From the NCBI GenBank assembly GCA_037446725.1, contig JBBIIC010000005.1, forward strand, positions 5,886 to 69,885: a stretch of 64,000 bases of DNA, read 5' to 3'. Source of the DNA: Actinomycetota bacterium. Its GTDB lineage: Bacteria; Actinomycetota; Coriobacteriia; Anaerosomatales; SLCP01. How positions within the stretch are numbered: position 1 is the stretch's first letter; each line of letters starts with the position of its first letter. This document shows, in pieces, positions 1 through 64,000 of this stretch. Under the pieces are notes generated by a model, which was not told the origin of the DNA, did no database searches, and was given only the letters and a program-made list of their open reading frames with translations. The position numbers and the translations under genes are program-made.

Positions 1-129
1 ATGCACCTCGGCCTCGGTGGCACCCACGCGCTCGGCGAGCGCCGCGTACGGAGCGGCTGTCACCGGGAAGTTCCCCTGTATCTCGGTGAGGACCCGCTTG
101 TCGAGTTCGGTCAGCTCGGCCACGCTCAC
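1..129 (-). CDS. Siroheme decarboxylase subunit (AhbA/AhbB, NirD/L-type Lrp/AsnC-like), N-terminal 43 codons only; gene runs off the left edge
   Basis: Reverse translation from GTG 129..127 gives VSVAELTELDKRVLTEIQGNFPVTAAPYAALAERVGATEAEVH. This fits the remembered AhbA/B-NirD N-terminal pattern (LD..D..IL..Q..FP....PY..LA..G.SE.EV). The GTG overlaps the ahbD TGA (GTGA at 129..126). Not in the ORF track because it is truncated. Confidence 0.6.
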   Translation of the reverse strand, partial: MSVAELTELDKRVLTEIQGNFPVTAAPYAALAERVGATEAEVH

Positions 130-1550
130 TCCTCGCACCCGCCGGTCCAGCCCGGCGGCTCGTAGATGCAGTACGGCTCGGCCTCGAGGTAGTCGCCGGT
201 GATCTCGAGCGCGCGCGCCCGGCACCCGCCGCAGACCGCCTTGTACTCGCACGCGCCGCACTTGCCCTTCAGGAGCGAGTAGTCGCGCAGGTCGTTGAAG
301 ACCCTCGATTCCGTCCAGATCTCGGAGAACGGCTTCTCCTTGACGTTGCCGAGCTGCATGTTGAAGTAGCCGCACGGCTGCAGGTCGCCGACGTGGCTGA
401 CGAAGCAGAAGGTGATGCCGCCGAGGCACCCGCGCGTCATCGCATCCAGACCGTACTCCTCACGGGTGACCTTCTTGCCCTCGGCCTTGGCCTTCTGACG
501 GATGATGCGGTAGTAGTGCGGCGCGTCGGTGGGCTTGAAATGCAGCGGCGAGGTCTTCTGCCGCTCGTAGGCCCACTCGAGCACGCGCTCGTACTCCTCA
601 GGCGGAAGCTCTTTGTCGAGCAGTTCTTCGCCGCGCCCGGTCGGCACGAGCATGAAGATGTGGAATGCGTCCACGCCGAGCGATTCGGCGAGATCGTGAA
701 TCTCCTCGATGAGGTGCGCGTTGAGCGTAGTGACGGTGGTGTTGATCTGCACGCCCACACCGTGGCGCTTGGCGATCCTGATGCCCTCGATGGTCGCGTC
801 GAAGCAGCCCGGCTCGCCGCGGAAGGAATCGTGGCCCTCGGCCGTGGGGAAGTCGATCGAGACCGAGATGCGCGGGATGCGGTGTGCCGCCATCTGCGCG
901 GCGATCTCCTCGGTGATAAGCGTGGCGTTCGTGCCGATGACCGGCATCGCGCCCTTCTCGTGGCAGTAGTCGACGATCTCCCAGATGTCGGGGCGCATGA
1001 GCGGCTCGCCGCCGGTGAGGATGATGATCGGGTTGGTGATGGTGACGATGTCGTCGATGACTTCCTTGATCTTGTCGAGCGAGAGCTCGCCCGGGTAGTG
1101 GCCGAACTCCGCCGCCGCCCTACAATGCGCGCACGACAGGTTGCACGAGCGCGTGATCTCCCAGGCGATGATGCGCGGCGCCTTGATACCGGTGCGCGCC
1201 TCGTAGGCCTGCGCCGCCTCGCCGCCGCCGGGACGAAAGCCCACCGAGCGGGCACCGCCGTGGCGCTGGCGATCCATCGGGACGCCGGCGGGGTGCCCAC
1301 CGGGGTGACCAATCGCATGGGGATGCCGCTCAGGCTGATGAGGGGGGGCGGAGCTCTCAGATTCCGAAGGCCGAGAGCGGAGCCCCCCCTGATCAGCCCC
1401 CGCCAGCGGAATCCCGATGCCCACCTCGCCGCAGCCGGCCTCGGCGTCGGCGATCTCCTGTTCGGTCAGCGTACCCTCGTCGTCGGGCCCGAACTCCTCT
1501 TCGAGCTCGAGATCGGGGCGCGCGTCAGCGTTGCCTACGTTGTCGGCCAT
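126..1550 (-). CDS. ahbD: Radical SAM heme synthase, AhbD (NirJ2-type) with long N-terminal extension
   Basis: 474 aa. Radical-SAM motif CNLSCAHC in PRIIAWEITRSCNLSCAHC. C-terminal SPASM-like cluster CGACEYKAVCGGCRARA. AGGAG lies 9 nt upstream of ATG 1550, 12 nt after the hemB stop. AhbD versus AhbC assignment is from remembered family motifs, not a search. Confidence 0.78.
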   Translation of the reverse strand: MADNVGNADARPDLELEEEFGPDDEGTLTEQEIADAEAGCGEVGIGIPLAGADQGGLRSRPSESESSAPPHQPERHPHAIGHPGGHPAGVPMDRQRHGGARSVGFRPGGGEAAQAYEARTGIKAPRIIAWEITRSCNLSCAHCRAAAEFGHYPGELSLDKIKEVIDDIVTITNPIIILTGGEPLMRPDIWEIVDYCHEKGAMPVIGTNATLITEEIAAQMAAHRIPRISVSIDFPTAEGHDSFRGEPGCFDATIEGIRIAKRHGVGVQINTTVTTLNAHLIEEIHDLAESLGVDAFHIFMLVPTGRGEELLDKELPPEEYERVLEWAYERQKTSPLHFKPTDAPHYYRIIRQKAKAEGKKVTREEYGLDAMTRGCLGGITFCFVSHVGDLQPCGYFNMQLGNVKEKPFSEIWTESRVFNDLRDYSLLKGKCGACEYKAVCGGCRARALEITGDYLEAEPYCIYEPPGWTGGCEE

Positions 1551-1562
1551 ACTCGGATGCTC

Positions 1563-2543
1563 CTAGCTCTCCCGCAGCCAGCGGGCCGCGTCCTTGGCGT
1601 GGTAGGTGAGGATGAGGTCGGCGCCAGCCCGCCGGAACGAGGTGAGCGTCTCGAGCACGACGCGCTTCTCGTCGATCCAGCCGTTGGCGGCGGCCGCCTT
1701 CACCATCGCGTACTCGCCGCTCACGTTGTAGGCGGCGGTCGGGTAGCCGAACTCGTCCTTCACCCGACGGATGACGTCCATGTAGGACAGCGCCGGCTTG
1801 ACCATGACGATGTCGGCGCCCTCGTCGATGTCGAGCGCGACCTCGCGGAGCGCCTCTTCGGAGTTCGCGGGATCCATCTGGTAGGCACGCCGGTCACCGA
1901 AGGCCGGGGCCGAGTCGGCAGCGTCGCGGAACGGGCCGTAGTAGGCCGAGGCGTACTTGGCGGCGTAGGCCATGATCGGCACGTCGGCGTAGCCCTCGGC
2001 GTCAAGCGTCGCCCGAATGGCGGCGACCCGACCGTCCATCATGTCGCTCGGCGCGACCATGTCCGCGCCCGCCTCGGCGTGCGAGAGCGCGGTGGACGCG
2101 AGCATCTCGAGGGTGACGTCGTTCATCACGCAGCCGTGCCCGTCGAGCGCCCCGCAGTGACCGTGCGAGGTGTACTCGCACATGCACACGTCGGTGATGA
2201 CGTAGTACTCGGGATCGTGCGCCTTGATAGCGCGAATCGCCTGCTGCACGATGCCTTCCTCGGCGTACGCGCCGCTGCCGGCCTCGTCCTTGACGTCCGG
2301 CAGCCCGAAGAGGATGACCGCCGGGATGCCGAGCGACTTGAGCTCGTCGATCTCGGCGGGCAGTTGGTCGAGGCTGAGCTGGAAGACACCGGGCATCGAG
2401 GAGACCTCGTCGCGCAACCCGGCGCCGAACTTCACGAACAGCGGGTAGATGAGGTCGCCGGCGTCGAGCGTGGTCTCGCGAACCATCGAGCGCAGCGTCT
2501 CTGAGCGCCTCAGACGGCGCGGCCGGTATGCGGGGAACTCCAT
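1563..2543 (-). CDS. hemB: Porphobilinogen synthase (delta-aminolevulinate dehydratase)
   Basis: 326 aa, full-length HemB-like. Contains RPRRLR near the N-terminus, the metal-site Cys cluster [14 protein letters not shown] and the active-site Lys context [12 protein letters not shown]. Confidence 0.95.
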
Positions 2544-2552
2544 CGGTGCCTC

Positions 2553-2801
2553 CTACTCCACGAACTCGTCGACCGAGGGCTTATCCGGTCGGGCAGGGGC
2601 AGCGGCGTCCACCACGGGCGTCTCGGCGCCCGGTGCGCTCTTGTCAGCGCCGGTCTTGAAGTCGACCAAGCGCTTGAAGAGCGTCACCGCCCAGAGCGCA
2701 ACGACGATCATGGTCGCCCAATATGCGAGCTGGATGACCGGGCCCGCGTAGAAGATGAACTCCTGGAAGGTAGCCTCGAAGCCGGACTGCGCACCGATCA
2801 T
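2553..2801 (-). CDS. Small hypothetical membrane protein (82 aa) inside the heme operon
   Basis: One hydrophobic helix (PVIQLAYWATMIVVALWAVTLF). GAGGGAG lies 7 nt upstream of the ATG. Third codon positions are strongly G/C, like neighbouring genes. The stop is 9 nt before the hemB start. No family recognised. Confidence 0.6.
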   Translation of the reverse strand: MIGAQSGFEATFQEFIFYAGPVIQLAYWATMIVVALWAVTLFKRLVDFKTGADKSAPGAETPVVDAAAPARPDKPSVDEFVE

Positions 2802-2916
2802 GCCGCCACTCCCTCTCGTTTCGCCGGGGCGGTCGCCCCGGGCCGTGCCGTCGGATACCGCCGTCTAACAGTCGAGGCGCCCCGCATCTCCGCGGACCGC
2901 CTCGACATCACTATCC

Positions 2917-2992
2917 TGGTGGAGACGAGCGGATTCGAACCGCCGACCTCTGCCGTGCGAAGGCAGCGCTCTCCCAACTGAGCCACGTCCCC
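2917..2992 (-). tRNA. tRNA-Ala (anticodon CGC)
   Basis: Reverse strand reads GGGGACGTGGCTCAGTTGGGAGAGCGCTGCCTTCGCACGGCAGAGGTCGGCGGTTCGAATCCGCTCGTCTCCACCA (76 nt). It has a 7-bp acceptor stem with the G3:U70 Ala identity pair. Anticodon stem CTGCC/GGCAG has loop TTCGCAC, giving anticodon CGC. The T-arm GGTTCGAATCC and an encoded CCA are present. Confidence 0.93.
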
Positions 2993-3075
2993 ATGTCGCC
3001 CACTGCGAAAGCGAGCCACAATAGAATGCCGAGCGTGACGCTCGTTGTCAAACCCGACGAGCCGCCCGAAATGCG

Positions 3076-4353
3076 CTAGTCGGTCTCGCCGCCAACCGGC
3101 ACGCCGCTCTCGATGGCGAGCTCGGCCTCGGTGCGGTCGGCCATGTCGGCAAGCTCGTTCAGGCCGATCTCCTCGTCGCTGAGGTAGCAGGCCGGATCGG
3201 GCTCCCAAAGGTCACCGGTGGCCGCCTCGGCACGCACGCGGAAGTTGCCGCCGCAGATCGAGAGCCACGAGCACGTCGCGCAGCGGCCCTTCACGTGCGG
3301 GCGCTTGTCCTTGAGCTTGGCCATGAGTTCGCTCTGCTCGGTGTCGCCCGAGATGTCCGTCCAGATCTCCGAGAACGGGCGCTGGCGCACGTTGCCGAAC
3401 GAGAAGTGGCGCCAGAACTGGTCGGCGTAGACCTCGCCGTTCCATGAGACGCAACCGATACCGTTGGCGCTCGAATTGCCCTGGTTCCACTGCAGCAGCT
3501 GCAGGACCTGCTCGGCGCGCTCGGGGTCCTCCTTCAGGAGCTCCATGTAGACGAAGGGACCGTCAGCGTGGTTGTCCACGGTGAGGATCTCCGGCGTCAG
3601 GCCGTCATCGAACATCTCCTTGGTGAGGTCCATGATGAGGCGGACGGCCTTGCGCGTCTCGTCGTGGTCGAGATCCTCCTTCATGAGCTCGGATCCGCGG
3701 CCGGTGTAGACGAGATGATAGAAGCACGCGCGCGGGATGTTCTCCTCGCGCATCACCTTGAAGATCTCGGGGATGTCCTGCCAGTTGCGCTTGTTGATCG
3801 TCATGCGCAGGCCGACCTTGATGCCCGCGTCGCGCGCATTGCGGATGCCCTGGATAGCCTTGTCGAACGAGCCCGGCAGCCCGCGGAACTTGTCGTGGGT
3901 CTCGCGCCCGCCGTCGAGCGACACACCCACGTACGACAGCCCGACCTCGGCATACTGCGCGGCCTTCTCCGGCGTGATGAGGGTGCCGTTGGTGGAGATG
4001 ACGACCCGCATGCCCTTGCTCTTGGCGTAGTGCATGAGCTCGACGAGATCCCTGCGGATGGTGGGCTCGCCGCCCGAAAACAGCAGCACCGGAGCGCCGA
4101 ACTCAGCCAGGTCGTCGATCATCGTCTTGGCTTCTTCGGTGCTCATCTCGCCGGGGTAGTCGCGGTCCTCGGACTGGGCGTAGCAGTGCACGCACTTGAG
4201 GTTGCAGCGCTGCGTGCAGTTCCACACCACCACCGGCTTCTTGTCGCGGGCGAACTGCAGAAGCTCGCTCGGCAGCTTGGAGGAGTCGCGGTCGTAACGC
4301 AGCACGTCACCCGGCTCGACGGCTCCGCAGTACAGTTTCGAGATGCCTATCAT
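3076..4353 (-). CDS. ahbC: Radical SAM Fe-coproporphyrin III synthase, AhbC (NirJ1-type)
   Basis: Start moved to ATG 4353, with GAAAGGAA just upstream. The track ORF reaching 4587 would overlap cobA/hemD. N-terminus is MIGISKLYCGAVEPGDVLRY. Radical-SAM motif CNLKCVHC and C-terminal cluster CATCSWLSICGG are present. Confidence 0.78.
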   Translation of the reverse strand: MIGISKLYCGAVEPGDVLRYDRDSSKLPSELLQFARDKKPVVVWNCTQRCNLKCVHCYAQSEDRDYPGEMSTEEAKTMIDDLAEFGAPVLLFSGGEPTIRRDLVELMHYAKSKGMRVVISTNGTLITPEKAAQYAEVGLSYVGVSLDGGRETHDKFRGLPGSFDKAIQGIRNARDAGIKVGLRMTINKRNWQDIPEIFKVMREENIPRACFYHLVYTGRGSELMKEDLDHDETRKAVRLIMDLTKEMFDDGLTPEILTVDNHADGPFVYMELLKEDPERAEQVLQLLQWNQGNSSANGIGCVSWNGEVYADQFWRHFSFGNVRQRPFSEIWTDISGDTEQSELMAKLKDKRPHVKGRCATCSWLSICGGNFRVRAEAATGDLWEPDPACYLSDEEIGLNELADMADRTEAELAIESGVPVGGETD

Positions 4354-4414
4354 GTGCGTGGTTCCTTTCTCGTCGCGCCGCAGGCGCCGGCGCGTTGTCT
4401 CCGCAGGGTCTCTG

Positions 4415-5962
4415 CTAGTCCTCGCCGACGCCGGGCGCCGCACCGAAGTGCGCCACGACCGCGTCGACCAGTCCGGGGATCGTGTATTCCTCTGCCTCCA
4501 CCCCGACTGTGAGCCCGAGGTCGCGGGCCGTATCGGAGGTGATCGGGCCAATCGACGCGATGAGCGCCGAGCCCAACGTCGCTGCAATATCCGTGCCCTC
4601 GGTCAGCTTCATGAAGTTCTTGACCGTCGACGACGACGTGAAGGTGATGACGTCCACGCTGCCCTCGGCCAGTCGCGTGAGCACGTTCATCTCACCGGCG
4701 CCGAGCACGGTGCGGTAGACCGGCACCACGTCGACGATCGCGCCGAGCTCGCGCAGCGCATCGGGCATAACCTCACGGGCCTCGAGCGCCCGCGGGATGA
4801 GGAAGCGCGTCCCCTCGCCGGCGCCGCGCTCGCACAGGCCGGCGATCACGCCCTCGGCCACGTACTCGTCGGGCACGTAGTCGGGACGGATGCCATGGCC
4901 CAGGCAGCGCGCCGCTGTCGCGGGACCGATGGCGGCCACCCGGCAGCCGGCGAACTGGCGCGCATCGGCGTCCATCTCCTCGAGGCGACCGAAGAACTGG
5001 TCGACGCCGTTGACCGAGGTGAAGACGACCCAGTCGTAGACGGCCATGTTCCGGATCACTTCGTCGACCGGCTCCCAGTCCTCGGGATCGGTGATTCTGA
5101 TCGTCGGGAACTCGAGCACCTCGGCGCCGAGCTCGACGAAGCGCTCCGAGAGATCAGAAGCCTGCGCGCGCGAGCGCGTGACGATCGCGGTCTTGCCGAA
5201 CAGCGGCTTGTTCTCGAACCAGGCGAGCTGCTCGCGCAGCTTCACGACCTCGCCGACGACGGTGATCGCCGGCGCCTTGAACCTCGCCGCCTCGGCCTTC
5301 TCGGCGATGTCGCCGAGCGTTCCGACGAGCGTCTCCTGGCGTGGTGTGGTGCCCCAGCGCACGAGAGCGACCGGCGTGTCGGCAGGCCGTCCGAACGTCA
5401 TCAGCCGCTCGGTGATGACAGGCAGGTTCTTGATGCCCATGAAGAAGCAGATCGTCCCGACGGCGGTGGCGAGATGCTCCCAGTTGACGTCGGTCGTCTC
5501 CTTGGTGGGGTCCTCGTGCCCGGTGACGAATGCCATGTCGGTGGTGATACCGCGGTGCGTGACCGGGATGCCCGCATAGGCCGGCACCGCGTACCCGCTG
5601 CTCACGCCCGGCACGACCTCGAACGCGATGCCGTGCTCGGCAAGCGCGAGCGCCTCCTCGCCGCCGCGGCCGAAGATGAACGGGTCGCCGCCCTTGAGGC
5701 GTGCGACGACCTTGCCGCCGTCCTCGAGCGCCTTCTCGACGAGGATCGCGTTGATCTCCTCCTGCGTGACGTGCTGCGAGAAGCCCTTCTTGCCGACGTA
5801 GATGAGCTCGGCGTCGGGGTCCGCCGCCGCGAGGAAGCGCGGGTTGGCGAGGTAGTCGTAGACGACGATCTCGGCCTTCGCCAGGCACTCGAGACCCTTG
5901 ACGGTCATGAGGCCCGGGTCACCCGGGCCGGCGCCGATCAGGTAGACGATGGGGGAACCCAT
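4415..5962 (-). CDS. cobA/hemD: Fused uroporphyrinogen-III C-methyltransferase / uroporphyrinogen-III synthase
   Basis: 515 aa. The N-terminal half has SUMT motifs (VYLIGAGPGDPGLMTVKG, GGDPFIFGRGGEE). The C-terminal ~250 aa are HemD-like (TAIVTRSRAQASDL...FTSSSTVKNF). AAGGAGG lies upstream of ATG 5962. Confidence 0.9.
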   Translation of the reverse strand: MGSPIVYLIGAGPGDPGLMTVKGLECLAKAEIVVYDYLANPRFLAAADPDAELIYVGKKGFSQHVTQEEINAILVEKALEDGGKVVARLKGGDPFIFGRGGEEALALAEHGIAFEVVPGVSSGYAVPAYAGIPVTHRGITTDMAFVTGHEDPTKETTDVNWEHLATAVGTICFFMGIKNLPVITERLMTFGRPADTPVALVRWGTTPRQETLVGTLGDIAEKAEAARFKAPAITVVGEVVKLREQLAWFENKPLFGKTAIVTRSRAQASDLSERFVELGAEVLEFPTIRITDPEDWEPVDEVIRNMAVYDWVVFTSVNGVDQFFGRLEEMDADARQFAGCRVAAIGPATAARCLGHGIRPDYVPDEYVAEGVIAGLCERGAGEGTRFLIPRALEAREVMPDALRELGAIVDVVPVYRTVLGAGEMNVLTRLAEGSVDVITFTSSSTVKNFMKLTEGTDIAATLGSALIASIGPITSDTARDLGLTVGVEAEEYTIPGLVDAVVAHFGAAPGVGED

Positions 5963-6047
5963 CCGACCTCCTTGTTCCGTATGCGATCAGTTCGCGGTCG
6001 TACGACGCATCCGCTGCCGGGCGGTGCGCGAGCCGTGCGGCGAGACG

Positions 6048-7022
6048 CTACGTCTCGAGCAGGCCGTCCACCCTACCCCCGGCCGCGTCGGCCGCTCCTC
6101 TGATCTCAGCGAGGATCTCCCGCGCTCCCATGCCGAGCAACGCGTCGACCATGCGCATACCGAGCATCGCGGGATGCCCGGCCGGGCCGTCGAGACGGTG
6201 GCGCAGGATGCGGTCGCCCGCGACCGAACCGACCAGTCCGTCCATGACGAGCACGCCGTCCTCGAGCCTGGCGTACGCGCCGATCGGCACCTGGCAACCG
6301 CCCTCGAGCTGGCGCATGACGACGCGCTCGCCGAGCACGCTGGCGAAGGTATCGGCGTGGTTGAGCTCCTCACAGACATCGGCCATGAACGGGTCGTCGT
6401 CCCGTATCTCCACGCCGATGGCGCCCTGGCCGACGGCCGGTACCATCTGGTCGGGCGAGATGTAGTGGGTGATGCGGTCGGCCCAGCCCATGCGGGTGAT
6501 GCCGGCGCTCGCGAGGATGACAGCGTCGACCTCACCCTCCTCGGCCTTGCGCATCCGCGTGTCGAGGTTCCCGCGCACGTCGGCGATCTCGAGGTCGGGC
6601 CTGAGCGCGAGCACCTGGCTTCGCCGACGCAGGCTGCTTGTGCCGAGACGCGCGCCTTGCGGCAGGGTGTCCAGGTCGTAGCCGGCACCCGAGACGATGA
6701 CGTCGCGCGGGTCGACGCGCTCGGGCGTGGCCGCGATGCGGCAGCCCTCGGGAAGCTCGGTCGGGACATCCTTCATCGAGTGGACCGCGAGATCGACGGT
6801 GCCTGCGAGCAGCTCGACCTCGATCTCCTTGGTGAAAAGTCCCTTGCCGCCGACCTTGGCGAGCGGCACATCGAGAATCTTGTCCCCGGTGGTCTTGATA
6901 ACCATGAGCTCGACGGGCAGACCGGTGATCTCCTCGAGCCTGTCCTTGATGTAGTTGCTCTGCCACAGGGCGAGCTTGCTGCCCCGGGTCCCGATCGTGA
7001 GCTTATCGCGGCTAGCAGCCAA
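6048..7022 (-). CDS. hemC: Hydroxymethylbilane synthase (porphobilinogen deaminase)
   Basis: LTIGTRGSKLALWQS..., SLRRRSQ and GGCQVPIG (cofactor Cys) motifs. There is no ATG/GTG after the hemA stop. The best start is TTG 7022 (GGGAGA 5 nt upstream), which overlaps the hemA stop. The track ORF to 7526 is an upstream artefact. Confidence 0.9.
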   Translation of the reverse strand: MAASRDKLTIGTRGSKLALWQSNYIKDRLEEITGLPVELMVIKTTGDKILDVPLAKVGGKGLFTKEIEVELLAGTVDLAVHSMKDVPTELPEGCRIAATPERVDPRDVIVSGAGYDLDTLPQGARLGTSSLRRRSQVLALRPDLEIADVRGNLDTRMRKAEEGEVDAVILASAGITRMGWADRITHYISPDQMVPAVGQGAIGVEIRDDDPFMADVCEELNHADTFASVLGERVVMRQLEGGCQVPIGAYARLEDGVLVMDGLVGSVAGDRILRHRLDGPAGHPAMLGMRMVDALLGMGAREILAEIRGAADAAGGRVDGLLET

Positions 7023-8400
7023 TCGTGTCTCCCATCTCAGTCTGCGTCGTGGTGTCTGCTGCCCGCTCCGCCGACTTCTCCCCGCGCCCGAACAGCGACC
7101 GTATGAGGCCGAAGTGCGGGCTCCTGCCTTCGGGATTCGCGTCGAGACCATACAAGTAACGCGCGGTCTCGACGTAGGCGTAGCCGTCCTTCTCGCCCGC
7201 GACTTGCTTGAGGCGGGCCGTGGGGCCGTGTAGCATCTTGTTGACGATCGACTGCGTGAGCACCTCGACCGTCTGGAGTTCCTTCTCAGACAGGCTGCCG
7301 AGCCGCTTGAGGGCCTTCTCGAGCTCGGCCGAGCGTACCTGTTCGGCCTTGGCACGGATAGCGGCGACCGTGGGCACGACCTCCATCGACTCGATCCAGC
7401 GTTCGAACGCGACCATCTCCTCGGCGATGATCGTCTCCGCCCGGCGCGCCTCGCGCATCCGCTCCTCGAGGTTCGACTCGACGACTCCGTTGAGGTCGTC
7501 GATGTCGTAGAGGAACACGTCTGCAAGCTCGTTGACGGCCGGGTCGATATCGCGCGGCACGGCGATGTCGATGAGGAACAGCGGGTTGCCTTTGCGGCCC
7601 TTGAGAGCGGCCGCGACCTGTTCCTTCGTGATCACGTACTGGGTGGCAGCGGTCGAGGAGATGACGATGTCGGCCCCGCGCATGCGCTCGAACAGCTCGT
7701 CGTAGCGGATAGCCAGGCCGCAGAAGCGGCAGGCGAGTTCCTCGGCACGCTCGAAGGTGCGGTTGGCGACGAGCACCGTCTTGACCCCGTTGGAGACGAG
7801 GTGTTTGGCGGTAAGCTCGCTCATCTTGCCGGCACCGAGGATCAGCACCGTGCGCCCGTCAAGGTCGTCGAAGACCTTCTTGGCCAGCTCGACCGCCGCG
7901 TAGCTGATGGACACCGCGTTCTCGCCGATGTCGGTCTCGCTGCGCACGCGCTTGCCGACCTCGAAGCTCTGGCGGAACAGCTTGTTGAAGATGCGACCTG
8001 CCGCATCGTTCGAAAACGCATGCTCGTAGGCCTCTTTGACCTGGCCGAGAATCTGGGCTTCGCCGATGACCATCGAGTCGAGGGACGCGACCACCCGGAA
8101 CAGATGCCGCACCACCGACTCGCCCTCGGAGAAGTACAGGTAGCGCACGAGCTCGTGCCGGTCCAGGTCGTGGTAGTCGGCGAGGAAGTCCACGATCGCG
8201 CCCGGGCCCTCCGAGCCGACTGCGGTGACCGCGTAAATCTCGGTGCGGTTGCAGGTGGAAAGCACCACCGCTTCGGCGACGTCGGGGGTAGAGAGGAGAA
8301 GCGCAAGCGCCTCTTCCTGCCGGTGGGCGGGGAAAGTGAGCTTCTCGCGTATCTCGACAGGAGCCGTCTTGTGGCTCAGGCCCACGAGCGTCAGGTGCAT
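7012..8400 (-). CDS. hemA: Glutamyl-tRNA reductase
   Basis: 462 aa. N-terminus MHLTLVGLSHKTAPVEIREKL, catalytic Cys context STCNRTEIY, NADPH fold ILGAGKMSE. Confidence 0.95.
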   Translation of the reverse strand: MHLTLVGLSHKTAPVEIREKLTFPAHRQEEALALLLSTPDVAEAVVLSTCNRTEIYAVTAVGSEGPGAIVDFLADYHDLDRHELVRYLYFSEGESVVRHLFRVVASLDSMVIGEAQILGQVKEAYEHAFSNDAAGRIFNKLFRQSFEVGKRVRSETDIGENAVSISYAAVELAKKVFDDLDGRTVLILGAGKMSELTAKHLVSNGVKTVLVANRTFERAEELACRFCGLAIRYDELFERMRGADIVISSTAATQYVITKEQVAAALKGRKGNPLFLIDIAVPRDIDPAVNELADVFLYDIDDLNGVVESNLEERMREARRAETIIAEEMVAFERWIESMEVVPTVAAIRAKAEQVRSAELEKALKRLGSLSEKELQTVEVLTQSIVNKMLHGPTARLKQVAGEKDGYAYVETARYLYGLDANPEGRSPHFGLIRSLFGRGEKSAERAADTTTQTEMGDTIGC

Positions 8401-8551
8401 CGCGCGATGATTCGCCTCACGAGGTAGGGGGCATAGGTACGCCCTCGCCGGAGCGGTGCGAGGTGTTCAGGCAAGCAGGCCCGGCGAGGGCGATGTGACA
8501 AGTGGAACGGCTTCGATCACGCACCTTCTGCGAGTCGCCTGAACACACGAG

Positions 8552-8581
8552 ATTCTACCACCGTTAAGGTAGTCCAATCAA
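8552..8581 (-). promoter_or_regulatory. Candidate sigma70-type promoter of the hemA operon (TTGATT-N18-TGGTAGAAT)
   Basis: Reverse strand reads TTGATTggactaccttaacggTGGTAGAAT: -35 at 8581..8576, extended -10 at 8560..8552. It sits about 150 nt upstream of the hemA ATG in a 268-nt intergenic gap. Confidence 0.4.
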
Positions 8582-8668
8582 GTTCCCGGCTGCCGGCGTG
8601 ATTCCCGACGCACCCGCCACGACCTCGTCCAACGCACCGGAAACCGCGGCTCTGGCACCCGTTGCAGG

Positions 8669-9481
8669 CTAGCCCCGGCGGGCCTTGCGAATGTCCCCGT
8701 CCACAATCCAGAAGAACACCTCAGGCAGCAGCCCCTTGAGCCGGAAGTAGAAGCGGCTCGTGGCATCGGGGATGATGTGGAACCGGCCTCGTTCGATCCC
8801 GCGTAAGACCGCGTCCGCGACCCGCGTGGGAGGGATGGACTTGATGTTGCCGCTGATGACCTCGGTCTCGTGGGGCCGCATGGCGCGTTCAGCGACAAGC
8901 GCCGGGGTCTCGGTGTCGGGGGGCAGGACCGCCGACACGACGATGCCGTGGGGACGCAGCTCGAACCTCAGCGCCTCGGTGAAACCGAGCACGGCGTACT
9001 TCGCGGCGGCGTAGCCTGTGTAGCCGTAGATACCGAGGAAGCCGGCGACCGAGGAGACGTTGACGATGTGCCCGCGGCCGCGCGCAATCATGTCAGGAGC
9101 GACGACCCGGCACGGGTTGACCACGCTCCAGTAGCCGCAGGACATGTTCGTCTCGAGGTGCTCGTAGGGCATCGTGGCAAACTCGCCGGGCAGAATCACA
9201 CCCGCGCTGTTGATGAGCAGGTCGCAGAGGAACCCCTGCCGCTTGAGTTCGTCGAAGGCGGCCTGCGTGGGCCCGATTCCGGACAGATCGGCGCTCGCCG
9301 TTAGCACGCGCTGGTCGGGCCGGAGTCGTGCCGCCTCCACGGCGGCTCGCGCCCGCTCGAGCTTTCCTGGGTCGCGTGCCACGAGCGCCACGTGGGCGCC
9401 GCGCGCGGCGAGGGCCACAGCACACGCCAGCCCGATCCCGCTGCTGCCGCCGGTGACGACCGCGTACGAACCCTCGAACAC
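8669..9481 (-). CDS. Short-chain dehydrogenase/reductase (SDR), substrate unknown
   Basis: 270 aa. Cofactor motif VTGGSSGIG and catalytic YAAAK (YxxxK). The start is 3 nt after the sirC-like stop. Confidence 0.85.
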   Translation of the reverse strand: MFEGSYAVVTGGSSGIGLACAVALAARGAHVALVARDPGKLERARAAVEAARLRPDQRVLTASADLSGIGPTQAAFDELKRQGFLCDLLINSAGVILPGEFATMPYEHLETNMSCGYWSVVNPCRVVAPDMIARGRGHIVNVSSVAGFLGIYGYTGYAAAKYAVLGFTEALRFELRPHGIVVSAVLPPDTETPALVAERAMRPHETEVISGNIKSIPPTRVADAVLRGIERGRFHIIPDATSRFYFRLKGLLPEVFFWIVDGDIRKARRG

Positions 9482-9483
9482 CT

Positions 9484-10182
9484 TCAGCCTCCGGAGCCTG
9501 CGTCAGCGCCGGAGCGGTCGACAGAGACCACGCCGCCGGGGACGAACTCACGGAAGACGTCCTCGGGATCCGGGCACACGCCCGACATCACACGGTCGTA
9601 CAGGTCGGAGGCCGCGATCGCCTCGAAGATCGGCTTGCGGACGGGTTCGCCGCCCGGCACGCGCTCGAGCACAAGGCAGCGCACCTGGCCGAGCAGGCGC
9701 ACGTAGCACTCCCACTCCTCGCCGTAGTGCTCCTCGAGCTCGCGACGGATCCGTTTGGCGACCACCGGGGCCGCACCGCCGGTCGAGATGGCGATCTGGA
9801 GCGGGCCACGCTTGACGATCGACGGCACGATGAAGTTGCAGAGCTCGGGTACGTCCACCACGTTGACGAGGCATCCCTGACCCTCGGCTTCCTGGTAGAC
9901 GGCCCGGTTGACCTCGGTCGAATCGGTCGCGCACACGACGACGAACGCCCCGGCGAGATCCCCGCGCACGTAGCCCCGCTGTTCGTGCTCGATGAGTCCC
10001 TGCGCGACGAGCGCGTCGATGCCCGGCGTGACGAGCGGGGCGACGCACACGACGTCGGCACCGTACTCGAGTAGGGTCGAGATCTTGCGCTCGGCGACCG
10101 AGCCTCCGCCGACCACCACGGCCAGTCGCCCATGCAGATCGAGGAAGACCGGGTAGTAGGGGCTGGAGTACGAGTCGGTCAT
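9484..10182 (-). CDS. sirC: Precorrin-2 dehydrogenase / sirohydrochlorin ferrochelatase (CysG N-terminal / SirC / Met8-like)
   Basis: Start moved to ATG 10182 (MTDSYSSPYYPVFLDLHGRLAVVVGGGSVAERK). Rossmann GGGxxA motif and the conserved NVVD and ISTGG segments are present. Confidence 0.85.
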   Translation of the reverse strand: MTDSYSSPYYPVFLDLHGRLAVVVGGGSVAERKISTLLEYGADVVCVAPLVTPGIDALVAQGLIEHEQRGYVRGDLAGAFVVVCATDSTEVNRAVYQEAEGQGCLVNVVDVPELCNFIVPSIVKRGPLQIAISTGGAAPVVAKRIRRELEEHYGEEWECYVRLLGQVRCLVLERVPGGEPVRKPIFEAIAASDLYDRVMSGVCPDPEDVFREFVPGGVVSVDRSGADAGSGG

Positions 10183-10189
10183 CCGCCGA

Positions 10190-11029
10190 TCACAGCCCGA
10201 AGACGTGGAAGCCGGTCGGCAGCGTGCGCGCGAGAACGGCGAGCACGATGACCGCCACCAGGCCCACCAGGGCCAGCCGCGCGAGCACGGTGGCCGATGC
10301 GTTCCTGCGGTAGTACAACAACAGATAGCTGCCGAAGATGAACCACACAACGCCCGACATCATGACCCGGGGGTCGAACCACCAGTTAAGGTCGAACTCG
10401 ATGGCTCGCACGATGCCGAGCAGCATGCCCGCTGTGTAGAGCGGGTAGGCGAGCATGATGGCGCGCCGCGCGATCATCTGGGTCTGGGTGAGCGAAGGCA
10501 GCCGCTTCATGAGCGCTGAGGATTTGTGCTTCTTGAGCTGCGCACCCTGGATGAGGTAGACGCCCGAGGCGACCGCACCCACGGCGAATCCCGCGTTCGC
10601 GATCATGATGATGGCGACGTGCATCGCCACACGCCAGCTGTCGAGCTGCTCGAGCGCCGCCGAACTCAGCTCGAAGCTCTCGGAATCCGCGAGAATCTGG
10701 CCGAGTGCCATCGCGACGAACGCCAGAGGCACGAGCACGATCCCGTAGAGCTTCAGCTTCACGAGGTGCTCGACGATGAAGTAGATGAGGATGAGCGTCC
10801 AGGCTGCGAGAGAGAGCGAGTTGAACGGACCGGTGATCGGCGTCTCTCCTGTGGCGGCCCAGTGCAGCCCGATCGACGCGGTATGCAGCAGGAATCCGGC
10901 GCCGGTGGCAAACGTCGCGTACCACGAGAAAACCGGACGTTTCGTGACGAAGTTGTATGCGTACAGTACGGTCGCGACGAGGTAGAGCGCCATCGCGAAC
11001 CAGTAACAGACGATCGCTGCCTGCTCCAC
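10190..11029 (-). CDS. Cytochrome c assembly family membrane protein (HemX/CcsA-like)
   Basis: 279 aa, polytopic, with Trp-rich segment LNWWFDPRVMMSG. Size and heme-operon context resemble Bacillus HemX. Distinct from the ccmC encoded upstream. Confidence 0.72.
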   Translation of the reverse strand: MEQAAIVCYWFAMALYLVATVLYAYNFVTKRPVFSWYATFATGAGFLLHTASIGLHWAATGETPITGPFNSLSLAAWTLILIYFIVEHLVKLKLYGIVLVPLAFVAMALGQILADSESFELSSAALEQLDSWRVAMHVAIIMIANAGFAVGAVASGVYLIQGAQLKKHKSSALMKRLPSLTQTQMIARRAIMLAYPLYTAGMLLGIVRAIEFDLNWWFDPRVMMSGVVWFIFGSYLLLYYRRNASATVLARLALVGLVAVIVLAVLARTLPTGFHVFGL

Positions 11030-11081
11030 TCTCTACCCCCTCTCGCCTTGTCGGCGGCTCCTGACCGTGCCTGCCGTCACC

Positions 11082-11270
11082 CTACGCGCCGGCGTTGCGG
11101 CGCTCGAGCGCCTCTTCGAGCACGATCATCTCTTTCTCGATGCGCCCCACACGACTGTATGCCATGCCGATGTAGACGACCAGCGCAAGCCAGAGCAGGG
11201 CGTAGGCGCCGGCGACGTACGGGAGCGACGGGACGACGAGCGCGTAGATCTCAGCAAGTACCGGGTCCAT
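11082..11270 (-). CDS. ccmD: Small single-TM protein in the CcmD position (heme exporter protein D-like)
   Basis: Start moved to ATG 11270, with AAGGAGG 6 nt upstream, 20 nt after the ccmC stop. 62 aa with one TM helix (PYVAGAYALLWLALVVYIGMAY). High GC3. Assigned mainly by position and size. Confidence 0.55.
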   Translation of the reverse strand: MDPVLAEIYALVVPSLPYVAGAYALLWLALVVYIGMAYSRVGRIEKEMIVLEEALERRNAGA

Positions 11271-11289
11271 GGATGTCCTCCTTGTGGCT

Positions 11290-12006
11290 TCAGCCCTCGA
11301 GTGAGGCCTTGAGGGCCTCGAGGCGGTCGTGAACGAGCTCCTCGCGCATGCGCGTTTGGAAGATGGCATAGGCGATCATGAGCATTCCGAACATCCCGAT
11401 CAGGAACGCAGCGAGCTGCGAGCCCGTGAGCCCGCCGCCGGCCCTCAGCACAACGGGATGGACCGACGACGGGATGATGCGCGTGATCGCGAACGAGATC
11501 GGCGCATCGATGAACGCGATGATGCCGAAGACTGCGGCGTAGGTCGCACGGCGCTCCTCGTCCTCGATCGAGTTGCGTAGCACGAAGTAGGCGATGACGA
11601 GCAGCGTCATGATGAAGTACGTGGTCAGCCTCGGCTCCCAGACCCACCAGCGGCCCCATTCGAAGCGGGTCCACAGGATACCCGTCGCCATCGTCATGAT
11701 GACGAACAGGAGCGTCACCTCGGTCGCGATGCGCGCCCGCGTGTCGTACTGCTTGTCCTTGGTCATCAGGAAGCGCACACCGTAGTAGGCGGTGAAGAAG
11801 AACACGAGGAAGCTCGAGATGGCGACCGGCACGTGGAAGTAGAATATCTTCTGGGAGAAGAGCGGCTGATAGCCGAGTATCCGGCCCGCCTCGTTCGTGA
11901 TGGCGGGGCCGAGCACCGGCGGGGTGAAGAAGAAGGCCATGATGAATCCGGCCGTGGTCAACAGACCGCCGAGCACCAGCAGGACCGGTACGAGGTACTT
12001 TTTCAC
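11290..12006 (-). CDS. ccmC: Heme exporter protein C
   Basis: 238 aa with WWD motif WGRWWVWEPRLTT. Polytopic. Confidence 0.9.
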   Translation of the reverse strand: MKKYLVPVLLVLGGLLTTAGFIMAFFFTPPVLGPAITNEAGRILGYQPLFSQKIFYFHVPVAISSFLVFFFTAYYGVRFLMTKDKQYDTRARIATEVTLLFVIMTMATGILWTRFEWGRWWVWEPRLTTYFIMTLLVIAYFVLRNSIEDEERRATYAAVFGIIAFIDAPISFAITRIIPSSVHPVVLRAGGGLTGSQLAAFLIGMFGMLMIAYAIFQTRMREELVHDRLEALKASLEG

Positions 12007-12047
12007 CGTTGTGTCTACCTCCAGCCTCGGGCCGCGCGTCCTCTGAT

Positions 12048-12761
12048 CTACGCTCCGACGATGAACTCGTAGAGCGCGAAGGACGCCAGCAGCATTATCG
12101 CATCGAACGCGGCCATCATGCCCATGCCCGTCCAGAACTGCTGGACGGACCCATCTCCGCCGAGGATGGCGGCGCTCGTTGCCGAGACTGCCGCGAGCAA
12201 GAGCGGGTACATGAGCGGGACGAACAGGACGGCGAGCACGAAGTCCTTGCCCTTAGTGTTCACGGACATAGTGGCGAGCAGCGTACCCACCCCCGCGATG
12301 CCCACTGCACCGGCGATCAGTGCGAGCGGGATCATCCACCACTCGCCGGCATAGCTGCCTTCCTGCAGGAAGAGGAAGGCGAACACCGGGATGGTAAGCA
12401 CCTGGACGATGAGCAGGAAGATCAGATTGCCGACGGCCTTCGAGAAGAAGATCACCGGCCGGTCGACCGGGGAGAGCAGCAGCGCCTCGAGGCAGCCCTG
12501 GTCCTTTTCGTGCACGAGCGAGCGGTTCAGGCCGAGCATCGACGTGAAGACGAACGCGAGCCACAGCAGGCCGGCGGCTATGTTGCGAGGATCGAACGCA
12601 CTGCCCGACTGGGAGAGGGCGACCTGGTAGATGACCATTGTGAGCAGCGCGTAGATGCCCATCGAGGTGATCATCTCCTTGGTGCGCAGCTCCATGACGA
12701 TGTCCTTGCGAAGGATCGCCCTGAACTGCCTCAAACTCAGCCCCGTCGCCTCGCCAGCCAC
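12048..12761 (-). CDS. ccmB: Heme exporter permease CcmB
   Basis: 237 aa, about 6 TM. CcmB-like N-terminus (FRAILRKDIVMELRTKE). Abuts the ccmA stop. Confidence 0.88.
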   Translation of the reverse strand: MAGEATGLSLRQFRAILRKDIVMELRTKEMITSMGIYALLTMVIYQVALSQSGSAFDPRNIAAGLLWLAFVFTSMLGLNRSLVHEKDQGCLEALLLSPVDRPVIFFSKAVGNLIFLLIVQVLTIPVFAFLFLQEGSYAGEWWMIPLALIAGAVGIAGVGTLLATMSVNTKGKDFVLAVLFVPLMYPLLLAAVSATSAAILGGDGSVQQFWTGMGMMAAFDAIMLLASFALYEFIVGA

Positions 12762-13499
12762 CTATGCCACCCCCAGCCCCACGGTCGCTCGGTAGGTCGC
12801 GGCGAACTCGGTCTCGTCAATCTCCGCGCGCGGCGCCGAGAGCACCACCTTGCCCCTCGCGAGGATCAGCGCGTGGCTGCACAGTGTCAGCCCCTTCGTG
12901 AGGTCGTGGCTGATCATGACGAACGTGTGGTCTGCGCGGATCTGAGCGATAAGGTTATCGAGTATCTCGACCGCATGCGGGTCGAGGCCCGAGTACGGCT
13001 CGTCGAGGAAGAGCACCTGCGGGCGGTGCAACAGCGCCCGCGCGATCGAGAGGCGCTGCAGCATGCCGCGCGAGAACGTGCGCACGAGATCGAGGCGACG
13101 ATGGTCGAGCTCGACCGCGGACAGCAGCTCGCGAACGCGCGCCTTCGCGTCGGGGACCCCGTACATGTCCGCGAAGAACTCGAGGTTCTCCTCGGCCGAG
13201 AGGTCGGGATAGAGGAGCGGGTTATGGCTGATGAGCCCGATGCGGCTGCGCAGTTCGACCGCGTCGGCGACGACGTTAAACCCGCTCACCTTCGCGGTGC
13301 CCCTCGAGGGCGCGGTAAGCGTGGTGAGCACCTTGACGAGCGTCGTCTTGCCCGCGCCGTTGGGGCCGAAGATCGAGAGGAACGCCCCGGCCGGCAGGTC
13401 GAAACTGACCCCGTCAAGCGCCTTGCGCACGCCGAAGACCCGGGTCAGGTCCCGGACTTCGACGGCGAACTCATTGGAAGTGGCCTCGGCCATCGACAA
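12762..13499 (-). CDS. ccmA: Heme exporter ABC ATPase CcmA
   Basis: 245 aa. Walker A GPNGAGKTT, signature FSRGMLQRLSIA, Walker B VLFLDEP. Confidence 0.9.
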   Translation of the reverse strand: MSMAEATSNEFAVEVRDLTRVFGVRKALDGVSFDLPAGAFLSIFGPNGAGKTTLVKVLTTLTAPSRGTAKVSGFNVVADAVELRSRIGLISHNPLLYPDLSAEENLEFFADMYGVPDAKARVRELLSAVELDHRRLDLVRTFSRGMLQRLSIARALLHRPQVLFLDEPYSGLDPHAVEILDNLIAQIRADHTFVMISHDLTKGLTLCSHALILARGKVVLSAPRAEIDETEFAATYRATVGLGVA

Positions 13500-13503
13500 G
13501 CCG

Positions 13504-15567
13504 TCAGGCCGCTGCGGGGAGCTTGCGTCGCGGCCACATCGCGATGCTGGTTCCGATGATCGTCACGCCGAACCCGAACCACACCCAGCTGATGAGCGGA
13601 TTGATCTTCACGTTCATCTGGATCTCGCCCGCCTCGTTGAAGCCCTCGAAGACCACGAAGACGTCGCGAAGTAGCTCGACGATAACGTACACGTGAAGTC
13701 GTGTCTGGTCCTGCTTGAAGTAGCGGACCTGGCCGGGCGCAGCCGTGCCGACGGGGCGCCCATCCCGGGAGACATCGAAGTGCAGCGTGCTGACCACATC
13801 GTTATTGGGCAGCGTCCGCTCCTCCGAGCCGGTGAAGACGAAGTCATAACCGCCGACCTCGAACTCGGCGCCGGGTTCGGACGGGATGCTGATGCGTACG
13901 TCCTTCACGAACATGGATGACCCGACGAGACCGATGACGATAATCCCCATGCCGAGGTGCGTCAGGTAGCCGCCCGACTGGGTGCGGGCCTTGAAGATGA
14001 GATTGCCGAGTGCCTTGAAGAAGCCTTCCTCCTTGGCAAGAGCCCGCCTCTGGGCACCCACGATGAACAGGTAAACGGAAACGGTGATGGCCAGCGCGCC
14101 GACAGCGAACCCGATCAGGGCCTCCCACGTGTGGGTCACCGAGGTCAGCACGTTCGCGTTCGGGTTCGAGAACAGATGGATGGGCCAGAGCACGGTCCAC
14201 CACAGGTACGCCAGTGCCGCGGTGACGGCGCCCGCGGCGATCAGTGGCCACTTGATTTTCGGCCAGAACACCGAACCGTCGGTCTTGCGCCACGCGAGCA
14301 GCGGGCACACCGCCATGATGAAGACGTACAGGATGCCAACCGGCCGCGCGATGGCGTCGTACGTGGCCGGCCCGTACGTCTTTCCGCCGAACGCGGGCGA
14401 GAGAGTCAGCGCAGCGATCACGACAGCCGCGACGAGCATGAGCACGTTATTGAAGTAGTACGAGGACTCCTTCGAGGTCAGGCTGTCGAACTCGTCGGCG
14501 CCCTTGAACGACTCGCTGCGGTAGGTGATGCCCACGAGACCGACGAGCATCGAGCCCACCATCATGGCGAGGAACCACCAGAACGACAACTCATCCTGCT
14601 GGAACGCATGGACCGACTGGACGACACCCGAGCGGACGATGAACGTACCAAGGAGCACCCCGACAAAGCAGATGACCGAGAGCATGACGGCCCATTTCTT
14701 GAAACCGCCGCGTCGCCGGTACACGGTGAACGAGTGAAGCAGGGCGACACCCGTCAGCCACGGGATGAACGAAGCATTCTCGACCGGGTCCCAGGCCCAG
14801 TATCCACCCCATCCGAGCACGACGTAGGCCCAGACGGCACCGAGTCCGTTGCCAAGACCCAGGAAGAGCCAGGCGAACACGGTGATGCGGTCGACGATCT
14901 CGACCCAGAGCTTGGAGGAGTCATTGACGATGAGCGCGCCGATCGCGAAAGCGAAGGGAACGGCGAAACCCGCGTAGCCCACGAAGAGCGTGGGTGGGTG
15001 CAGTGTCATCGCCCAGTGCTGGAGCAGAGGGTTCATGCCTCCGCGGATGAGCAACTCACCACCGGGGCCGATCCAGGACTCGGGGGACAGCTTGAACGGG
15101 TTGTTGAGCGGGATGAACAGTGCGACCAGGAAGAACACCTGCACGAAGTTGAGTACCGCGAGCGACATGTTGGAGACTTCGTCGGTGACCGACATGCGCT
15201 TGTAGGCAACATAGGCCGCGAACATCGACAGCAGCCAGGCCCAGAAGAGGAGCGAGCCCTCTCTTCCCGCCCACACGGCGGCGAGCTTGTAGACCCACGC
15301 GAGCGCCGAGACGTCGGTGGAGTGGTGCATCGCGACGTACTCGAGCCGGAAATCCTCGCTGACGAAAGCCGCAGTCAGGACCGCGATGCTCGAGGTGACG
15401 CCGACAAGCACGCCATACGTAGCGAGGTAGCCGATGTTGGTGAGGCCCTCGCCTTCCTTGGCGCCCATCTTGCGGCCCCACACGAGCGCGGCAATCGAGA
15501 CGAACGCCGCAACGAGAGCAACACCCATGAACAGGTTGCCGAGATTGGCCATGCGCTTCCACTCCAC
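13504..15567 (-). CDS. ccmF: Cytochrome c-type biogenesis heme lyase CcmF
   Basis: 687 aa, polytopic. WWD motif GGYWAWDPVENASFIPWL. Confidence 0.92.
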   Translation of the reverse strand: MEWKRMANLGNLFMGVALVAAFVSIAALVWGRKMGAKEGEGLTNIGYLATYGVLVGVTSSIAVLTAAFVSEDFRLEYVAMHHSTDVSALAWVYKLAAVWAGREGSLLFWAWLLSMFAAYVAYKRMSVTDEVSNMSLAVLNFVQVFFLVALFIPLNNPFKLSPESWIGPGGELLIRGGMNPLLQHWAMTLHPPTLFVGYAGFAVPFAFAIGALIVNDSSKLWVEIVDRITVFAWLFLGLGNGLGAVWAYVVLGWGGYWAWDPVENASFIPWLTGVALLHSFTVYRRRGGFKKWAVMLSVICFVGVLLGTFIVRSGVVQSVHAFQQDELSFWWFLAMMVGSMLVGLVGITYRSESFKGADEFDSLTSKESSYYFNNVLMLVAAVVIAALTLSPAFGGKTYGPATYDAIARPVGILYVFIMAVCPLLAWRKTDGSVFWPKIKWPLIAAGAVTAALAYLWWTVLWPIHLFSNPNANVLTSVTHTWEALIGFAVGALAITVSVYLFIVGAQRRALAKEEGFFKALGNLIFKARTQSGGYLTHLGMGIIVIGLVGSSMFVKDVRISIPSEPGAEFEVGGYDFVFTGSEERTLPNNDVVSTLHFDVSRDGRPVGTAAPGQVRYFKQDQTRLHVYVIVELLRDVFVVFEGFNEAGEIQMNVKINPLISWVWFGFGVTIIGTSIAMWPRRKLPAAA

Positions 15568-15643
15568 TTCCGCCCTGCCTCACGGGCGCGCCCGGGGCAC
15601 TTGCAGGTCGAAGGCGCCCCGGAGGGGGCGCCCCTTCACTCGC

Positions 15644-16321
15644 TTACTGCTCGGTATCGGAGAGCGAGACGCTCACGGCATCGAAGACGCCCTGCTCGTC
15701 GAGGAGGCCGCCGAGAACGACCTGGGAACCGTCGGCCATGCCTTCTGGCAGGGCTCCGTCGTAGAACACGTTCACCGAGGGGCTTCCGCCCTCGTCGGTG
15801 ATCACGAAGCGGGTCGCGCCGCCCGGCGGCACGATGGAGCCGCTCGCCACGAAGCCGGTCACACGAACCGACTTGCCGATGACCCCGTCGCCCTCGGCGA
15901 GCAGGTCGGCGATGGTGAGCGCGCCGGTCGCGGACTCATACTTGGACGGGCACTTGGTGATCATGTCCTCGGACTCGAGCACGCCGTCGGAGTTGACTGT
16001 GCCCGTGATGATGGCCGTGACCTCGTCGCCGAAGGTGCTCGGCACGCCGCCGTAGTAGACGACCGAGATCTGCGGCCCTTCGGTCGCACCCTCGTCACGG
16101 ATGTCGAACTTCATCGGGCTCGACTTCTTGTCCCAGGACCCCGGGACGACGGTACCCGTCACGCGGACGCGCTCGCCGGCGGCCTCCGGGTCCCCGACAA
16201 CGTCGCTGACGCTGCGGGAGTATGAGCCGTCCCCGGCGCCTACGCCCACGACGATGGCGACGACGGAGATCAGGATGATGGCGGTCACACCGATGAGGCG
16301 CATCCTGGCCCGTTTGTTCAC
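15644..16321 (-). CDS. ccmE: Cytochrome c maturation heme chaperone CcmE, CxxxY variant, with a second tandem CcmE-like OB domain
   Basis: Start set to GTG 16321 (AAAGGAG 8 nt upstream), giving (M)NKRARMRLIGVTAIILISVV, a typical CcmE N-terminus plus TM anchor. CPSKY at 15938..15952 replaces the canonical HxxxY. Residues ~133-225 repeat the first OB domain (RVRVTG..., F.I.DEG, V.Y.G..P). Confidence 0.85.
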   Translation of the reverse strand: MNKRARMRLIGVTAIILISVVAIVVGVGAGDGSYSRSVSDVVGDPEAAGERVRVTGTVVPGSWDKKSSPMKFDIRDEGATEGPQISVVYYGGVPSTFGDEVTAIITGTVNSDGVLESEDMITKCPSKYESATGALTIADLLAEGDGVIGKSVRVTGFVASGSIVPPGGATRFVITDEGGSPSVNVFYDGALPEGMADGSQVVLGGLLDEQGVFDAVSVSLSDTEQ

Positions 16322-16447
16322 ATACACCACTCCTTTGCCCGAGGGCGCCGCTCGGGGCCCACTCCCGCCTTCACCGGGCATGCTCGCACCGGTATCCGGA
16401 CGTGGGAGTACACCGCTCCGAACGTCTGCCTGCCTGAACAGCCATTA

Positions 16448-16476
16448 ATATTACCACCCGGGACGGCGCACCACAA
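16448..16476 (-). promoter_or_regulatory. Candidate promoter of the ccm operon (TTGTGG-N17-TAATAT)
   Basis: Reverse strand reads TTGTGGtgcgccgtcccgggtggTAATAT, in the only AT-rich patch of the 16322..16524 gap. Confidence 0.3.
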
Positions 16477-16524
16477 TCGCGAAGACCGCGCCTCCCGGCA
16501 GCCGGAACAGAGCAAGCGGGGTGC

Positions 16525-17466
16525 CTAGTTGATCGCCGGGTTCGCCGTTTCCTGCCGGACCTCACGCCCGCCTTCGCGCTGCAGCCACTGGACGTCGGGC
16601 GCGAAGCCCACCCGATCGAGCAGGCGCAGGTACTCCGTGGCGTCGAGCTCTCCCGGTGCCCCCGCGAGCGCTACGAGCGCCGCCTCGATCACGTTCGTGC
16701 CGAACGAGCGCCCGCCGAGTCGCGGTGTCGTAGTCACGAGCAGCTCGACTCCGCGCCCGCGCATGTCCTCGACGTCGGCGGCGGTCGTGGTGTTGGTGAC
16801 GACCCACTTGCCCGACATATCCGGAGGCATGAACTTGCGGACGTACTGGTAGTCACCCGCGATCACGTCGAACTGCTCGTAGAGGCGCGCCCGCTCCGCG
16901 GACGGGGGCTTGTCCTGCTGGGAACCGGTCGGGTAAAGCCAGGTGAACGGCAGCTGTACCACCACGGGCGCGAGCACCCGGATGAGCAGGTCGAGCGAGC
17001 GCTTGCCGCGGATGAGAACGGGCACCCCAAGCGCATACAGAAGGTCACCGTATCGCAGGTCGCAACCGGTCTCGATCAACCCCTCGGCCAAGCCGTACCG
17101 ATCGACCGCCGCCGTCACGAGCGCCCGCTTGCCCGCAAGTTCCAGCCCCAGCTCGTCGCGGACGAAGCGTACCGTCGCGTGCTCGAGCGGGCCTTTGAGC
17201 GCCGCCCCGCAGACGAGAGGCGTCCGGCGGACCGCGCGGGCGAGCCTTCTGGCCGCACGGAAGTGATAGTCGTGACCGGCCGCCCGCAGGTACAGATCGA
17301 TGCCGCCGAGGCTCAGCGCATCGACCGTGCCGTCGAGCTCGGCCAGACGGGCCTCCGCCCGGTCGAAATCGCCGTCCACGCCTTCACGGCGCAGCCTGAA
17401 CCGCTCCCCGAGCAGGTCGATCTCGACCTCGTGATTCCGCGAGGACGAGCCGAGTGAGACGCTCAC
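16525..17466 (-). CDS. Conserved hypothetical protein, function unknown
   Basis: Clear coding bias. N-terminus VSLGSSSRNHEVEIDLLGERF. I recall homologues being labelled quinate 5-dehydrogenase in some genomes, but cannot support that label. Start set to GTG 17466, which forms a GTGA overlap with the upstream stop. GTG 17487 in the track sits directly on its SD. Confidence 0.7.
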   Translation of the reverse strand: MSVSLGSSSRNHEVEIDLLGERFRLRREGVDGDFDRAEARLAELDGTVDALSLGGIDLYLRAAGHDYHFRAARRLARAVRRTPLVCGAALKGPLEHATVRFVRDELGLELAGKRALVTAAVDRYGLAEGLIETGCDLRYGDLLYALGVPVLIRGKRSLDLLIRVLAPVVVQLPFTWLYPTGSQQDKPPSAERARLYEQFDVIAGDYQYVRKFMPPDMSGKWVVTNTTTAADVEDMRGRGVELLVTTTPRLGGRSFGTNVIEAALVALAGAPGELDATEYLRLLDRVGFAPDVQWLQREGGREVRQETANPAIN

Positions 17467-18077
17467 GACCTCTTTGATGGCGCCCACCTCCCCGCACGCT
17501 CGGCCGCGTCGCGCAGCGCACGGCTCACCCGCCCGGTGCGGGGGCGAGCGGTCGAACCCGCGTGCACACCCTGCAGCACCTGCTCGAGCTCGGCCACGTC
17601 GACCGTGACGTCCTCGCGAAGCGGCGAATGGCCGAGCGGGATGCCGACGACCTCCTTGCCGAGGATCCGCTCCACGAGCTCGATGCGCCAGTCGCTCGCA
17701 AGCAGGATGACGACGTCGTAATCGCGCATGGTGGCAAGCGTCTCGAGCAGACGGTTGAAGACCTCCCCGCCCGAGGCGCCCTCGATGCTCTCCCGCTCGG
17801 CCTGGTTGAAGACAAGGACGAAGTCCAGCCCGTGCTCCTCGGCAAGCGCCCTGATCTGCTCAGCGTTAGCGACGGGGAAGCCCACGAGGGCGATGCGCGC
17901 ACCACGGCGCACCTCGCCGAGCGACTCGAGGAAGGAGACGAACGAGCGCTGCACGCCGTGAGCTCGCGCGACCTCTTCTTGCGTGGCACCCGCCTCGCGG
18001 TCGGCCAGGATGTCGACGAGCGCGTCGAAGAGCTTCTCCTGGCTTATGACCTTCTCGCCGATGCGGAAGAACCTCAC
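17463..18077 (-). CDS. Putative HTH transcriptional regulator with an uncharacterised C-terminal domain
   Basis: GTG 18077 has GGAGG 7 nt upstream. 204 aa. HTH-like segment GATQEEVARAHGVQRSFVSFLE, followed by a Rossmann-like region (ARIALVGFPVAN...). Translationally coupled to the gene at 16525..17466. Confidence 0.7.
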   Translation of the reverse strand: MRFFRIGEKVISQEKLFDALVDILADREAGATQEEVARAHGVQRSFVSFLESLGEVRRGARIALVGFPVANAEQIRALAEEHGLDFVLVFNQAERESIEGASGGEVFNRLLETLATMRDYDVVILLASDWRIELVERILGKEVVGIPLGHSPLREDVTVDVAELEQVLQGVHAGSTARPRTGRVSRALRDAAERAGRWAPSKRS

Positions 18078-18112
18078 GGGCAGACCTCCGGGACGGCTGT
18101 GTCACGCGGACG

Positions 18113-18145
18113 CGTGTGTACACGAATGTGCACACGGGGAGTATA
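18113..18145 (-). promoter_or_regulatory. TATACT -10 box followed by two adjacent 8-bp palindromes (candidate operator) upstream of the HTH gene
   Basis: Reverse strand reads TATACTccccGTGTGCACAttcGTGTACACACG. TGTGCACA and GTGTACAC are each perfect palindromes, lying 36-60 nt upstream of GTG 18077. Confidence 0.3.
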
Positions 18146-18177
18146 GCGCGTCGGGCGCGCGCCTACGCATTCTCGCG

Positions 18178-18942
18178 TCAGGAGTTCTGCCGGTAGATGA
18201 GCATGAGTCCTTCGAGCGTGAGATCCGGCTCGACCGCGGTCACCGTCTCGCAGAGCGGAGCCATGCTTTCGGCAAGGCCACCGGTCGCCACGACCGGCGT
18301 CGCGGTGCCGAGTTCGTCCCACACGCGCCGGACGAGACCGTCGACCATCGCCGCCTCCCCGAGTAGCAACCCGGCTTGCACGCTCGCCCGCGTGTTGGTG
18401 CCGATGACGCGCTGAGGGGCCTCGAGGTCGACCTTCGACAGCCGCGCGGCCTTGGCGAAGAGCGCCTCGGCGCTCGTCTCCACGCCCGGCGCGATCGCTC
18501 CGCCGACATAGGCGCCGTCAGCGTCGATGACATCGATGGTGGTGGCAGTGCCGAAGTCCACCACGACGACCGGGCCCCCGTGCGTCGCATGGGCGGCGAC
18601 CGCGTTGACGATCCGGTCCGCGCCGACCTCGTGAGGGTTGTCGTAGCGGATCGCGATCCCGGTCTTCAGGCCGGGCCCGACCACCATCGGCGCGCCGCCG
18701 CACGCGCGCTCGGTGATCTCTTCGTACGCGGCGGTCAGCCGCGGGACGACCGAGCACAGCACGACGGTCTCGATGTCGCCCCAGGTGTGGCCGTCGGCCG
18801 CGAGCAGGCCGGCGACCTTGACTCGCAGCTCATCGGCGGTGAGATCGGGGTTGCTCGAGACCCGCCAGTGGCTTCCGAGCCCCGCCTCGTCGAACAGGCC
18901 GAGCACGGTATGGGTGTTGCCGACGTCGACGGCGAGGATCAC
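18178..18942 (-). CDS. coaX: Type III pantothenate kinase
   Basis: Start set to GTG 18942 (GGAAGGGG 8 nt upstream), giving (M)ILAVDVGNTHTV. 254 aa. ASKHA-fold motifs DFGTATT and ATGG are present. Confidence 0.9.
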   Translation of the reverse strand: MILAVDVGNTHTVLGLFDEAGLGSHWRVSSNPDLTADELRVKVAGLLAADGHTWGDIETVVLCSVVPRLTAAYEEITERACGGAPMVVGPGLKTGIAIRYDNPHEVGADRIVNAVAAHATHGGPVVVVDFGTATTIDVIDADGAYVGGAIAPGVETSAEALFAKAARLSKVDLEAPQRVIGTNTRASVQAGLLLGEAAMVDGLVRRVWDELGTATPVVATGGLAESMAPLCETVTAVEPDLTLEGLMLIYRQNS

Positions 18943-19017
18943 CGTGCCCACCCCTTCCTGGAGCCACCCGGCCCATGTGACGAAACGGTGACGCGCGCGA
19001 GGCCCGCGCGGGCTCAA

Positions 19018-19026
19018 TGGTATCAT
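19018..19026 (+). promoter_or_regulatory. Extended -10 element TGGTATCAT upstream of the response-regulator gene
   Basis: TGGTATCAT lies 36 nt upstream of ATG 19062. The identical 9-mer recurs upstream of mqnE (50868..50876). Confidence 0.35.
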
Positions 19027-19061
19027 CGGCGCAGGTAACCCGCGACACCGGGAGGCGCCGC

Positions 19062-19769
19062 ATGACCACCGGAGCAGCGCGGATCCTCGTCGTCGACGAC
19101 GAGGACTCGATCCTCCAGTTCGTCTCGTACAACCTCAAGAAGGAAGGGTACGAGGTCGAGACCGCACACACCGGCGACGAAGCGCTCGAGCTCGCCGCGG
19201 CTCGCTCCTACGACCTCGTCATCCTCGACATCATGCTGCCCGGCTCGGACGGCTACGAGGTGTGCCGCAAGCTTCGGGCCGGAAGCGACGTGCCGGTGCT
19301 CTTCCTGTCCGCGCGCGACACCGAACTCGACAAGGTCGTCGGTCTCGAGCTGGGCGGAGACGACTACCTCGCCAAACCGTTCGGCATCCGGGAGCTGCAG
19401 GCGCGCGTCAAGGCGCTGCTGCGCCGCTCGGCGGCGAGGGCCTCCGCGCACCCGGACCAGCTTCCCGGCGAGCGATTCGAGGCCGCCGGCATCCTGCTCG
19501 ACGAGACCGCGCATGAAGCACGCTTCGGAGGGACCCCCATCGATCTCACCCCGCGCGAGTTCGAGCTGCTTGCAACGCTCATGCGCTACGCGGGCAACGT
19601 GCTCAGCCGCGAACAGCTCCTGCGGCAGGCATGGGGCTGGGAGCACCTCGTCGAGACCAAGACCGTGGACACCCACATCAAACGGCTGCGCGACAAGCTC
19701 ACCGCCGCCGGCGTCGACCCGTCGGTCGTCGAGACGGTCCGCGGGTACGGCTACCGCATCCAGGCGTGA
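19062..19769 (+). CDS. OmpR/PhoB-family response regulator
   Basis: ATG 19062 has GGAGG 6 nt upstream. Receiver domain (ILVVDDE...DLVILDIMLPG) plus winged-helix output (VDTHIKRLRDKL...VRGYGYR). Confidence 0.92.
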   Translation: MTTGAARILVVDDEDSILQFVSYNLKKEGYEVETAHTGDEALELAAARSYDLVILDIMLPGSDGYEVCRKLRAGSDVPVLFLSARDTELDKVVGLELGGDDYLAKPFGIRELQARVKALLRRSAARASAHPDQLPGERFEAAGILLDETAHEARFGGTPIDLTPREFELLATLMRYAGNVLSREQLLRQAWGWEHLVETKTVDTHIKRLRDKLTAAGVDPSVVETVRGYGYRIQA

Positions 19770-19776
19770 GCCCGCG

Positions 19777-21195
19777 ATGCACCTCGGCCTGTCGATCCGT
19801 GCGCGTCTGTTCGCCTCGCTGCTGGCGGTCGCGCTCATCTCGGCCGCCGGACTGTCCTGGTACTTCCTCAACCAGATGGAGTCTCTCGGACTGCACACGC
19901 TCGAGGAGCGGCTCGGCGGTGAGGCGCTCGTAGCCTCGGCCTTCGTCGCCGAGCGTGGTATCGGGAACGCCGACGAGCTCCAGTCGGCACTCGAGAGCGC
20001 CGACCCCCCGCTGCCCTCGCGCGTACGCGTGCTCGACGGAGCGGGAGTGGCGGTGGCCGACTCGGCCGGTGAGGCGGGCCTCGGCGTGGACTACAGCGAG
20101 CGGGCCGAGGTGGCAGAGGCGCTTGCCGGGCGCTACGGGGCCTTCACCCGAACAGGAGAGGACGGCGCGTTCGCGATGTTCATCGCCTACCCGATCCGCT
20201 CGGGCGGGCAGATCATCGGCGTGTCGTACACCTCGGCGCCGACGCTCTCGGTGACCCTGCTGCTGCGCGAGTACCAGCAGCAACTCGCACTCACGCTCGG
20301 GGTCTTCGCGCTGGCCACACTCGTTCTCGCCGAGCTGCTCTCGCGCTGGCTCACGCGTCCGCTGCGCTACCTCGAGTCTGGCACGGCCGCGTTCGCCGCG
20401 GGCGACTTCGGCGTTCGCGTCGAGCCGGTCGGCGCGAGGGAGACCCGCGCGGTCGCAGAGGCCTTCAACAGCATGGCAGACCGTGTTGAGCACATGGTCG
20501 CCGAGCTCAAGAACGAGGAGCGCCGCAAGTCGCGGTTCGTCTCGGACGTGAGCCACGAACTCCGCACGCCGCTCACTGCCATCCGCGGCGCCGCCGAGAC
20601 CCTGCTCGACGGCGAGGTCCCGCCCGAGGACGCCGAGCGGTTCCTGTCGACGATCGTGAGGGAGTCGGACCGGCTCGCCCGCCTGGCCAACGACCTGCTC
20701 GCGCTCCAGCGCATCGAGGGCGCGACCGGAGAGCTGCCGCTGCGCAGACTCGACCTTGTCGACATCGCCCGCCGGGCCATCGCCGGGCTCGAGCCGCTGC
20801 TCGACGAGCGCGGTGCGAGGGTCGAGGTCTCCGGTGAGGCACCGGCGGTGCTCGGCGATCCGGACCGGATGCAACAAGTCGTCGCGAACCTCATCGACAA
20901 CGCGACGCGTGTGGCCGAGCGCACGACGGTCCGTGTGGAGATCTCCTCCGAGCCCGGCCGTGTCACGCTCTCGGTCCTCGATGAGGGCCCCGGCATCCCC
21001 GAGGCCGATCTCGACCGGCTCTTCGACCGCTTCTACCGGACCCAGGCGAGTCGCGACCGCTCGACCGGTGGTTCGGGGCTCGGACTGGCGATCGTCAAGG
21101 CCATCGTGACCGCCCACGCCGGCGAGATCGAGGCCGCGAACCGTCCCGAAGGCGGGGCGCGCTTCACGATGCGCCTTCCGACGCTCAGGGAGTAG
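19777..21195 (+). CDS. Sensor histidine kinase (2 TM, HAMP, HisKA, HATPase_c)
   Basis: Start moved to ATG 19777 (MHLGLSIRARLFASLLAVALI). H-box SHELRTPLT. N and G boxes (NLIDNA, GSGLGLAIV). Confidence 0.9.
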   Translation: MHLGLSIRARLFASLLAVALISAAGLSWYFLNQMESLGLHTLEERLGGEALVASAFVAERGIGNADELQSALESADPPLPSRVRVLDGAGVAVADSAGEAGLGVDYSERAEVAEALAGRYGAFTRTGEDGAFAMFIAYPIRSGGQIIGVSYTSAPTLSVTLLLREYQQQLALTLGVFALATLVLAELLSRWLTRPLRYLESGTAAFAAGDFGVRVEPVGARETRAVAEAFNSMADRVEHMVAELKNEERRKSRFVSDVSHELRTPLTAIRGAAETLLDGEVPPEDAERFLSTIVRESDRLARLANDLLALQRIEGATGELPLRRLDLVDIARRAIAGLEPLLDERGARVEVSGEAPAVLGDPDRMQQVVANLIDNATRVAERTTVRVEISSEPGRVTLSVLDEGPGIPEADLDRLFDRFYRTQASRDRSTGGSGLGLAIVKAIVTAHAGEIEAANRPEGGARFTMRLPTLRE

Positions 21196-21232
21196 CGAGC
21201 GGCGACACCGGGGCCCGCCGGACCTCGCTTCC

Positions 21233-23761
21233 TCAGCAGCGGTCGAGCGAGAGCGAGGCCAGACCGGGCTCCGCCCCGCCGAGCAGCTCGGCGGTCTCGG
21301 GATGGCACGTGAACACGACCACCTGGCGCGTGCGTGCGAGCTCGGCGACCGCCTCGGCGGCTCCAGCCTTGCGCTGCGGATCGAAGGTGGCGAACACGTC
21401 GTCCATCAGCACCGGCAGCGCGGCCCCCGTCTCCCCGAGCTGCCCGATCAGCGCGAGGCGCAAGGCGAGATAGAGCTGCCCGGCGGTCCCGTCCGAGAGA
21501 ATGCCGGTCTCCTTCGCGCGCGCCGACGCGTCGAAGACCTCGATCGCCGAGTCACCGATGGGCACGGTGAGTCGCCCGTAGCGTCCCCCGGTGATGGTCG
21601 AGAAGAGGCGTTCGGCCTCGCGCACGACCTCGGGCTGGCGTTCCTTCTCGTAGCGCTCCTGCGCGCGCTGCAGGAGGCGGCTCGCCAGGGCGAGTGCCGC
21701 GTAGCGTTCGGTGTGCTGGGCGATGCGCTCGCTCGCGCTCGCCAGCTCGAGCCGCAGCGTGCCCATCGTCCCCTCTCGTTCGCGCTCGCCGATGCGCGTC
21801 TGGAGGCTCGCATGCTCGCTCTTCAGCGCGCCCCAGCGCTCGCGGGCCTCCGCCTCGGCCAGGCCGGCCTGCTCGACGGCCGCCGAGAGCTCCGCGAGTC
21901 CTCCCTCGACGCCAAGCCGCTCGATGATCTCCTGTGCGCGTGACGTCGCATGGGCCTGTCGCGTCTCGGCATCGGTAACAGCGGCCGCGGCCGCTTCGGC
22001 GTCCGCCCGTGCCTGCGCGGCCTCCTGCGCCGCCGAGCGGGCGGTGTCGAGCCTCCCCTTCATCCGCTCGACCGCCGTCTGCGCCTCGCGGACGTCGGCA
22101 GGCGAGGCCATCTCCAGCGACGCCGCGCATAAGCCGACGCGCTCGACGAACGCGGAGATCGCCACGCGCTCCCGCTCCAGCCGCTCTGCGGCGTGGGCGC
22201 ACTCTGCTTCCAGGCGGCGCGCCTCGGAGAGGAGCTCCAGCACGCGAACCACAGCCGCAGGCTCCGAGAAACCCCCCAGCCCACGCTCCTCGAGCCAGGC
22301 CCGCCACTCGGCGCGCGCAGCCTGCGAATGCTCCGCCGCACGCGTGGCGGAGAGCGCTGCCTTCTCGGCGCTCGCGGCGAGGTCGGCGGCCCGATCGGCG
22401 AGCCGTTGCGTGTCGGGACCCGTTCTAATGGCGCCGCCCCTGCGCGCTTGGGTCGCGGCGAAGCCCGCGAGCAGCACGCCCGCGAGCGCCGCAAGCCACT
22501 GGCCGAAGTACAGGCCGGCCGCGGCAAGCACGATGCCGGCCGCGAGCGCCGCCCACGCCACCGAGCCCCCTCGCCCTCCCGCGGCTGGAGCCGGCGTGGA
22601 GATCTCGCGCGCCGCTTCATCGGCGGCGACCTTCGCGCTCTCGGCCTGCTCGTCGCGCTTCTCCGCCGCGTCTTTCGCCCGCTGCGCCGTGCTCAAGAGC
22701 TCGTCCCGCCAGCGCTCGACGCCGGCCCGGGTCTCAGGCGACAGGTCGATCGCCGCCGCTGCCTGCGCTTCGACGCCCGCCTCGGCAAGGCGGGCCTCAC
22801 GCTCGGCTCGCAGGGCGGCGATGCGCTCCTCGAGCTCCCGCGCCGTCTCCGTTCGCTGGCGGATGGCGGAGAGCTCCTCGGCCAGCCCCGAGATGTCCGC
22901 GGCCGCAGCGAGTGCCGCGTCGTCCACCACAGCCCGCTCGACTGCGGCCTGCGCATCCCGGACAACCCGCCTCAACGTCAGCAGCTCGCTCTCCGCGGCC
23001 CCTACGGTTTCCTGCAGCTCGGAGAGCGTCCTGTGTTCCTCGATGAGCATCCGGTGGTGCGTCGAAGCTTCTTCGAGAGCCTCGTTCGCGGCATCGAGCT
23101 CGGTGGCGAGCGCCACGAGGCGCGCGCGGTCGGCGGCCACTTCCTCGCCGGCGTGCTCGAGCTCGGAGATCCTCCTGCGAAGATCGCGGGCGTCGGCGGC
23201 GAGCGAATTGATGAGCGGCCTGGTGCCGCGTGGCTTGTAGAGAGCATCGGCCTCGGCGTCGATGATGGCCCGGACCTCCTGCGGGCTGACCGTGAGCCCG
23301 GCGACCACGGCGTAGAGCCGGGCGATGATGTCGTCGTCCGTGCCCCTGAGCCGCTCGATAGCATCCATCTCGGCAAGGCCGAACCCGAAGACGACCTTGA
23401 ACGCCTGCTTGCTCACGCCGCTCGTGAGCTCGTCGATCAGCCCCGGCCGTTGTGGGCCTCTGAGCGCGCGAACACTCGACGGCCCGCCTTTGGGACCCGA
23501 CACCCGCTCGATGACCCACTCACCCTCTGCGGACTCGAAGACCAGGCGTCCCTCGCGGGGGCCCGCCGGGCTGAGATAAGGTCGGTCGGCGGCGCTCTTC
23601 TTGGTCGGGAAACCGTAGAGCAGGTAGCGAACGAGCGCGGTGAAGCTGCTCTTTCCCGCCTCGTTGGGGCCGAGCACGACGGTAAGGCCGTCACCGAGGG
23701 GACCGAGGCTCGCATCGGTGAGGTTGCCGAAGCGGCCTGCTTCGATCCTGCGCAACCTCAT
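21233..23761 (-). CDS. YhaN/SbcE-like AAA ATPase with long coiled coil
   Basis: 842 aa. N-terminal Walker A GPNEAGKSS. Very long Ala/Glu/Arg-rich coiled coil. C-terminal LPVLMDDVFATFD. The ATG overlaps the upstream nuclease stop (ATGA). Confidence 0.85.
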   Translation of the reverse strand: MRLRRIEAGRFGNLTDASLGPLGDGLTVVLGPNEAGKSSFTALVRYLLYGFPTKKSAADRPYLSPAGPREGRLVFESAEGEWVIERVSGPKGGPSSVRALRGPQRPGLIDELTSGVSKQAFKVVFGFGLAEMDAIERLRGTDDDIIARLYAVVAGLTVSPQEVRAIIDAEADALYKPRGTRPLINSLAADARDLRRRISELEHAGEEVAADRARLVALATELDAANEALEEASTHHRMLIEEHRTLSELQETVGAAESELLTLRRVVRDAQAAVERAVVDDAALAAAADISGLAEELSAIRQRTETARELEERIAALRAEREARLAEAGVEAQAAAAIDLSPETRAGVERWRDELLSTAQRAKDAAEKRDEQAESAKVAADEAAREISTPAPAAGGRGGSVAWAALAAGIVLAAAGLYFGQWLAALAGVLLAGFAATQARRGGAIRTGPDTQRLADRAADLAASAEKAALSATRAAEHSQAARAEWRAWLEERGLGGFSEPAAVVRVLELLSEARRLEAECAHAAERLERERVAISAFVERVGLCAASLEMASPADVREAQTAVERMKGRLDTARSAAQEAAQARADAEAAAAAVTDAETRQAHATSRAQEIIERLGVEGGLAELSAAVEQAGLAEAEARERWGALKSEHASLQTRIGEREREGTMGTLRLELASASERIAQHTERYAALALASRLLQRAQERYEKERQPEVVREAERLFSTITGGRYGRLTVPIGDSAIEVFDASARAKETGILSDGTAGQLYLALRLALIGQLGETGAALPVLMDDVFATFDPQRKAGAAEAVAELARTRQVVVFTCHPETAELLGGAEPGLASLSLDRC

Positions 23762-25011
23762 GACCGCTCCCCCTCTTCGGCAAGGAGCAGGTCGAGGCAG
23801 AGATCGCGCGCGCGGCGAACGGTCTCGGCCGGGTCGAGCTCGAGACCGACATCGCGCACGGACGCACGGACAGGGTCGAGCACCTCGTCGAGGAGCGCCG
23901 CCGCCTCGTCAGGCGGCATCTCGTCCGCTATGCGCATGAGGTCCGCAGCGAAGTCGACGCCCTGGCGCACCCGCTCGAGATCGAGCGGCGCACGTGTCAG
24001 ATCGCGAACACGGTCGAGCCACACCCACGGCACGCCGGCCAGCTGCTCGGCGCGGACCTCGGCGACAAGTTCATCGAAGTCCACGCCCCTCACAAGGAGA
24101 GGATGTGCCTCACTGCGCCCCGTGAGGTCGATCCTGAGCAGGACCGGACGCCCCCCGGATTCGCCGCGCGCGGCGTCGCACTCCCTGTGCAGGGACGCGA
24201 GCACGTCGTCGAGGTTCGTCGCGCCGCCGAGGTCGACCGTGCGTCGCTCCCAGGCGATGACGCCCGTCTCGACGAACTCGGTCGAGACGCCGGTCGCACC
24301 CACTGTGACCACGACGCAGCCGTGCTCTCCGGCCTCATTGGGGTCGAGCCCCTGCGGGCTGCCCGGGTAGACGACGAGCGGCTCTTCAAGCAGCGTCTGG
24401 TGCTGGTGGATGTGACCGAGTGCCCAGTAGTCCATGCCTGCCGCACGCAGGTCGTCGACGGTACACGGTGCATAGGGCTCGTACTGCTGGTTTCCGCCGA
24501 CGTTTGCGTGCAGCACGCCGACGGCGAAAGGGTCGCCGGGCTGCTTGCGAAAGCCGAGTGCGAGATTGGACGTCTCGCGTGCGCGCGCGAAACTGCGCCC
24601 GTATAACACGACCTGCGGATCGTCGTCGGACGGCACCGCGATGCGCTCCACCTCGCTCCCGGAGAAGACATGCACGGTCTCGGGCATCTCGAGGGCCGCG
24701 CCGCGCGCGCCGACAGGATCGTGGTTCCCGCCTGCAAGGAAGACGCGGATGTCCGCCTCCGCGAGACGCCCGGCCGCGGAACGGAACCTGCTCTGCGCGC
24801 GAAACGAGCGTTCCGCGGTGTTGTATGCGTCTCCCGCGACCACGAGGAATGCCGCGTCACGCTCGATGCAGACGTCCACGATGCGGTCGAACGCAGCGAA
24901 CGTGGCGTCCACGCATGCGTCACGGACGCGCGGGTCCGCGGCATCGATCCGGCGAAACGGCGCGTCGAGATGCAGGTCTGCGGCGTGCACGAACGTCAGG
25001 CGCCCGGCCAT
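23758..25011 (-). CDS. YhaO/SbcF (Mre11/SbcD-type) metallophosphoesterase DNA repair exonuclease
   Basis: 417 aa. Calcineurin-like motifs VHAADLHLD, VVAGDAYN, GGNHD and ALGHIH. Confidence 0.88.
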   Translation of the reverse strand: MAGRLTFVHAADLHLDAPFRRIDAADPRVRDACVDATFAAFDRIVDVCIERDAAFLVVAGDAYNTAERSFRAQSRFRSAAGRLAEADIRVFLAGGNHDPVGARGAALEMPETVHVFSGSEVERIAVPSDDDPQVVLYGRSFARARETSNLALGFRKQPGDPFAVGVLHANVGGNQQYEPYAPCTVDDLRAAGMDYWALGHIHQHQTLLEEPLVVYPGSPQGLDPNEAGEHGCVVVTVGATGVSTEFVETGVIAWERRTVDLGGATNLDDVLASLHRECDAARGESGGRPVLLRIDLTGRSEAHPLLVRGVDFDELVAEVRAEQLAGVPWVWLDRVRDLTRAPLDLERVRQGVDFAADLMRIADEMPPDEAAALLDEVLDPVRASVRDVGLELDPAETVRRARDLCLDLLLAEEGERS

Positions 25012-25085
25012 CCAGTCCCCCTCCGGTCTCGGTCATCACCATAGTAGACCGAGGGTCTGACACGCGACACCCGCCGTGGTGACGA

Positions 25086-25667
25086 TCAGAACTCCAGGCC
25101 CGCCCGGCCGAGTGCCCGTGTGACGCCGAGCGCCGCGACGGCCTTGACCGCGTCGATGGCGATGAACGGGGCCACACCGACGGCGAACGCGGCGAGGGGC
25201 CCCATGCCGGTCACCACCGCAAGCTGGGCCCATCCCGCCAGGTAGATCACGGCCACACCGGCGGCGAGAGCGACGGCCTCGGCGATCGTGCGCGAAACAC
25301 CGAACAAACGCGACCGCCGCAGCACGGAGACGGCCGGCGCGGCCAGCAGGAAGCCCAACAGGTAGCCGCCGGTCGGACCCGCGAGCACGCCCGGGCCGCT
25401 GAGACCGCCCGAGAAGACCGGGAGGCCCGCCGCTCCGAGCAGCAGGTAGACACCCACAGCCGCGAACGCGGCCCGTGGAGTGAGGAGCAGCCCTGCAAGC
25501 AGCACGATGAAGACCTGCAACGTCACCGGCACGGTGCCGACCGGTATCGCGATCCACGCCGAGGCCGCGAGTAGGGCCGCCAGCAGCGCGGCGGTGACGG
25601 CGCGGCGGGTACGTCCCACGCCGCGGTGGGCGGCCGCAGGTCGGGCGGTGGCGGTCTCGTCGGTCAT
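25086..25667 (-). CDS. bioY: Biotin transporter BioY (ECF S-component)
   Basis: Start moved to ATG 25667 (GAAGGA upstream). 193 aa. BioY-like VTLQVFIVLLAGLLL...LGAAGLPVFSGG...GPTGGYLLGF. Confidence 0.88.
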   Translation of the reverse strand: MTDETATARPAAAHRGVGRTRRAVTAALLAALLAASAWIAIPVGTVPVTLQVFIVLLAGLLLTPRAAFAAVGVYLLLGAAGLPVFSGGLSGPGVLAGPTGGYLLGFLLAAPAVSVLRRSRLFGVSRTIAEAVALAAGVAVIYLAGWAQLAVVTGMGPLAAFAVGVAPFIAIDAVKAVAALGVTRALGRAGLEF

Positions 25668-25723
25668 GTGGCGTGTCCTTCGCTCAGGGTGATCGAGGTG
25701 CCCGGGCCTTCGGGCACATGGTC

Positions 25724-25753
25724 TGTTAACCATATCACTCCCGAGGGTGTACA
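25724..25753 (-). promoter_or_regulatory. Candidate BirA operator (imperfect inverted repeat TGTACACC-N14-GGTTAACA)
   Basis: Reverse strand reads TGTACACCctcgggagtgatatGGTTAACA, 57-86 nt upstream of bioY and immediately downstream of birA. The half-sites match each other at 6/8 positions and resemble the TGTTAACC-type BirA boxes I recall from Gram-positive bacteria. Confidence 0.4.
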
Positions 25754-25761
25754 TATAGTGC

Positions 25762-25785
25762 GTTGCCCGACGACGGTCGGGCAAC
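25762..25785 (-). terminator. Perfect 10-bp stem-loop just after the birA stop
   Basis: GTTGCCCGAC-gacg-GTCGGGCAAC, 15 nt downstream of the birA stop. There is no clear U-tract, so it is a terminator or a stabiliser. Confidence 0.4.
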
Positions 25786-25799
25786 GAGCCGGGTGGCCC

Positions 25800-26765
25800 C
25801 TACCCGCGATCTCCAGCGAGCGTGACGTCGCCCGACACCACCTCGACGACGCCGCCTGCCGCCTCCACCCGCAGCCTGCCCGAATCGTCGACACCCGCGG
25901 CCCGGCCCTCGGCCACGACCGAGCCGCCGACCGCGTCGCGCGCGCATACGGGCATGCCGGCGAGCTCGTCACGCGCCTCGAACGCCGCCCGCACGGCCCC
26001 GAACCCCTCCTCCACGAGCAGGCGGTAGCCCTCCGAGATGCCGTCGAGCACCGTTGCGGCCGCAGCTGCGAGGCCGGTCCCCGGCGCGACGTCCGCCAGA
26101 TATGCGGCACCTTCGCTCGGGCTCGCGGGCCTGACCACGTTCAGCCCGACCCCCACCACCAGCCAGAGTGTCCGGTCGGCCTCGGCCGAGATCTCCAGCA
26201 GCACGCCGGCGATCTTGCGGCCGCCAAGCCGTACGTCGTTGGGCCACTTGACCTGGGCCTCGACCCCGAACCGGTCGAGGGCGCGGGCCACGCCCGTCGC
26301 GACCGCGAGCGGCATCCCCGTGAGCTCCGCTGGTGCGAGCGGCGGCCTCAGCACCGCCGACACGTACACGCCACCCGTCGGTGACTCCCACGACCTGCCG
26401 AGGCGTCCCCGCCCTGCGGTCTGGCGCGAAGCGAGCACGGCCGTCCCGTGGACGGCACCCGCACGGGCGAGGGCTGCGGCATCCGCGTTGGTCGACCCGG
26501 TCTCGCCCCCGCCCTCGAGCCGCTGCCAGATCGTGCTCCGCAGCTCACGGCGCACCTCAGCGGGCAAGGGGACGTCGGGCGCGCCGGTGAGCGAGTAGCC
26601 CCGGCCTTGAACCGCCGCTATCTCGTAGCCTGCCGCGCGAAGCGCGTTCACGTGTTTACCGACAGCCACCCGCGAGATGCCGAATCGCCTCGCAAGGTCC
26701 TCGCCGGAGACAGGCCCGCCGCCCGCGTCGCGAAGCGCCTCGAGCACGTCGTCGCGCCGGCTCAC
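25800..26765 (-). CDS. birA: Bifunctional biotin-[acetyl-CoA-carboxylase] ligase / biotin operon repressor
   Basis: 321 aa. N-terminal wHTH (GEDLARRFGISRVAVGKHVNALRAAGY). Ligase motif GRGRLGRSWESP. The GTG start overlaps the dedA stop (GTGA). Confidence 0.92.
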   Translation of the reverse strand: MSRRDDVLEALRDAGGGPVSGEDLARRFGISRVAVGKHVNALRAAGYEIAAVQGRGYSLTGAPDVPLPAEVRRELRSTIWQRLEGGGETGSTNADAAALARAGAVHGTAVLASRQTAGRGRLGRSWESPTGGVYVSAVLRPPLAPAELTGMPLAVATGVARALDRFGVEAQVKWPNDVRLGGRKIAGVLLEISAEADRTLWLVVGVGLNVVRPASPSEGAAYLADVAPGTGLAAAAATVLDGISEGYRLLVEEGFGAVRAAFEARDELAGMPVCARDAVGGSVVAEGRAAGVDDSGRLRVEAAGGVVEVVSGDVTLAGDRG

Positions 26766-27469
26766 TCGTGCTCCTCGGCCTCGGCCTCAAAGCCGGTGTT
26801 CTCCTCGAACAGCTCCTCGAGCTGGTCTTCGAGTGCACGCCGGAGCTTCACGCGGCGCCTGACCAGCACCAGCACGAGGACGAGAGTCAGCAGAATCGCG
26901 ACCCCCGCATACCCGATGCCCGCTGCGAAGGCCAGGGCACGCTCGAAGTTCTCGCCGAGGAAGTAACCGATGAGCACCATGACGGCGCTGTAGAGCATCG
27001 CGCCGAGCACGGTGTAGAGCTCGAACCAGGGCAGTTTCATGCGCGATACGCCCGCGATCATGGGAGTGAAGTTCTTGAAGCCGGCGGTGAAGCGTCCCAC
27101 GAGCACCGTTTTGGAACCGTGCACCGCGAAGTACTCCTCGGCGTCGGCGATACGCTTCTCGCTGATGTGGAAGCGGTGGCCGTACCGCAGGAGCGCGTCG
27201 CGGCCCCCCTTGCGGCCGAGGAAGTAGCTGATGTTACTGCCGATCACCGTGCCGAGTACCGAGGCGAGCCAGACGAGCGGCCACTGGAGCGAGCCGTACG
27301 TCGGCGTTGAGAGGAATGCGGCCGCCACAACGATGGTCTCGCCGGGCGTGATGCCGCCGATCACGAACAGGTTCTCGAAGAGGGTGAAGCCGAACACGAT
27401 CGGGTAGCCTGCCGTGTCGAGCAGGCCGAGGAACCAATCGATGATCGCGATACCGGTCACCGGCTCCAT
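26762..27469 (-). CDS. DedA-family membrane protein
   Basis: 235 aa. DedA/SNARE-associated motifs (FENLFVIGGITPGE, GRFTAGFKNFTPMIAG). Confidence 0.88.
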   Translation of the reverse strand: MEPVTGIAIIDWFLGLLDTAGYPIVFGFTLFENLFVIGGITPGETIVVAAAFLSTPTYGSLQWPLVWLASVLGTVIGSNISYFLGRKGGRDALLRYGHRFHISEKRIADAEEYFAVHGSKTVLVGRFTAGFKNFTPMIAGVSRMKLPWFELYTVLGAMLYSAVMVLIGYFLGENFERALAFAAGIGYAGVAILLTLVLVLVLVRRRVKLRRALEDQLEELFEENTGFEAEAEEHE

Positions 27470-27490
27470 CGGTGCCCTTCCTGGTGAGAC

Positions 27491-28435
27491 CTACGGGGAC
27501 GCCTGCTCATCGAATCCGAAATCGAGCGGGTGCGCAAGACCGAGCGCGCTCGTTGATACCCGATCGACACCAGCGGCCACGATCTCGCCGATGCGCTCGA
27601 ACGTTACGCCACCGGAGGCCTCGGTGAGCGTCCGCGCGCCGCAGGCTGCCGAGGCGGTGCGAACCGCCTCGGCCGCCCGACGCATGGTGGCGACGCCCAT
27701 GTTGTCGAGCAGCACGACGTCGGCCCCCGCCGAGGCCGCCTCGGCGGCCTGCTCCACCGTGTCAGCTTCGACCTCGACACGCAGTTCGGGGTGGGCCGAG
27801 CGAGCCGCACTCACCGCGGCGGCCAGTCCGCCTGCGAGCCGCACGTGGTTGTCCTTCACCAGCACCATGTCCCACAACCCCTCGCGGTGCGGATGCGCGC
27901 CCCCGCAGGCAACCGCCCACTTCGAGAGCGCGCGCAGGCCCGGGAGCGTCTTGCGGGTATCGAGCACGGCTACGTCGGAACCGGCGGCTTCCTGCCAACG
28001 GGCGGCCTCGGTAGCGATGCCGGAAAGCACCATGACGAGGTTGAGCGCCGTTCGCTCGGCGGCGAGCAGGACGGTTGCGAGGCCGGTGACCTCGGCGACC
28101 GCGTCGCCGTGACCCGCCCGGTCGCCGTCGGCGGCGAGCGGCTCGAATCTCACCGAGCCGGGCCGCCCGGCGGCCAGGGCGAGCAGCACGTAGACGCGCT
28201 CGGCAGCCACCAGCCCACACACCACACCGGGCTCGCGCGCGACGATCCGCCCCGAGAACTCCGCATCCGGCGGCACGACTGCGCTCGTCGTGACGTCGCG
28301 GGCGAGCAGGTCGCGCATGGCGGTCTCGCCTGCGCCGCTCAGCGACTCGCGCAGCGCCTCCGGCGACACCCCGAGGTCTTCCGCGAGAGCGCGGGTGACG
28401 AGATCGTCGACGAGCGCGATGTCCGGGCGGCTCAC
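27491..28435 (-). CDS. nadC: Nicotinate-nucleotide pyrophosphorylase (quinolinate phosphoribosyltransferase)
   Basis: Start set to GTG 28435, forming a GTGA overlap with the nadB stop. 314 aa. QPRTase-like LDTRKTLPGLR...VLLDNM...EASGGV. Confidence 0.9.
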   Translation of the reverse strand: MSRPDIALVDDLVTRALAEDLGVSPEALRESLSGAGETAMRDLLARDVTTSAVVPPDAEFSGRIVAREPGVVCGLVAAERVYVLLALAAGRPGSVRFEPLAADGDRAGHGDAVAEVTGLATVLLAAERTALNLVMVLSGIATEAARWQEAAGSDVAVLDTRKTLPGLRALSKWAVACGGAHPHREGLWDMVLVKDNHVRLAGGLAAAVSAARSAHPELRVEVEADTVEQAAEAASAGADVVLLDNMGVATMRRAAEAVRTASAACGARTLTEASGGVTFERIGEIVAAGVDRVSTSALGLAHPLDFGFDEQASP

Positions 28436-30192
28436 GCGGCACCTCCACCCGGCATGTGAGCGTGGCTCACCGACACCGGTGCGAACCGCGGCGCCGCGCC
28501 GCGCTGCCACACGAGGTGGCCGGCCCAGTGAGCGTCGTCGCGATCGGGGAAGTCAACGCGGCTGTGGGCGCCGCGGGTCTCGGCGCGCACACGTGCCGCG
28601 TGCGTGATGAGCGCGGCGACGGTGACCATATTCTGGACCTCGAACTCCTCCGCGCGGCGCAGACTCACCTCGAGCAGCCGGCTCAGCCCCGCGATCACCG
28701 TGGCGGCCTCGGAGAGCCCGCCTTCCGAGCGCACCATGCCCGCGAACGACGTCATCGCCTGCTGGAGCGTGGCGCGCGCTGCATCGATGGTGAACGCCGC
28801 TGTGCGCTCGACCGGGCCCGAGACGATGCGCGAGACCCGATCGGGTTGGGCGCCGTCGCGCAGCGCCCGCGCGATGCGCCGGGAGAAGACGACCCCTTCG
28901 AGCAGGGAGTTCGAAGCGAGGCGGTTCGCACCGTGCAGCCCGGAGGCGGTCACTTCGCCGGCGGCGAAGAGTCCCGGGAGCGAGGTGCGGCCGTCGAGGT
29001 CGACCTTCACGCCGCCAATCATGTAGTGCGCGGCCGGAGCGACCGGGACGAGGTCGCGCGACAGGTCGTAGCCGGCCTCCAGGCACCGCTCCCAGATCGT
29101 CGGGAACCGCTCGCGCAGGTGCGCCTCGCCGAGATGGCGCGCGTCGAGCCAGACGTGCGGCTGCTGGCAGCGCACCATCACGCGCTCGATCTCGCGCACG
29201 ACGACGTCGCGCGGTGCGAGCTCGGCAAGGGAGTGGCGGCCGGGCATGAAGCGCTCGCCGGCGCAGTCGAGCAGGTAGGCGCCCTCACCCCGGAGCGCCT
29301 CGGTGATGAGCGTCTTGGGGTGCTCGTCTGAGTCGAGCGCGGTGGGATGGAACTGCACGAACTCCATGTCGGCTATCTCGGCCCCGGCGCGCCACGCAGC
29401 GGCAAGGCCGTCGCCGGTCGCGATCTGGGGGTTGGTGGTCACGCGGAAGACCTGCCCGCACCCGCCGGTCGCGAGCACAACCGCATCGGCCCAGCAGATC
29501 GCGGGCCTGCCAGTCGCCTCGTCGAGCACGAGTGCGCCGACACAGCGGTCGCCTGCGGTGAGCAGGTCTACGAGGAAGTGCTCCTCGGCAACCTCGACGT
29601 GGTCCGCCGCTCGCACGGCGGCCGTCAAAGCCTCCTGGATCGTCGCCCCGGTCGCATCCCCCGTGTGCAGCACGCGCGGCAGACTGTGGCCACCCTCGAG
29701 CGCGAGGCTCGGCGCACCGCCCGCCCCGAGATCGAAGCGGACCCCGAGCGCCTCGAGCTCGGCGAGCGCCGCGGCCGCCTCGCCGACGACGGCGCGCACC
29801 ACGCGCTCGTCGCAGAGCCCCTGGCCGGCCACGAGCGTGTCGGCAAGGTGCAGCTCGACCGAGTCCGCCTCGCCGATCGCGCCGGCGATGCCGCCCTGCG
29901 CGTACCAGGTCCCGGTCTCCGCGAGCCGCCCCTTGGTGACGAGCCCGACCCTGCACTCGGGCCCGAGGGAGAGCGCAGCCATCAGTCCGGCTATCCCCGA
30001 GCCGACGACGAGTACGTCGTAGCGTTCCTGCGGCAGCTCGTCGGTGTCGAACTCGACCAGATAGCGCCTGCCGAGCGCCCCGGGCAGCTCGCCGGCCTTC
30101 AGCCGGCGCTCGTCGGGCGGGAAGGTGCCGCCCGAGCGCCGCTCGCGCGCGAGGTCGTGGTCTGCCGCGTGCGTGTCGGCCGGCTCAGCCAA
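28432..30192 (-). CDS. nadB: L-aspartate oxidase
   Basis: FAD motif YDVLVVGSGIAG, plus RGEGAYL and HYMIGGV segments. The start is uncertain. There is no in-frame ATG/GTG between the nadA stop and the FAD motif. TTG 30192 overlaps the nadA stop; CTG 30060 or ATG 30273 are alternatives. Confidence 0.88.
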   Translation of the reverse strand: MAEPADTHAADHDLARERRSGGTFPPDERRLKAGELPGALGRRYLVEFDTDELPQERYDVLVVGSGIAGLMAALSLGPECRVGLVTKGRLAETGTWYAQGGIAGAIGEADSVELHLADTLVAGQGLCDERVVRAVVGEAAAALAELEALGVRFDLGAGGAPSLALEGGHSLPRVLHTGDATGATIQEALTAAVRAADHVEVAEEHFLVDLLTAGDRCVGALVLDEATGRPAICWADAVVLATGGCGQVFRVTTNPQIATGDGLAAAWRAGAEIADMEFVQFHPTALDSDEHPKTLITEALRGEGAYLLDCAGERFMPGRHSLAELAPRDVVVREIERVMVRCQQPHVWLDARHLGEAHLRERFPTIWERCLEAGYDLSRDLVPVAPAAHYMIGGVKVDLDGRTSLPGLFAAGEVTASGLHGANRLASNSLLEGVVFSRRIARALRDGAQPDRVSRIVSGPVERTAAFTIDAARATLQQAMTSFAGMVRSEGGLSEAATVIAGLSRLLEVSLRRAEEFEVQNMVTVAALITHAARVRAETRGAHSRVDFPDRDDAHWAGHLVWQRGAAPRFAPVSVSHAHMPGGGAA

Positions 30193-31099
30193 GCGCCACC
30201 ATCCGCTCCACCGCGCCGAGCGCGGCCCGCGCGATGTCGGGATCCACCTCGATCGCCGTGTGCATACCTGCAAGCGAGTCGCGCACCTTCTCGATGGTGG
30301 TGACCTTCATGTTGGGACAGATCATCTTCGGCGTCAGGTTGATGAAGCGCTTGCCCGGAGCGGCCTTCGAGAGCCCGTGCAGCAAGCCCTCCTCGGTGAT
30401 GACGATGATCTCCTCGGCGTCGGACTCGGCCGCGAAGCGAAGCATCTGACTCGTCGAGAGCACCGCGTCGGCGAGCGCGGTGAGCCACGGCTGACACTCG
30501 GGATGGACGACGAGCGCCGCCGAGGGGTGGCGCTCTTGCGCCTCGCGCACCTGCTCGGCCGTGACCTCGTCGTGAGTGGGGCACCAGCCGTCCCATGCGA
30601 CGATCTCGACCTCGGGCAGCTGCGAGCCGACCCATGTCGCCAGGTTGCGGTCCGGCCCGAAGAGCACCTCCGGTGCGCCGAGCGAGCGAACGACCTCGAC
30701 GGCATTGGCCGAGGTGCAGCAGATGTCCGAGAGCGCCTTGACCTCTGCAGACGAGTTCACGTACGTCACCACGGGCACGCCCGGGTGCTCGGCGCGCCAC
30801 GCCGCGAGCTGCTCGCCGGTGAGCATGTCGGCCATAGGGCATCCGGCCCGCGGCTCGGGCATGAGCACGGTCTTGCCCGGACAGAGGATCTTCGCTGTCT
30901 CGGCCATGAAGTGCACGCCGGCGAAGACTATGACGCTCGCGTCGGTGGCGGCGGCTTGACGTGAGAGCCCGAGAGAGTCGCCGACGAAGTCAGCGACGTC
31001 CTGCACCTCGGGACGCTGGTAGTTGTGAGCGAGGATCACAGCGTCGCGCTCGGCGGCGAGCGAGCGTATCTCTTCGTGGATCGCTCGTGGGTCGGTCAT
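30185..31099 (-). CDS. nadA: Quinolinate synthase
   Basis: 304 aa. VILAHNYQRPEVQDVADFVGDS and later conserved Cys positions. Overlaps the panC stop. Confidence 0.93.
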   Translation of the reverse strand: MTDPRAIHEEIRSLAAERDAVILAHNYQRPEVQDVADFVGDSLGLSRQAAATDASVIVFAGVHFMAETAKILCPGKTVLMPEPRAGCPMADMLTGEQLAAWRAEHPGVPVVTYVNSSAEVKALSDICCTSANAVEVVRSLGAPEVLFGPDRNLATWVGSQLPEVEIVAWDGWCPTHDEVTAEQVREAQERHPSAALVVHPECQPWLTALADAVLSTSQMLRFAAESDAEEIIVITEEGLLHGLSKAAPGKRFINLTPKMICPNMKVTTIEKVRDSLAGMHTAIEVDPDIARAALGAVERMVALG

Positions 31100-31983
31100 C
31101 GGTAACGGCCTCCTTCGCGAGTGGATTCATCGGCAAGCGGGGGCACAAGCGCGCAGTTATCGATGAGGCGGGTCGAGCCCACCGTGGCAGCCACGAGCAC
31201 GCGGGCGGGCGCGAGCACCTCGTCGAGCGGCTCGAGCGTCTCCGGGTCGACGACGACCGCGTAGTCGAGCTCGAGCGTCTCGGCCCCGGCGAACCTGGCG
31301 TACATCTCGCGCTCCAGGGCGCGCGCGTCCCGCTCGCCCCACGCGAGCGCGGCGGCCGCGGCCTCGAGCGCCTCGGGAAGTGCGAGTGCGGCGGCGCGCT
31401 CGTCGGCGGACAGGCGGACGTTGCGGCTCGAGAGGGCGAGCCCGTCGCGGTCACGGACGATCGGCGCCGCGACGATGGTCGCGCCGAGGTCGAGGTCGCA
31501 GGCCAGCCGCCGCACGACCTGCAGTTGCTGGTAGTCCTTCTCGCCGAAGAACGCGAGGTGCGGCCTGAAGATGCTCAGGAGTTTGGCCACCACGGTGGCA
31601 ACACCCGTGAAGTGCCCGGGGCGCGCCTCTCCCTCCCAGCGCCCGGCGAGGGGGCCGGGGTCGACGGTAACCGACGCCCCCGGCTCGTACATCACGCTCG
31701 CGCTCGGCGTGAAGACGAGGTCCACGCCCTCTGCTGCGAGCAGCTGAAGGTCGTGGTCGAGGTCGCGCGGGTAGGACTCGAAGTCCTCCCCGGGACCGAA
31801 CTGGGTGGGGTTCACGAACACCGAGACCGCGACGTAGTCCGCGCGCGCACACGCGGCGCGCACGAGTGAGAGGTGTCCTTCGTGCAGCGCGCCCATCGTG
31901 GGCACGAGAGCGACGATCTTGCCCTCGGCCCGTGCATCGGCCGCGGCGCGCCGCGCCTCGGCTTTGGATGCCACACGCTCCAC
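31096..31983 (-). CDS. panC: Pantoate-beta-alanine ligase
   Basis: 295 aa. PTMGALHEGHLSL (HIGH-type) motif. Confidence 0.93.
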   Translation of the reverse strand: MERVASKAEARRAAADARAEGKIVALVPTMGALHEGHLSLVRAACARADYVAVSVFVNPTQFGPGEDFESYPRDLDHDLQLLAAEGVDLVFTPSASVMYEPGASVTVDPGPLAGRWEGEARPGHFTGVATVVAKLLSIFRPHLAFFGEKDYQQLQVVRRLACDLDLGATIVAAPIVRDRDGLALSSRNVRLSADERAAALALPEALEAAAAALAWGERDARALEREMYARFAGAETLELDYAVVVDPETLEPLDEVLAPARVLVAATVGSTRLIDNCALVPPLADESTREGGRYR

Positions 31984-31985
31984 GC

Positions 31986-32894
31986 CTAGGCCTCCGTCCC
32001 CGATCCGCTCACGCGGCGCAGGTGCCGCCCGCGGGCGGCCCGCACCGATTCGAGGGTCCCTGCGTCCATGTGGGTCGACTGCTCCTCGCCCGGGAACGCC
32101 CGGTCGCGCACGTCGTCGGCGTACGCGGTCACCGCCTCGCGCACGAGCGCGCCGGCATCCGCGTAGCGCTTCGCGTGACGCGGGAGGAAGTCGCCGCCGA
32201 GCCCAAGCAGGTCGTGGAAGACCTGGACCTGCCCGTCGCAGCCCTCACCCGCGCCGATGCCGATCGTCGGGATGGCGAGCTCGGCCGTGACGAGCGCGGC
32301 GAGCTCGGCCGGGATGCACTCGAGTACGATCGCGAACGCGCCGGCGTCCTGGAGCGCGAGACAGTCATCGATCAGTGTGGCGGCCGCCTCGGCTTCGCGC
32401 GCCTGGACCTTGTACCCGCCGAGCTGGTGCACCGACTGCGGCGTCAGCCCGACGTGTCCCATGATCGGGATGCCGGCCTGCACGAGCCGCTTCGCCGTGG
32501 GAGCGACGTGCGCGCCGCCTTCGAGCTTGACGGCGGCAGCACCGCCCTCGGCGACGAGACGTCCCGCCGCCCGCAGCGCGTCTTCCTCCGAGACCTGGAA
32601 CGACATGAACGGCATGTCAGCCACGACGAGTGCGCGCTTCGCACCGCGCGCCACCGCGGCGGTGTGCCGCACCATGTCGTCCACGGTCACCGGCAGGGTG
32701 GAATCGAAACCGAGCACGGTCATGCCGAGCGAGTCGCCTACAAGGATGGCGTCGACTCCGGCCTGATCAACGAGGCGCGCCGAGGGTGTGTCGTAGGCGG
32801 TGATCATGACGATGGGGCGCTGAGAGGCCTTCATCGCGCGAAGCGCGGTCGTCGTGATCGCGCGCGCAGAATCCATAGGTACCATGGCGCTCAT
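31986..32894 (-). CDS. panB: 3-methyl-2-oxobutanoate hydroxymethyltransferase
   Basis: 302 aa. MITAYD...VGDSLGM...KLEGG motifs. Confidence 0.93.
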   Translation of the reverse strand: MSAMVPMDSARAITTTALRAMKASQRPIVMITAYDTPSARLVDQAGVDAILVGDSLGMTVLGFDSTLPVTVDDMVRHTAAVARGAKRALVVADMPFMSFQVSEEDALRAAGRLVAEGGAAAVKLEGGAHVAPTAKRLVQAGIPIMGHVGLTPQSVHQLGGYKVQAREAEAAATLIDDCLALQDAGAFAIVLECIPAELAALVTAELAIPTIGIGAGEGCDGQVQVFHDLLGLGGDFLPRHAKRYADAGALVREAVTAYADDVRDRAFPGEEQSTHMDAGTLESVRAARGRHLRRVSGSGTEA

Positions 32895-32972
32895 GGCACG
32901 CTCCTTCCCGGTCTGCCGTCTCAGCCCTGGCTCTTCCGAGGGTCCAAGCGGCCCCGTACGGGTGGGGTAGAG

Positions 32973-32981
32973 AGTATACCA
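32973..32981 (-). promoter_or_regulatory. Extended -10 element TGGTATACT upstream of panB
   Basis: Reverse strand reads ggTGGTATACTctc, 79 nt upstream of the panB ATG, in the 123-nt gap after folK. Confidence 0.3.
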
Positions 32982-33017
32982 CCGCAGGTGGCGGCCCAGA
33001 CGCGGCGCGTGCGAACA

Positions 33018-33836
33018 CTACTCGTCGTCTTCGGCTCCCGCAGCGAACTCCTCTTCTGCCGGCGGGGCCGCCACCGCCTCGGCGATGGCACGGCGGGCCC
33101 GCTCCGCAAGCGCCTCGGGCACGAGCAGCTTGAACGGGCGCGCGAGCCCCCAGGGGTTCGTCCAGAGCTCGGGCGGGTACGGGTCCCACGCGTACGGGAT
33201 GCCCTCGCCGTCGAGCACCGAACGCTCAAGGAGCAGGAGCGCATCCAGGCTCGGCACCCGCCCGGAGCCAGGAGGTCCGTCCCCGACGGCGACCTCCACC
33301 CACTCCTCGTCGAGTCCGCTTCCCGCAGGACCGCGGGTCACGTCCTCGAAGCCCGACACCATGCCGAGCGTCCCGGTGATCCTGCCGACGGCGACCTTGT
33401 CGTCGCAGACGGCCGAACCGTCGGGCATCACCACGAGCGGGTCGACCTCGAGCAGCGGCCTGACGACGAACTCGCGCTCCAGGAATCGCGGGTGCGGGAT
33501 GATGACCCCAGGGCCCTCCCACTCCTCGTCGCCGAACAGGATGATGTCCAGATCAATCGGACGAGGAGCGTTCCTGGCCTCAGGCGTGCGGCCGAGTTCG
33601 GTCTCGATCTCACCCATGAGGCGCAGCAGCGTGTCCGCCGAGAGCACGGTCTCGACCACTGCGACAGCATTAGCGAACGCCGGCGCGGACGCATCCGGCC
33701 ACGCTTCGGACTCGTAGACCTCGGAGACCGCGACGACCGCCGTGTCCTCGAGTTCGTCGATGGCACGGAGTGCTGCAGCGATGTTCTCGAGCCGGTCGCC
33801 GAGGTTGGCGCCGAGCCCGACGTGCGCACGCGTCAT
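33018..33836 (-). CDS. folK: HPPK (2-amino-4-hydroxy-6-hydroxymethyldihydropteridine diphosphokinase) with C-terminal DUF2007-like extension
   Basis: HPPK motifs GLGANLGD, RPIDLDIILF and PHPR. About 100 extra C-terminal residues end in GIPYAWDPYPPE...FKLLVPEALAERARRAI plus an acidic tail. ATG 33836 shares 1 nt with the folP TGA; GTG 33839 and GTG 33845 are alternatives. Confidence 0.85.
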   Translation of the reverse strand: MTRAHVGLGANLGDRLENIAAALRAIDELEDTAVVAVSEVYESEAWPDASAPAFANAVAVVETVLSADTLLRLMGEIETELGRTPEARNAPRPIDLDIILFGDEEWEGPGVIIPHPRFLEREFVVRPLLEVDPLVVMPDGSAVCDDKVAVGRITGTLGMVSGFEDVTRGPAGSGLDEEWVEVAVGDGPPGSGRVPSLDALLLLERSVLDGEGIPYAWDPYPPELWTNPWGLARPFKLLVPEALAERARRAIAEAVAAPPAEEEFAAGAEDDE

Positions 33837-34681
33837 CACGCCCACCTCCCGATGGCGGTGACGACCTTGAGAGCCTCGACCGTTTCTCTCACGTCGTGGA
33901 CGCGCACGATGTCCGCCCCCGCAAGGGCCGCGTACACCGCCGCTCCGACGCTGCCGGCCACCCGCCGCTTCGGATCGTCCTCACCGAGTATGTGCCCGAT
34001 GAAGCGCTTCCGCGACGCGCCGACCAGCACCGGATAGCCGAGTGCGGCTAACGCGGGCAGGCCGCGCAGGAGCGCGAGGTTGTGCTCGAGGGTCTTGCCG
34101 AAGCCGATCCCCGGATCGAGCGCGATGCGCTCGGGCGCGATGCCGGCGGATTCGAGGGCGGCGGCGCGCCCGGCCAGGAACTCCGCCACCTCGGCGACCA
34201 CGTCCGTGTAGTGCGGGCCGTCCTGCATGGTCGCCGGGTCATCGCCGAGCATATGCATCACCACAAGGCCGGCGTCGCTCTCCGCCGCCACCCGGAGCAC
34301 CTCAGGGTCGCGGAAGCCGGTGACGTCGTTGATCACGGAAGCGCCCACATCCACGCACGCCCGGGCGACCGCAGCGTGCCGCGTGTCGATGGATACGGGG
34401 AGAGCGACCCGGCTCGCGAGTGCTCGCACGACGGGCAGCACCCGCGCGAGTTCAGCCTCCACGCCGACGGGTGCCGCGCCGGGCCGGGTGGACTCGCCGC
34501 CGACGTCGATGAGGTCGGCGCCCTCGGCGGCCATGGCATGTGCCCGCGACAGGGCGGCATCCGGGTCGGCGTGATCACCGCCGTCGGAGAACGAGTCGGG
34601 CGTGACATTGAGGATGCCCATGACGAGCGGCCGGTCGAGAGCGAGCGCGAACCGGCCGCACCGCCAGACGCGCAGGCTCAT
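33836..34681 (-). CDS. folP: Dihydropteroate synthase
   Basis: 281 aa. GILNVTPDSFSDGG and DVGGESTRPG motifs. Confidence 0.93.
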   Translation of the reverse strand: MSLRVWRCGRFALALDRPLVMGILNVTPDSFSDGGDHADPDAALSRAHAMAAEGADLIDVGGESTRPGAAPVGVEAELARVLPVVRALASRVALPVSIDTRHAAVARACVDVGASVINDVTGFRDPEVLRVAAESDAGLVVMHMLGDDPATMQDGPHYTDVVAEVAEFLAGRAAALESAGIAPERIALDPGIGFGKTLEHNLALLRGLPALAALGYPVLVGASRKRFIGHILGEDDPKRRVAGSVGAAVYAALAGADIVRVHDVRETVEALKVVTAIGRWA

Positions 34682-34697
34682 CCCGCCCCACCCACGC

Positions 34698-35267
34698 TCA
34701 TCGGCCCTTGATGAGCGACATCGCCTCCGAGCGTGTGGCCATACTCCGCTCGAAGATGCCGCGCACCGCTGAAGTGGTCGTGATCGCGCCGGGCTTCTGG
34801 ACGCCGCGCATCGACATGCAGAGGTGCTCGGCTTCTATGACCACCATCACTCCCTGAGGCTCGAGGTGCTCGACGATGGTGTCGGCAATCTGACTCGTCA
34901 TCCGCTCCTGGACCTGCGGACGGCGCGCGAAGACCTCGACGACGCGTGCGAGCTTCGATAGCCCGCAGATCCTCCCCTCCTTGCCCGGGATGTAGGCGAC
35001 GTGCGCCCTGCCCATGAACGGCACGAGATGGTGTTCGCAGATCGAGTAGAGGGGGATGTCGCGCACGAGCACCATCTCCTGATGGCCCTCGTTGAAGGTC
35101 ACGCAGAAGTGGTCGGCGGCATTCTGCTCAAGTCCCGCGAATATCTCGGCGTACATCTCGGCGACACGCCGAGGGGTGTCGGCCAGACCCTCTCGGACGG
35201 GATCCTCGCCGATGCCCTCGAGGACGAGGCGCACTCCTTCGGCTATCTTGTCGCGGTCCATGGGCAT
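34698..35267 (-). CDS. folE: GTP cyclohydrolase I
   Basis: Start set to ATG 35267 (GGAG 7 nt upstream), giving 189 aa. Motifs [10 protein letters not shown] and QVQERMT. Confidence 0.92.
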
Positions 35268-35348
35268 GGGGCAGCTCCGGGAGGTTGGGGGCACAGGCGC
35301 CTCAATGACGCTCACCGAGTAGTATGCCCGAGCGGGCCGGGGGTGTCC

Positions 35349-36284
35349 TCAGCCCCCGAGCATCCCGAAAGCGTGCGCGATGCTCACGATAGCCGGTCCG
35401 GCGACCACGATGAGCGTGGCCGGGAGGATGCACAGGATGAGCGGGAAGACGATCTTGACCGGGGCCTTCTGCGCCATCTCCTCGGCGAACTGGCGGCGCC
35501 TCACGCGCATGTCCCGCGACTGCGTCCGGAGCACGTTGCTCACGCTCACGCCGAAGACATCCGCCTGGATCATCGCCATGACGAATGTCCGCAGCTCCTG
35601 CACCTCGTTACGCTCGCCGAGCCTGCGCATCGCGTCGCGGCGCGAGACTCCCGCCTGGACCTCGTGGAGCATCCGGCCGAACTCCTCGGAGAGCGCGCCT
35701 GGCCGACCGCCGGTGATCTTGGCGACCGCGGCGTCGAACCCCATGCCCGCCTCAACGCTGATGGTGAGCATGTCGAGCATGTCGGGAAGCGTACGGCGGA
35801 TCTCGAGCTGGCGCTTGCTCACACGGTTGCGGAGCCACAGGTCGGGGAGGTAGAAGCCGACGGCCGCGAAGACCGCCACGCCAAGGGCGAACCGTCCGAG
35901 GGTCGGGGCGGCGAGGAAGCCGACTAGCATCATGAAGACGGCGCCCCCCAGCGCCAAGCCCGCCTTGAGCGCGAAGAACTGCTCGGTGCTCATTCGGTAG
36001 GGATGGCCGGCCATGTCGAGACGGCGGGCGACCCGGCTCGCGTAATCAGAAGGTCCGAAGATGCGCGCGATGTCGGCGAGCGAGCGTGAAGCCGGCCTGA
36101 GGACACGGTCGGCGAATGGAGCAAGCGTCGGCTCGATTTCGGCAGCCTGACCCGCCTCGTAGGCGGTCAGCCCTTCGAGCTGGCGCTGGACCTGCCGCTC
36201 CTCGGAGAAGAACAGCGTGAGCACCGCATACGCGAGAGCCACGACGGCTACGGCGACGAGCGCTGCAATCGCCCATTCGAGCAT
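35349..36284 (-). CDS. tadC: Tad pilus platform protein TadC (T2SS-F family)
   Basis: Start set to ATG 36284 (GGAGGTGGAG upstream), sharing 1 nt with the tadB TGA. 311 aa. T2SSF domain (LPDMLDMLTISVEAGMGF). Confidence 0.85.
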   Translation of the reverse strand: MLEWAIAALVAVAVVALAYAVLTLFFSEERQVQRQLEGLTAYEAGQAAEIEPTLAPFADRVLRPASRSLADIARIFGPSDYASRVARRLDMAGHPYRMSTEQFFALKAGLALGGAVFMMLVGFLAAPTLGRFALGVAVFAAVGFYLPDLWLRNRVSKRQLEIRRTLPDMLDMLTISVEAGMGFDAAVAKITGGRPGALSEEFGRMLHEVQAGVSRRDAMRRLGERNEVQELRTFVMAMIQADVFGVSVSNVLRTQSRDMRVRRRQFAEEMAQKAPVKIVFPLILCILPATLIVVAGPAIVSIAHAFGMLGG

Positions 36285-38203
36285 CAGATCTCCACCTCCG
36301 ATGCTTTGCGCAGCCACACGCCGCCGACAGCGAGCAGGACCGCGCCCACGATGAGCAGACCGATGCCCATGCTGGTCGTGAAGAGCTGCCCCATGTAGCC
36401 AGGATTGACGAGGAGCAGCAGCCCCATCATGAAGAAGGGCAGGACGAACAGGATGGCCGCCGAGAGCCGCCCTTCAGAGGTGAGCGCCCTGATGTGCCTG
36501 CGCAGTTCGGCACGCTGGCGCATCGTGTTCGCCACGAGGTCGAGGACCTCGGCGAGGTTGCCGCCGACCTCCCGCTGGATCGCGATGGCTGTGACGGTCC
36601 ACCGGAAGTCCTCGCTGTCGAGGCGCTCGGCCATCTTGTCGAGCGCCTCTTCGACCGATAGCCCCAAGCGGGACTCGGCCTGCACGCGCCTGAACTCGTT
36701 CGACGCCGGGTCACCGATCTCCTGGACCACCAGGTCGATCGACTGCTGCACGCCCCACCCGGCTCGAAGCGAGCTCGCCATCATCGAGAGGATGTCGGGC
36801 AGCTGCTCCTCGAACGCATGGCGGCGGCGCGTGATCGCGCTTTCCAGAAGCAGTATCGGCAGGAGGGTGGCGACGATCACGACGAGGAGCGAAAACCACA
36901 AGCTGCCCACGAGCAGCTGGACGATCATGCCTGCGGCGATGACACCGATGAAATGCAGGTACATGTACTCGACCGCGCGGAGCGGCAGGCCGGCGCGCTC
37001 GAGCTTGCGATGCACGAGCGGGGTGAGGCCCCGGCGCCCGGCAACCGCCGCCACCGCCTCGCGGATCACGCCCGTCACCCCTGCCGCCCGTGTCGTCGTC
37101 GTGTCCTCCGCGCCGTGGAGCTGGTCGTAGAAGTGCAGCTCGTTGATGCGCGACGGGGCCGAAGGCATCAGGCTCATCACCGCCCACGCCGCCAGGAATA
37201 CCGCCACGAACGCCAGGAACACCACGAGCGCGGCGAGCGCGGCCGATGCGACAGGTGAAGCAGGCGTGACGCCCTCTCCCTCGCCAGCCGCCTGCTCGAA
37301 GTAGGGGTTGTCTACCACGAAACGGGTCGTGCCCGCCCTCCCGTCGACCGTCGCCGCGACCTCGATGTCGAGGTCGACCGTGTTGGGAGCCGCGCTCGTG
37401 TAGCTCACCTCGTACTGCGTGGTGAGCTCGCGGGCTATGTCGGCGTACAGGCGCTCGAGCTCACCGGAGTCCGCGACGGTCATCAGCCTGCCTCCGGATT
37501 GCGTGGCAAGCGTCGCGAGCACCTCTCTGTCCATCTCGGGCGTCTCAAGTCCGATCGCGTACATCGGCGCTCCGCTCTCACGCAGCCGCGAGACAGCATC
37601 GCTCAGGGTGTTCCCGCTCGCGTTCTCCTCGCCGTCGCACAGCAGGATGAGCACCCGGTCGCGGCCCTCGCGAGCGGCAAGCATCCCCGCCGCGGAGACC
37701 ACGCCGTCGTACAGCGCCGTGTTCCCGGACGCTTCCAGCCGCTCGATGGCGGCGCCAAGCGCCTCAGTGTCCGCCGTGAATCCCGAAACCATCTCGACGT
37801 TCGTGTCGAACGAGACGACCGCGACCTCGTCCCCTTCGGCCAGCGCCCCGACGAACACCATGGCGGCCCGCTTGACGTCCTGAAGCGGCGCGCCCCACAT
37901 GCTGCCGCTCGTGTCGATGAGCAGCACGACGTCCATCGGCGCGCGGGTCGCCGCGAGGGGTGTGGCGGCGATAACGTCGCGCCGCTCGCCGTTCTCGGTG
38001 ATCTCGAACCGCGGTTCGGCGGCTCCACCGATGAGCATGTCGAGCGGGAGCGTCACCGTGAGCGCGACGGTCGGGAACGCCGAGGTGTCCGCCTTCTGCG
38101 CGACAAGCGCCCCTCCCGCCTCGGCGCCTGACGCCGGGGCCGCGCCCGCGGCGAGCATCGCGAACGCGAGTGCGACAAGCACCATCCTCCTACGCGCGCG
38201 CAT
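36284..38203 (-). CDS. tadB: Fusion protein: signal peptide + von Willebrand factor A domain + TadB (T2SS-F) platform domain
   Basis: 639 aa. Signal-like N-terminus [35 protein letters not shown] motif DVVLLIDTSGSM...GNTALYDG...ILLCDGEEN. TM segments, then a C-terminal T2SSF domain (LPDILSMMASSLRAGWGV). Confidence 0.85.
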   Translation of the reverse strand: MRARRRMVLVALAFAMLAAGAAPASGAEAGGALVAQKADTSAFPTVALTVTLPLDMLIGGAAEPRFEITENGERRDVIAATPLAATRAPMDVVLLIDTSGSMWGAPLQDVKRAAMVFVGALAEGDEVAVVSFDTNVEMVSGFTADTEALGAAIERLEASGNTALYDGVVSAAGMLAAREGRDRVLILLCDGEENASGNTLSDAVSRLRESGAPMYAIGLETPEMDREVLATLATQSGGRLMTVADSGELERLYADIARELTTQYEVSYTSAAPNTVDLDIEVAATVDGRAGTTRFVVDNPYFEQAAGEGEGVTPASPVASAALAALVVFLAFVAVFLAAWAVMSLMPSAPSRINELHFYDQLHGAEDTTTTRAAGVTGVIREAVAAVAGRRGLTPLVHRKLERAGLPLRAVEYMYLHFIGVIAAGMIVQLLVGSLWFSLLVVIVATLLPILLLESAITRRRHAFEEQLPDILSMMASSLRAGWGVQQSIDLVVQEIGDPASNEFRRVQAESRLGLSVEEALDKMAERLDSEDFRWTVTAIAIQREVGGNLAEVLDLVANTMRQRAELRRHIRALTSEGRLSAAILFVLPFFMMGLLLLVNPGYMGQLFTTSMGIGLLIVGAVLLAVGGVWLRKASEVEI

Positions 38204-38209
38204 CGGTCC

Positions 38210-39574
38210 TCACCGCCTCGCCGGGGGCTCGTACTCGAAGAGATCGCCCGCCGTGTGGATGCCGAGGTCCTCGAGACGCTGGGTGAACGCCGGCCGGAGT
38301 CCCGTCGCCTTGAGCGTGCCCCTGAACCGTCCGTCCTCGTCCAGGCCCATCGAGTAGTCGTAGTAGAAGATGTCCTGCATGATGACCATGTCGCCTTCCA
38401 TCGCGCCGATCTCGGCGACCTGGATGACCTTGCGCGAGCCGTCCCGAAGCCTGCCCAGGTGCACGATCAGGTCGATCGCCGAGGAGACCTGCTCGCGGAT
38501 CGCTTTGACGGGCAGGTCGAGGCCGGACATGAGCACCATCGTCTCCAGCCGCGCGAGCGCGTCGCGCGGCGAGTTCGCATGGATGGTCGAGAGCGAGCCC
38601 TCATGCCCGGTGTTCATCGCCTGAAGCATGTCGAGGGCCTCGGCGCCTCGCACTTCGCCGACGATTATGCGGTCGGGCCGCATGCGCAGCGAGTTGCGGA
38701 CGAGGTCGCGGATGGTGACCTGCCCCTTGCCCTCGATGTTGGGCGGCCTTGATTCGAGCCGCAAGACGTGCTCCTGGCCGAGGCGCAGCTCCGCGGCGTC
38801 TTCGATCGTGATGATGCGCTCGTCGCCAGGGACGAAGAGCGACATCACGTTGAGAAGCGTAGTCTTGCCCGTACCCGTCCCGCCAGAGATGAGCACGTTG
38901 AGCTTGCCTCGCACGCACGCCTCGAGGAAGATCGCGACATTCGGCGTGAGCGTGCCGAAGTTGATGAGGTCGTCGACGGTGAAGGGGTCCTTCGAGAACT
39001 TGCGGATCGTGAGCATCGGGCCGTTGATGGCGAGCGGGTGAATGACCGCGTTCACGCGCGAGCCGTCGGGCAGGCGCGCGTCGACCATCGGGGATGCCTC
39101 GTCGATGCGGCGGCCGACCTGGGCGACGATCTTGTCGATGATGCGCGCCAGGTGCGCCTCGTCGATGAAGCGGCGGTCGGTCTCGAAGATGCGCCCTTTG
39201 CGCTCGACGTAGATCGTCGCCGGATTGTTGACCATCACCTCGGTGATCTCCGGGTCCTCCAGGTATGCCTGGATAGGCCCGTAGCCGAGGATGTTGTCGA
39301 GCACATCGAGCACAATCTCCCTGCGGTCCGCGGTCGAGAGCGGGGTCGTCTCGCGGTCGAGGAGCTCGTTGAGCTTGTCCTCGATCCTCAGCCGGAAGCC
39401 CGCGTCATCCGCGTCCGCCGTCCCCAGCTCGGTGCCCATCTCCTCGACGAGCAGCTGGTGCAGGTGGCGCTTGACGGCGTCCTTGGTGTTGTACGCGGCC
39501 ACCCTCGACGCGGCGATGTCCTCCGCGCCGACCCCGTGACCCGTCGACCCTATGCGATCTCTAAGCGACATCAC
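38210..39574 (-). CDS. cpaF: Tad pilus secretion ATPase CpaF/TadA
   Basis: 454 aa. Walker A GGTGTGKTT, plus Asp/His boxes typical of T2SS-E ATPases. The start is either ATG 39571 or GTG 39574, with AAGGAGG upstream. Confidence 0.93.
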   Translation of the reverse strand: MMSLRDRIGSTGHGVGAEDIAASRVAAYNTKDAVKRHLHQLLVEEMGTELGTADADDAGFRLRIEDKLNELLDRETTPLSTADRREIVLDVLDNILGYGPIQAYLEDPEITEVMVNNPATIYVERKGRIFETDRRFIDEAHLARIIDKIVAQVGRRIDEASPMVDARLPDGSRVNAVIHPLAINGPMLTIRKFSKDPFTVDDLINFGTLTPNVAIFLEACVRGKLNVLISGGTGTGKTTLLNVMSLFVPGDERIITIEDAAELRLGQEHVLRLESRPPNIEGKGQVTIRDLVRNSLRMRPDRIIVGEVRGAEALDMLQAMNTGHEGSLSTIHANSPRDALARLETMVLMSGLDLPVKAIREQVSSAIDLIVHLGRLRDGSRKVIQVAEIGAMEGDMVIMQDIFYYDYSMGLDEDGRFRGTLKATGLRPAFTQRLEDLGIHTAGDLFEYEPPARR

Positions 39575-40727
39575 TCTTCGCCTCCTTGCGTTGCGCGACG
39601 TGACGCGCGAGTTCGAGCAGGCTCTTGGCCACCGGCGACTTGGGCGCGTCGGTGACGACCGGCATCCCGCGGTTGACCGAGCGGGGAACGAGCCGGTCGC
39701 TCGGGATCTTCGCGACGATGTGACCCTCGACGGCGGCCGCCACCTCCGAGGGCTCGAGCAGAACCTTGCTGTCGGCGCGGTTGAGCACCAGGTTGACGCG
39801 GTTGCGGTCGTAGCCGAGCTGCCGCAACTTCTGCAACGAGATACGTGTGTTCTTCACGCTGGCGACATCCATCGTGGCGATCGCGAGTATGTCGTCGCTC
39901 TTGTCGATCGCTGTCAGCACCGTCTCGTCGAACGCGGCCGGCGTGTCGATGACGACGACGTCGGCGGCGTCTCGAGCGAGCGAGATGATGCGTCCGAGGC
40001 GCGACGCCGTGACCGCCTCGGCGTCCTCCGGCCGCACCGGCGCGAGCAGCACGTCGAGGCCGGACGGATGCCGCGTGAGGAAGCCGCGCAGCATCGAGGT
40101 GTCGAGACGGTCGAATGCCTGGACCGCATCGTAGATGGTCCGCTCGGGCTTGAGCTTGAGCATGATGCCCGTGTCGCCGAACTGCAAGTCGAGGTCGAGC
40201 AGGATCGTCCGTACCCCGAGTCCGGCGAGCGCGACGCCGAGGTTGCTCGCGATGATCGTCTTGCCCACGCCGCCCTTGGTGCTGAAGACCGTGACGACGT
40301 GGCCCCGCCCGTTGCCGTTGGCTGCCGAGCCGACCCCGACCCCAGCCGCCTCCCGCCGCCGCACGACGTCCGCCGACGCGTCGAGCACGGCCGATGCGAC
40401 CTCCCCGAACGTGCTCTCGGCGCCGACGACGTCGCTGAAGCTCGCCTTCATCGCCTGACGCAGGAGTTCCGTGGTGACCTTCGGCACGACGAGCACGGAG
40501 GAGACGGGCGGGACTCGCGACGCGAGCGCGGCCCCAGACTCGAGCGCGCCGTCGAGCGGCATCGACGGGCCGAAGACGATGACGTGCGCGTCGCTCTCCT
40601 CGACCTGCTCGGCGACGCGCCCGAGCGAAGGAGTCACTGCGACCTCGTTGCCGGGCTCGCGGCAGAGCACCTGCTCGAGCTTGGCGCCGAAGTCAGGATC
40701 GCGGTCTACGATGAGGATGGCGCCCAA
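39561..40727 (-). CDS. tadZ: TadZ/CpaE-like pilus localisation ATPase (receiver-like N-domain + MinD/ParA domain)
   Basis: 388 aa. Deviant Walker A STKGGVGKT. The N-terminal ~120 aa are receiver-like. Confidence 0.85.
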   Translation of the reverse strand: MGAILIVDRDPDFGAKLEQVLCREPGNEVAVTPSLGRVAEQVEESDAHVIVFGPSMPLDGALESGAALASRVPPVSSVLVVPKVTTELLRQAMKASFSDVVGAESTFGEVASAVLDASADVVRRREAAGVGVGSAANGNGRGHVVTVFSTKGGVGKTIIASNLGVALAGLGVRTILLDLDLQFGDTGIMLKLKPERTIYDAVQAFDRLDTSMLRGFLTRHPSGLDVLLAPVRPEDAEAVTASRLGRIISLARDAADVVVIDTPAAFDETVLTAIDKSDDILAIATMDVASVKNTRISLQKLRQLGYDRNRVNLVLNRADSKVLLEPSEVAAAVEGHIVAKIPSDRLVPRSVNRGMPVVTDAPKSPVAKSLLELARHVAQRKEAKSDVA

Positions 40728-40739
40728 AGCTGCCGCCCC

Positions 40740-41504
40740 CTATTCGGCGAGGACGGACCGGAGCGTCTGCCCGGTCGTGGCCGCGATCTCGGTCTCGGCA
40801 GAACCGAGCAGCGCGAGCCACACGCTACCCTTCTCCTCGGCGAAGACCAGCCGCTCGACATCGGCGGGCGAGAGCGCTAGCGTGATGGTCGAGGGCGCTT
40901 CTGCCTGTTGCTCCTCGGCGGCTCCACCACCGAGCCTTCCGTCGTCCTCTTCCTGGACCGGCGCGGGCTGCGCGCTCACCATCGCCCCGACCGCGAGCAC
41001 GCGCGCCTTCGGGATGAGCACCTGGGTGAGCGGCTCGCCCTCAGGGCCGGGGTCGAGCGTGACGACGGCCATCACGTGGTCGCCCGGTTTCACGAGCCCC
41101 GCGATACCCTTGACCGCCGTGTTCGGGATGGAGACGGCGACGTAGTCAGCGGGGATGCTGTACGCGAGCCCCGCCTCACTCGGGAACTGGAACCTCACCT
41201 GCGTGATCTGCTCACCGGCGCTCAAGTCCTCCGCGAGGACCTTCCCGGCGATGGTGGATGCCGAGGAAACCGCGCCTTCCGCCACATACCGGCGCGGGAT
41301 GGACTCGATGGCGAGCACCTCGGTCGCGATCAGCTCGTCAGCGAATGCGCCCCGCGCGATGGGCTCTTGCGCCACGAGCACCTCGACCGGCTCGTCCTGC
41401 TCGGCCACGCCCCGCTCTAATGAACTGAGGTACCGGCCGGTCAACACGGCGGCCAACACGCCGAGGAGCACGGCAGCGACGAGGATCACGATTCGCGATC
41501 GCAT
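40740..41504 (-). CDS. cpaB: Flp pilus assembly protein CpaB
   Basis: 254 aa. N-terminal TM anchor, SAF-like region (VEVLVAQEPIARG) and an RcpC-like C-terminus. Confidence 0.86.
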   Translation of the reverse strand: MRSRIVILVAAVLLGVLAAVLTGRYLSSLERGVAEQDEPVEVLVAQEPIARGAFADELIATEVLAIESIPRRYVAEGAVSSASTIAGKVLAEDLSAGEQITQVRFQFPSEAGLAYSIPADYVAVSIPNTAVKGIAGLVKPGDHVMAVVTLDPGPEGEPLTQVLIPKARVLAVGAMVSAQPAPVQEEDDGRLGGGAAEEQQAEAPSTITLALSPADVERLVFAEEKGSVWLALLGSAETEIAATTGQTLRSVLAE

Positions 41505-41528
41505 GGAGGTGTCCTTCCGGTAGGCTGC

Positions 41529-43073
41529 TTACTGCTCTGTCGCCGGCGTCACGAGCCGGTAGGTCTCAAGATACAGGCCGGAGTCGGGGGGCACGTCCTC
41601 GTAGATCTCGGAGGGCAGCACGTGCTCGACGAACCGTCCGGAGATGTCCGCGTCGCCCTGCTGCTGTTCGAGGTAGAACGCCGCGAACGAGACGACCCGA
41701 AGCCTGCTTCTGCCTTGGATCGGCTCGACACGCTCGGTGACCGGGACGTAGACAAGCCTCGATGACGTTCGCGGCATGCCCTGCGCGACCCAGGTGTTGA
41801 AATCCACTCCGGTACGCAGCCGGTCGCGGACGCCTTGACTCGTCGGGCCGGTCATGTTGCCCGGTTCGGTGTCGAGGATCTGACCGAGGTGAATCACGCC
41901 GTCATAGCCGTTCTGCAGGTCATCCCGGTAGGCTGCTCCACCACCGCCCTCGAAGGACACCGGACCGAAGTTGCCGACCTCCGCGTTCCCGTCGAGCTTC
42001 ATGTGGTAGACCTGGCCGAACTCGTAATCGAAGAAGCCGACGGTGATTGCGGTCGAGCCGGCCGATCCGGGCGTGAAGAAGCGATTGCCTAGTTCCAGCG
42101 AACGAATAGGGAATGTCGAGCGGACGGAGTAGACGATCGCCCCGTCGTCGAGGTCCGGCCGTCCTTGCGCGCGGTTGCCCACCCACAGGTCGACGCCGAA
42201 GCTCGTGAACCGCTCACCCGTGCCGGGCGCGGGCACCGTCACGGAGTAGTTGCCTGTTCCGGTACGCCTCGCCCCGTTCAGCTCAAGAGTCGTCTGCCCG
42301 GTCCCGACCACCGTGACGGTGACGCTGTCCGGATCGACCGAGCTCGGCGGGTTGTTGCGCACAACCTCAGGGCTCACGGTAACGGAGCGGAACGGGCTCG
42401 TGGCGGCGATCGCGTGGACGTTCGAGACTCCGCTGAACGTCTCTTTGAAGCCTTGCTCGTTGTACACGTCAAGGTTGACCGAGCGTCTGCCCCCGGCGGT
42501 CATCGCGGGCACCGGCAGGTTGCCGCCCCAGAGCCCGTCGGCACCCTTGGTCAACCACACCCCGCCTGAAGGCGCGCCGTCGAGCCATGCATACACCCGC
42601 GTGACGCGAAGAATCGGTAGCCCGATGGGAATCAACCCCCGCATCCCCGTCACATACGCGACACGCGCTTCCGCGGTGGCCTGGATCGTCGGGTCAGCGG
42701 CCCACATCCGGCCGAAGAAGAGCGGGGAGTCCTTTTCGACGGTCACCCGGACGAAGTTGCCCCCAACCTCCGTGAGGGGCGCGTCCTCGAGCATCAAGAG
42801 CCCATCGGCGGGGCGTTCCGCGTTGCGATCGGCGTAGTCTTCGGCGACCGCCAGCACTCCGGCCTCATCGGCCCCCTCGAGCAGCTCACTCACTCCCGCG
42901 AGAGCGGCCGCGTCCGCAGATGCTTGAAGCTGACGCTTGACGGTGTAGAGATATCCCATGTCGACCGCAAGCGCGGCAACACCGAGGAAGACGATCATCA
43001 GTATCGCGACCGTCACCGCAACGACGCCCTGTTCCTCGCGCAGTTTCGCTCTGTAGGTATCCATCTTGATCAC
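41529..43073 (-). CDS. TadG-like (TadE/G family) pseudopilin-type protein
   Basis: 514 aa. N-terminus EEQGVVAVTVAILMIVFLGVAALAVDMGYLY matches the Tad pilus TadE/G-like N-terminal pattern. Large uncharacterised C-terminal region. Confidence 0.75.
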   Translation of the reverse strand: MIKMDTYRAKLREEQGVVAVTVAILMIVFLGVAALAVDMGYLYTVKRQLQASADAAALAGVSELLEGADEAGVLAVAEDYADRNAERPADGLLMLEDAPLTEVGGNFVRVTVEKDSPLFFGRMWAADPTIQATAEARVAYVTGMRGLIPIGLPILRVTRVYAWLDGAPSGGVWLTKGADGLWGGNLPVPAMTAGGRRSVNLDVYNEQGFKETFSGVSNVHAIAATSPFRSVTVSPEVVRNNPPSSVDPDSVTVTVVGTGQTTLELNGARRTGTGNYSVTVPAPGTGERFTSFGVDLWVGNRAQGRPDLDDGAIVYSVRSTFPIRSLELGNRFFTPGSAGSTAITVGFFDYEFGQVYHMKLDGNAEVGNFGPVSFEGGGGAAYRDDLQNGYDGVIHLGQILDTEPGNMTGPTSQGVRDRLRTGVDFNTWVAQGMPRTSSRLVYVPVTERVEPIQGRSRLRVVSFAAFYLEQQQGDADISGRFVEHVLPSEIYEDVPPDSGLYLETYRLVTPATEQ

Positions 43074-43483
43074 TCGATTCTCTGAGTGGCAGCGCTGCGC
43101 AGAGTGAATGTCGTAGCGTTGCCGACTCCGAAGATGTTCTGCATCAGGGGCGCGAAGAGGGGGGTCGGGTACGTGACCCGCACCGTAGCCGGATCACCAG
43201 GATCTCTTCCGTCCGGCGTCAGCACGACAACTCTGCCCGGAACGCTCAGATCGAGGGAGGGAGCCGCCGCGTCGGCCTTCGCGATTGCCGCGGCGTTGGT
43301 GTGCCCGAGCGCCACCCACCTGACGCCCTCGCGCGCTGCGTGAGTGGTCTCCAACCACTGGAAGAACACGTAACCGAACTGGATGATTCCGAACAGAAGA
43401 AGCACGAGGACAAACGCAACGATGCCGAACTCGACGGCTGCCGCCCCTTCGTCTCTTCTATGTCGGTCAATCAGCCACATCAC
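43070..43483 (-). CDS. tadE: TadE-like minor pilin
   Basis: 137 aa. DEGAAAVEFGIVAFVLVLLLFGIIQFGY is a TadE-type N-terminus. Overlaps the tadG-like start by 4 nt. Confidence 0.8.
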   Translation of the reverse strand: MMWLIDRHRRDEGAAAVEFGIVAFVLVLLLFGIIQFGYVFFQWLETTHAAREGVRWVALGHTNAAAIAKADAAAPSLDLSVPGRVVVLTPDGRDPGDPATVRVTYPTPLFAPLMQNIFGVGNATTFTLRSAATQRIE

Positions 43484-43533
43484 TGCCCCCTCGCAGTGAG
43501 GAGAATTCGCAGTTCACCCTAAGTGTGTATATA

Positions 43534-43558
43534 CCCACCCGAACGGATACCGGGTGGG
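43534..43558 (-). terminator. Stem-loop downstream of flp (attenuator/terminator candidate)
   Basis: Reverse strand reads CCCACCCG-gtatccgtt-CGGGTGGG followed by the A/T-rich tatatacacactt, beginning 11 nt after the flp stop. Confidence 0.4.
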
Positions 43559-43568
43559 GTTCTGAGAG

Positions 43569-43736
43569 CTACGGCCAAGCCTCAATCACGTCGTTGAACA
43601 GCCCGAGGACCTCCACCCCGACCAGTCCCACGACTCCGGCGATGACCGCAGCGATGAGGGAGGCGATGATCGCGTACTCGACGGCAGTGGCACCCTCGTC
43701 CAACCGAGCACATCCAATGGATCTTGGCCGATTCAC
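43569..43736 (-). CDS. flp: Flp-family type IVb pilin (copy 1)
   Basis: Start set to GVG-corrected position GTG 43736 (AGAGAGG 8 nt upstream), giving 55 aa: (M)NRPRSIGCARLDEGATAVEYAIIASLIAAVIAGVV. The G/ATAVEY Flp processing motif is present. Confidence 0.8.
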   Translation of the reverse strand: MNRPRSIGCARLDEGATAVEYAIIASLIAAVIAGVVGLVGVEVLGLFNDVIEAWP

Positions 43737-43847
43737 CGATATCGCCTCTCTCGCTTGTCCGAGGGATTCCACGAATGGGACTCTTCGCGACGAGGGGTCC
43801 CGCGACTGATGCACAGGACCCCTCGGTCGCGTTCAGTACGGAGATTA

Positions 43848-44027
43848 CTACCCGGTGAGCTCATTAAGAACGGTCTGGAAGGCCGCAAGAATCTCCTCAC
43901 CGATCAGGAACACCACAGCCACGATGACCGCAGCGATGGCGGCCACCATGATTCCGTACTCAACCGCCGTTGCACCCTCGTCCCTCACGAACATGTTCTG
44001 GGCGCGGACATACAGCTTCGTAAGCAT
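43848..44027 (-). CDS. flp: Flp-family type IVb pilin (copy 2)
   Basis: Start set to ATG 44027 (GGAGG 9 nt upstream), giving 59 aa: MLTKLYVRAQNMFVRDEGATAVEYGIMVAAIAAVIVAVV. Confidence 0.85.
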   Translation of the reverse strand: MLTKLYVRAQNMFVRDEGATAVEYGIMVAAIAAVIVAVVFLIGEEILAAFQTVLNELTG

Positions 44028-44270
44028 GTGCACACACCTCCCCCCCTGGAGTCGCTGCGCAACTCCGGAGTCCGCCGCATCCCTCCGATCCTCGCGAGAG
44101 ACTCCGGAGCGCGGCGGCTAGACAATCCCTCACTCCGAATCATGCCCTCGAAGCACGGGCGAGACCATCGTGCGTAGGTACGCATTGAGCGCCCGAAGGT
44201 AGGACGTGGACTCATACCAACGGGTGATGCACTGGGCGGTCGGATGTGGTAGGAACCCGGGTTCCCCGCG

Positions 44271-44927
44271 CTACTCCCCGCTCATCGACACGATGCCGAG
44301 ACGGACGGCCGTGAGCACCGCCTGCGTGCGGTCGGCCTGGTTCAGTTTGCGCAGGATGTGACTCACGTGAGTCTTGACGGTGGTCTCCCCGATCCACAGC
44401 GCCCGGCCGATCTCCTTGTTGCTGAACCCCTTCGCCATCAGACGGAGGACCTCCATCTCGCGCTCTGAGAGCGAGTCGCGAAGAGCGGCAGCCTCTGCAC
44501 CGACCTCGGCACCCGACCTGCCCGCGATGATGCGCTGAGCGATGGCGTTGTCGAAGATGGCCTGGCCATCGGCAACGGAACGAACCGCGGCGGCGATGTT
44601 GTCGGGACGGGCGTCCTTCAGCAAGTAGCCGGACGCTCCGGCAGCGAGCACACCGAACAGCTCCTCGTCGTCGTCATAGCTCGTGAGGATGAGGACCCGC
44701 GTGTCGTCGCACGCCTCTCTCACGCGGCGGCAGACCTCGGCGCCGCCGATACCCGGCATCCGCATGTCGAGCAGCAGCACGTCCGGCTGCGTTTCGATGA
44801 CGGCGGCGACGGCCGCCTCACCGTTGTCAGCCTCACCGACCAGCTCGAGATCCGGCTCGCCTTCCAGGAGAGACCGCAGCGCGAACCGCACGAGCTCGTG
44901 ATCGTCGGCGATGAAGACCCGAATCAC
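44271..44927 (-). CDS. NarL/LuxR-family response regulator
   Basis: 218 aa. Receiver domain (IRVFIADDHELV...DVLLLDMRMPG) plus LuxR HTH (LSEREMEVLRLMAKGFSNKEIG). Confidence 0.92.
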   Translation of the reverse strand: MIRVFIADDHELVRFALRSLLEGEPDLELVGEADNGEAAVAAVIETQPDVLLLDMRMPGIGGAEVCRRVREACDDTRVLILTSYDDDEELFGVLAAGASGYLLKDARPDNIAAAVRSVADGQAIFDNAIAQRIIAGRSGAEVGAEAAALRDSLSEREMEVLRLMAKGFSNKEIGRALWIGETTVKTHVSHILRKLNQADRTQAVLTAVRLGIVSMSGE

Positions 44928-44939
44928 AGATAACGCCTC

Positions 44940-46163
44940 CTACAATGGTAGCTCGACGCGTACGCGAGTGCCCTCACCGGGCGCGCTCGTGATCCACAGC
45001 TCCCCGCCCTCAGCGCGGACCCGCTCAGAGATGCTGTGGAGGCCCAGCGAGCCGTTGCTCAGCGCCGCGTCGCGGGCCTGATCGACGTCAAACCCGCCTC
45101 CGTCGTCGGCGACGGTGAGCACCACGGAGAACTGGCCGTACTCGATGTCGACGCTGAAGGAACTTGCGGACGCGTGCTTGATGATGTTGCTCGTCGCCTC
45201 CTTGGCCACGCGGTACAGGCACGCCTCGGACGCCCCACCGAGCAACCGTTGCTCTCCGCTGACGGTCAAGCGCCCTTCCACGCTGCGCCCGTTGGTGGCC
45301 TCCTTGATCCAGTGCTCGACCGCTTCAACGAGTCCCAGGTCCTTGAGCTTGGCCGGCCGCAGATCGTAGATGACCCGGCGAAGCTCGACCATGCTCGCGT
45401 TGAGCTCGTCCTGGAGTTCCTCAAGACGCGTGGCGGTATTGCCGTACTCGCCCCGCAAGGCCTGCTTCTTGCACACCTCGAGACCGAGCGAGATCGAGAA
45501 GAGGGACTGTGCGATACCATCGTGCATCTCGCGTGCGATGCGGTCCCGCTCCGACGCGAGCAGCACGTAGCGGTTCTCCTCGGAGAGACGGGCGTTGACG
45601 ACCGCGGAGGCCGCGAACGAGCTGAGGATCGCCAGGTACTCGGTCTCGTACTCGGTGAACGGCCGGGCTTCGTCGTTGATCGCGCAGAGCAGGCCGATCG
45701 GGCGCTCCTTGATCCTGATGGGGGCACAGAGCACCCACGCGCCCTGCTGCGTGTCGTGGTCGAGATAGGTGCGCCCATTGTGCAGCACCTCGTCGGCCAT
45801 GCCGCGCAGACGGGGGCTCCACCAGTCCTCCGGGTGCTCGGCGCGCGCGCCGCGGACGTTGAGCGTCTCGAAATCCAGGGTCTCCGTGTGCTCGGTAGTG
45901 AGGAGCAGGACGGCCTTGTCGGTGTTGGTCACGCGCTTGGCGCGCTCGACGATGGTCTTGAGCACCTCGTCGACGGAGAGCGTGGACGAGACTGCGGCCG
46001 CCACGTCATTGAGCGAGTTGAGCAGCTGGTCGTGCATGCCCGCCGTGCCGTTGCGCTTCCCGAGCTTGCGCCACCAGGCCCTGTGTGCGAGGCCGTCGGC
46101 GGAGACATGCGACTGCCACGCCGCGCGATGCGAGCCCGCCTGGCGTTCCCGATCAGATGCCAC
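44940..46163 (-). CDS. GAF-domain sensor histidine kinase (HisKA_3 / HATPase_c)
   Basis: GAF-like region (AAAVSSTLSVDEVLKTIVERAK...). H-box REMHDGIAQSL. ATPase motifs. The N-terminal start (GTG 46163 versus ATG 46037) is unresolved. Confidence 0.86.
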   Translation of the reverse strand: MASDRERQAGSHRAAWQSHVSADGLAHRAWWRKLGKRNGTAGMHDQLLNSLNDVAAAVSSTLSVDEVLKTIVERAKRVTNTDKAVLLLTTEHTETLDFETLNVRGARAEHPEDWWSPRLRGMADEVLHNGRTYLDHDTQQGAWVLCAPIRIKERPIGLLCAINDEARPFTEYETEYLAILSSFAASAVVNARLSEENRYVLLASERDRIAREMHDGIAQSLFSISLGLEVCKKQALRGEYGNTATRLEELQDELNASMVELRRVIYDLRPAKLKDLGLVEAVEHWIKEATNGRSVEGRLTVSGEQRLLGGASEACLYRVAKEATSNIIKHASASSFSVDIEYGQFSVVLTVADDGGGFDVDQARDAALSNGSLGLHSISERVRAEGGELWITSAPGEGTRVRVELPL

Positions 46164-46287
46164 GACCCTTCCCCCGCTCGCCTGCCGGCGTCAGCGGCAC
46201 GTCGCCCCGGACGTTACCGCCTGACCAGTATAGCGCGGGTCACTGACAGGGGAAACCGCAGTGGCGACGACACTCCCTGCTCAGGGC

Positions 46288-46686
46288 CTACAGGGGAGGC
46301 TCAACGGCGCGGTAGGCGGCAAGCATCCGCCGGCTCGCTGCCTCGATCCGCCGGCGCACCCGCTCGCTGCGCCGCTCCCACAGGTCGATGCCGCGGTAGT
46401 GGGCGAGGTGGCCCAGGTGGCCGTGTCCGAGCGCGTCCTGCTCGCAGTGCAGCGCGCGTCCGAGCGCAACAGGATCGCGGTCGCGCAGCGCCTCGCCGAG
46501 AAGCCGGCACGCCCTGCGCCGGGCGCCGAGCCAGCCGAAGTGCCACCCTTTGTAGCGCCACCGGTCGCCCGGGAACTCCCGGTCGACCGCCACATTGGCG
46601 GATGCGACGGCCTCGGCCTCCGCGGGCGGCAGACCCTCCTCGAGCGCCCACTGCAACGTCAGCCGGTAGTGGACGTGCGCGTTCAC
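46288..46686 (-). CDS. Hypothetical protein (132 aa) with His-rich, zinc-phospholipase-C-like motifs
   Basis: This is the frame with very high GC3 among three overlapping minus-strand ORFs. Motifs are HVHY near the N-terminus, VAVD and LGRALHCEQDALGHGHLGH. No family confidently recognised. Confidence 0.6.
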   Translation of the reverse strand: MNAHVHYRLTLQWALEEGLPPAEAEAVASANVAVDREFPGDRWRYKGWHFGWLGARRRACRLLGEALRDRDPVALGRALHCEQDALGHGHLGHLAHYRGIDLWERRSERVRRRIEAASRRMLAAYRAVEPPL

Positions 46687-46713
46687 CGCACGGCTCCGGT
46701 CCGCAGGACCCGC

Positions 46714-48708
46714 CTACGCTCCGCTGACCGCGGGCGGCGTCCCGGGTGCCTCTTCGCGAGCGGGCGGCTCGCCCTCGGCGGCGACGAGCTCGTCGGCGGC
46801 GCCTTCTTCGGACGCCTCCTCAGACGCCTCCTCGGGCTCCTCGGCCTTCGCGGCGGCCTCCTCGGCGAGGTAGGCGTCCCAGCGGTCCTCGAGCAGCGCC
46901 TCGAGCTCGGCCTTGTCAACCGTCTCGCGCTCGATGAGCACGTCGGCCATCAGGTCGAGCTGCTCCTTGCGCTCGGTGAGGATGCGCCGCGCGGTCTCGT
47001 ACGCCTCGTCGATCAGGCGACGGACCTCCTTGTCGATCTCGTAGGCGACCTCGGGGCTGTAGTCCGCGTTGGCTGAGAAGTCACGGCCGAGGAAGACCTC
47101 GTGGTTGGCATCGCCGAAGGTCTGCGGACCGAGCTTCTCGGACATCCCGTAACGCATGACCATCTGCTTGGCGATCTTGGTCGCGCGCTCGATGTCGTTG
47201 CTCGCGCCGGTGGTGATATCGCCGATGGCGGTCTCCTCGGCGACCCGACCGCCGAGCATCATCGCGATGTTGTCGAGCATCTGCTGGCGTGAGGTCAGGA
47301 ATCGGTCCTCGGCGGGCAACGCGAGCGTGTAGCCGAGTGCCTGGCCGCGAGCGATGATCGAGATCTTGTGGATGGGGTCGGTGTGCGGGAGGACGTGGCC
47401 GACCAGCGCGTGGCCCACCTCGTGGTAGGCGATGATGCGCTTCTCCTCCTCGGAGATCAGGCGGCTCTTGCGCTCGGGGCCCGAGATGACGCGCTCGATG
47501 GCCTCGTCGAGCTCGCGCATGTCGATCTTCTTCTTGCCGTGGCGCGCGGCGAGCAGCGCAGCCTCGTTCACGAGGTTCGCGAGGTCGGCGCCGGTGAAAC
47601 CCGGCGTGCGGCGCGCGAGCACCTCGAGCTCGATGTTGTCCTCCATCGGCTTGCCGTGCGCGTGGATCTTGAGTATCTGCTCGCGGCCCTTCAGATCGGG
47701 CCGGTCGACGGTGATCTGGCGGTCGAAGCGGCCCGGGCGCAGCAGTGCGGGGTCGAGGATGTCGGGACGGTTGGTCGCCGCGATGAGGATGACGTTGTCC
47801 TTGATGTCGAAGCCGTCCATCTCGACGAGCAGCTGATTGAGCGTCTGCTCGCGCTCGTCGTGACCGCCCCCGAGGCCGGCGCCGCGCTGGCGGCCGACCG
47901 CGTCGATCTCGTCCATGAAGATGATGCAGGGGCTCGCCGCCTTTGCCTGCTCGAAGAGGTCGCGCACGCGGCTCGCGCCCACGCCGACGAACATCTCGAC
48001 GAAGTCCGAGCCGGAAATCGAGAAGAACGGCACCGCGGCCTCGCCCGCCACGGCTCGCGCGAGCAGCGTCTTGCCGGTGCCCGGAGGGCCGACGAGCAGG
48101 ACGCCTTTGGGAATTTTCGCGCCGAGCGCCTGGAACTTACCCGGGTTGGCGAGAAACTCCTTGATCTCCTCGAGCTCCTCGATGGCCTCGTCAGCACCCG
48201 CGACGTCCTTGAACGTCACGCGCGGCTGGTCGCGCGTCATGCGCTTGGCCTTCGCCTTGCCAAACGACATCACCTTGGAGTTGCCGCCCTGCATCTGGCT
48301 GAAGAAATACAGCATGATCAGCACGAGGATGCCGATGGGCAGCAGCGAAGTCAGAATGCTCACCCATATGGAGGTGTTCTGCGGGTCGACCGAGTACTCC
48401 ACGTCGGGATGGCCGGCCATGAGCTCGTTGAAAGAGTCCTCGCCGGCCCACGTCGAGGTGAAGGGCTTGAGAGAGTCCTCACCGGCCTTTCTGGCCTCCT
48501 CGTCGGGGTAGAACTGGCCCTCGACGACGCGGTCGCGGGCGAGGAACTGCACGCTGACAACCAGGCCGTCTTCCAGCGCCGCGCTGAATTCGCTGGTGGG
48601 AAGCTCGACGGGCCGGCCCTCGGGCGCGGCGAACGTGCCCGTGACGAAGTAAACCGCCGCGACGAGCAGCACCAGATAGAGCAGGACAGTTCTCAGGTTC
48701 TTGTTCAA
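46714..48708 (-). CDS. ftsH: ATP-dependent zinc metalloprotease FtsH
   Basis: 664 aa. Walker [12 protein letters not shown] region, zinc motif HEVGHAL, acidic C-terminal tail. Confidence 0.97.
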
Positions 48709-48743
48709 CGGAACTCATTCTCCCTGGAGGAATCGTCTGTGCG

Positions 48744-49289
48744 TCACCCTGCGTAGACCTCCGGTCGCAGGACGCCGATATAGGGCAGGTTGCGGTAGAG
48801 CTCGGCATAGTCGAGTCCGTAACCCACCACGAACTCGTCGGGGATGTCGAAACCGACGTACTTGCATGAGATAGGTACCCGCTGCTTGTCCTTCTTGTAC
48901 AGCAGCGACACGATCTCGAGCGTCTTGGGCTTGCGCGACGCGAGGTTCTTGAGCAGGTACTTGAGGGTGAGCCCGGTGTCGATGATGTCCTCGACCACCA
49001 GCACGTGCCGGTCCTCGATGAGTTCCTCAAGGTCCTTGATGATCCGGACCACTCCGGACGACTGAGTGGAGGAGCCGTACGACGAGACGGCCATGAAGTC
49101 GAGTTCGACCGGCGTCGAGATGGCACGGGCCAGGTCGGCCACGAACAGGGAGGCGCCGCGCAACACGGCGATCAACAGAACGGACTCGCCTGCGTAGTCG
49201 CGGCTGATCTCCTCGCCGAGCTCGGCGACCCGGTTCTGGATCTCCTCCTCGGTGAGCACGATGTGATCGACGTCCGGGTGCATCCTCAC
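48744..49289 (-). CDS. hpt: Hypoxanthine phosphoribosyltransferase
   Basis: 181 aa. PRPP-binding motif VLVVEDIIDTGLT. Confidence 0.95.
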   Translation of the reverse strand: MRMHPDVDHIVLTEEEIQNRVAELGEEISRDYAGESVLLIAVLRGASLFVADLARAISTPVELDFMAVSSYGSSTQSSGVVRIIKDLEELIEDRHVLVVEDIIDTGLTLKYLLKNLASRKPKTLEIVSLLYKKDKQRVPISCKYVGFDIPDEFVVGYGLDYAELYRNLPYIGVLRPEVYAG

Positions 49290-49298
49290 TCCTGTCCG

Positions 49299-50723
49299 TC
49301 ACTCGGGCGTCGCGTCTGCGTGGCGCCCCGTCTTCCAGGTGAGTCGCACCGTCCGGGTGGTGCGCGGTCCCACCTTGTACTCGTCGCTCATCCTCACACC
49401 GGCGAGCCATACGACTCGGTCGCCGTCGCGGACCACCGGCACGCGATGGCGGTCCCGCTGCGGCACCTTCCCGTCGGTGAGCAGGTCGGAGAGCTTCTTC
49501 GTGCCCTCCATGCCGAGCGGCTGCAAACGCTCGCCCTCGCACGCGGGGCCGACCGTGAGCGCGGTTGCGTCACCGACATCGACGACGACGCTGAGACTGT
49601 CGCCGGAAACGTCCGTGGCCTCGGCCGGAACCGCCTCGATCGAACCGATCTCTCCGAGGTCGACACTGCCCGGTATGGGGAGCAAAGAAGGTGCCACGCC
49701 CGGGAATCGCTCCCCCCGGTGCGAGACAATCAGTTTACCGTACTCCGAGAAGGCCCGCAGTCCCCCGGGCAGGTCGCGGGCGAAGGCCTCGTCGGCAAGG
49801 CCCTCGACGATCGCCTCGACGTGGGCCGAATCGAGGCGGGAGGCCTCGGGAAACGATGCTTCGAGCGCAGCACGAACGGTCCGCCGCTGCATGGCGCGCG
49901 AGAGCGTCGCCATCATCACACGGTCGAGCGCGACCTCGCCTTCGCGCCGCTCCTCGGAGGCGAAGTCCCGCGCGAAGGCGGCTGCCATCTCGGAGAGCAG
50001 CGCGTCCTCGTCGGCCAGCAGCCCCATCGTGCGCGCGAGTGTCGTACGCAGCGCAGGCTCGGCGGCGAGCAGCGCGGGCACGACCTCGTGCCGGATGCGG
50101 GCGCGCGAGCGGGAGGTGTCGAGGTTGCTCGCGTCCTCGCGCCAGGCACCGCCGGGCTGCGCCGCGAGCCATGCGCGTACCTCGGCGCGCGGCGTGTCGA
50201 GTAGCGGGCGCACGACGCGGCCGCGTACGTGGCGGATCGACGCCAACCCGCCCGCGCCCGCGCCGGAGAGCAGCCGCATGAGGAAAGTCTCGATGCGGTC
50301 GTCGAGCGTGTGGGCGACGGCGATGCGGGCCGCCCGCGGGTCGAGGCCGAGATCCGCTGCGCGCGCATCGGCCTCCTCCTCCGCGAAGCGGTAGCGGATC
50401 CGGCGGCCGGCGTCTTCGAGGTTGAGGCCGTCCGCGGCTGCGTAGCCCGCCACGTCGAAGCGCACCGCGCGGCAGGCAACGCCGAGTCGCGCGCACTCTG
50501 CAGCGACGAACTGCTCGTCAGCGTCGGACTCGGCGCCGCGCAGCTCGTGGTTGACATGCAGGACGCTGAGCTGTAGTTGGTCGCCGAGGTGGCCGCCAGC
50601 GAGCACGTGCAGCAGCGCCATCGAGTCGGCGCCGCCTGAGACCATGGCCACGACAGGCGCGCCGGCAGACAGCATGGCGTGAGACGTGGCGGTGGCACGG
50701 GCGATGTCGGGGAGTGCGGTCAT
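49299..50723 (-). CDS. tilS: tRNA(Ile)-lysidine synthetase
   Basis: 474 aa. PP-loop VAMVSGGADSMAL. Canonical tilS-hpt-ftsH gene order. Confidence 0.92.
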   Translation of the reverse strand: MTALPDIARATATSHAMLSAGAPVVAMVSGGADSMALLHVLAGGHLGDQLQLSVLHVNHELRGAESDADEQFVAAECARLGVACRAVRFDVAGYAAADGLNLEDAGRRIRYRFAEEEADARAADLGLDPRAARIAVAHTLDDRIETFLMRLLSGAGAGGLASIRHVRGRVVRPLLDTPRAEVRAWLAAQPGGAWREDASNLDTSRSRARIRHEVVPALLAAEPALRTTLARTMGLLADEDALLSEMAAAFARDFASEERREGEVALDRVMMATLSRAMQRRTVRAALEASFPEASRLDSAHVEAIVEGLADEAFARDLPGGLRAFSEYGKLIVSHRGERFPGVAPSLLPIPGSVDLGEIGSIEAVPAEATDVSGDSLSVVVDVGDATALTVGPACEGERLQPLGMEGTKKLSDLLTDGKVPQRDRHRVPVVRDGDRVVWLAGVRMSDEYKVGPRTTRTVRLTWKTGRHADATPE

Positions 50724-50849
50724 GGGTCAAGGGTAGCGCAGGAGCGCGATGCGCGGCCGCCTACGCCTCCCGGCCACGCGGAGTGAGCAGGCGCTCGGCG
50801 GCGGCGAGGATGCCGTCGGCGACGTCGCAGCGACCCCAGCAGCGCTTCT

Positions 50850-50876
50850 TTGTATGTATCGGTCTGCTGGTATCAT
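50850..50876 (+). promoter_or_regulatory. Candidate mqnE promoter with extended -10 (TTGTAT-N15-TGGTATCAT overlap)
   Basis: AT-rich patch cttcTTTGTATgtatcggtctgcTGGTATCATtatc, 75 nt upstream of ATG 50951, in the tilS/mqnE divergent gap. Confidence 0.35.
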
Positions 50877-50950
50877 TATCGGCGCCATCACCCCGCGCGG
50901 TGCGCCTGCGCTGCTCCGCACGGACCTCCCGCGTCCCGAGAGGACTCGCC

Positions 50951-52144
50951 ATGACCATGTTCCACCTGGCCGACCCCGCCCTCGAGCCGATCGCCGCCAA
51001 GGTGCTCGCGGGCGAGCGGCTCTCGCGCGAGGACGGGATCGCCCTCTACGCCAGCCGAGACCTGCTCGGCATCGGGCAGTTGGCCGACTTCGCCCGGCGG
51101 CGCATCAACGGCGAGCGCGTCTACTTCATGGTCAACCGCCACATCAACCCCACCAACATCTGCCGCAACCGCTGCAAGTTCTGCGCGTTCGCGCGCTCGG
51201 AGGGCGAAGAGGGCGCCTACGAGATGACCCTCGACACGGTGGCCGAGGCCGCCGCCGAGGGTGCGGCCGACGGCGCGTACGAGATCCACATCGTCTCCGG
51301 CCTGCACCCGGAGTGGAGCTACGAGTTCTACCTCGACATGGTGCGCCGCACGCGCGAGGCCGTGCCCGATCACGTCATCGTGCAGGCCTTCACCGCAGTC
51401 GAGATCGAGCACATGGCGATTATCGCCGAGAAAACGACGCGCGAGGTGCTCGCCGACCTCAAGGAGGCCGGGCTCGACGCGCTGCCCGGCGGCGGCGCGG
51501 AGATATTCAGCGACCGCACGCGCATGGCGGCATGGGACAAGAAGACGAAGTCCGACGTGTGGCTGCGCGTCCACGGCGAGGCGCACGAGCTCGGCATCGC
51601 CACGAACTGCACGATGCTCTACGGCCACATCGAGACGCACGAGGAGCGGGTCGACCACCTCATCCGCCTGCGCGAGCAGCAGGACGCGACCGGCGGGTTC
51701 CTCGCGTTCATCCCACTCGCGTTCCACCCGGCCAACACCGAGCTCGCCGACCTGCCGGGTACGACCGGTTTCGACGACCTCAAGACGCTCGCTATCGCGC
51801 GTCTCATGCTCGACAACATCCCGCACGTCAAGGCTTTCTGGATTATGGTTGGCCTCAAGGTCGCGCAGCTCTCCACGTGCTTCGGAGTGGACGACATCGA
51901 TGGCACGGTGGTCGAGGAGCGCATCACGCACATGGCCGGCGCCACCACGCCCGAGGCGCTCTCGAAAGACGATCTCGTCGGGATGATCGCCGAGACCGGG
52001 CACGTCGCCGTCGAGCGCGACACCCTCTACCGGGTCGTGCGCGTCTATGACGCCGAGGCCGAGCTTCCCGCGTGGGACGCCGGGCCGATCGGCGCACCCC
52101 CGAAGGCGGGGGTGGCAAGCGGCACCGTGGCGACGGGCCGCTGA
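50951..52144 (+). CDS. mqnE: Radical SAM aminofutalosine synthase (MqnE-type; MqnE versus MqnC assignment tentative)
   Basis: Start moved to ATG 50951 (GAGAGGA upstream). 397 aa. VYFMVNRHINPTNICRNRCKFCAF radical-SAM motif. CofH/MqnC/MqnE family. Confidence 0.8.
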   Translation: MTMFHLADPALEPIAAKVLAGERLSREDGIALYASRDLLGIGQLADFARRRINGERVYFMVNRHINPTNICRNRCKFCAFARSEGEEGAYEMTLDTVAEAAAEGAADGAYEIHIVSGLHPEWSYEFYLDMVRRTREAVPDHVIVQAFTAVEIEHMAIIAEKTTREVLADLKEAGLDALPGGGAEIFSDRTRMAAWDKKTKSDVWLRVHGEAHELGIATNCTMLYGHIETHEERVDHLIRLREQQDATGGFLAFIPLAFHPANTELADLPGTTGFDDLKTLAIARLMLDNIPHVKAFWIMVGLKVAQLSTCFGVDDIDGTVVEERITHMAGATTPEALSKDDLVGMIAETGHVAVERDTLYRVVRVYDAEAELPAWDAGPIGAPPKAGVASGTVATGR

Positions 52145-52145
52145 G

Positions 52146-52982
52146 ATGGCGCGCCCCCGGCTCGGCCACATCCAGTTCATCAACTGCCTGCCGCTCTACT
52201 ACGGCATGGTGAAGAGCGACGTGCTGCTCGACGTCGACCTCGTCAAGGCTGCCCCGCGCGACCTCGCCCGCATGCTGCTCGACGGAGAGCTCGAGGTCGC
52301 TCCGATCCCGGCCATCGAGTACGCGCGTCACGCCGACGGGCTGGTGCTGCTGCCCGACATCGCGATCTCGAGCGACGGTGAGGTGCAGTCGATCCTGCTG
52401 CTCTCGAAGGTGCCCGCTGGCGAGCTCGGCGGCCGGACGGTCGCGCTCACCGACACCTCGCGCACCTCGCAAGTGCTCACCCGCGTGCTGCTCGCCCGGC
52501 ACTGGGGTGTGGCACCCGACTACGTCGAGATGCCGCCCGACCTGCCCGCGATGCTGCGCGACGCCGATGCCTCGCTGCTCATCGGCGACGAGGCGCTCCG
52601 CGCGTACTGGGAGCCGCCGGAGGGGCTGTACGCCTACGACCTCGGCGCCGAGTGGACCGCGTGGGCCGGCCTGCCGATGGTCTACGCGGTGTGGGCGGTC
52701 AGACGCCAGTTCGCCGAGGCGTCGCCCGGCGCGGTGCGGGCAGTGAACGACGCGCTCACCGGCTCGCTCGCCTACTGCCGCGCGCACCTCGACGACATCT
52801 CCGAGTACGCCGCACGCTGGGAGCCGTTCGGAGCGGACCGCTTCCGCAGCTACTTCGATGCGCTGCACTTCCGCTACGAGCCGCGCTACCGCGAGGGGCT
52901 CGCGCGCTTCCTCGCCGAGGCCGTCGGAGTCGGCGAGCTCGACCGCGTGCCCGAGATCGTGATCTTCGGGGAGGGAGCGTGA
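52146..52982 (+). CDS. mqnA: Chorismate dehydratase MqnA (futalosine pathway)
   Basis: Start at ATG 52146, 1 nt after the mqnE stop. 278 aa. N-terminus RLGHIQFINCLPLYYG and EVAPIPAIEY are typical of MqnA. Confidence 0.88.
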   Translation: MARPRLGHIQFINCLPLYYGMVKSDVLLDVDLVKAAPRDLARMLLDGELEVAPIPAIEYARHADGLVLLPDIAISSDGEVQSILLLSKVPAGELGGRTVALTDTSRTSQVLTRVLLARHWGVAPDYVEMPPDLPAMLRDADASLLIGDEALRAYWEPPEGLYAYDLGAEWTAWAGLPMVYAVWAVRRQFAEASPGAVRAVNDALTGSLAYCRAHLDDISEYAARWEPFGADRFRSYFDALHFRYEPRYREGLARFLAEAVGVGELDRVPEIVIFGEGA

Positions 52983-54115
52983 GCGGCGAGCCGGACCGCG
53001 CCGAGCTCGCGGCGCTCGCGTTCGCGGCGGCGACGGGCGAGACGCGGCTGTCCGCCACCGACGCGCTCGCGCTCCTCGAACACGCGCACGTGCTCGACCT
53101 GGGCGCGGCGGCCTCGGCGATGCGCGCGCGGCTCGTGCCCGGTGACGAGGCCACCTTCATCGTCGACCGCAACGTCAACTACACGAACGTCTGTGTCTCG
53201 GAGTGCCGCTTCTGCGCGTTCTTCGCGACCAGGGACGCCGACGCCGCCTACGTGCTCACGCGCGAGGAGCTCGCCGCCAAGGTGCGCGAGACCGTCGAGC
53301 TGGAGGGCACGGCGATCCTGCTGCAGGGCGGCATGCACCCCGATCTGGGCATCGAGTGGTACGAAGGGATGCTACGCGACATCAAGGCCGACAACCCGGG
53401 TATCCACGTGCACGGGTTCGGGCCGCCGGAGATCGTGCACATCGCGAAGCTCTCGGGTGTCACCACACGCGAGGTCCTGATGCGGCTGCGCGACGCCGGA
53501 CTGGACTCGCTTCCCGGCGGCGGCGCGGAGATACTCGTCGACCGGGTGCGCTCGCACGTCTCGCCTCGCAAGGCGACCTCCGACCAGTGGCTGGACGTCA
53601 TGCGCGAGGCGCACGCGCTCGACATCTCGACGACCGCGACCATGATGTTCGGCGGCCTGGAGACCCTCGAGGAGCGCGTCGAGCACCTCGTGCACATCCG
53701 GGAGGTCCAGGACGACGCGATCGCCGGCGGGCACGTGGGGTTCCGCGCCTTCATCCCCTGGAGCTTCCAGCCCGGCAACACCGCCCTTGCTGAGGACGAG
53801 TCCGCAGCGCGCGGCGAGCCGCTTTCCGCCGCAAGCGGCTACGAGTACCTGCGCACGCTCGCGGTCTCGCGGCTCTTCCTTGACAGCGTGCGCAACATCC
53901 AAACCTCGTGGGTGACGCAGGGCTCGAAGATCGGCCAGGTCGCGCTCGCGTTCGGCGCGAACGACATGGGCTCGACGATGATCGAGGAGAACGTCGTCGC
54001 GGCCGCCGGCACGCGCTTCATGCTCGCGCGCGACGAGCTCGTGCGGCTTATCGCCGACGCGGGCTACGTGCCCGTACAGCGCGATACGCTCTACCGGGCC
54101 TTGCGCGCATTCTGA
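52979..54115 (+). CDS. mqnC: Radical SAM cyclic dehypoxanthinyl futalosine synthase (MqnC-type; assignment tentative)
   Basis: GTG 52979 forms a GTGA overlap with the mqnA stop. 378 aa. FIVDRNVNYTNVCVSECRFCAF motif. Confidence 0.8.
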   Translation: MSGEPDRAELAALAFAAATGETRLSATDALALLEHAHVLDLGAAASAMRARLVPGDEATFIVDRNVNYTNVCVSECRFCAFFATRDADAAYVLTREELAAKVRETVELEGTAILLQGGMHPDLGIEWYEGMLRDIKADNPGIHVHGFGPPEIVHIAKLSGVTTREVLMRLRDAGLDSLPGGGAEILVDRVRSHVSPRKATSDQWLDVMREAHALDISTTATMMFGGLETLEERVEHLVHIREVQDDAIAGGHVGFRAFIPWSFQPGNTALAEDESAARGEPLSAASGYEYLRTLAVSRLFLDSVRNIQTSWVTQGSKIGQVALAFGANDMGSTMIEENVVAAAGTRFMLARDELVRLIADAGYVPVQRDTLYRALRAF

Positions 54116-54158
54116 GAGCCCGCTCCCACTCGGCCGGCAATCGGTCGCCGTCGGGCTA

Positions 54159-54187
54159 TTCACAAACTCACGAACGGCCGCTATACT
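54159..54187 (+). promoter_or_regulatory. Near-consensus sigma70-type promoter TTCACA-N17-TATACT upstream of the arsR-family gene
   Basis: ttcaca(54159..54164)-17 nt-tatact(54182..54187), inside the lowest-GC stretch of the region. Confidence 0.5.
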
Positions 54188-54202
54188 CGGCTCGTGAAAA
54201 GA

Positions 54203-54226
54203 TTCGCATGTTCGCATGTTCGCACA
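54203..54226 (+). repeat. Three tandem 8-mers TTCGCATG TTCGCATG TTCGCACA (candidate operator)
   Basis: Read directly from the sequence. They start about 9 nt after the predicted transcription start, 25 nt before GTG 54251. Confidence 0.6.
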
Positions 54227-54250
54227 ATTGCCGATAAGTAGCAGCTGAGA

Positions 54251-54622
54251 GTGAAAGGCGACATGGACTTCCACTGTCTGCACTCGGAGATCTGCCGGAC
54301 GCTCGCGAACGAGAAGCGCCAGCGCATCTTGAGCGCCCTCAGAGATGGTGAGCTCTCGGTCACTCGCATCGCCGAGGAGACCGGCATCGCGCAAGCGACC
54401 GTCTCCCAGCACCTCGCTCTGCTGCGCTCGAAAGGACTCGTCAACACCCGCCGCGACGGAACGCACGTCCACTACTCCGTTGCCAACCCCAAGATCATCC
54501 AAGCGTTCGACCTCATCACAGAGGTGATGCGGGAGACGCTCGCGGCACAGCAGGAGAACATCGATGGACTGAGCGAGCACCCACCGAGCGCCAAGACGCA
54601 CACTGGACAGACCGGCACCTAG
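54251..54622 (+). CDS. ArsR/SmtB-family winged-helix transcriptional regulator
   Basis: LANEKRQRILSALRDGELSVTRIAEETGIAQATVSQHLALLRSKGLV is a classic ArsR HTH. There is no CVC metal site in helix 3. Two N-terminal Cys residues sit in HCLHSEIC. The start is GTG 54251 or ATG 54263. Confidence 0.85.
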   Translation: MKGDMDFHCLHSEICRTLANEKRQRILSALRDGELSVTRIAEETGIAQATVSQHLALLRSKGLVNTRRDGTHVHYSVANPKIIQAFDLITEVMRETLAAQQENIDGLSEHPPSAKTHTGQTGT

Positions 54623-54665
54623 AAGCCGAGACACGGCCCCGATACGACCGAGGAGGTCACCCACC

Positions 54666-55169
54666 GTGAGTGAGACGATCGACGTAAGCCAGGACGACAA
54701 GCCCAAGAAACTCGCAATGGTAGTCATGAGCGGCGACATGGACAAGCTCTTCGGCGCGTTCATCATCGCTACAGGCGCCGCTGCGATGGGGATGCGGGTG
54801 ACGATGTTTTTCACCTTCTGGGGACTGCGCGCCATCAAGAAGAACGTGCGTACCGGCAAGACGCTCTTTGGCCGGATGCTCGGCGCCATGTACGGCGGTG
54901 ACATCACCAAGTCGAATCCGAGCAAGTTCAGTTTCGGGGGCATGGGCCGATGGATGTTCGGCAAGATGATGGGAGCACACAACGTCGCCAAGCTCGTCGA
55001 GCTCCGCGATCTCGCCGTCGACCTCGGCGTGGACCTCTACGGGTGCCAGATGTCGATGGACGTGATGGAGATACCGGCCGACGCGTTCATCGACGGGGTC
55101 AAGGACCCGGTAGGCGTCGGGTTCTTCCTCGCCGAAGCGCAAGAAGCCGACATACAGCTATTCATCTAG
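54666..55169 (+). CDS. DsrE/DsrF/DsrH-like family sulfur-relay protein
   Basis: GTG 54666 has GAGGAGG 9 nt upstream. 167 aa. KLAMVVMSGDMDKLFGAFIIATGAAAMGMRVTMFFTFWGL and the conserved Cys context LYGCQMSMDVM. Confidence 0.85.
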   Translation: MSETIDVSQDDKPKKLAMVVMSGDMDKLFGAFIIATGAAAMGMRVTMFFTFWGLRAIKKNVRTGKTLFGRMLGAMYGGDITKSNPSKFSFGGMGRWMFGKMMGAHNVAKLVELRDLAVDLGVDLYGCQMSMDVMEIPADAFIDGVKDPVGVGFFLAEAQEADIQLFI

Positions 55170-55239
55170 GGACGACTACGGCCCCCCTTCCTACGTGGAC
55201 CCGCCGCGCGCCTGACGCGGCTGACGAAAGGAGATGCTC

Positions 55240-55482
55240 GTGTCCGAGGACATCAAGGTCGACCTGGATCTCGATCTGAAAGGCCTGCTCTGCCCGATGC
55301 CGATGGTCAAGGTCAGTCAGCGGATCGGCGACGTGCCGGTCGGCGGAGTCATCCGCGCGGTCGCTACCGACCCGGGAGCGATGGCCGACATCCCCGCGTG
55401 GGCCAAGAGCACCGGCAACGAGGTCCTCTCCGCCGGCAAAGAGGGCGGCGAGTACGTCTTCCTGGTCAAGCGGGTCAAGTAG
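55240..55482 (+). CDS. tusA: TusA/SirA-family sulfur carrier protein
   Basis: GTG 55240 lies 6 nt after AAAGGAG; the ATG 55234 in the track abuts the SD. 80 aa. Active-site motif GLLCPMPMVK. Confidence 0.88.
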   Translation: MSEDIKVDLDLDLKGLLCPMPMVKVSQRIGDVPVGGVIRAVATDPGAMADIPAWAKSTGNEVLSAGKEGGEYVFLVKRVK

Positions 55483-55512
55483 CCGGCCCTCGCCGACGAA
55501 GAAGGGCTGACG

Positions 55513-56232
55513 ATGGAGACCTATCTGTACCTCACTTCAGTGATCGGGGTGTATATCGGCATCGGCGTGTTCGTCGGAGGGATGGCGTGGCGCATCTATC
55601 AGTGGTCGACCACGCCCAAGTCGGCGGTCAAGTTGGGCCTGTTCCCCAAGCCCGCGACGGCAACCGGCCGCGGCGTCAAGATGCTCAAGGACACCTTCCT
55701 CGCGCCCCACTCGGCGCGCATCGAGCCGTTGATGTGGGTCTTCGCGTTCGCGTTCCACGTTGCGGCGCTGGCGGCGTTCGTAGGCCACGGCCGACTCGTC
55801 ATCGAGTACACGCCGCTCGTGCAGCTGCTCGGATCCGACGGCATGAAGACGTTCGCCGCATGGTCGGGCGGTACCGCAGGCATCGTGATGATGGTCGCCG
55901 TGCTGTTCTGGATCGCGCGCCGGACGTACGGACCGTTCAAGCAACTCTCGGTACCCGAGGACTACTTCCTGCTCTTCTTGCTCCTCGGCATCATCGTGAT
56001 GGGTAACCACATGCGATTCCTCGGCCACGTGTCCGCCGAGACGTACCGCGAGTGGTTCCAGAGTCTCCTCGTGTTCCGTCCGGTCATCCCCGCCGAGATA
56101 TCCCGCTCCAACGTGGGGTGGTCGCTCGGGACGCACATGCTCTTCGTCAACGTGCTCTTCGTCTACTTCCCGTTCAGCAAGCTCGTCCACACGATCGGCG
56201 CGTTCTCGGCCAACCTGGTGAGGAGTGAGTAG
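55513..56232 (+). CDS. NarI/DsrM/HdrE-like di-heme cytochrome b membrane subunit
   Basis: 239 aa, about 5 TM. His pairs show NarI spacing: FHVAALAAFVGH (i, i+10) and THMLFVNVLFVYFPFSKLVH (i, i+18). Confidence 0.8.
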   Translation: METYLYLTSVIGVYIGIGVFVGGMAWRIYQWSTTPKSAVKLGLFPKPATATGRGVKMLKDTFLAPHSARIEPLMWVFAFAFHVAALAAFVGHGRLVIEYTPLVQLLGSDGMKTFAAWSGGTAGIVMMVAVLFWIARRTYGPFKQLSVPEDYFLLFLLLGIIVMGNHMRFLGHVSAETYREWFQSLLVFRPVIPAEISRSNVGWSLGTHMLFVNVLFVYFPFSKLVHTIGAFSANLVRSE

Positions 56233-56233
56233 C

Positions 56234-57529
56234 GTGGAGACGCAGGCAATCAACACCCTCACCGGCGTGCTCGACAAGAAGATGACGCGTCAGCTCAAGC
56301 AGTACCTCGACATCTGCGCGCGCTGCGCCATCTGCAAGGACGCATGTCACCAGTACGTCGCGACCGGGGACTTCACGTATCTCCCCGCCCGCCGCGCCGA
56401 GCTCATCCGGCAGATCTACAAGAAGTACTTCACCAAGACCGGCGAGTTCGTGCCCGCCCTCTACGAGGCGCGTGACCCCGACGAGAATCTGCTCGACGAG
56501 TTGTACGCATCGACCTACGCGTGCACCGGATGCCGCCGGTGCATGTACTACTGCCCCTTCTCAATCGACACCGCATGGATCCTGTCTGCGGCCAAGGCGA
56601 TGCTCATCGCCGCGGGCAAGGGCAACGAGATGCTCGGCCAGCTCGCCGACGCGGCGCTCATGAAGAGCGAGCACTTCGAGATGTTCAAGGACGTGATCAT
56701 CGACGGCTTCAAGGACGTCGAGGGCAAGCTCCAGGCGATGACGCGCGACCCGTCGGCCGAGATACCCGTCGACAAGGGTGGTGCCGACGTACTGTACGTC
56801 GCGCTCGCCGGTGCGCACTCGATCCTGCCCGCCGCGGCCATCTTCCACGAGGCCGGCACGAACTGGACGCTCTCGATGTTCGAGTCGGCCAACTACGGTT
56901 ACTTCTTCGGCGATGCGGAGAAGGCGCGCCGGATCGCCGACCGATTCATGGATGAAGCGAAGCGTCTCGGCGTGAAAGAGGTCGTGATCACCGAGTGCGG
57001 GCACGCCTACCGCGTGGCGCAGTTCTTCCACGAAGCCTGGAGCGGTGAGAAGCACCCCTTCAAGGTACGCCACATCCTTGAGGTCATCGACGAGTACATC
57101 AGAGACGGCCGCATCACCGTGCGCCCCGGCGTGATCACCGAGCCGATCACCTACCACGACCCCTGTCAGGTGGGGCGCAACGGCGGGATCTTCGAACAGC
57201 CGCGCGACATCGTGCGTGCGGTGGCGTCCGACTTCCGGGACATGACTCCCAACCGTGAGGAACAGTGGTGCTGCGGCGGAGGCGGCGGGCTTGTCGCGAT
57301 CGCCGAGATGGAGGAGTTCCGCCTCAAGAGCGGCGCGAAGAAGCTCGAGCAGATCAAAGCCACCGGGGCACGCATCATCGCAAGCCCGTGCGAGAACTGC
57401 CGCCTGCAGATGGAAGGGCTCAACGACCAGCTCGACCTGGGCCTCACCGTCAAGCCCGTCATGGACCTCGTGCTGGACGCGATGGGCCTCCCCGGGTGGC
57501 CTGTCGCCAAGGAGGTCGACCATGACTGA
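56234..57529 (+). CDS. DsrK/HdrD-like iron-sulfur subunit (2x [4Fe-4S] ferredoxin motifs + CCG domains)
   Basis: GTG 56234 lies 8 nt after GAGGAG; GTG 56225 is an alternative. CARCAICKDACH and CTGCRRCMYYCP motifs. C-terminal DPCQVGR ... WCCGGGGG ... PCENC (CCG domain). Confidence 0.83.
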   Translation: METQAINTLTGVLDKKMTRQLKQYLDICARCAICKDACHQYVATGDFTYLPARRAELIRQIYKKYFTKTGEFVPALYEARDPDENLLDELYASTYACTGCRRCMYYCPFSIDTAWILSAAKAMLIAAGKGNEMLGQLADAALMKSEHFEMFKDVIIDGFKDVEGKLQAMTRDPSAEIPVDKGGADVLYVALAGAHSILPAAAIFHEAGTNWTLSMFESANYGYFFGDAEKARRIADRFMDEAKRLGVKEVVITECGHAYRVAQFFHEAWSGEKHPFKVRHILEVIDEYIRDGRITVRPGVITEPITYHDPCQVGRNGGIFEQPRDIVRAVASDFRDMTPNREEQWCCGGGGGLVAIAEMEEFRLKSGAKKLEQIKATGARIIASPCENCRLQMEGLNDQLDLGLTVKPVMDLVLDAMGLPGWPVAKEVDHD

Positions 57530-58364
57530 TCAGCGCATCCCGCGTGCGGAGTTCGGCATATGCGGAGGCAGCGGCACGCTCTCCATCGGCACGGCCGGGT
57601 CGCTCGCCGACGAGCGGGTGACGGTACTCACCGATGGCCTCGTCTTCGACACCCCGTTCGGCCGCTCCCCCGCGTTCACCCACATCCGCGTGGACGGCCC
57701 CCACGGACCGCGCGAGGCGCTCAGCGTACGGATGCACGGCTGGAGGCGCGGCGTGAAGCGCGCGGATGCGAGCCTGCAGGTCTTCTGGGTCTTCCACGAG
57801 GCGGGCGTGCGCAAGGTCGTCGCTGACGGCGGGGTGGGCAGCCTCAATCACCTCCTCGACCCCCGCGACGTGGTGATCCCGAGCGACTTCATCGACCTCA
57901 CCATGAAGCAGGACATCTACGTGCGCGGCGACCACCTGCTCATCATGCGCCAGCCGATCTGTCCCGACCTCGCGGCTCACCTGCACGCGGCTGCGAGCGT
58001 TCCGTTCGCGCGCGTCTACCGGCGCGGCACCTATCTCGTCACCGACGGTCCGCGCTTCGAGAGTGTGGCCGAGGTCGACTACATGAAGCGGCTCGGCGGG
58101 GACGTCATCGGCCAGTCGCTCTCGCCCGAAGTCTTCCTCGCCCGCGACATCGGTGCATGCTTCGCGGGCATCTACATCGTCGTGAACTACGGCGAAGGCG
58201 TCGTCCGGGAGTGGGAACACTCCGAGCTCAAGGCGGTCTTCTTCGAGGAGTCGGAGACCATCGCCCGCTGCGTGATCGACACCGTGAGCGCGGCCGACCT
58301 CGACGCCGGCTGCGACTGCATGGACCTGCGCAAGCCGAGCCTCCTCGACCTGCCGGAGGCGTAG
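57522..58364 (+). CDS. MTAP-family purine nucleoside phosphorylase (methylthioadenosine/methylthioinosine phosphorylase-like)
   Basis: ATG 57522 (AAGGAGG upstream) overlaps the preceding stop (ATGACTGA). 280 aa. FGICGGSGT...TPFG..., VTDGPRFES and VIGQSLSPEV segments are typical of MTAP-type PNPs. Confidence 0.83.
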   Translation: MTDQRIPRAEFGICGGSGTLSIGTAGSLADERVTVLTDGLVFDTPFGRSPAFTHIRVDGPHGPREALSVRMHGWRRGVKRADASLQVFWVFHEAGVRKVVADGGVGSLNHLLDPRDVVIPSDFIDLTMKQDIYVRGDHLLIMRQPICPDLAAHLHAAASVPFARVYRRGTYLVTDGPRFESVAEVDYMKRLGGDVIGQSLSPEVFLARDIGACFAGIYIVVNYGEGVVREWEHSELKAVFFEESETIARCVIDTVSAADLDAGCDCMDLRKPSLLDLPEA

Positions 58365-58367
58365 CAG

Positions 58368-59672
58368 GTGCTCGTCCACGCCGAGTGGGTGCTGCCGATC
58401 GCAGGCCCGCCCCTGCGCGACGGCGCCGTCCTCGTGCGGGGCGACCGCGTCGCCGAGGTGGGCTCGCTCGACGCGCTCGCAGCCGCGCACCCGGAAGAAC
58501 CCGTCGAGCGCCACGACGGCTGCGTGCTGCTCCCTGGCCTGGTCAACGCGCACACGCACCTCGCGCTCACCGTGCTCGGCGGGCTCGTGCCTTCGGTGTC
58601 GTTCGGCGAGTGGCTGCATCGGTTGGTGCGCGCGATGCGTGTGCTCACGCCCGATGATCTCGAGGCGTCGGTCGCGCTCGGCGCGAGGCGGTGCCTCGAG
58701 GCGGGCGTGACGGTGATAGGCGAGATCGCGTACGGCGCGGCCTCGATGGACATCGCGCGTCGCGCCGGCCTGGGCGGCACCTTCTTCTGGGAGGTGCTGG
58801 GCATCGGTGCGGCCGACCTCGAGAGCGCGCTCCGCGACGACGGCTACCCGCAAAGCGCCCGGGGCGATCGGGACGCACGCGTGCGTGCCGGGATCTCGCC
58901 GCACTCCCCCTACACCTCGGGACCGGCGCTGCTGCGCGCCGCGCACGACCGGGCACGACGGGAGGACGCGCCGTTCGCCATCCACGTCGCCGAGTCCCAC
59001 GCGGAGGCCGAGCTCTTCGAGAGCGGCGGCGGAGCGCTCGCCCCGACCGCGGGACGTCTCGCGACAGGTCTCACACCGGGCTCGGGCGCCACGCCCGTTT
59101 CCTACCTCGACGACCTCGGCGTGCTCGACGGCGCTATCGCGGTCCACTGCGTGCAGCTAGGCGGGGACGACATCGCGCGGCTCGCGGAGCGTTCGACCGG
59201 GGTCGTGCTCTGCCCGCGCTCCAACGCCTACCTTCTCGAGGGACCCGCGCCCGTCGCGGCGCTCGAAGCGTCCGGGACCCGTCTTGCGCTCGGAACCGAC
59301 TCGTCGGCGAGCAACCTCGATCTTGACCTGCTCGACGAGGCGCGCGCCGTGCGCGTGATCGCGCCGCATCTGGCGGCGGAACGCGTCGTCCGGATGATCA
59401 CCGCCGATGGGGCGCGAGTGCTCGGCCTCGGCGAGGCGTTCGGCGTGCTGGCGCCCGGCTACCAGGCCGACCTGGCCGTGTTCCGGTGCGCCGCCGCCGA
59501 AGCCGACCCGTACGAGGCGCTCGTGGGCTGTGCGGGCAGGCCCTCCCTCGAGCGCGTGCTCTCGGCCGGCGAGTGGCGGGTGCGTGACGGGCGCGCGCTG
59601 GCGCCGCCCGATGCAGGACTCGATGACGTGCTGGCCCACGCCCGTGAACGCGCGCGGACCGCGCTCGGCTGA
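58368..59672 (+). CDS. Amidohydrolase-superfamily nucleoside deaminase (MTA/SAH/5'-deoxyadenosine or aminofutalosine deaminase-like)
   Basis: GTG 58368 lies 3 nt after the upstream stop, with GGAGG upstream. 434 aa. LLPGLVNAHTHLAL (HxH metal motif), IHVAES and LGTDS motifs. Confidence 0.83.
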   Translation: MLVHAEWVLPIAGPPLRDGAVLVRGDRVAEVGSLDALAAAHPEEPVERHDGCVLLPGLVNAHTHLALTVLGGLVPSVSFGEWLHRLVRAMRVLTPDDLEASVALGARRCLEAGVTVIGEIAYGAASMDIARRAGLGGTFFWEVLGIGAADLESALRDDGYPQSARGDRDARVRAGISPHSPYTSGPALLRAAHDRARREDAPFAIHVAESHAEAELFESGGGALAPTAGRLATGLTPGSGATPVSYLDDLGVLDGAIAVHCVQLGGDDIARLAERSTGVVLCPRSNAYLLEGPAPVAALEASGTRLALGTDSSASNLDLDLLDEARAVRVIAPHLAAERVVRMITADGARVLGLGEAFGVLAPGYQADLAVFRCAAAEADPYEALVGCAGRPSLERVLSAGEWRVRDGRALAPPDAGLDDVLAHARERARTALG

Positions 59673-59697
59673 CGCGCCGCCTGTCGCCGCGATGAAT

Positions 59698-59728
59698 GTG
59701 GCCCGGCTCGCGATGCGAACCGGGCCAC
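59698..59728. terminator. 9-bp stem-loop between convergent genes (bidirectional terminator candidate)
   Basis: GTGGCCCGG-13 nt-CCGGGCCAC, between the amidohydrolase stop (59672) and the livF stop (59759). Confidence 0.4.
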
Positions 59729-59758
59729 GGCCGTGACGATGTCGATCCGCTCGACTCG

Positions 59759-60466
59759 CTAGATCTCGCCGAGGTAGGTCTTGCGCACCTTCTCGTTGCC
59801 GAGTAGTTCCTGGCCGGTGCCTTCGAGGGCGACCGTACCGGTCTCAAGCACGTAGCCGCGGTGCGCCACCTGCAGCGCCATCGCCGCGTTCTGCTCGACG
59901 AGCAGGATCGTCGTGCCATGCTCGTTGAGCGTCTTGATGGTTGCGAAGATCACTTCCACGATGACCGGCGCGAGGCCCATCGACGGCTCGTCGAGCATGA
60001 GCAGCTTCGGGCTTGCCATCATGCCGCGGGCGATCGCGAGCATCTGCTGCTCCCCGCCGGAGAGCGTCCCGCCCTTCTGCGCCAGGCGCTCGCGCAGCCG
60101 GGGGAAGAGCTCGAGGACGCGCTCCATATCGGCGGCGACACCCTCGGGATCGGTGCGCAGGAACGCGCCCATCTCGAGGTTCTCGCGGACCGACATGCGC
60201 GGGAAGATGCGCCGCCCCTCGGGCACCTGGATGACGCCCTTTGCGGTCACGAGGTGCGCGGGCGCACCGGCGATCTGCTCGCCGAGGAACTCGATAGATC
60301 CGTGTCGCGGCGCGACCTGACCGGAGATGGTCTTGAGCGTCGTCGACTTGCCGGCGCCGTTGGCCCCGATGAGCGTGACGATCTCGCCCTCGTGCACCTC
60401 GATGCTGATGCCCTTGAGCGCCTCGATCTTGCCGTAGAAGGTATGAAGGTCGTTGACTTTCAGCAC
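59759..60466 (-). CDS. livF: Branched-chain amino acid ABC transporter ATP-binding protein LivF
   Basis: 235 aa. Walker A GANGAGKST, signature LSGGEQQML, Walker B LLMLDEPS. Confidence 0.93.
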   Translation of the reverse strand: MLKVNDLHTFYGKIEALKGISIEVHEGEIVTLIGANGAGKSTTLKTISGQVAPRHGSIEFLGEQIAGAPAHLVTAKGVIQVPEGRRIFPRMSVRENLEMGAFLRTDPEGVAADMERVLELFPRLRERLAQKGGTLSGGEQQMLAIARGMMASPKLLMLDEPSMGLAPVIVEVIFATIKTLNEHGTTILLVEQNAAMALQVAHRGYVLETGTVALEGTGQELLGNEKVRKTYLGEI

Positions 60467-60478
60467 TGCGGTGCCCTC

Positions 60479-61261
60479 CTAGCCCTCGGCCATGAGCGCC
60501 TCGGCGCCGCTGCCCAGGTACGCCTCGATGACCTTGGGGTCGCGCTGGATCTCCTCGGGCTTGCCCTCGGCGATCTTCTCACCGAAGTCGAGCACGGAGA
60601 CGCGGTCGGCGATGCCCATGACGACCTTCATGTCGTGCTCGATGAGCAGGACGGTGATCCCGGCCTCGCGGATCTTGCCAATGAGCTTCGTCAGCGACGC
60701 CGTCTCCTGCGGGTTCATGCCCGCGGCCGGCTCGTCGAGCAGGATGAGCTTGGGCTCGGTCGCGAGCGCCCGGGCGATCTCGAGCTTGCGCTGCTCACCG
60801 TAGGGCAGGTTCATGGCGAGCTCGTTGGCCTTGCCCTCGAGTCCCACGAACCTCAGCCACTTGCGGGCCTCGTCCACGGTGTGCTCCTCTTCGCGCCTGA
60901 AAGCGCGCGTGCCGAGCACTGACATGAGCGGCGTGGACCGCGTGCGCGTGTGGCGCGCCACCATGACGTTCTCGAGCGTCGTCATGTTCGCGAACAGCCG
61001 GATGTTCTGGAACGTCCGGGCGACGCCCATCGTACAGATCCTGTGTGCCTTCTTGCCGACGAGCGAGGTGCCGGAGAACTCGATGGTGCCTTCGGTGGGC
61101 CGGTAGATGCCGGTCAGAAGGTTGAACAGCGTGGTCTTTCCCGCGCCGTTCGGCCCGATGAGCGCGACGATCTCGCCTTCTTCGACCCGGAAGTCCACGT
61201 TCGAGAGGGCCTTGAGGCCTCCGAACTGCATCGTCACGTTGTTGACTTCTAGCATTGCCAT
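60479..61261 (-). CDS. livG: Branched-chain amino acid ABC transporter ATP-binding protein LivG
   Basis: 260 aa. Walker A GPNGAGKTT, LPYGEQRKLEIARAL, LILLDEPAAG. Confidence 0.93.
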   Translation of the reverse strand: MAMLEVNNVTMQFGGLKALSNVDFRVEEGEIVALIGPNGAGKTTLFNLLTGIYRPTEGTIEFSGTSLVGKKAHRICTMGVARTFQNIRLFANMTTLENVMVARHTRTRSTPLMSVLGTRAFRREEEHTVDEARKWLRFVGLEGKANELAMNLPYGEQRKLEIARALATEPKLILLDEPAAGMNPQETASLTKLIGKIREAGITVLLIEHDMKVVMGIADRVSVLDFGEKIAEGKPEEIQRDPKVIEAYLGSGAEALMAEG

Positions 61262-61287
61262 GTCGCGTCAGCGCCTTTCGTCCGCGC

Positions 61288-62505
61288 CTAGATGATGTCG
61301 CTGTCCGAGTCGTGCTTGTGCTCGGCCTCCCACAGCTGCTGGTTCTCCTGTGCGAGAACTGTCTCGTCGACGGGCTGCAGCTCGCGGGCACGGCGCTTGG
61401 ACGGCAGGAAGCCCTGCGGCCGGAGCGCCATCATCACCACCATGAGACCGCCGAAGATCAGGAACCGGTAGTCGCCGACCGCCGCCGCCTGCTCGGGCGT
61501 GAGGAGCCCGGAGAGCGCCGGGGACGCCGCGACCGCTCGGATGATCTCCGGTGCGGCGGTGATGATGACCGCACCCAGGATGACGCCGGGTATCGAGCCC
61601 ATGCCGCCGAGCACGACCATACAGACGATGAGCACCGACTCCATGAAGTTGAAGGACTCGGGGCTGACGAACCCGACCCAGTACGCGTACGTGTGACCCG
61701 CGATGCCTCCCCACGCCGCGCCGAGCGCGAACGCCCAGAGCTTCGTGCTCAGGATGTTCACGCCGACGGAGGCTGCCGCGACCTCGTCCTCGCGCATTGC
61801 GACCCACGCCCGTCCGAGGCGCGAGTTGTCCAGGCGCGTGATGACGAAGATCGTGAACAGCACGAGCAGAAGGATCACGTAGTACCAGAACAGGTCCTTG
61901 GAGAACATGAAGTTGCCGAAGGACAGGTTCTCGCGCACCCACTGCTGACCGGCGGCGGGCGCGACCGTCTGGCCGACGCCCGGCAGACCGGACGCGCCGT
62001 TGGTAAGCCCGAAGATGTCGTTCGTGATCGCGATGCGTACGATCTCACCGAAGCCAAGGGTGACGATCGCAAGGTAGTCGCCGCGCAACCGCAGCACCGG
62101 CGCACCGATGAAGATGCCGGCGATGACGCCCGGGATGGCTGCGAAGGGCAGCAAGACCCAGTACGACAGGTGCTCCGCGCTCTCACCGAACGCTCCCGAC
62201 CGGGCCAGGATCTCCTGCATGAGGAAGCCCAGGTTCATGCCCGCGTACGCGCCGACCGCGTAGAAGGCCATGTAGCCGAGGTTCAGCAGGCCGGCCGAGC
62301 CGACGATGATGTTCAAGCCCAGCGCCAGCAGCACGTAGATGCCCACGAGCGCGAAGATGCGGACCATGAACGCGTTGCCGGCCGCCTGGAAGAAGACCGG
62401 CATGAACAGCGTGATAGCCGCGAGCGCGAAGAAGAACACGATCCGCCCGACGCGCGTCGAGAAGAAGTCGTTGACCGCCCTGAGTGCGTTCTTGATAGCT
62501 CCCAT
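61288..62505 (-). CDS. livM: Branched-chain amino acid ABC transporter permease LivM
   Basis: 405 aa, polytopic. GSAGLLNLGYMAFYAVGAY motif. Confidence 0.9.
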   Translation of the reverse strand: MGAIKNALRAVNDFFSTRVGRIVFFFALAAITLFMPVFFQAAGNAFMVRIFALVGIYVLLALGLNIIVGSAGLLNLGYMAFYAVGAYAGMNLGFLMQEILARSGAFGESAEHLSYWVLLPFAAIPGVIAGIFIGAPVLRLRGDYLAIVTLGFGEIVRIAITNDIFGLTNGASGLPGVGQTVAPAAGQQWVRENLSFGNFMFSKDLFWYYVILLLVLFTIFVITRLDNSRLGRAWVAMREDEVAAASVGVNILSTKLWAFALGAAWGGIAGHTYAYWVGFVSPESFNFMESVLIVCMVVLGGMGSIPGVILGAVIITAAPEIIRAVAASPALSGLLTPEQAAAVGDYRFLIFGGLMVVMMALRPQGFLPSKRRARELQPVDETVLAQENQQLWEAEHKHDSDSDII

Positions 62506-62507
62506 GG

Positions 62508-63452
62508 CTACACCTTCTCCGCGACGGACTCGCCCAGAAGGCCACCGGGCTTGAAGATCAGGACGATGATGAGAATGACGAACGCGATGACGTCCTTGTA
62601 GCCGGTGCTGATGTAGGCAGCTGCAAGCGACTCGAGCAGACCGAGCAGGAAGCCGCCGAGCATCGCGCCGCGCAGGTTACCGATACCGCCGATGACGGCC
62701 GCGGTGAACGACTTGATACCCGGGATGAAACCCATGTTGTACTTGATGTTGCCGTAGTACATCCCGGAGAAGATACCGGCAGCGGCACCGAGCGCGGGCC
62801 CGATGAAGAAGGTCAGCGCGATGACGCGGTTGATGTCGATTCCCATGAGGCCCGCGGTGTCCCGGTCCTGGGACGTCGCGCGCATCGATTTCCCGAGGCG
62901 GGTCCGGGACACGAAGTTGTCCAGCACCAGCATGAGCAGGATTGTGACGCTGATGATCATGATCTGCATCGACGAGATGCTCGCGCCTCCGATGTTGAAC
63001 GTGCGCACCTCGAAGAGCACTGGGAAGGGCAGCGAGCGCGAGGAGATCCACAGCAGTGCGGCGTTCTGGAGAAAGAGCGAGACGCCGATGGCCGAGATGA
63101 GAGGCGCCAGGCGCGGTGCGTGCCTGAGCGGGCGGTACGCGAACCGTTCGATGACGACACCGAGGATACCGGTCGCCACCATCGCGATCAAGAAGGTGAG
63201 GACGTACAGCAGCAGCAGCGCGGGCCCGCTCGACGTGAAGAACGGGATCTGCGAGAGCCCCTGCAGGGTGAACAGGCCCACGTAGGCGCCGAACATGAAC
63301 ATCTCCGCGTGAGCGAAGTTGATCATGAGCAGGATGCCGTAAACGAGCGTGTACCCCAGTGCGAGGAGGGCGTACATGCCCCCGAGCGTCAGCCCGTTAA
63401 CGAATTGTTGGGCGACGATTCCGAGTTCGACTGACACGAGTGCTCCATCCAT
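62508..63452 (-). CDS. livH: Branched-chain amino acid ABC transporter permease LivH
   Basis: Start moved to ATG 63452. 314 aa. QQFVNGLTLGGMYALLALGYTLVYG motif. Confidence 0.9.
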   Translation of the reverse strand: MDGALVSVELGIVAQQFVNGLTLGGMYALLALGYTLVYGILLMINFAHAEMFMFGAYVGLFTLQGLSQIPFFTSSGPALLLLYVLTFLIAMVATGILGVVIERFAYRPLRHAPRLAPLISAIGVSLFLQNAALLWISSRSLPFPVLFEVRTFNIGGASISSMQIMIISVTILLMLVLDNFVSRTRLGKSMRATSQDRDTAGLMGIDINRVIALTFFIGPALGAAAGIFSGMYYGNIKYNMGFIPGIKSFTAAVIGGIGNLRGAMLGGFLLGLLESLAAAYISTGYKDVIAFVILIIVLIFKPGGLLGESVAEKV

Positions 63453-63514
63453 GGTTCTTGTAGGCGGCAACGCCGGAAACGGCCGCGCCGGGAATCCGGG
63501 CCCCGCGCTCACGC

Positions 63515-63548
63515 CGGTCCGGGCGGGACTCGCGTCCCGCCCGGACCG
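63515..63548 (-). other. Perfect 15-bp stem-loop between the substrate-binding gene and livH
   Basis: CGGTCCGGGCGGGAC-tcgc-GTCCCGCCCGGACCG, 31 nt after the binding-protein stop. Confidence 0.45.
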
Positions 63549-63578
63549 TGTGACTACGGAGCTGTGTGGTCCCCCGTG

Positions 63579-64000
63579 CTACTCGGTGAAGGGAACCCAG
63601 GCGCCGTCGCGCACGACGTACGGGGTGATAGCCTTATTGGTGGTGTCACCGTTCTCGTCGAACGAAACGGTGCCCGTCACGCCCTGCATGTTGGTGGCGG
63701 CAACGGCTTCGATGATGGCCTGCTTGCCGGCAACGGAGGCGACTTCCTCGGCGCCGAGGTCCTCGGCGACGGCTTTGATGGCCTCGATTATGACCATGGC
63801 GGCATCGTAGGCGTACGTGTCATAAGCCTCGATGGTCTGGCCGGGGAAGGTGGCCTCGAACATCTCGGTGAACTCCTGGCCCTTCGGCTGCTCGGAAAGC
63901 GGCAGGCCGACGGAGGTCGCGAAGTCGCCCTCGGCGTTCGCGGCACCAGCGATATCAACGAACTGCTGGGTGTACAGACCGTCGCCGCCCATCAGCGGAC
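63579..64000 (-). CDS. Branched-chain amino acid ABC transporter substrate-binding protein, C-terminal part (runs off the right edge)
   Basis: The open frame continues to base 64000. The C-terminal sequence ...TGTVSFDENGDTTNKAITPYVVRDGAWVPFTE is typical of LivJ/K-type (Peripla_BP_6) binding proteins. Confidence 0.85.
   Translation of the reverse strand, partial: PLMGGDGLYTQQFVDIAGAANAEGDFATSVGLPLSEQPKGQEFTEMFEATFPGQTIEAYDTYAYDAAMVIIEAIKAVAEDLGAEEVASVAGKQAIIEAVAATNMQGVTGTVSFDENGDTTNKAITPYVVRDGAWVPFTE

Follow-up and report, generated by a model that had tools for sequence, protein, structure and literature searches.

A tandem-domain CxxxY-type CcmE with its heme-binding motif between two OB-fold domains in Coriobacteriia

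The 64-kb stretch of DNA analysed here (64,000 nucleotides, hereafter the window) comes from an uncultured, Anaerosomatales-like actinobacterium of the Coriobacteriia. Its ccmE gene encodes a four-part CcmE in which an N-terminal membrane anchor precedes an OB-fold domain (D1), a CPSKY heme-binding motif and another OB-fold domain of the CcmE type (D2). The earlier note on this DNA had described a CcmE of the CxxxY type whose CcmE/OB domain is duplicated internally, and Pfam, BLASTP, hhalign, AF2 and Foldseek all bore out this description. The tandem layout is real and spans the lineage, and it had gone unremarked in a chaperone that is otherwise well understood.

Results

The ccmE Gene and Its Heme-Binding Motif

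The gene occupies positions 15644..16321 of the minus strand and its open reading frame translates into 225 amino acids plus a stop codon, those of a tandem-OB, CxxxY-type heme chaperone. The GTG start at 16321 agrees with the conserved N-terminus of the homologues, MNKRAR (M/V-NKRAR), and a Shine-Dalgarno-like AAGGAG could be read from the sequence at 16330..16335 (minus strand), separated from the start codon by an 8-nt spacer. Close homologues (86-95 % identity) share both the length and the start of the window protein.

The N-terminal membrane anchor (about aa 8-28, RLIGVTAIILISVVAIVVGVG, 16238..16300, minus strand) is a hydrophobic stretch that AF2 modelled as part of a helix covering aa 3-29, and its residues R8, L9, T13, I15, and A22 are invariant in the family alignment. 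It is followed by D1 (aa 35-123, 15953..16219, minus strand), a CcmE OB-fold domain that falls within a Pfam CcmE match to aa 33-130 and that aligns with the CcmE of D. vulgaris (2kct). The heme-binding motif, C124-P-S-K-Y128, is encoded by TGC CCG TCC AAG TAT at 15938..15952 on the minus strand, exactly where the earlier note had read these codons (15952..15938), and is set within MITKCPSKYES, directly after the last strand of D1. The interdomain linker that follows, E-S-A-T-G-A (aa 129-134, 15920..15937, minus strand), is conserved in the family, with S130, A131, and A134 at least 90 % conserved, and the continuation E-S-A-x-x-A-L after the motif is near-invariant in the family alignment. 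The remainder of the protein corresponds to D2 (aa 135-221, 15659..15919, minus strand), a CcmE-type OB-fold domain by Pfam, hhalign, AF2, and Foldseek analyses. Because C124-xxx-Y128 closes D1 and D2 comes next, the motif lies between the two domains, in an interdomain linker position and not on a free C-terminal tail.

The whole 225-aa protein contains a single Cys and no His. D2 is accordingly devoid of Cys, His and any [C/H]xxxY motif, and only the first copy carries a heme-binding motif, as had been claimed from the sequence.

Two CcmE Domains in a Single Protein

The full protein scored 116.3 bits against the Pfam CcmE family (PF03100, gathering cut-off 24.6 bits), with two matched stretches. 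When the two parts were scanned separately, residues 1-130 obtained 67.7 bits and the last 95 residues 52.4 bits (E 7e-14, profile positions 5-89 of 99). The NCBIfam CcmE models matched the C-terminal half by itself, down to E 1.6e-9. The NCBIfam equivalog CcmE models were also matched, yet under their own full-length cut-offs (77.6 vs 152), as expected for a divergent CcmE subclass. The assignment of D2 to CcmE was preferred to a generic OB fold or another family, the matches to DUF5818 and DUF4431 being sub-threshold noise.

The self-alignment of the two halves that the earlier note had proposed gave a clear result, D1 and D2 sharing 29 % identity over 84 residues (BLASTP E 2e-10). The family profiles of the halves, built from 59 family members, were aligned by hhalign over 81 columns with a probability of 98.5 % (E 1.9e-15). 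D2 could also be aligned directly with the E. coli and Shewanella CcmE sequences of the PDB (query 148-219). The duplication of the CcmE domain together with a single motif is well past chance level.

The full-length AF2 model (mean pLDDT 80, about 90 over D2, pTM 0.57) consists of the anchor helix followed by two five-strand barrels, with the beta strands of D1 at residues 51-58, 70-76, 84-89, 102-109, and 115-123. The pLDDT for aa 121-130 is 76, below that of the flanking blocks. When modelled alone, D2 formed an OB barrel with a pLDDT of 91.7 and a pTM of 0.82. Its top Foldseek matches included the CcmE structures 8ce8_E (TM 0.70), 1sr3, 1lm0, 1j6q, and 2kct, the query-normalised TM-scores against canonical CcmE structures ranging from 0.57 to 0.70, in a list where CcmE structures were mixed with other OB folds such as the RPA14/32 and Stn1-Ten1 complexes. 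By its 52.4 bits, its pLDDT of 91.7 and these CcmE matches, the C-terminal half is thus CcmE/OB-like. CcmE structures (8ce8_E, 1sr3, 1lm0, and 2kct) were matched in the Foldseek searches with the full-length model and with D2. The full-length model also matched tandem OB-fold proteins (HIN-200, Teb1/RPA), which have two consecutive barrels as well, but this likeness is confined to topology (TM about 0.3, rmsd 13-14 angstrom, 12-18 % identity): these proteins bind nucleic acids and have neither sequence homology nor a functional relationship to the window CcmE.

Heme-Contact Positions in D1 and D2

In E. coli CcmE, the heme-contacting residues reported by Harvat and colleagues in 2009 are said to be F37, F103, L127, H130, and Y134. 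We took these positions to be the heme-contact sites and mapped them onto an alignment of 45 D1 and 45 D2 sequences. At the F103 position, D1 has Phe in 44/45 sequences and D2 has Val, Met, Phe, Leu or Ile, the clade of the window having Met195. The F37 position is variable in D1 (Ser, Tyr, Thr, Val) and is occupied by Ala in 34 of the 45 D2 sequences; the L127 position holds Val, Ile or Leu in D1 and Ala in 32/45 D2 sequences. Finally, the H130 and Y134 positions correspond to Cys (43/45) and Tyr (41/45) in D1 and to nothing in D2. D2 has retained the structural signature of the family, with R-F in strand 2 and the stretch G-A-L-P-x-G-M-x-D-G-x-x-V-V-L-G-G.

The bulky residues at these E. coli heme-contact positions thus appear to have been lost from D2, and this domain seems incapable of canonical heme binding. 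The consistently small residues on the former contact face of D2 suggest that this face may be a conserved surface.

Operon and Neighbouring Genes

The ccmE gene is the first of a contiguous minus-strand ccmE-F-A-B-C cluster. Immediately downstream are ccmF, encoding a heme lyase of 687 aa (13504..15567, Pfam Cytochrom_C_asm and CcmF_C), then ccmA, encoding an ABC ATPase (12762..13499, Pfam ABC_tran), ccmB (12048..12761, Pfam CcmB), and ccmC, encoding a WWD-family heme-handling protein of 238 aa (11290..12006, Pfam Cytochrom_C_asm), all on the minus strand. Among 80 related loci, ccmF followed ccmE in 73 and the complete ccmE-F-A-B-C order was kept in at least 47, as it was in Adlercreutzia and in the locus L092. 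In the ccmE-ccmF intergenic region, a GC hairpin was no better than in shuffled sequence (z -0.57) and had no T-tract.

After ccmC comes a 62-aa single-helix ORF (11082..11270, minus strand), which only its position and shape mark as a possible CcmD and which has no match to CcmD or to any other Pfam or NCBIfam family. A counterpart was found by tblastn behind ccmC in 60 of the 80 related loci, and Adlercreutzia and L092 have ORFs of 63-73 aa at the same place; its position, its single helix and this conservation suggest that it is a candidate CcmD. Beyond it are genes for a CcsA/HemX-like membrane protein and a sirohaem-synthase-like protein, and hemA. On the other side, the window has a conserved 320-aa gene upstream of ccmE; a 319-aa gene located upstream of a Cys-less orphan (P0234) was considered as its possible counterpart and rejected, the two not being homologous.

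Neither ccmH nor ccmG was found within the ccm operon of the window. Neither the CcmH motif LRCxxC nor CxxCH is present in any ORF of the 64 kb, and no LRCxxC was found in the called genes of three related operons (L081, L082, and L092). The absence of ccmH and ccmG from the operon, combined with a CxxxY motif, fits the CcmH-less variant of System I present in archaea and Desulfovibrio (PMC9084895, PMC3884852).

Distribution of the Tandem CcmE

The tandem layout was found in 288 of the 406 relatives that we retrieved. CPSKY is present in 269 of these 288 proteins, no [C/H]xxxY occurs in any of their D2 domains (0/288), and in 243/288 D2 is devoid of any Cys or His. A few tandem relatives have no Tyr (CPEKK, CPEKQ, CPSKW) or no Cys in the motif, which indicates that it is more plastic than a simple model assumes. 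In a large protein database, the 120 best clusters at 90 % identity all contained exactly one CP[ST][KR]Y each (120/120); 119 of them were 215-256 aa long and the last one was a fragment of 155 aa. An exhaustive representative search at 50 % identity recovered about 50 tandem clusters, followed by CPSKY proteins with a single domain (125-160 aa), and CPSKY was common to all of the nearest single-domain relatives in the database.

A scan of GTDB with one genome per species revealed relatives in 279 stretches. Among these, the best 80 of 279 were compared and all had the full tandem length, with labels corresponding to Coriobacteriia/Actinomycetota or similar; some record titles reading "uncultured Eubacteriales" among the best 80 were taken as mislabelled. 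A second search, started from a divergent member, extended the family to Coriobacteriia cultured from the gut, namely Raoultibacter and Adlercreutzia equolifaciens, whose protein has 221 aa and was present on 102 contigs. In Adlercreutzia equolifaciens, the operon ccmE-F-A-B-C-small ORF adjoins napGA(B)D, napH, and a gene for an NrfA-type cytochrome c552. The tandem CcmE is kept across two orders of Coriobacteriia and, judging from these sequences, is the normal CcmE of this class. Cultured Anaerosomatales encode 17-18 multiheme cytochromes c (PMC9686372), and a maturation system is therefore needed there.

The idea that a tandem CcmE is something unusual must consequently be abandoned for this lineage, in which it is standard (288/406 relatives, the best 80 of 279 GTDB stretches, Adlercreutzia equolifaciens). 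As to whether such proteins were common and already annotated, this holds in part: they are the norm in Coriobacteriia and are routinely labelled plainly as "CcmE", but the duplication is unrecorded in the annotations examined. No description of a two-domain, tandem or duplicated CcmE was found in the literature accessible to the search, including PMC9084895, PMC4429474, PMC3884852, PMC12285233, and PMC9686372, and domain databases may already display the architecture implicitly.

Single-domain relatives also exist inside the D1 clade, two of them (P0197 in the locus L088 and P0185 in L089) being encoded directly upstream of ccmF. The location of these single-domain proteins beside ccmF indicates that a Ccm system can do without D2.

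Evolution of D2

Pairwise dN/dS values were 0.05-0.20 for D1 and 0.11-0.34 for D2. D2 is under purifying selection, and to call it "degenerate", as had been done from the sequence of the window, is therefore misleading. It evolves faster than D1, the identity to the window protein in the more distant loci being 31-53 % for D2 vs 50-72 % for D1.

We then considered an NJ tree, with E. coli as the root, of 45 D1 domains, 45 D2 domains, and 60 cores of single-domain proteins. The D2 sequences all grouped in one clade, whose only other members were fragments. Within the CxxxY radiation, the D2 clade branched next to that of D1 and the single-domain proteins closest to it, in a tree whose internal branches were very short. 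A separate, HxxxY-type origin of D2, hinted at by its matches to the E. coli and Shewanella sequences of the PDB, is disfavoured by this tree, which sets D2 by D1, albeit on these short branches.

These results indicate that D2, and with it the tandem architecture, arose once. The simplest reading would be one old internal duplication of the extracytoplasmic domain minus its motif, in an ancestor of the Coriobacteriia. Such an internal duplication is favoured over a separate origin but not proven, and a fusion of two ccmE genes is a possible alternative origin of the tandem layout.

Discussion

A Variant of System I With an Additional Domain

The window protein resembles canonical HxxxY CcmE (1sr3, 1lm0/1j6q, 8ce8 chain E) in belonging to PF03100 and in its OB barrel, and by analogy the canonical role of a heme shuttle from CcmC to CcmF would be expected of it too. 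It differs from the canonical CcmE of E. coli or Shewanella by the replacement of the covalent His by Cys, by having two domains instead of one, and by a D2 in which the motif is missing, as are the bulky residues of positions F37, F103, and L127. The operon differs from canonical System I by having no CcmH or CcmG partner genes. A variant type of System I combining a CxxxY CcmE with the lack of CcmH was reportedly described by Allen and colleagues in 2006.

The resemblance is closer to the CxxxY CcmE of Desulfovibrio (2kct) and Methanosarcina acetivorans, with which the window protein shares the N-terminal anchor and an OB fold followed directly by Cys-x-x-x-Tyr. The operon resembles the variant System I of the same two groups, with ccmF and ccmABC and without ccmH and ccmG. 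The characterised CxxxY CcmEs are single-domain proteins of about 125-160 aa, and their motif lies in a C-terminal tail that is free and unstructured. The window protein, unlike them, has two domains and a motif tethered at both ends, after which comes an OB domain of about 90 residues. The single-domain state of the known CxxxY proteins had been stated in the earlier note and holds for Desulfovibrio 2kct and for Methanosarcina (PMC9084895).

In the mechanism that we favour, D1 and CPSKY would perform the standard chemistry. CcmC and CcmAB would supply the heme, Cys124 would bind it and Tyr128 would act as the iron ligand, by analogy with C120 of Methanosarcina and with the CcmE of Desulfovibrio (PMC9084895, PMC3884852). 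In the CxxxY-type CcmE of Methanosarcina, heme attachment depends on the corresponding Cys (PMC9084895). The heme would then be passed to CcmF for attachment to apocytochromes, as homology and gene context suggest. We hold this explanation with great confidence as long as the shielding or positioning role of D2 is set apart. Overall, it is probable that the window protein is a functional CcmE of a variant System I operon, with D2 as an accessory module at the heme-bearing linker.

Possible Roles of D2

D2 would probably bind no heme by itself. Located next to the heme-bearing linker, it would most likely cover or position the heme, or set the geometry of its handover to CcmC and CcmF. A lid or a spacer for the linker-held heme is our best guess for its role, and we propose this shielding or positioning function tentatively, being aware that it may well prove wrong. 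Exposure of the heme alone would be no reason for a lid, because single-domain CxxxY CcmEs work in other single-membrane organisms, archaea for example.

D2 could instead be a docking or adaptor domain for the periplasmic face of CcmF (or for CcmC or the apocytochrome), replacing functions that are those of CcmH and CcmI in proteobacteria. The ccm operon without ccmH and ccmG, the purifying selection on D2, the adjacency of ccmE and ccmF in 73 of the 80 related loci, and the fact that OB folds commonly bind proteins or peptides (compare the RPA14/32 and Stn1-Ten1 matches) would all agree with such a role. However, single-domain CxxxY CcmEs function without CcmH and CcmG in Desulfovibrio and Methanosarcina, PMC9084895 giving D. 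desulfuricans and the CcmABCEF system of Methanosarcina as CcmH-free cases, and single-domain relatives of the window protein are themselves encoded directly upstream of ccmF. The link between D2 and the missing CcmH made in the earlier note is weakened by the same CcmH-free cases. We thus consider the replacement of CcmH/CcmI functions unlikely, docking of D2 to CcmF or CcmC as such being possible. The earlier note had also suggested that the tandem protein may mimic a dimer, but CcmE is not known to form one; the CcmABCDE complex 8ce8 contains a single CcmE.

A bolder version of the shielding role, which we regard as unlikely, is a clamshell in which both OB domains shut over the heme carried by the interdomain CPSKY loop, making the protein an enclosed heme carrier instead of an open platform with a flexible tail. 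If this were true, the conserved small residues at the former heme-contact positions of D2 (Ala, Val/Met, Ala) would line the heme pocket as its second wall, and the handover to CcmC and CcmF would be made by a doubly tethered, looped motif and not by a free tail, a geometry unforeseen by the current CcmC/CcmE and CcmF models.

It is very unlikely that D2 provides a second, non-covalent heme site, allowing the protein to carry or buffer two hemes, as would suit producers of multiheme cytochromes. The hosts do encode many multiheme cytochromes (PMC9686372), and D2 has retained the core signature of CcmE (G-x-L-P-x-G-hydrophobic ... G), its F103 position still being hydrophobic (Met195 in the clade of the window). 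Yet this last position varies across the class (V, M, F, L, I), the bulky platform residues have become Ala at two of three positions, and [C/H]xxxY is found in 0/288 D2 domains, 243 of which have no Cys or His at all. Finally, the reading of D2 as a functionless relic of duplication, or as an assembly or frameshift artefact joining two genes, for which one could invoke its faster divergence (31-53 % vs 50-72 % identity in distant loci), the loss of its heme motif and the existence of relatives without D2, is effectively refuted by its conservation and dN/dS (0.11-0.34, well under 1), the continuous ORF recurring across hundreds of independent assemblies (288 independently assembled sequences, including that of Adlercreutzia equolifaciens on 102 contigs), the architecture being retained across two Coriobacteriia orders and D2 being predicted to be well folded (AF2 pLDDT 92).

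Implications for CcmE and for Coriobacteriia

CcmE is a textbook heme chaperone, and in current models its heme-binding residue sits on a flexible tail at the C-terminus, which extends into CcmC and CcmF. In an entire bacterial class, this residue is found between two OB domains instead. This class covers bacteria of the human gut of the Eggerthellaceae type, which mature NrfA, Nap, and multiheme reductases, as well as subsurface iron reducers. The protein is of moderate interest to specialists, since its heme-binding residue lies in a loop that is tethered between two barrels. If D2, as in the shielding or positioning role that we tentatively prefer, shapes the heme pocket or the handover, the Coriobacteriia would offer a natural experiment on how CcmE shields heme and releases it to CcmF. 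If D2 is merely a stabilising appendage, the finding would amount to an annotation note, namely that the "CcmE" of about 225 aa in Coriobacteriia corresponds to two domains with one active site.

Gene neighborhood of the tandem ccmE

Two genes precede ccmE on the reverse strand of the window: a 320-aa gene lying immediately upstream (16525..17487, (-)) and, overlapping it by 25 nt, a 204-aa gene with a weak HTH-like N-terminus (17463..18077, (-)). Both genes were conserved, in this order, in 62-71 of the 80 related loci. Neither gene had a Pfam match, nor a significant match in the NCBIfam and PDB sequence comparisons.

At the other end of the operon, directly 3' of ccmC, we observed a 62-aa ORF (MDPVLAEIYALVVPSLPYVAGAYALLWLALVVYIGM...RIEKEMIVLEEALERR; 11082..11270, (-)) with a single hydrophobic helix and a helical tail bearing charges. 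It matched no family in Pfam or NCBIfam and was kept in 60/80 related loci; ORFs of 63-73 aa occupied the same position in Adlercreutzia and in the related locus L092. This ORF may encode a divergent CcmD. Directly downstream of the ccm operon (7012..11032, (-)) were genes for a CcsA/HemX-like membrane protein (Cytochrom_C_asm match; TIGR03144 match below its cut-off), a sirohaem-synthase/precorrin-2-dehydrogenase-like protein and an SDR, together with hemA. Since these genes adjoin the operon, those for heme synthesis and heme delivery are clustered, and L092 exhibited the same downstream arrangement.

The gap from the ccmE stop to the ccmF start contained a 9-bp G+C hairpin (GGGGCGCCC/GGGCGCCCC; 15612..15633, (-)), which lacked a T-tract and had a folding energy no better than that of shuffled sequence (z -0.57). 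With a genome of 68 % G+C, this hairpin is probably not meaningful.

Variants of the tandem CcmE in related loci

In a few tandem relatives the heme-binding motif, CPSKY in the window protein, was altered. The L090 lineage carried two CcmE-type genes (L090:5230-5919 and L090:2826-3263): a tandem CcmE with the Tyr-less motif CPEKK and an additional 145-aa CcmE-like gene, single-OB and membrane-anchored, without the Cys motif, which followed homologues of the two conserved ccmE-upstream genes. Further Tyr-less motifs, CPEKQ and CPSKW, were recovered in P0125, P0131 and P0133. In P0209 (149 aa, on a 3-kb ENA contig), the membrane anchor and first strand of the first OB-fold domain were fused directly to a complete second domain, the bulk of the first domain and CPSKY being absent; P0209 represents a pseudogene created by deletion or, alternatively, a protein made of the second domain only.

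The heme-binding Cys was lost, with INQPAEY and VPVTY at the site of the motif, in the tandem relatives of the P0169/P0275 cluster (L083:499-1179, L084, L085) and in P0234 (L086:2532-3236). The relative with VPVTY had a lipoprotein-like signal. All these genes were solitary, with no surrounding ccm operon, and had a flavin oxidoreductase or cation-efflux gene as neighbor. Their products are two-OB proteins that have been repurposed, or else the genes are relics.

In the cultured gut species Adlercreutzia equolifaciens (L081/L082:1345-13528), the tandem-ccmE operon was located immediately downstream of napG-napA-napB-napD-napH, and a gene for an NrfA-type cytochrome c552 was also immediately upstream of it. 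The nap products and this cytochrome are likely clients of the tandem-ccmE system in this species.

Follow-up and report, generated by a model that had tools for sequence, protein, structure and literature searches.

A putative DsrC-independent relative of DsrMK encoded with TusA and DsrE2-type sulfur carriers in an Actinomycetota genome

DsrMKJOP has been reported to be a menaquinol-dependent DsrC-trisulfide reductase (Barbosa et al. 2024, cited in PMC13293266), the same role being given to it by Santos et al. 2015 (cited in PMC6378623). A b-type cytochrome is also paired with an HdrD-like FeS/CCG subunit in HdrDE/HmeCD, HmcEF, and TmcBC. In sulfur trafficking, the genes for TusA and DsrE2 are known to occur as a pair, and what DsrE2 itself does is still unclear (PMC11094781). 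SqrR, BigR, and HlyU are thiol- or persulfide-sensing repressors. We examined a five-gene cassette with likenesses to each of these systems, located at positions 54159 to 57529 of the window, i.e., the whole 64-kb stretch of DNA that was analysed. The first-pass annotation did not know this combination as a described system; no published description was found in the literature searched, and the cassette, which recurs across many bacterial phyla and some archaea, is apparently undescribed.

In this region, a promoter and an operator-like repeat precede five tightly packed co-directional genes. The sigma-70-type promoter (54159 to 54187, + strand; TTCACA, a 17-nt spacer, and TATACT) matched 10 of 12 consensus positions and aligned with the promoters of relatives, including one of 92% identity (L004); two such matches were observed in the region versus 0.6 expected by chance. 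No terminator-like site was found on the + strand inside the cluster, and a GAGGAGG ribosome-binding site was present 10 nt 5' of the DsrE2-like start. Just 3' of the -10 box was an operator-like element, ATTCGCATGTTCGCATGTTCGCAC (54202 to 54225, + strand), with three TTCGCA(T/C) units and two occurrences of the direct repeat TTCGCATG. A related element, ACATTCGCATATTCG(C/A)ATGT, was detected 3' of the -10 box in many loci with an ArsR gene, including one from Dehalococcoidia (L040), and took the form of a perfect 7-6-7 inverted repeat, ACATTCG-N6-CGAATGT, in L036. ATTCGCA was present in 20 of 46 upstream regions. The conserved element is a putative operator kept across phyla, and the ArsR-type repressor would bind the ATTCGCAT element, an inference made without binding data.

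The DsrM-like gene (55513 to 56232, + strand) encodes a NarI/DsrM-type integral membrane protein of 239 aa with ∼5 transmembrane helices (PF02665, Nitrate_red_gam, 1.3e-17). Four of these segments were strong and a fifth, at about residues 205 to 226, was weaker; a K/R-rich loop (residues 26 to 72) was predicted to lie on the cytoplasmic side. Two histidine pairs, H82/H92 (i/i+10) and H208/H226 (i/i+18), were present in all 77 sequences, and the protein is predicted to be a di-heme b subunit interacting with quinone, the use of quinone being inferred. The DsrK-like gene (56225 to 57529, + strand) overlaps it by 8 nt and encodes a DsrK/HdrD-type cytoplasmic FeS subunit of 434 aa (CCG, 2.5e-16; Fer4_8) with two ferredoxin-type CX2CX2CX3C motifs and one CCG domain. 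The cysteines of these motifs (C31/34/37/41, C100/103/106/110, C314, C349-C350, and C389/C392) were conserved in 97 to 100% of 79 sequences. By analogy with HdrB and DsrK, the CCG domain is predicted to hold a non-cubane [4Fe-4S] cluster at which catalysis takes place. Natural DsrM-DsrK fusions exist (L053, L054, and P0124) and support formation of a complex by the two subunits.

This pairing of a NarI-type di-heme b membrane protein with a cytoplasmic subunit having two [4Fe-4S] motifs and one CCG domain is shared with DsrMK/DsrMKJOP, as, presumably, is two-electron redox chemistry at a protein-bound S-S(-S) bond. Among the NCBIfam models, DsrK gave the highest score for the FeS subunit (292 bits), followed by TmcB (239), HmcF (215), and GlpC (54). 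However, both window proteins fell below the relevant cutoffs (292 versus 400 bits for DsrK; 96.6 versus 300 for DsrM, with NarI at 35.8), and the DsrM-like protein is shorter than the DsrM model, which has a length of 320. All cassette-linked DsrK members tested (235 to 292 bits) were likewise under the DsrK cutoff. In a neighbor-joining tree, the cassette-linked proteins were monophyletic in 197 of 200 bootstraps and formed a sister clade to canonical DsrK proteins that passed the cutoff (P0127, 451 bits; P0145, 622 bits); clade-specific residues (Q315, N319, E390, and N391) were located beside the CCG cysteines. The cassette further differs from DsrMKJOP in having no dsrJOP, dsrC, or dsrAB nearby and in having adjacent TusA and DsrE2 genes and its own ArsR. 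The TmcB and HmcF scores were far under their cutoffs of 735 and 750 bits, and the cassette lacks the cytochrome c or periplasmic subunits of the HdrDE/HmeCD, HmcEF, and TmcBC group. Only one CCG domain was detected by Pfam, unlike in Hdr enzymes, whose HdrB unit has two, and a protein carrier, not CoM-S-S-CoB, is presumed to be the substrate. Two identities for the FeS subunit were rejected, namely, a GlpC/LutA type, on the basis of the scores for GlpC and DsrK, and canonical DsrK, on the basis of the separate clade and the scores under the cutoff.

The DsrE2-like gene (54666 to 55169, + strand) encodes a soluble DsrE2-type (PF13686) sulfur-carrier protein of 167 aa (DrsE_2, 1.6e-43), which scored 83 bits against the DsrE2 equivalog, under the cutoff of 210. 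No transmembrane segment was predicted in this protein, and its best PDB matches were 3PNX and 2QS7, the latter an archaeal DsrE2B homotrimer (PMC11094781); it is thus of the soluble DsrE2B-like type and not of the membrane DsrE2A type. The TusA-family carrier (55234 to 55482, + strand; 82 aa; PF01206, 6.2e-20) has a C20-P-M-P active site, of which C20, P21, and P23 were kept in all 76 sequences. Each carrier has one invariant cysteine, that of the DsrE2-like protein being C127 in LYGCQMSMD (71/71 homologues). Joint encoding of TusA and a DsrE2-family protein is also a feature of the Rhd-TusA-DsrE2 relay and of the TusA/DsrE sets associated with sHdr (PMC11094781), and the active-site cysteines of that relay are kept here. 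In contrast to those sets, the cassette has no linked rhodanese, sHdr, LbpA, DsrEFH, or DsrAB, and the partner of its carriers is a quinone-linked DsrMK-like pair.

The first gene (54263 to 54622, + strand) encodes an ArsR/SmtB-family winged-helix repressor of 119 aa (HTH_5, 1.9e-14; NF033788, 87 bits with an NCBIfam cutoff of 55). Its start was placed at an ATG kept in relatives, the mechanical open reading frame beginning at a GTG at 54251. The closest solved relatives were HlyU, NolR, SqrR (6O8K), and BigR (3PQJ), and the score against the BigR equivalog was 52 bits versus a cutoff of 155. With the SqrR/BigR/HlyU/sHdrR-SoxR class it shares the ArsR/SmtB fold, the absence of a CVC metal site, two conserved cysteines, and apparent control of an operon for sulfur handling through an operator that overlaps the promoter, binding again being inferred. 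The cysteines of SqrR and BigR are in α2 and α5, however, and those of the window protein (Cys5 and Cys11, both in α1) are not at those positions; by our own interpretation of the alignment, the SqrR α2 position is a Ser. Cys11 was invariant (47/47 sequences) and was paired, according to lineage, with a cysteine at position 5 (36 sequences) or at position 82 in the α5 region (10 sequences, from Chloroflexota and Thermofilaceae). The protein is likely to be a thiol- or persulfide-responsive regulator of the operon, with both sensing and binding inferred. ArsR was missing from 26 of 70 loci. Genes of the MarR, TetR, or AraC type were seen upstream in some loci without ArsR, MarR and TetR being assigned by eye.

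The first-pass annotation, made from sequence alone, had described five co-directional genes behind one promoter, and this account and its named motifs held in every detail. The DsrE cysteine, the TusA CPMP site, both bis-His pairs, and the DsrK motifs proved to be conserved in homologues, with the four histidines invariant, and the DsrE, TusA, NarI-gamma, and CCG/Fer4 families it had named were all matched by Pfam. Its ArsR protein without CVC and with two N-terminal cysteines was also confirmed, but the resemblance to BigR/SqrR did not extend to the cysteine positions. It had noted that clustering of the FeS subunit with GlpC/LutA or canonical DsrK proteins, or variation among the four heme-ligating histidines, would refute its reading, and none of these was observed.

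The spread of the cassette was assessed in 70 related loci with enough upstream DNA, taken from species-representative genomes. TusA and the DsrM-like gene were present beside the DsrK-like gene in all 70 and the DsrE2-like gene in 69; a Bacillota locus (L056) was the exception, so DsrE2 is perhaps not strictly essential. About eight phyla were represented, among them Actinomycetota, Chloroflexota, Elusimicrobia, Bacillota, Spirochaetota, Desulfobacterota, and Thermofilaceae archaea. The DsrE/TusA adjacency, on which the annotation had made its reading depend, was therefore conserved far past close relatives. Flanking genes varied, being mqn genes in both the window and L004, chemotaxis genes in L001, and different ones in L005, and no further conserved neighbour was found across loci; this variation indicated that the cassette is an autonomous unit. 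In the window, MqnE, MqnA, and MqnC were upstream and a PNP-family gene and an amidohydrolase gene were downstream. The annotated location between mqn genes was thus correct but lineage specific, not being shared by L001, L005, or other phyla, and the heme cluster placed about 38 kb away was real (heme/ccm, 126 to 16381) yet gave no sign of linkage to the cassette.

The absence of a DsrAB or DsrC partner and its replacement by a TusA/DsrE relay had also been proposed. No DsrC/TusE-like open reading frame was detected among all those of the 64-kb window or within about 8 kb in 87 loci, using manually entered seeds. Pfam annotation of part of the window (0.1 to 18.1 kb and 26.7 to 59.7 kb) revealed no Dsr genes, dsrAB included, and no DsrAB, sHdr, or PDO was linked to the cassette in any locus fetched. 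Among the host lineages, Spirochaetota/Leptospirales, Elusimicrobia, and OPB41 Coriobacteriia are not known to have the Dsr pathway, and dsr genes are never mentioned in the description of Anaerosomatales isolates. The cassette was not linked to other dsr genes in the fetched Desulfobacterota loci. Sulfate reducers of this phylum that bear the cassette are known to carry DsrC; cross-talk with DsrC is therefore not excluded, and the replacement of DsrC, although supported, rests on inference from synteny and phylogeny and not on genome-wide absence.

On balance, we lean towards the operon encoding a self-contained, DsrC-independent relative of DsrMK that acts with menaquinone on sulfane sulfur bound to TusA/DsrE2, an activity that is inferred. 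What the module is has far stronger support than the direction in which electrons flow through it; for the latter, operation as an oxygen-independent menaquinol:carrier-persulfide reductase is preferred, at about even odds. In this reductive reading, the DsrM-like di-heme b subunit would exchange electrons with the menaquinone pool, and these would reach the CCG catalytic cluster by way of the two [4Fe-4S] clusters of the DsrK-like subunit, a chemistry inferred from HdrB/DsrK homology. There, an S-S bond held by the two single-cysteine carriers, either a TusA persulfide or a TusA-S(n)-DsrE2 bridge mimicking the DsrC trisulfide, would be reduced to yield H2S and both carrier thiols; this step was inferred because of the strict synteny and the separate clade. 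ArsR would leave its operator once its cysteine pair was modified by sulfane sulfur or oxidants, and the module would therefore be made when reactive sulfur appears. Its role in anaerobes would then be to clear intracellular sulfane sulfur or to respire it. The reported action of DsrMKJOP on DsrC trisulfide is a precedent for this direction. The MqnA, MqnC, and MqnE genes of the window support the menaquinone link; no member of the clade is backed by biochemical or expression data. Judged by standard potentials, it is an uphill reaction for menaquinol to reduce persulfide or polysulfide. The reductive reading is also opposed by oxidative Dsr models, in which DsrMK(J) works in the oxidising direction (PMC13293266), and by the absence of detected respiratory quinones in two cultured Anaerosomatales (PMC9686372).

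It is possible that the same module runs oxidatively, with the DsrK-like subunit oxidising a thiol/sulfide pair (TusA-SH + HS- to TusA-SSH, or TusA-SSH + DsrE2-SH to a bridged trisulfide) and passing electrons to menaquinone. Such a module would be a protein-based analogue of sulfide:quinone oxidoreductase, loading carriers for biosynthesis or harvesting electrons from sulfide. Thiol/sulfide oxidation with menaquinone reduction is downhill by standard potentials, and in oxidative Dsr models DsrMK(J) forms the DsrC trisulfide while reducing quinone (PMC13293266). The conserved residues and synteny are identical to those behind the reductive reading. Furthermore, a second TusA-DsrE_2 pair was detected ∼7 kb from the cassette in two Dehalococcoidales loci (L045 and L046), its neighbours in L046 being Thi4 and a gene for sulfide-dependent biosynthesis of homocysteine (PF01837, HcyBio); this, however, is a separate paralogous pair seen only in those loci. 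ArsR-type thiol/persulfide sensors normally de-repress at high sulfane sulfur, a response more in keeping with a system that uses up sulfane sulfur than with one that makes it. In strict anaerobes, the menaquinol formed would still have to find a sink, and the lack of a linked downstream sulfane-oxidising enzyme (DsrAB, sHdr, or PDO) in any locus also counts against this alternative.

A divergent DsrMK whose real substrate is a DsrC or DsrC-like protein encoded elsewhere, with TusA/DsrE2 merely feeding sulfur to it, appeared unlikely. In its favour, DsrK was the top model, and public annotations already call clade members "DsrK (=HmeD)" or "[DsrC]-trisulfide reductase subunit K." The cassette occurs in Desulfobacterota, where an Olavius symbiont protein is annotated as DsrK, and DsrE-like genes adjoin dsrMK-dsrC-dsrL-dsrAB in Desulfurella amilsii (PMC6378623). 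Against it were the score under the cutoff, the separate clade, the lack of DsrC-like frames or dsrAB within the scopes given above, the several host lineages without a known Dsr trait, and the unlinked Desulfobacterota cassettes.

Very unlikely is action on a TusA-S-SO3- thiosulfonate from tetrathionate/thiosulfate, or on a low-molecular-weight disulfide with the carriers accessory. In its favour, TusA and DsrE3A of Metallosphaera cuprina are thiosulfonate carriers (PMC4175335), thiosulfate respiration occurs in the cultured relative Anaerosoma tenue (PMC9686372), and HdrD-type enzymes are known to reduce small heterodisulfides, but the archaeal carrier was DsrE3A and not the DsrE2 type found here (PMC11094781), the loci gave no sign of a small-molecule disulfide pathway, and the strict co-inheritance of two protein carriers argued that the carriers themselves are the substrate.

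An ORF scan of the forward strand detected five ORFs in one direction between positions 54251 and 57529, with intergenic gaps of 43, 64, and 30 nt followed by an 8-nt overlap. The products were an ArsR-type regulator (54263 to 54622; Pfam HTH_5, 1.9e-14), a DsrE2-like protein (54666 to 55169; DrsE_2, PF13686, 1.6e-43, 148.8 bits), TusA (55234 to 55482; PF01206, 6.2e-20, 71.3 bits against a cutoff of 28.6), a DsrM-like membrane protein (55513 to 56232; Nitrate_red_gam, PF02665, 1.3e-17, 64.7 bits against a cutoff of 22.9), and a DsrK-like FeS protein (56225 to 57529; Fer4_8 and CCG, 2.5e-16). A promoter match (TTCACA-17-TATACT) was located at 54159 to 54187, and no terminator-like site was found on the forward strand inside the five-gene cluster. 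The ATG at 54263 is kept as the ArsR start in relatives, and a GAGGAGG ribosome-binding site is present 5' of the DsrE2-like gene. All of the sequence motifs named for these proteins in the first-pass annotation were present, so this observation held in full. Its interpretation, a menaquinone-linked DsrMK-like module with a TusA/DsrE relay in place of DsrC, was supported, while which way the electrons flow and what the module does physiologically were not settled.

The distribution of the cassette (the DsrE2-like, TusA, DsrM-like, and DsrK-like genes, often with ArsR) was examined by querying one genome per GTDB species with a subfamily alignment, and 80 loci were returned. Identities were 69 to 95% in Actinomycetota, about 60% in Chloroflexota/Dehalococcoidia, 59% in Elusimicrobia, 56% in Desulfobacterales, 53 to 54% in MAGs labeled Chitinophagales and Betaproteobacteria, 53% in Bacillota, 45 to 50% in Spirochaetota/Leptospirales, 48% in Thermofilaceae archaea, and 47 to 48% in Thermodesulfobacteriota. 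The best DsrK-like matches (70 to 92% identity) came from Coriobacteriia and Anaerosomatales (OPB41) MAGs, and the protein of SLCP01000046, the GTDB representative "Coriobacteriia bacterium CSSed162cmB_508," was 95% identical. An exact look-up of the DsrK-like protein of the window returned no record. A search for cultured hosts in the Desulfobacterota and Spirochaetota branches yielded almost only MAGs. The family was abundant in sediment and subsurface metagenomes, with at least ∼3000 matches per search and 8000 candidates scored.

Gene content was counted in the 70 loci having ≥1.75 kb of unmasked upstream DNA by searching all ORFs with the five proteins of the window. TusA and the DsrM-like protein were found beside the DsrK-like protein in 70/70 loci each (the latter in fragments in one locus, L035) and the DsrE2-like protein in 69/70, the sole absence being the Bacillota locus L056; the DsrE/TusA adjacency is thus conserved in relatives. 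ArsR was present in 44 of the 70 loci; its gene precedes the other cassette genes in Actinomycetota, Chloroflexota, and Elusimicrobia and follows them in Thermofilaceae. Other regulators were found upstream elsewhere, namely, MarR-like in L064 and L082 and TetR-like in L056 (both identified by eye) and AraC-type in L087. The gene order was DsrE2-TusA-DsrM-DsrK almost everywhere, with a variant order of DsrE2-DsrM-TusA-DsrK in some Thermodesulfobacteriota (L064, L067, L075, and L086) and, in L086 (4029 to 9203), a tandem second DsrM-DsrK pair after the first. The same five genes were flanked by chemotaxis genes in the 82%-identity relative and by unrelated genes in the 73%-identity relative, and a menaquinone (mqn) gene context was shared only by the 92%-identity relative. 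Clustering of flanking ORFs detected no further conserved neighbors beyond the synteny of close relatives, and ∼45 neighbors from 10 diverse loci were, by eye, unrelated housekeeping genes. Overall, these analyses showed that the cassette is a conserved, autonomous unit.

Two kinds of neighboring gene were recorded in subsets of loci. A gene for an outer membrane channel of the FadL/Toluene_X family adjoins the cassette in five diderm loci of Spirochaetota and Desulfobacterota (L063, 4072 to 5310; L065, 2435 to 3685; L082, 9280 to 10671; L085, 2580 to 3872; L087, 7335 to 8519). Channels of this family carry hydrophobic molecules, and a link to uptake of S8 or organic polysulfanes can only be a matter of speculation. 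In a Coriobacteriia MAG (L032, 3541 to 7164), a 1207-amino-acid protein with FAD_binding_4, FAD-oxidase_C, Fer4_17, and two CCG domains is encoded directly downstream of the cassette; its domains suggest an HdrD-like module joined to a D-lactate or glycolate oxidase.

The DsrK-like protein has two ferredoxin-type four-cysteine motifs (C31/34/37/41 and C100/103/106/110) and a C-terminal CCG domain, CX(n)CCX(n)CXXC, with cysteines C314, C349/C350, and C389/C392. The eight ferredoxin cysteines, C258, and the CCG cysteines were each conserved in 97 to 100% of 79 sequences. A hydropathy scan detected a hydrophobic stretch at residues 189 to 207, which we interpret as part of the buried core and not as a transmembrane helix. 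The protein scored 292.1 bits on the NCBIfam DsrK model NF045796, under the 400-bit equivalog cutoff, and 239 and 215 bits on the TmcB and HmcF models. A GlpC/LutA/GlcF-type identity for this subunit, which the first-pass annotation had named as a possible refutation, was rejected on the NCBIfam scores, with 54 and 28 bits on two GlpC models and 22 bits on GlcF versus 292 bits on DsrK.

HMMER was run exhaustively against 1.84 billion cluster representatives and produced 171 homologues at an E value of 1e-30 or better, and a neighbor-joining tree with 200 bootstraps was constructed from 109 full-length sequences. All of the cassette-linked DsrK-like proteins fell into one clade (197/200 bootstraps) together with three homologues, P0121, P0122 (from an Olavius symbiont), and P0124, which scored 269, 259, and 235 bits on the DsrK model, all below the 400-bit cutoff. 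The sister group includes the true DsrK proteins P0127, P0138, P0160, and P0145, which passed that cutoff with 451, 413, 418, and 622 bits, respectively, and a third branch of the tree was HmcF/TmcB-like. Four residues are fixed in the cassette clade and differ in canonical DsrK: Q315 and N319, beside C314, and E390 and N391, between C389 and C392. Judged from sequence alone, this is the pattern expected of an altered substrate pocket.

The DsrM-like protein scored 96.6 bits on the DsrM equivalog model NF038037, below the cutoff of 300, and lower still (35.8 bits) on the NarI model of NCBIfam. Hydropathy analysis predicted four strong transmembrane segments, a weaker fifth, and a K/R-rich loop at residues 26 to 72, from which we place the N terminus outside and the DsrK-docking side in the cytoplasm. 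Two histidine pairs, H82/H92 (i/i+10) in TM2 and H208/H226 (i/i+18) in TM5, were present in 77/77 sequences, so that conservation of the four histidines, on which the di-heme assignment had been made to depend, held. These residues would form the ligand set for two b hemes; heme binding itself is inferred. Natural DsrM-DsrK fusions of 641 to 661 amino acids (L053, 7383 to 9308; L054, 7386 to 9311; and the homologue P0124) provide Rosetta-stone evidence that the DsrM-like and DsrK-like proteins form a complex. This core architecture is that of DsrMK and is shared also with HdrDE and HmeCD. The Chitinophagales and Betaproteobacteria labels of L053 and L054 both derive from the MAG bins of one project and might not be reliable; the fusions would be convenient single-gene constructs for biochemistry.

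No transmembrane segments were detected by hydropathy scanning in either of the two carriers. In TusA, C20, P21, and P23 of the CPxP motif were present in 76/76 sequences, and in the DsrE2-like protein C127 was present in 71/71. Both proteins scored below the relevant NCBIfam equivalog cutoffs (43 versus 78 bits for Escherichia coli TusA and 83.2 versus 210 bits for DsrE2, NF047629), and the structures nearest to the DsrE2-like protein were 3PNX and 2QS7. TusA-DsrE2 pairing is known in sulfur oxidizers, where the role of DsrE2 has been described as unclear (PMC11094781), and the pairing itself is shared with the cassette. Two Dehalococcoidales loci, L045 and L046, have a further, paralogous TusA-DsrE_2 pair ∼7 kb beyond the cassette on its downstream side (L046, 13784 to 17224). 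The pair in L046 adjoins PF01837 HcyBio, which is associated with sulfide-dependent homocysteine synthesis, and Thi4, a hint that in anaerobes such pairs may have a further role in the biosynthetic incorporation of sulfur.

Canonical DsrK is tied to DsrC and DsrAB, the DsrC trisulfide being its substrate, whereas the cassette DsrK-like protein instead adjoins TusA at every locus counted (70/70). A search with two DsrC seed sequences not drawn from a database detected no DsrC/TusE-like ORF in the window or in 87 loci. The two seeds recognize each other at about 1e-23, and the negative result is soft because of their origin. Pfam annotation, where applied along the window, revealed no Dsr gene or domain. 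The cassette is present in Desulfobacterota too, and Desulfobacterota do have DsrC; Spirochaetota, Elusimicrobia, and OPB41 are not known for a Dsr pathway. Desulfurella has DsrE-like genes next to dsrMK, but there dsrC, dsrL, and dsrAB accompany them (PMC6378623). The earlier proposal that TusA and DsrE take the place of DsrC was therefore supported by the universal synteny, the separate clade, and the occurrence of hosts in lineages not known for Dsr, with DsrC not detected at the loci and its absence from whole genomes not established.

The scaffold of the module is evident from the sequence data: a NarI-type di-heme protein, an HdrD/DsrK-type electron wire with a CCG site, two soluble single-cysteine carriers that are always co-inherited apart from the L056 exception, and a repressor with a cysteine and an operator whose binding is inferred. 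On this scaffold, electrons would pass between menaquinone and an S-S bond on TusA and/or DsrE2. As each carrier has one cysteine, a TusA-S(n)-DsrE2 bridge would mimic the DsrC trisulfide as a two-protein analogue; alternatively, the substrate may be a simple TusA persulfide.

The direction is unproven and the case finely balanced, with a slight preference on our part for reduction of sulfane sulfur to H2S. This preference rests on three points: the sister enzyme that has been characterized reduces a trisulfide in a menaquinol-dependent reaction (literature cited in PMC13293266 and PMC6378623), derepression by reactive sulfur would suit a sulfur consumer, and the hosts, which appear from MAG sources and lineage knowledge to be anaerobes, would be unable to use oxygen-dependent persulfide dioxygenases. 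Operation of the same module in the oxidative direction is a serious rival. Oxidation is thermodynamically easier by standard potentials, and the second TusA-DsrE_2 pair near the cassette in L045 and L046, beside HcyBio/Thi4 in the latter, hints at this direction. A bolder reading is that the cassette represents an unrecognized, widespread respiratory or detoxifying system of anaerobic bacteria and archaea, without DsrAB, in which a menaquinone-coupled reductase (or oxidase) acts on sulfane sulfur that TusA and DsrE2 hold between them. This reading is tentative and, on present evidence, slightly more apt to fail than to hold.

The window ArsR passed the ArsR/SmtB subfamily model NF033788 (87 bits against a cutoff of 55) and no NCBIfam equivalog cutoff, the BigR model giving 52 versus 155 bits. 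The closest solved structures were HlyU (4K2E), NolR, SqrR (6O8K-O), and BigR (3PQJ). The persulfide sensors BigR and SqrR carry a cysteine pair at alpha-2 and alpha-5, whereas alignment to SqrR 6O8K placed a serine at the alpha-2 position of the window protein, and the pair in cassette ArsR proteins is instead C11 with C5 or C82. Cys11, in alpha-1, was invariant in 47/47 cassette-linked ArsR proteins. A second cysteine was present in 46 of the 47, at position 5 in 36 (Actinomycetota and Elusimicrobia) and at position 82, in the alpha-5 region, in 10 (Chloroflexota and Thermofilaceae). An invariant cysteine with a relocating partner is what would be expected of a dithiol switch; this is an inference, and persulfide sensing has not been demonstrated. 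The element ATTCGCATGTTCGCATGTTCGCAC lies directly 3' of the -10 box in the window, and the putative ArsR operator repeats, for which there are no binding data, are ATTCGCAT. In many loci, L040 of Dehalococcoidia among them, the site directly 3' of the -10 box holds related elements with the consensus ACATTCGCATATTCG(C/A)ATGT, and the element in L036 is a perfect 7-6-7 inverted repeat. A position after the -10 box would fit a repressor that controls its own operon by blocking the start of transcription.

No description of a TusA/DsrE2-DsrMK-like module was found in the literature searched, from which subscription-only reviews were excluded. The parts belong to known families, and the whole is a distinct, widespread, and apparently uncharacterized branch of the DsrMK family whose substrate pair we infer to be different and dedicated. 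The only role understood for DsrMK-type complexes is as partners of DsrC/DsrAB. If the bolder reading is true, two proteins, TusA and DsrE2, would together do the work of DsrC, which would be the first defined role for DsrE2, and S0 or persulfide would be turned over by a cytoplasmic, quinone-linked route unlike those of the Psr/Sre molybdoenzymes, the NAD(P)H-dependent persulfide reductases, and the oxygen-dependent PDO systems. A sister clade wired to TusA/DsrE2 would show that a quinone-to-protein-sulfur module is older than, or arose in parallel to, sulfite reduction, and it would also reveal a means by which strict anaerobes lacking oxygen-dependent persulfide dioxygenases might cope with reactive sulfane sulfur. 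The cassette in any case gives DsrE2, whose function has been called unclear (PMC11094781), a concrete, testable partner. Clade members are publicly annotated as "Fe-S oxidoreductase," "DsrK (=HmeD)," or "[DsrC]-trisulfide reductase subunit K." Metagenomic surveys would overestimate the capacity for sulfite or sulfate reduction if they inferred it from DsrK/DsrM hits, and the lineages affected could include Coriobacteriia, Dehalococcoidia, Spirochaetota, and Elusimicrobia.

Upstream of the cassette, mqn genes at 50951 to 54115 encode MqnE (TIGR03700, 506 bits), MqnA (PF02621), and MqnC (TIGR03699, 468 bits). Downstream, on the forward strand, are a PNP/MTAP-family gene (57522 to 58364), the start of which overlaps the DsrK-like stop codon by 8 nt, and a gene for an aminofutalosine-deaminase-like amidohydrolase (58368 to 59672). 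The cassette therefore interrupts a futalosine-pathway cluster, in which the PNP/MTAP-family phosphorylase may stand in for the MqnB nucleosidase step. In the 92%-identity relative, L004, an opposite-strand Germane/Gmad2 gene lies between the phosphorylase and the cassette. The reverse strand at 126 to 16381 carries genes for heme biosynthesis and system-I cytochrome c maturation: HemA, HemB, HemC, a CobA/HemD fusion, an SDR, a SirC-like precorrin-2 dehydrogenase, two radical-SAM proteins, which we take to be AhbC/AhbD-like, and CcmA, B, C, E, and F. This gene content suggests siroheme-dependent heme synthesis and system-I maturation in a Coriobacteriia genome. The location near mqn and heme genes noted in the first-pass annotation is real; a functional tie of the cassette to either, as a general property, was rejected since the context is not conserved, and we judge it incidental.

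Among cultured Anaerosomatales, Anaerosoma respires S0 and thiosulfate and Parvivirga, which is unable to reduce sulfur compounds, respires Fe(III) only; quinones were detected in neither isolate, and the description makes no mention of dsr or TusA genes (PMC9686372). The presence of MqnA, MqnC, and MqnE in the window, against the failure to detect quinones in the isolates, could reflect low or condition-dependent quinone levels or a lineage that differs from the isolates.

G+C content across the window was 63 to 73%, in keeping with an origin in Coriobacteriia/Anaerosomatales. No Pfam matches were obtained for the ORFs with coding-like codon bias on the reverse strand at 46288 to 46686 (E value of 1e-6) and 16525 to 18077 (1e-8). 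Genes for the biosynthesis of NAD, pantothenate, and folate are located in the region from 26.7 to 48.7 kb, along with those for a Tad pilus, a two-component system, and FtsH. The Tad/Flp-type pilus cluster (35349 to 43483, reverse strand) comprises two T2SSF proteins (one with a VWA domain), a T2SSE ATPase, a ParA/CpaE-like ATPase, RcpC/CpaB, and TadE/TadG-like pseudopilins, and it matches the pili-like appendages reported for Anaerosomatales isolates (PMC9686372).
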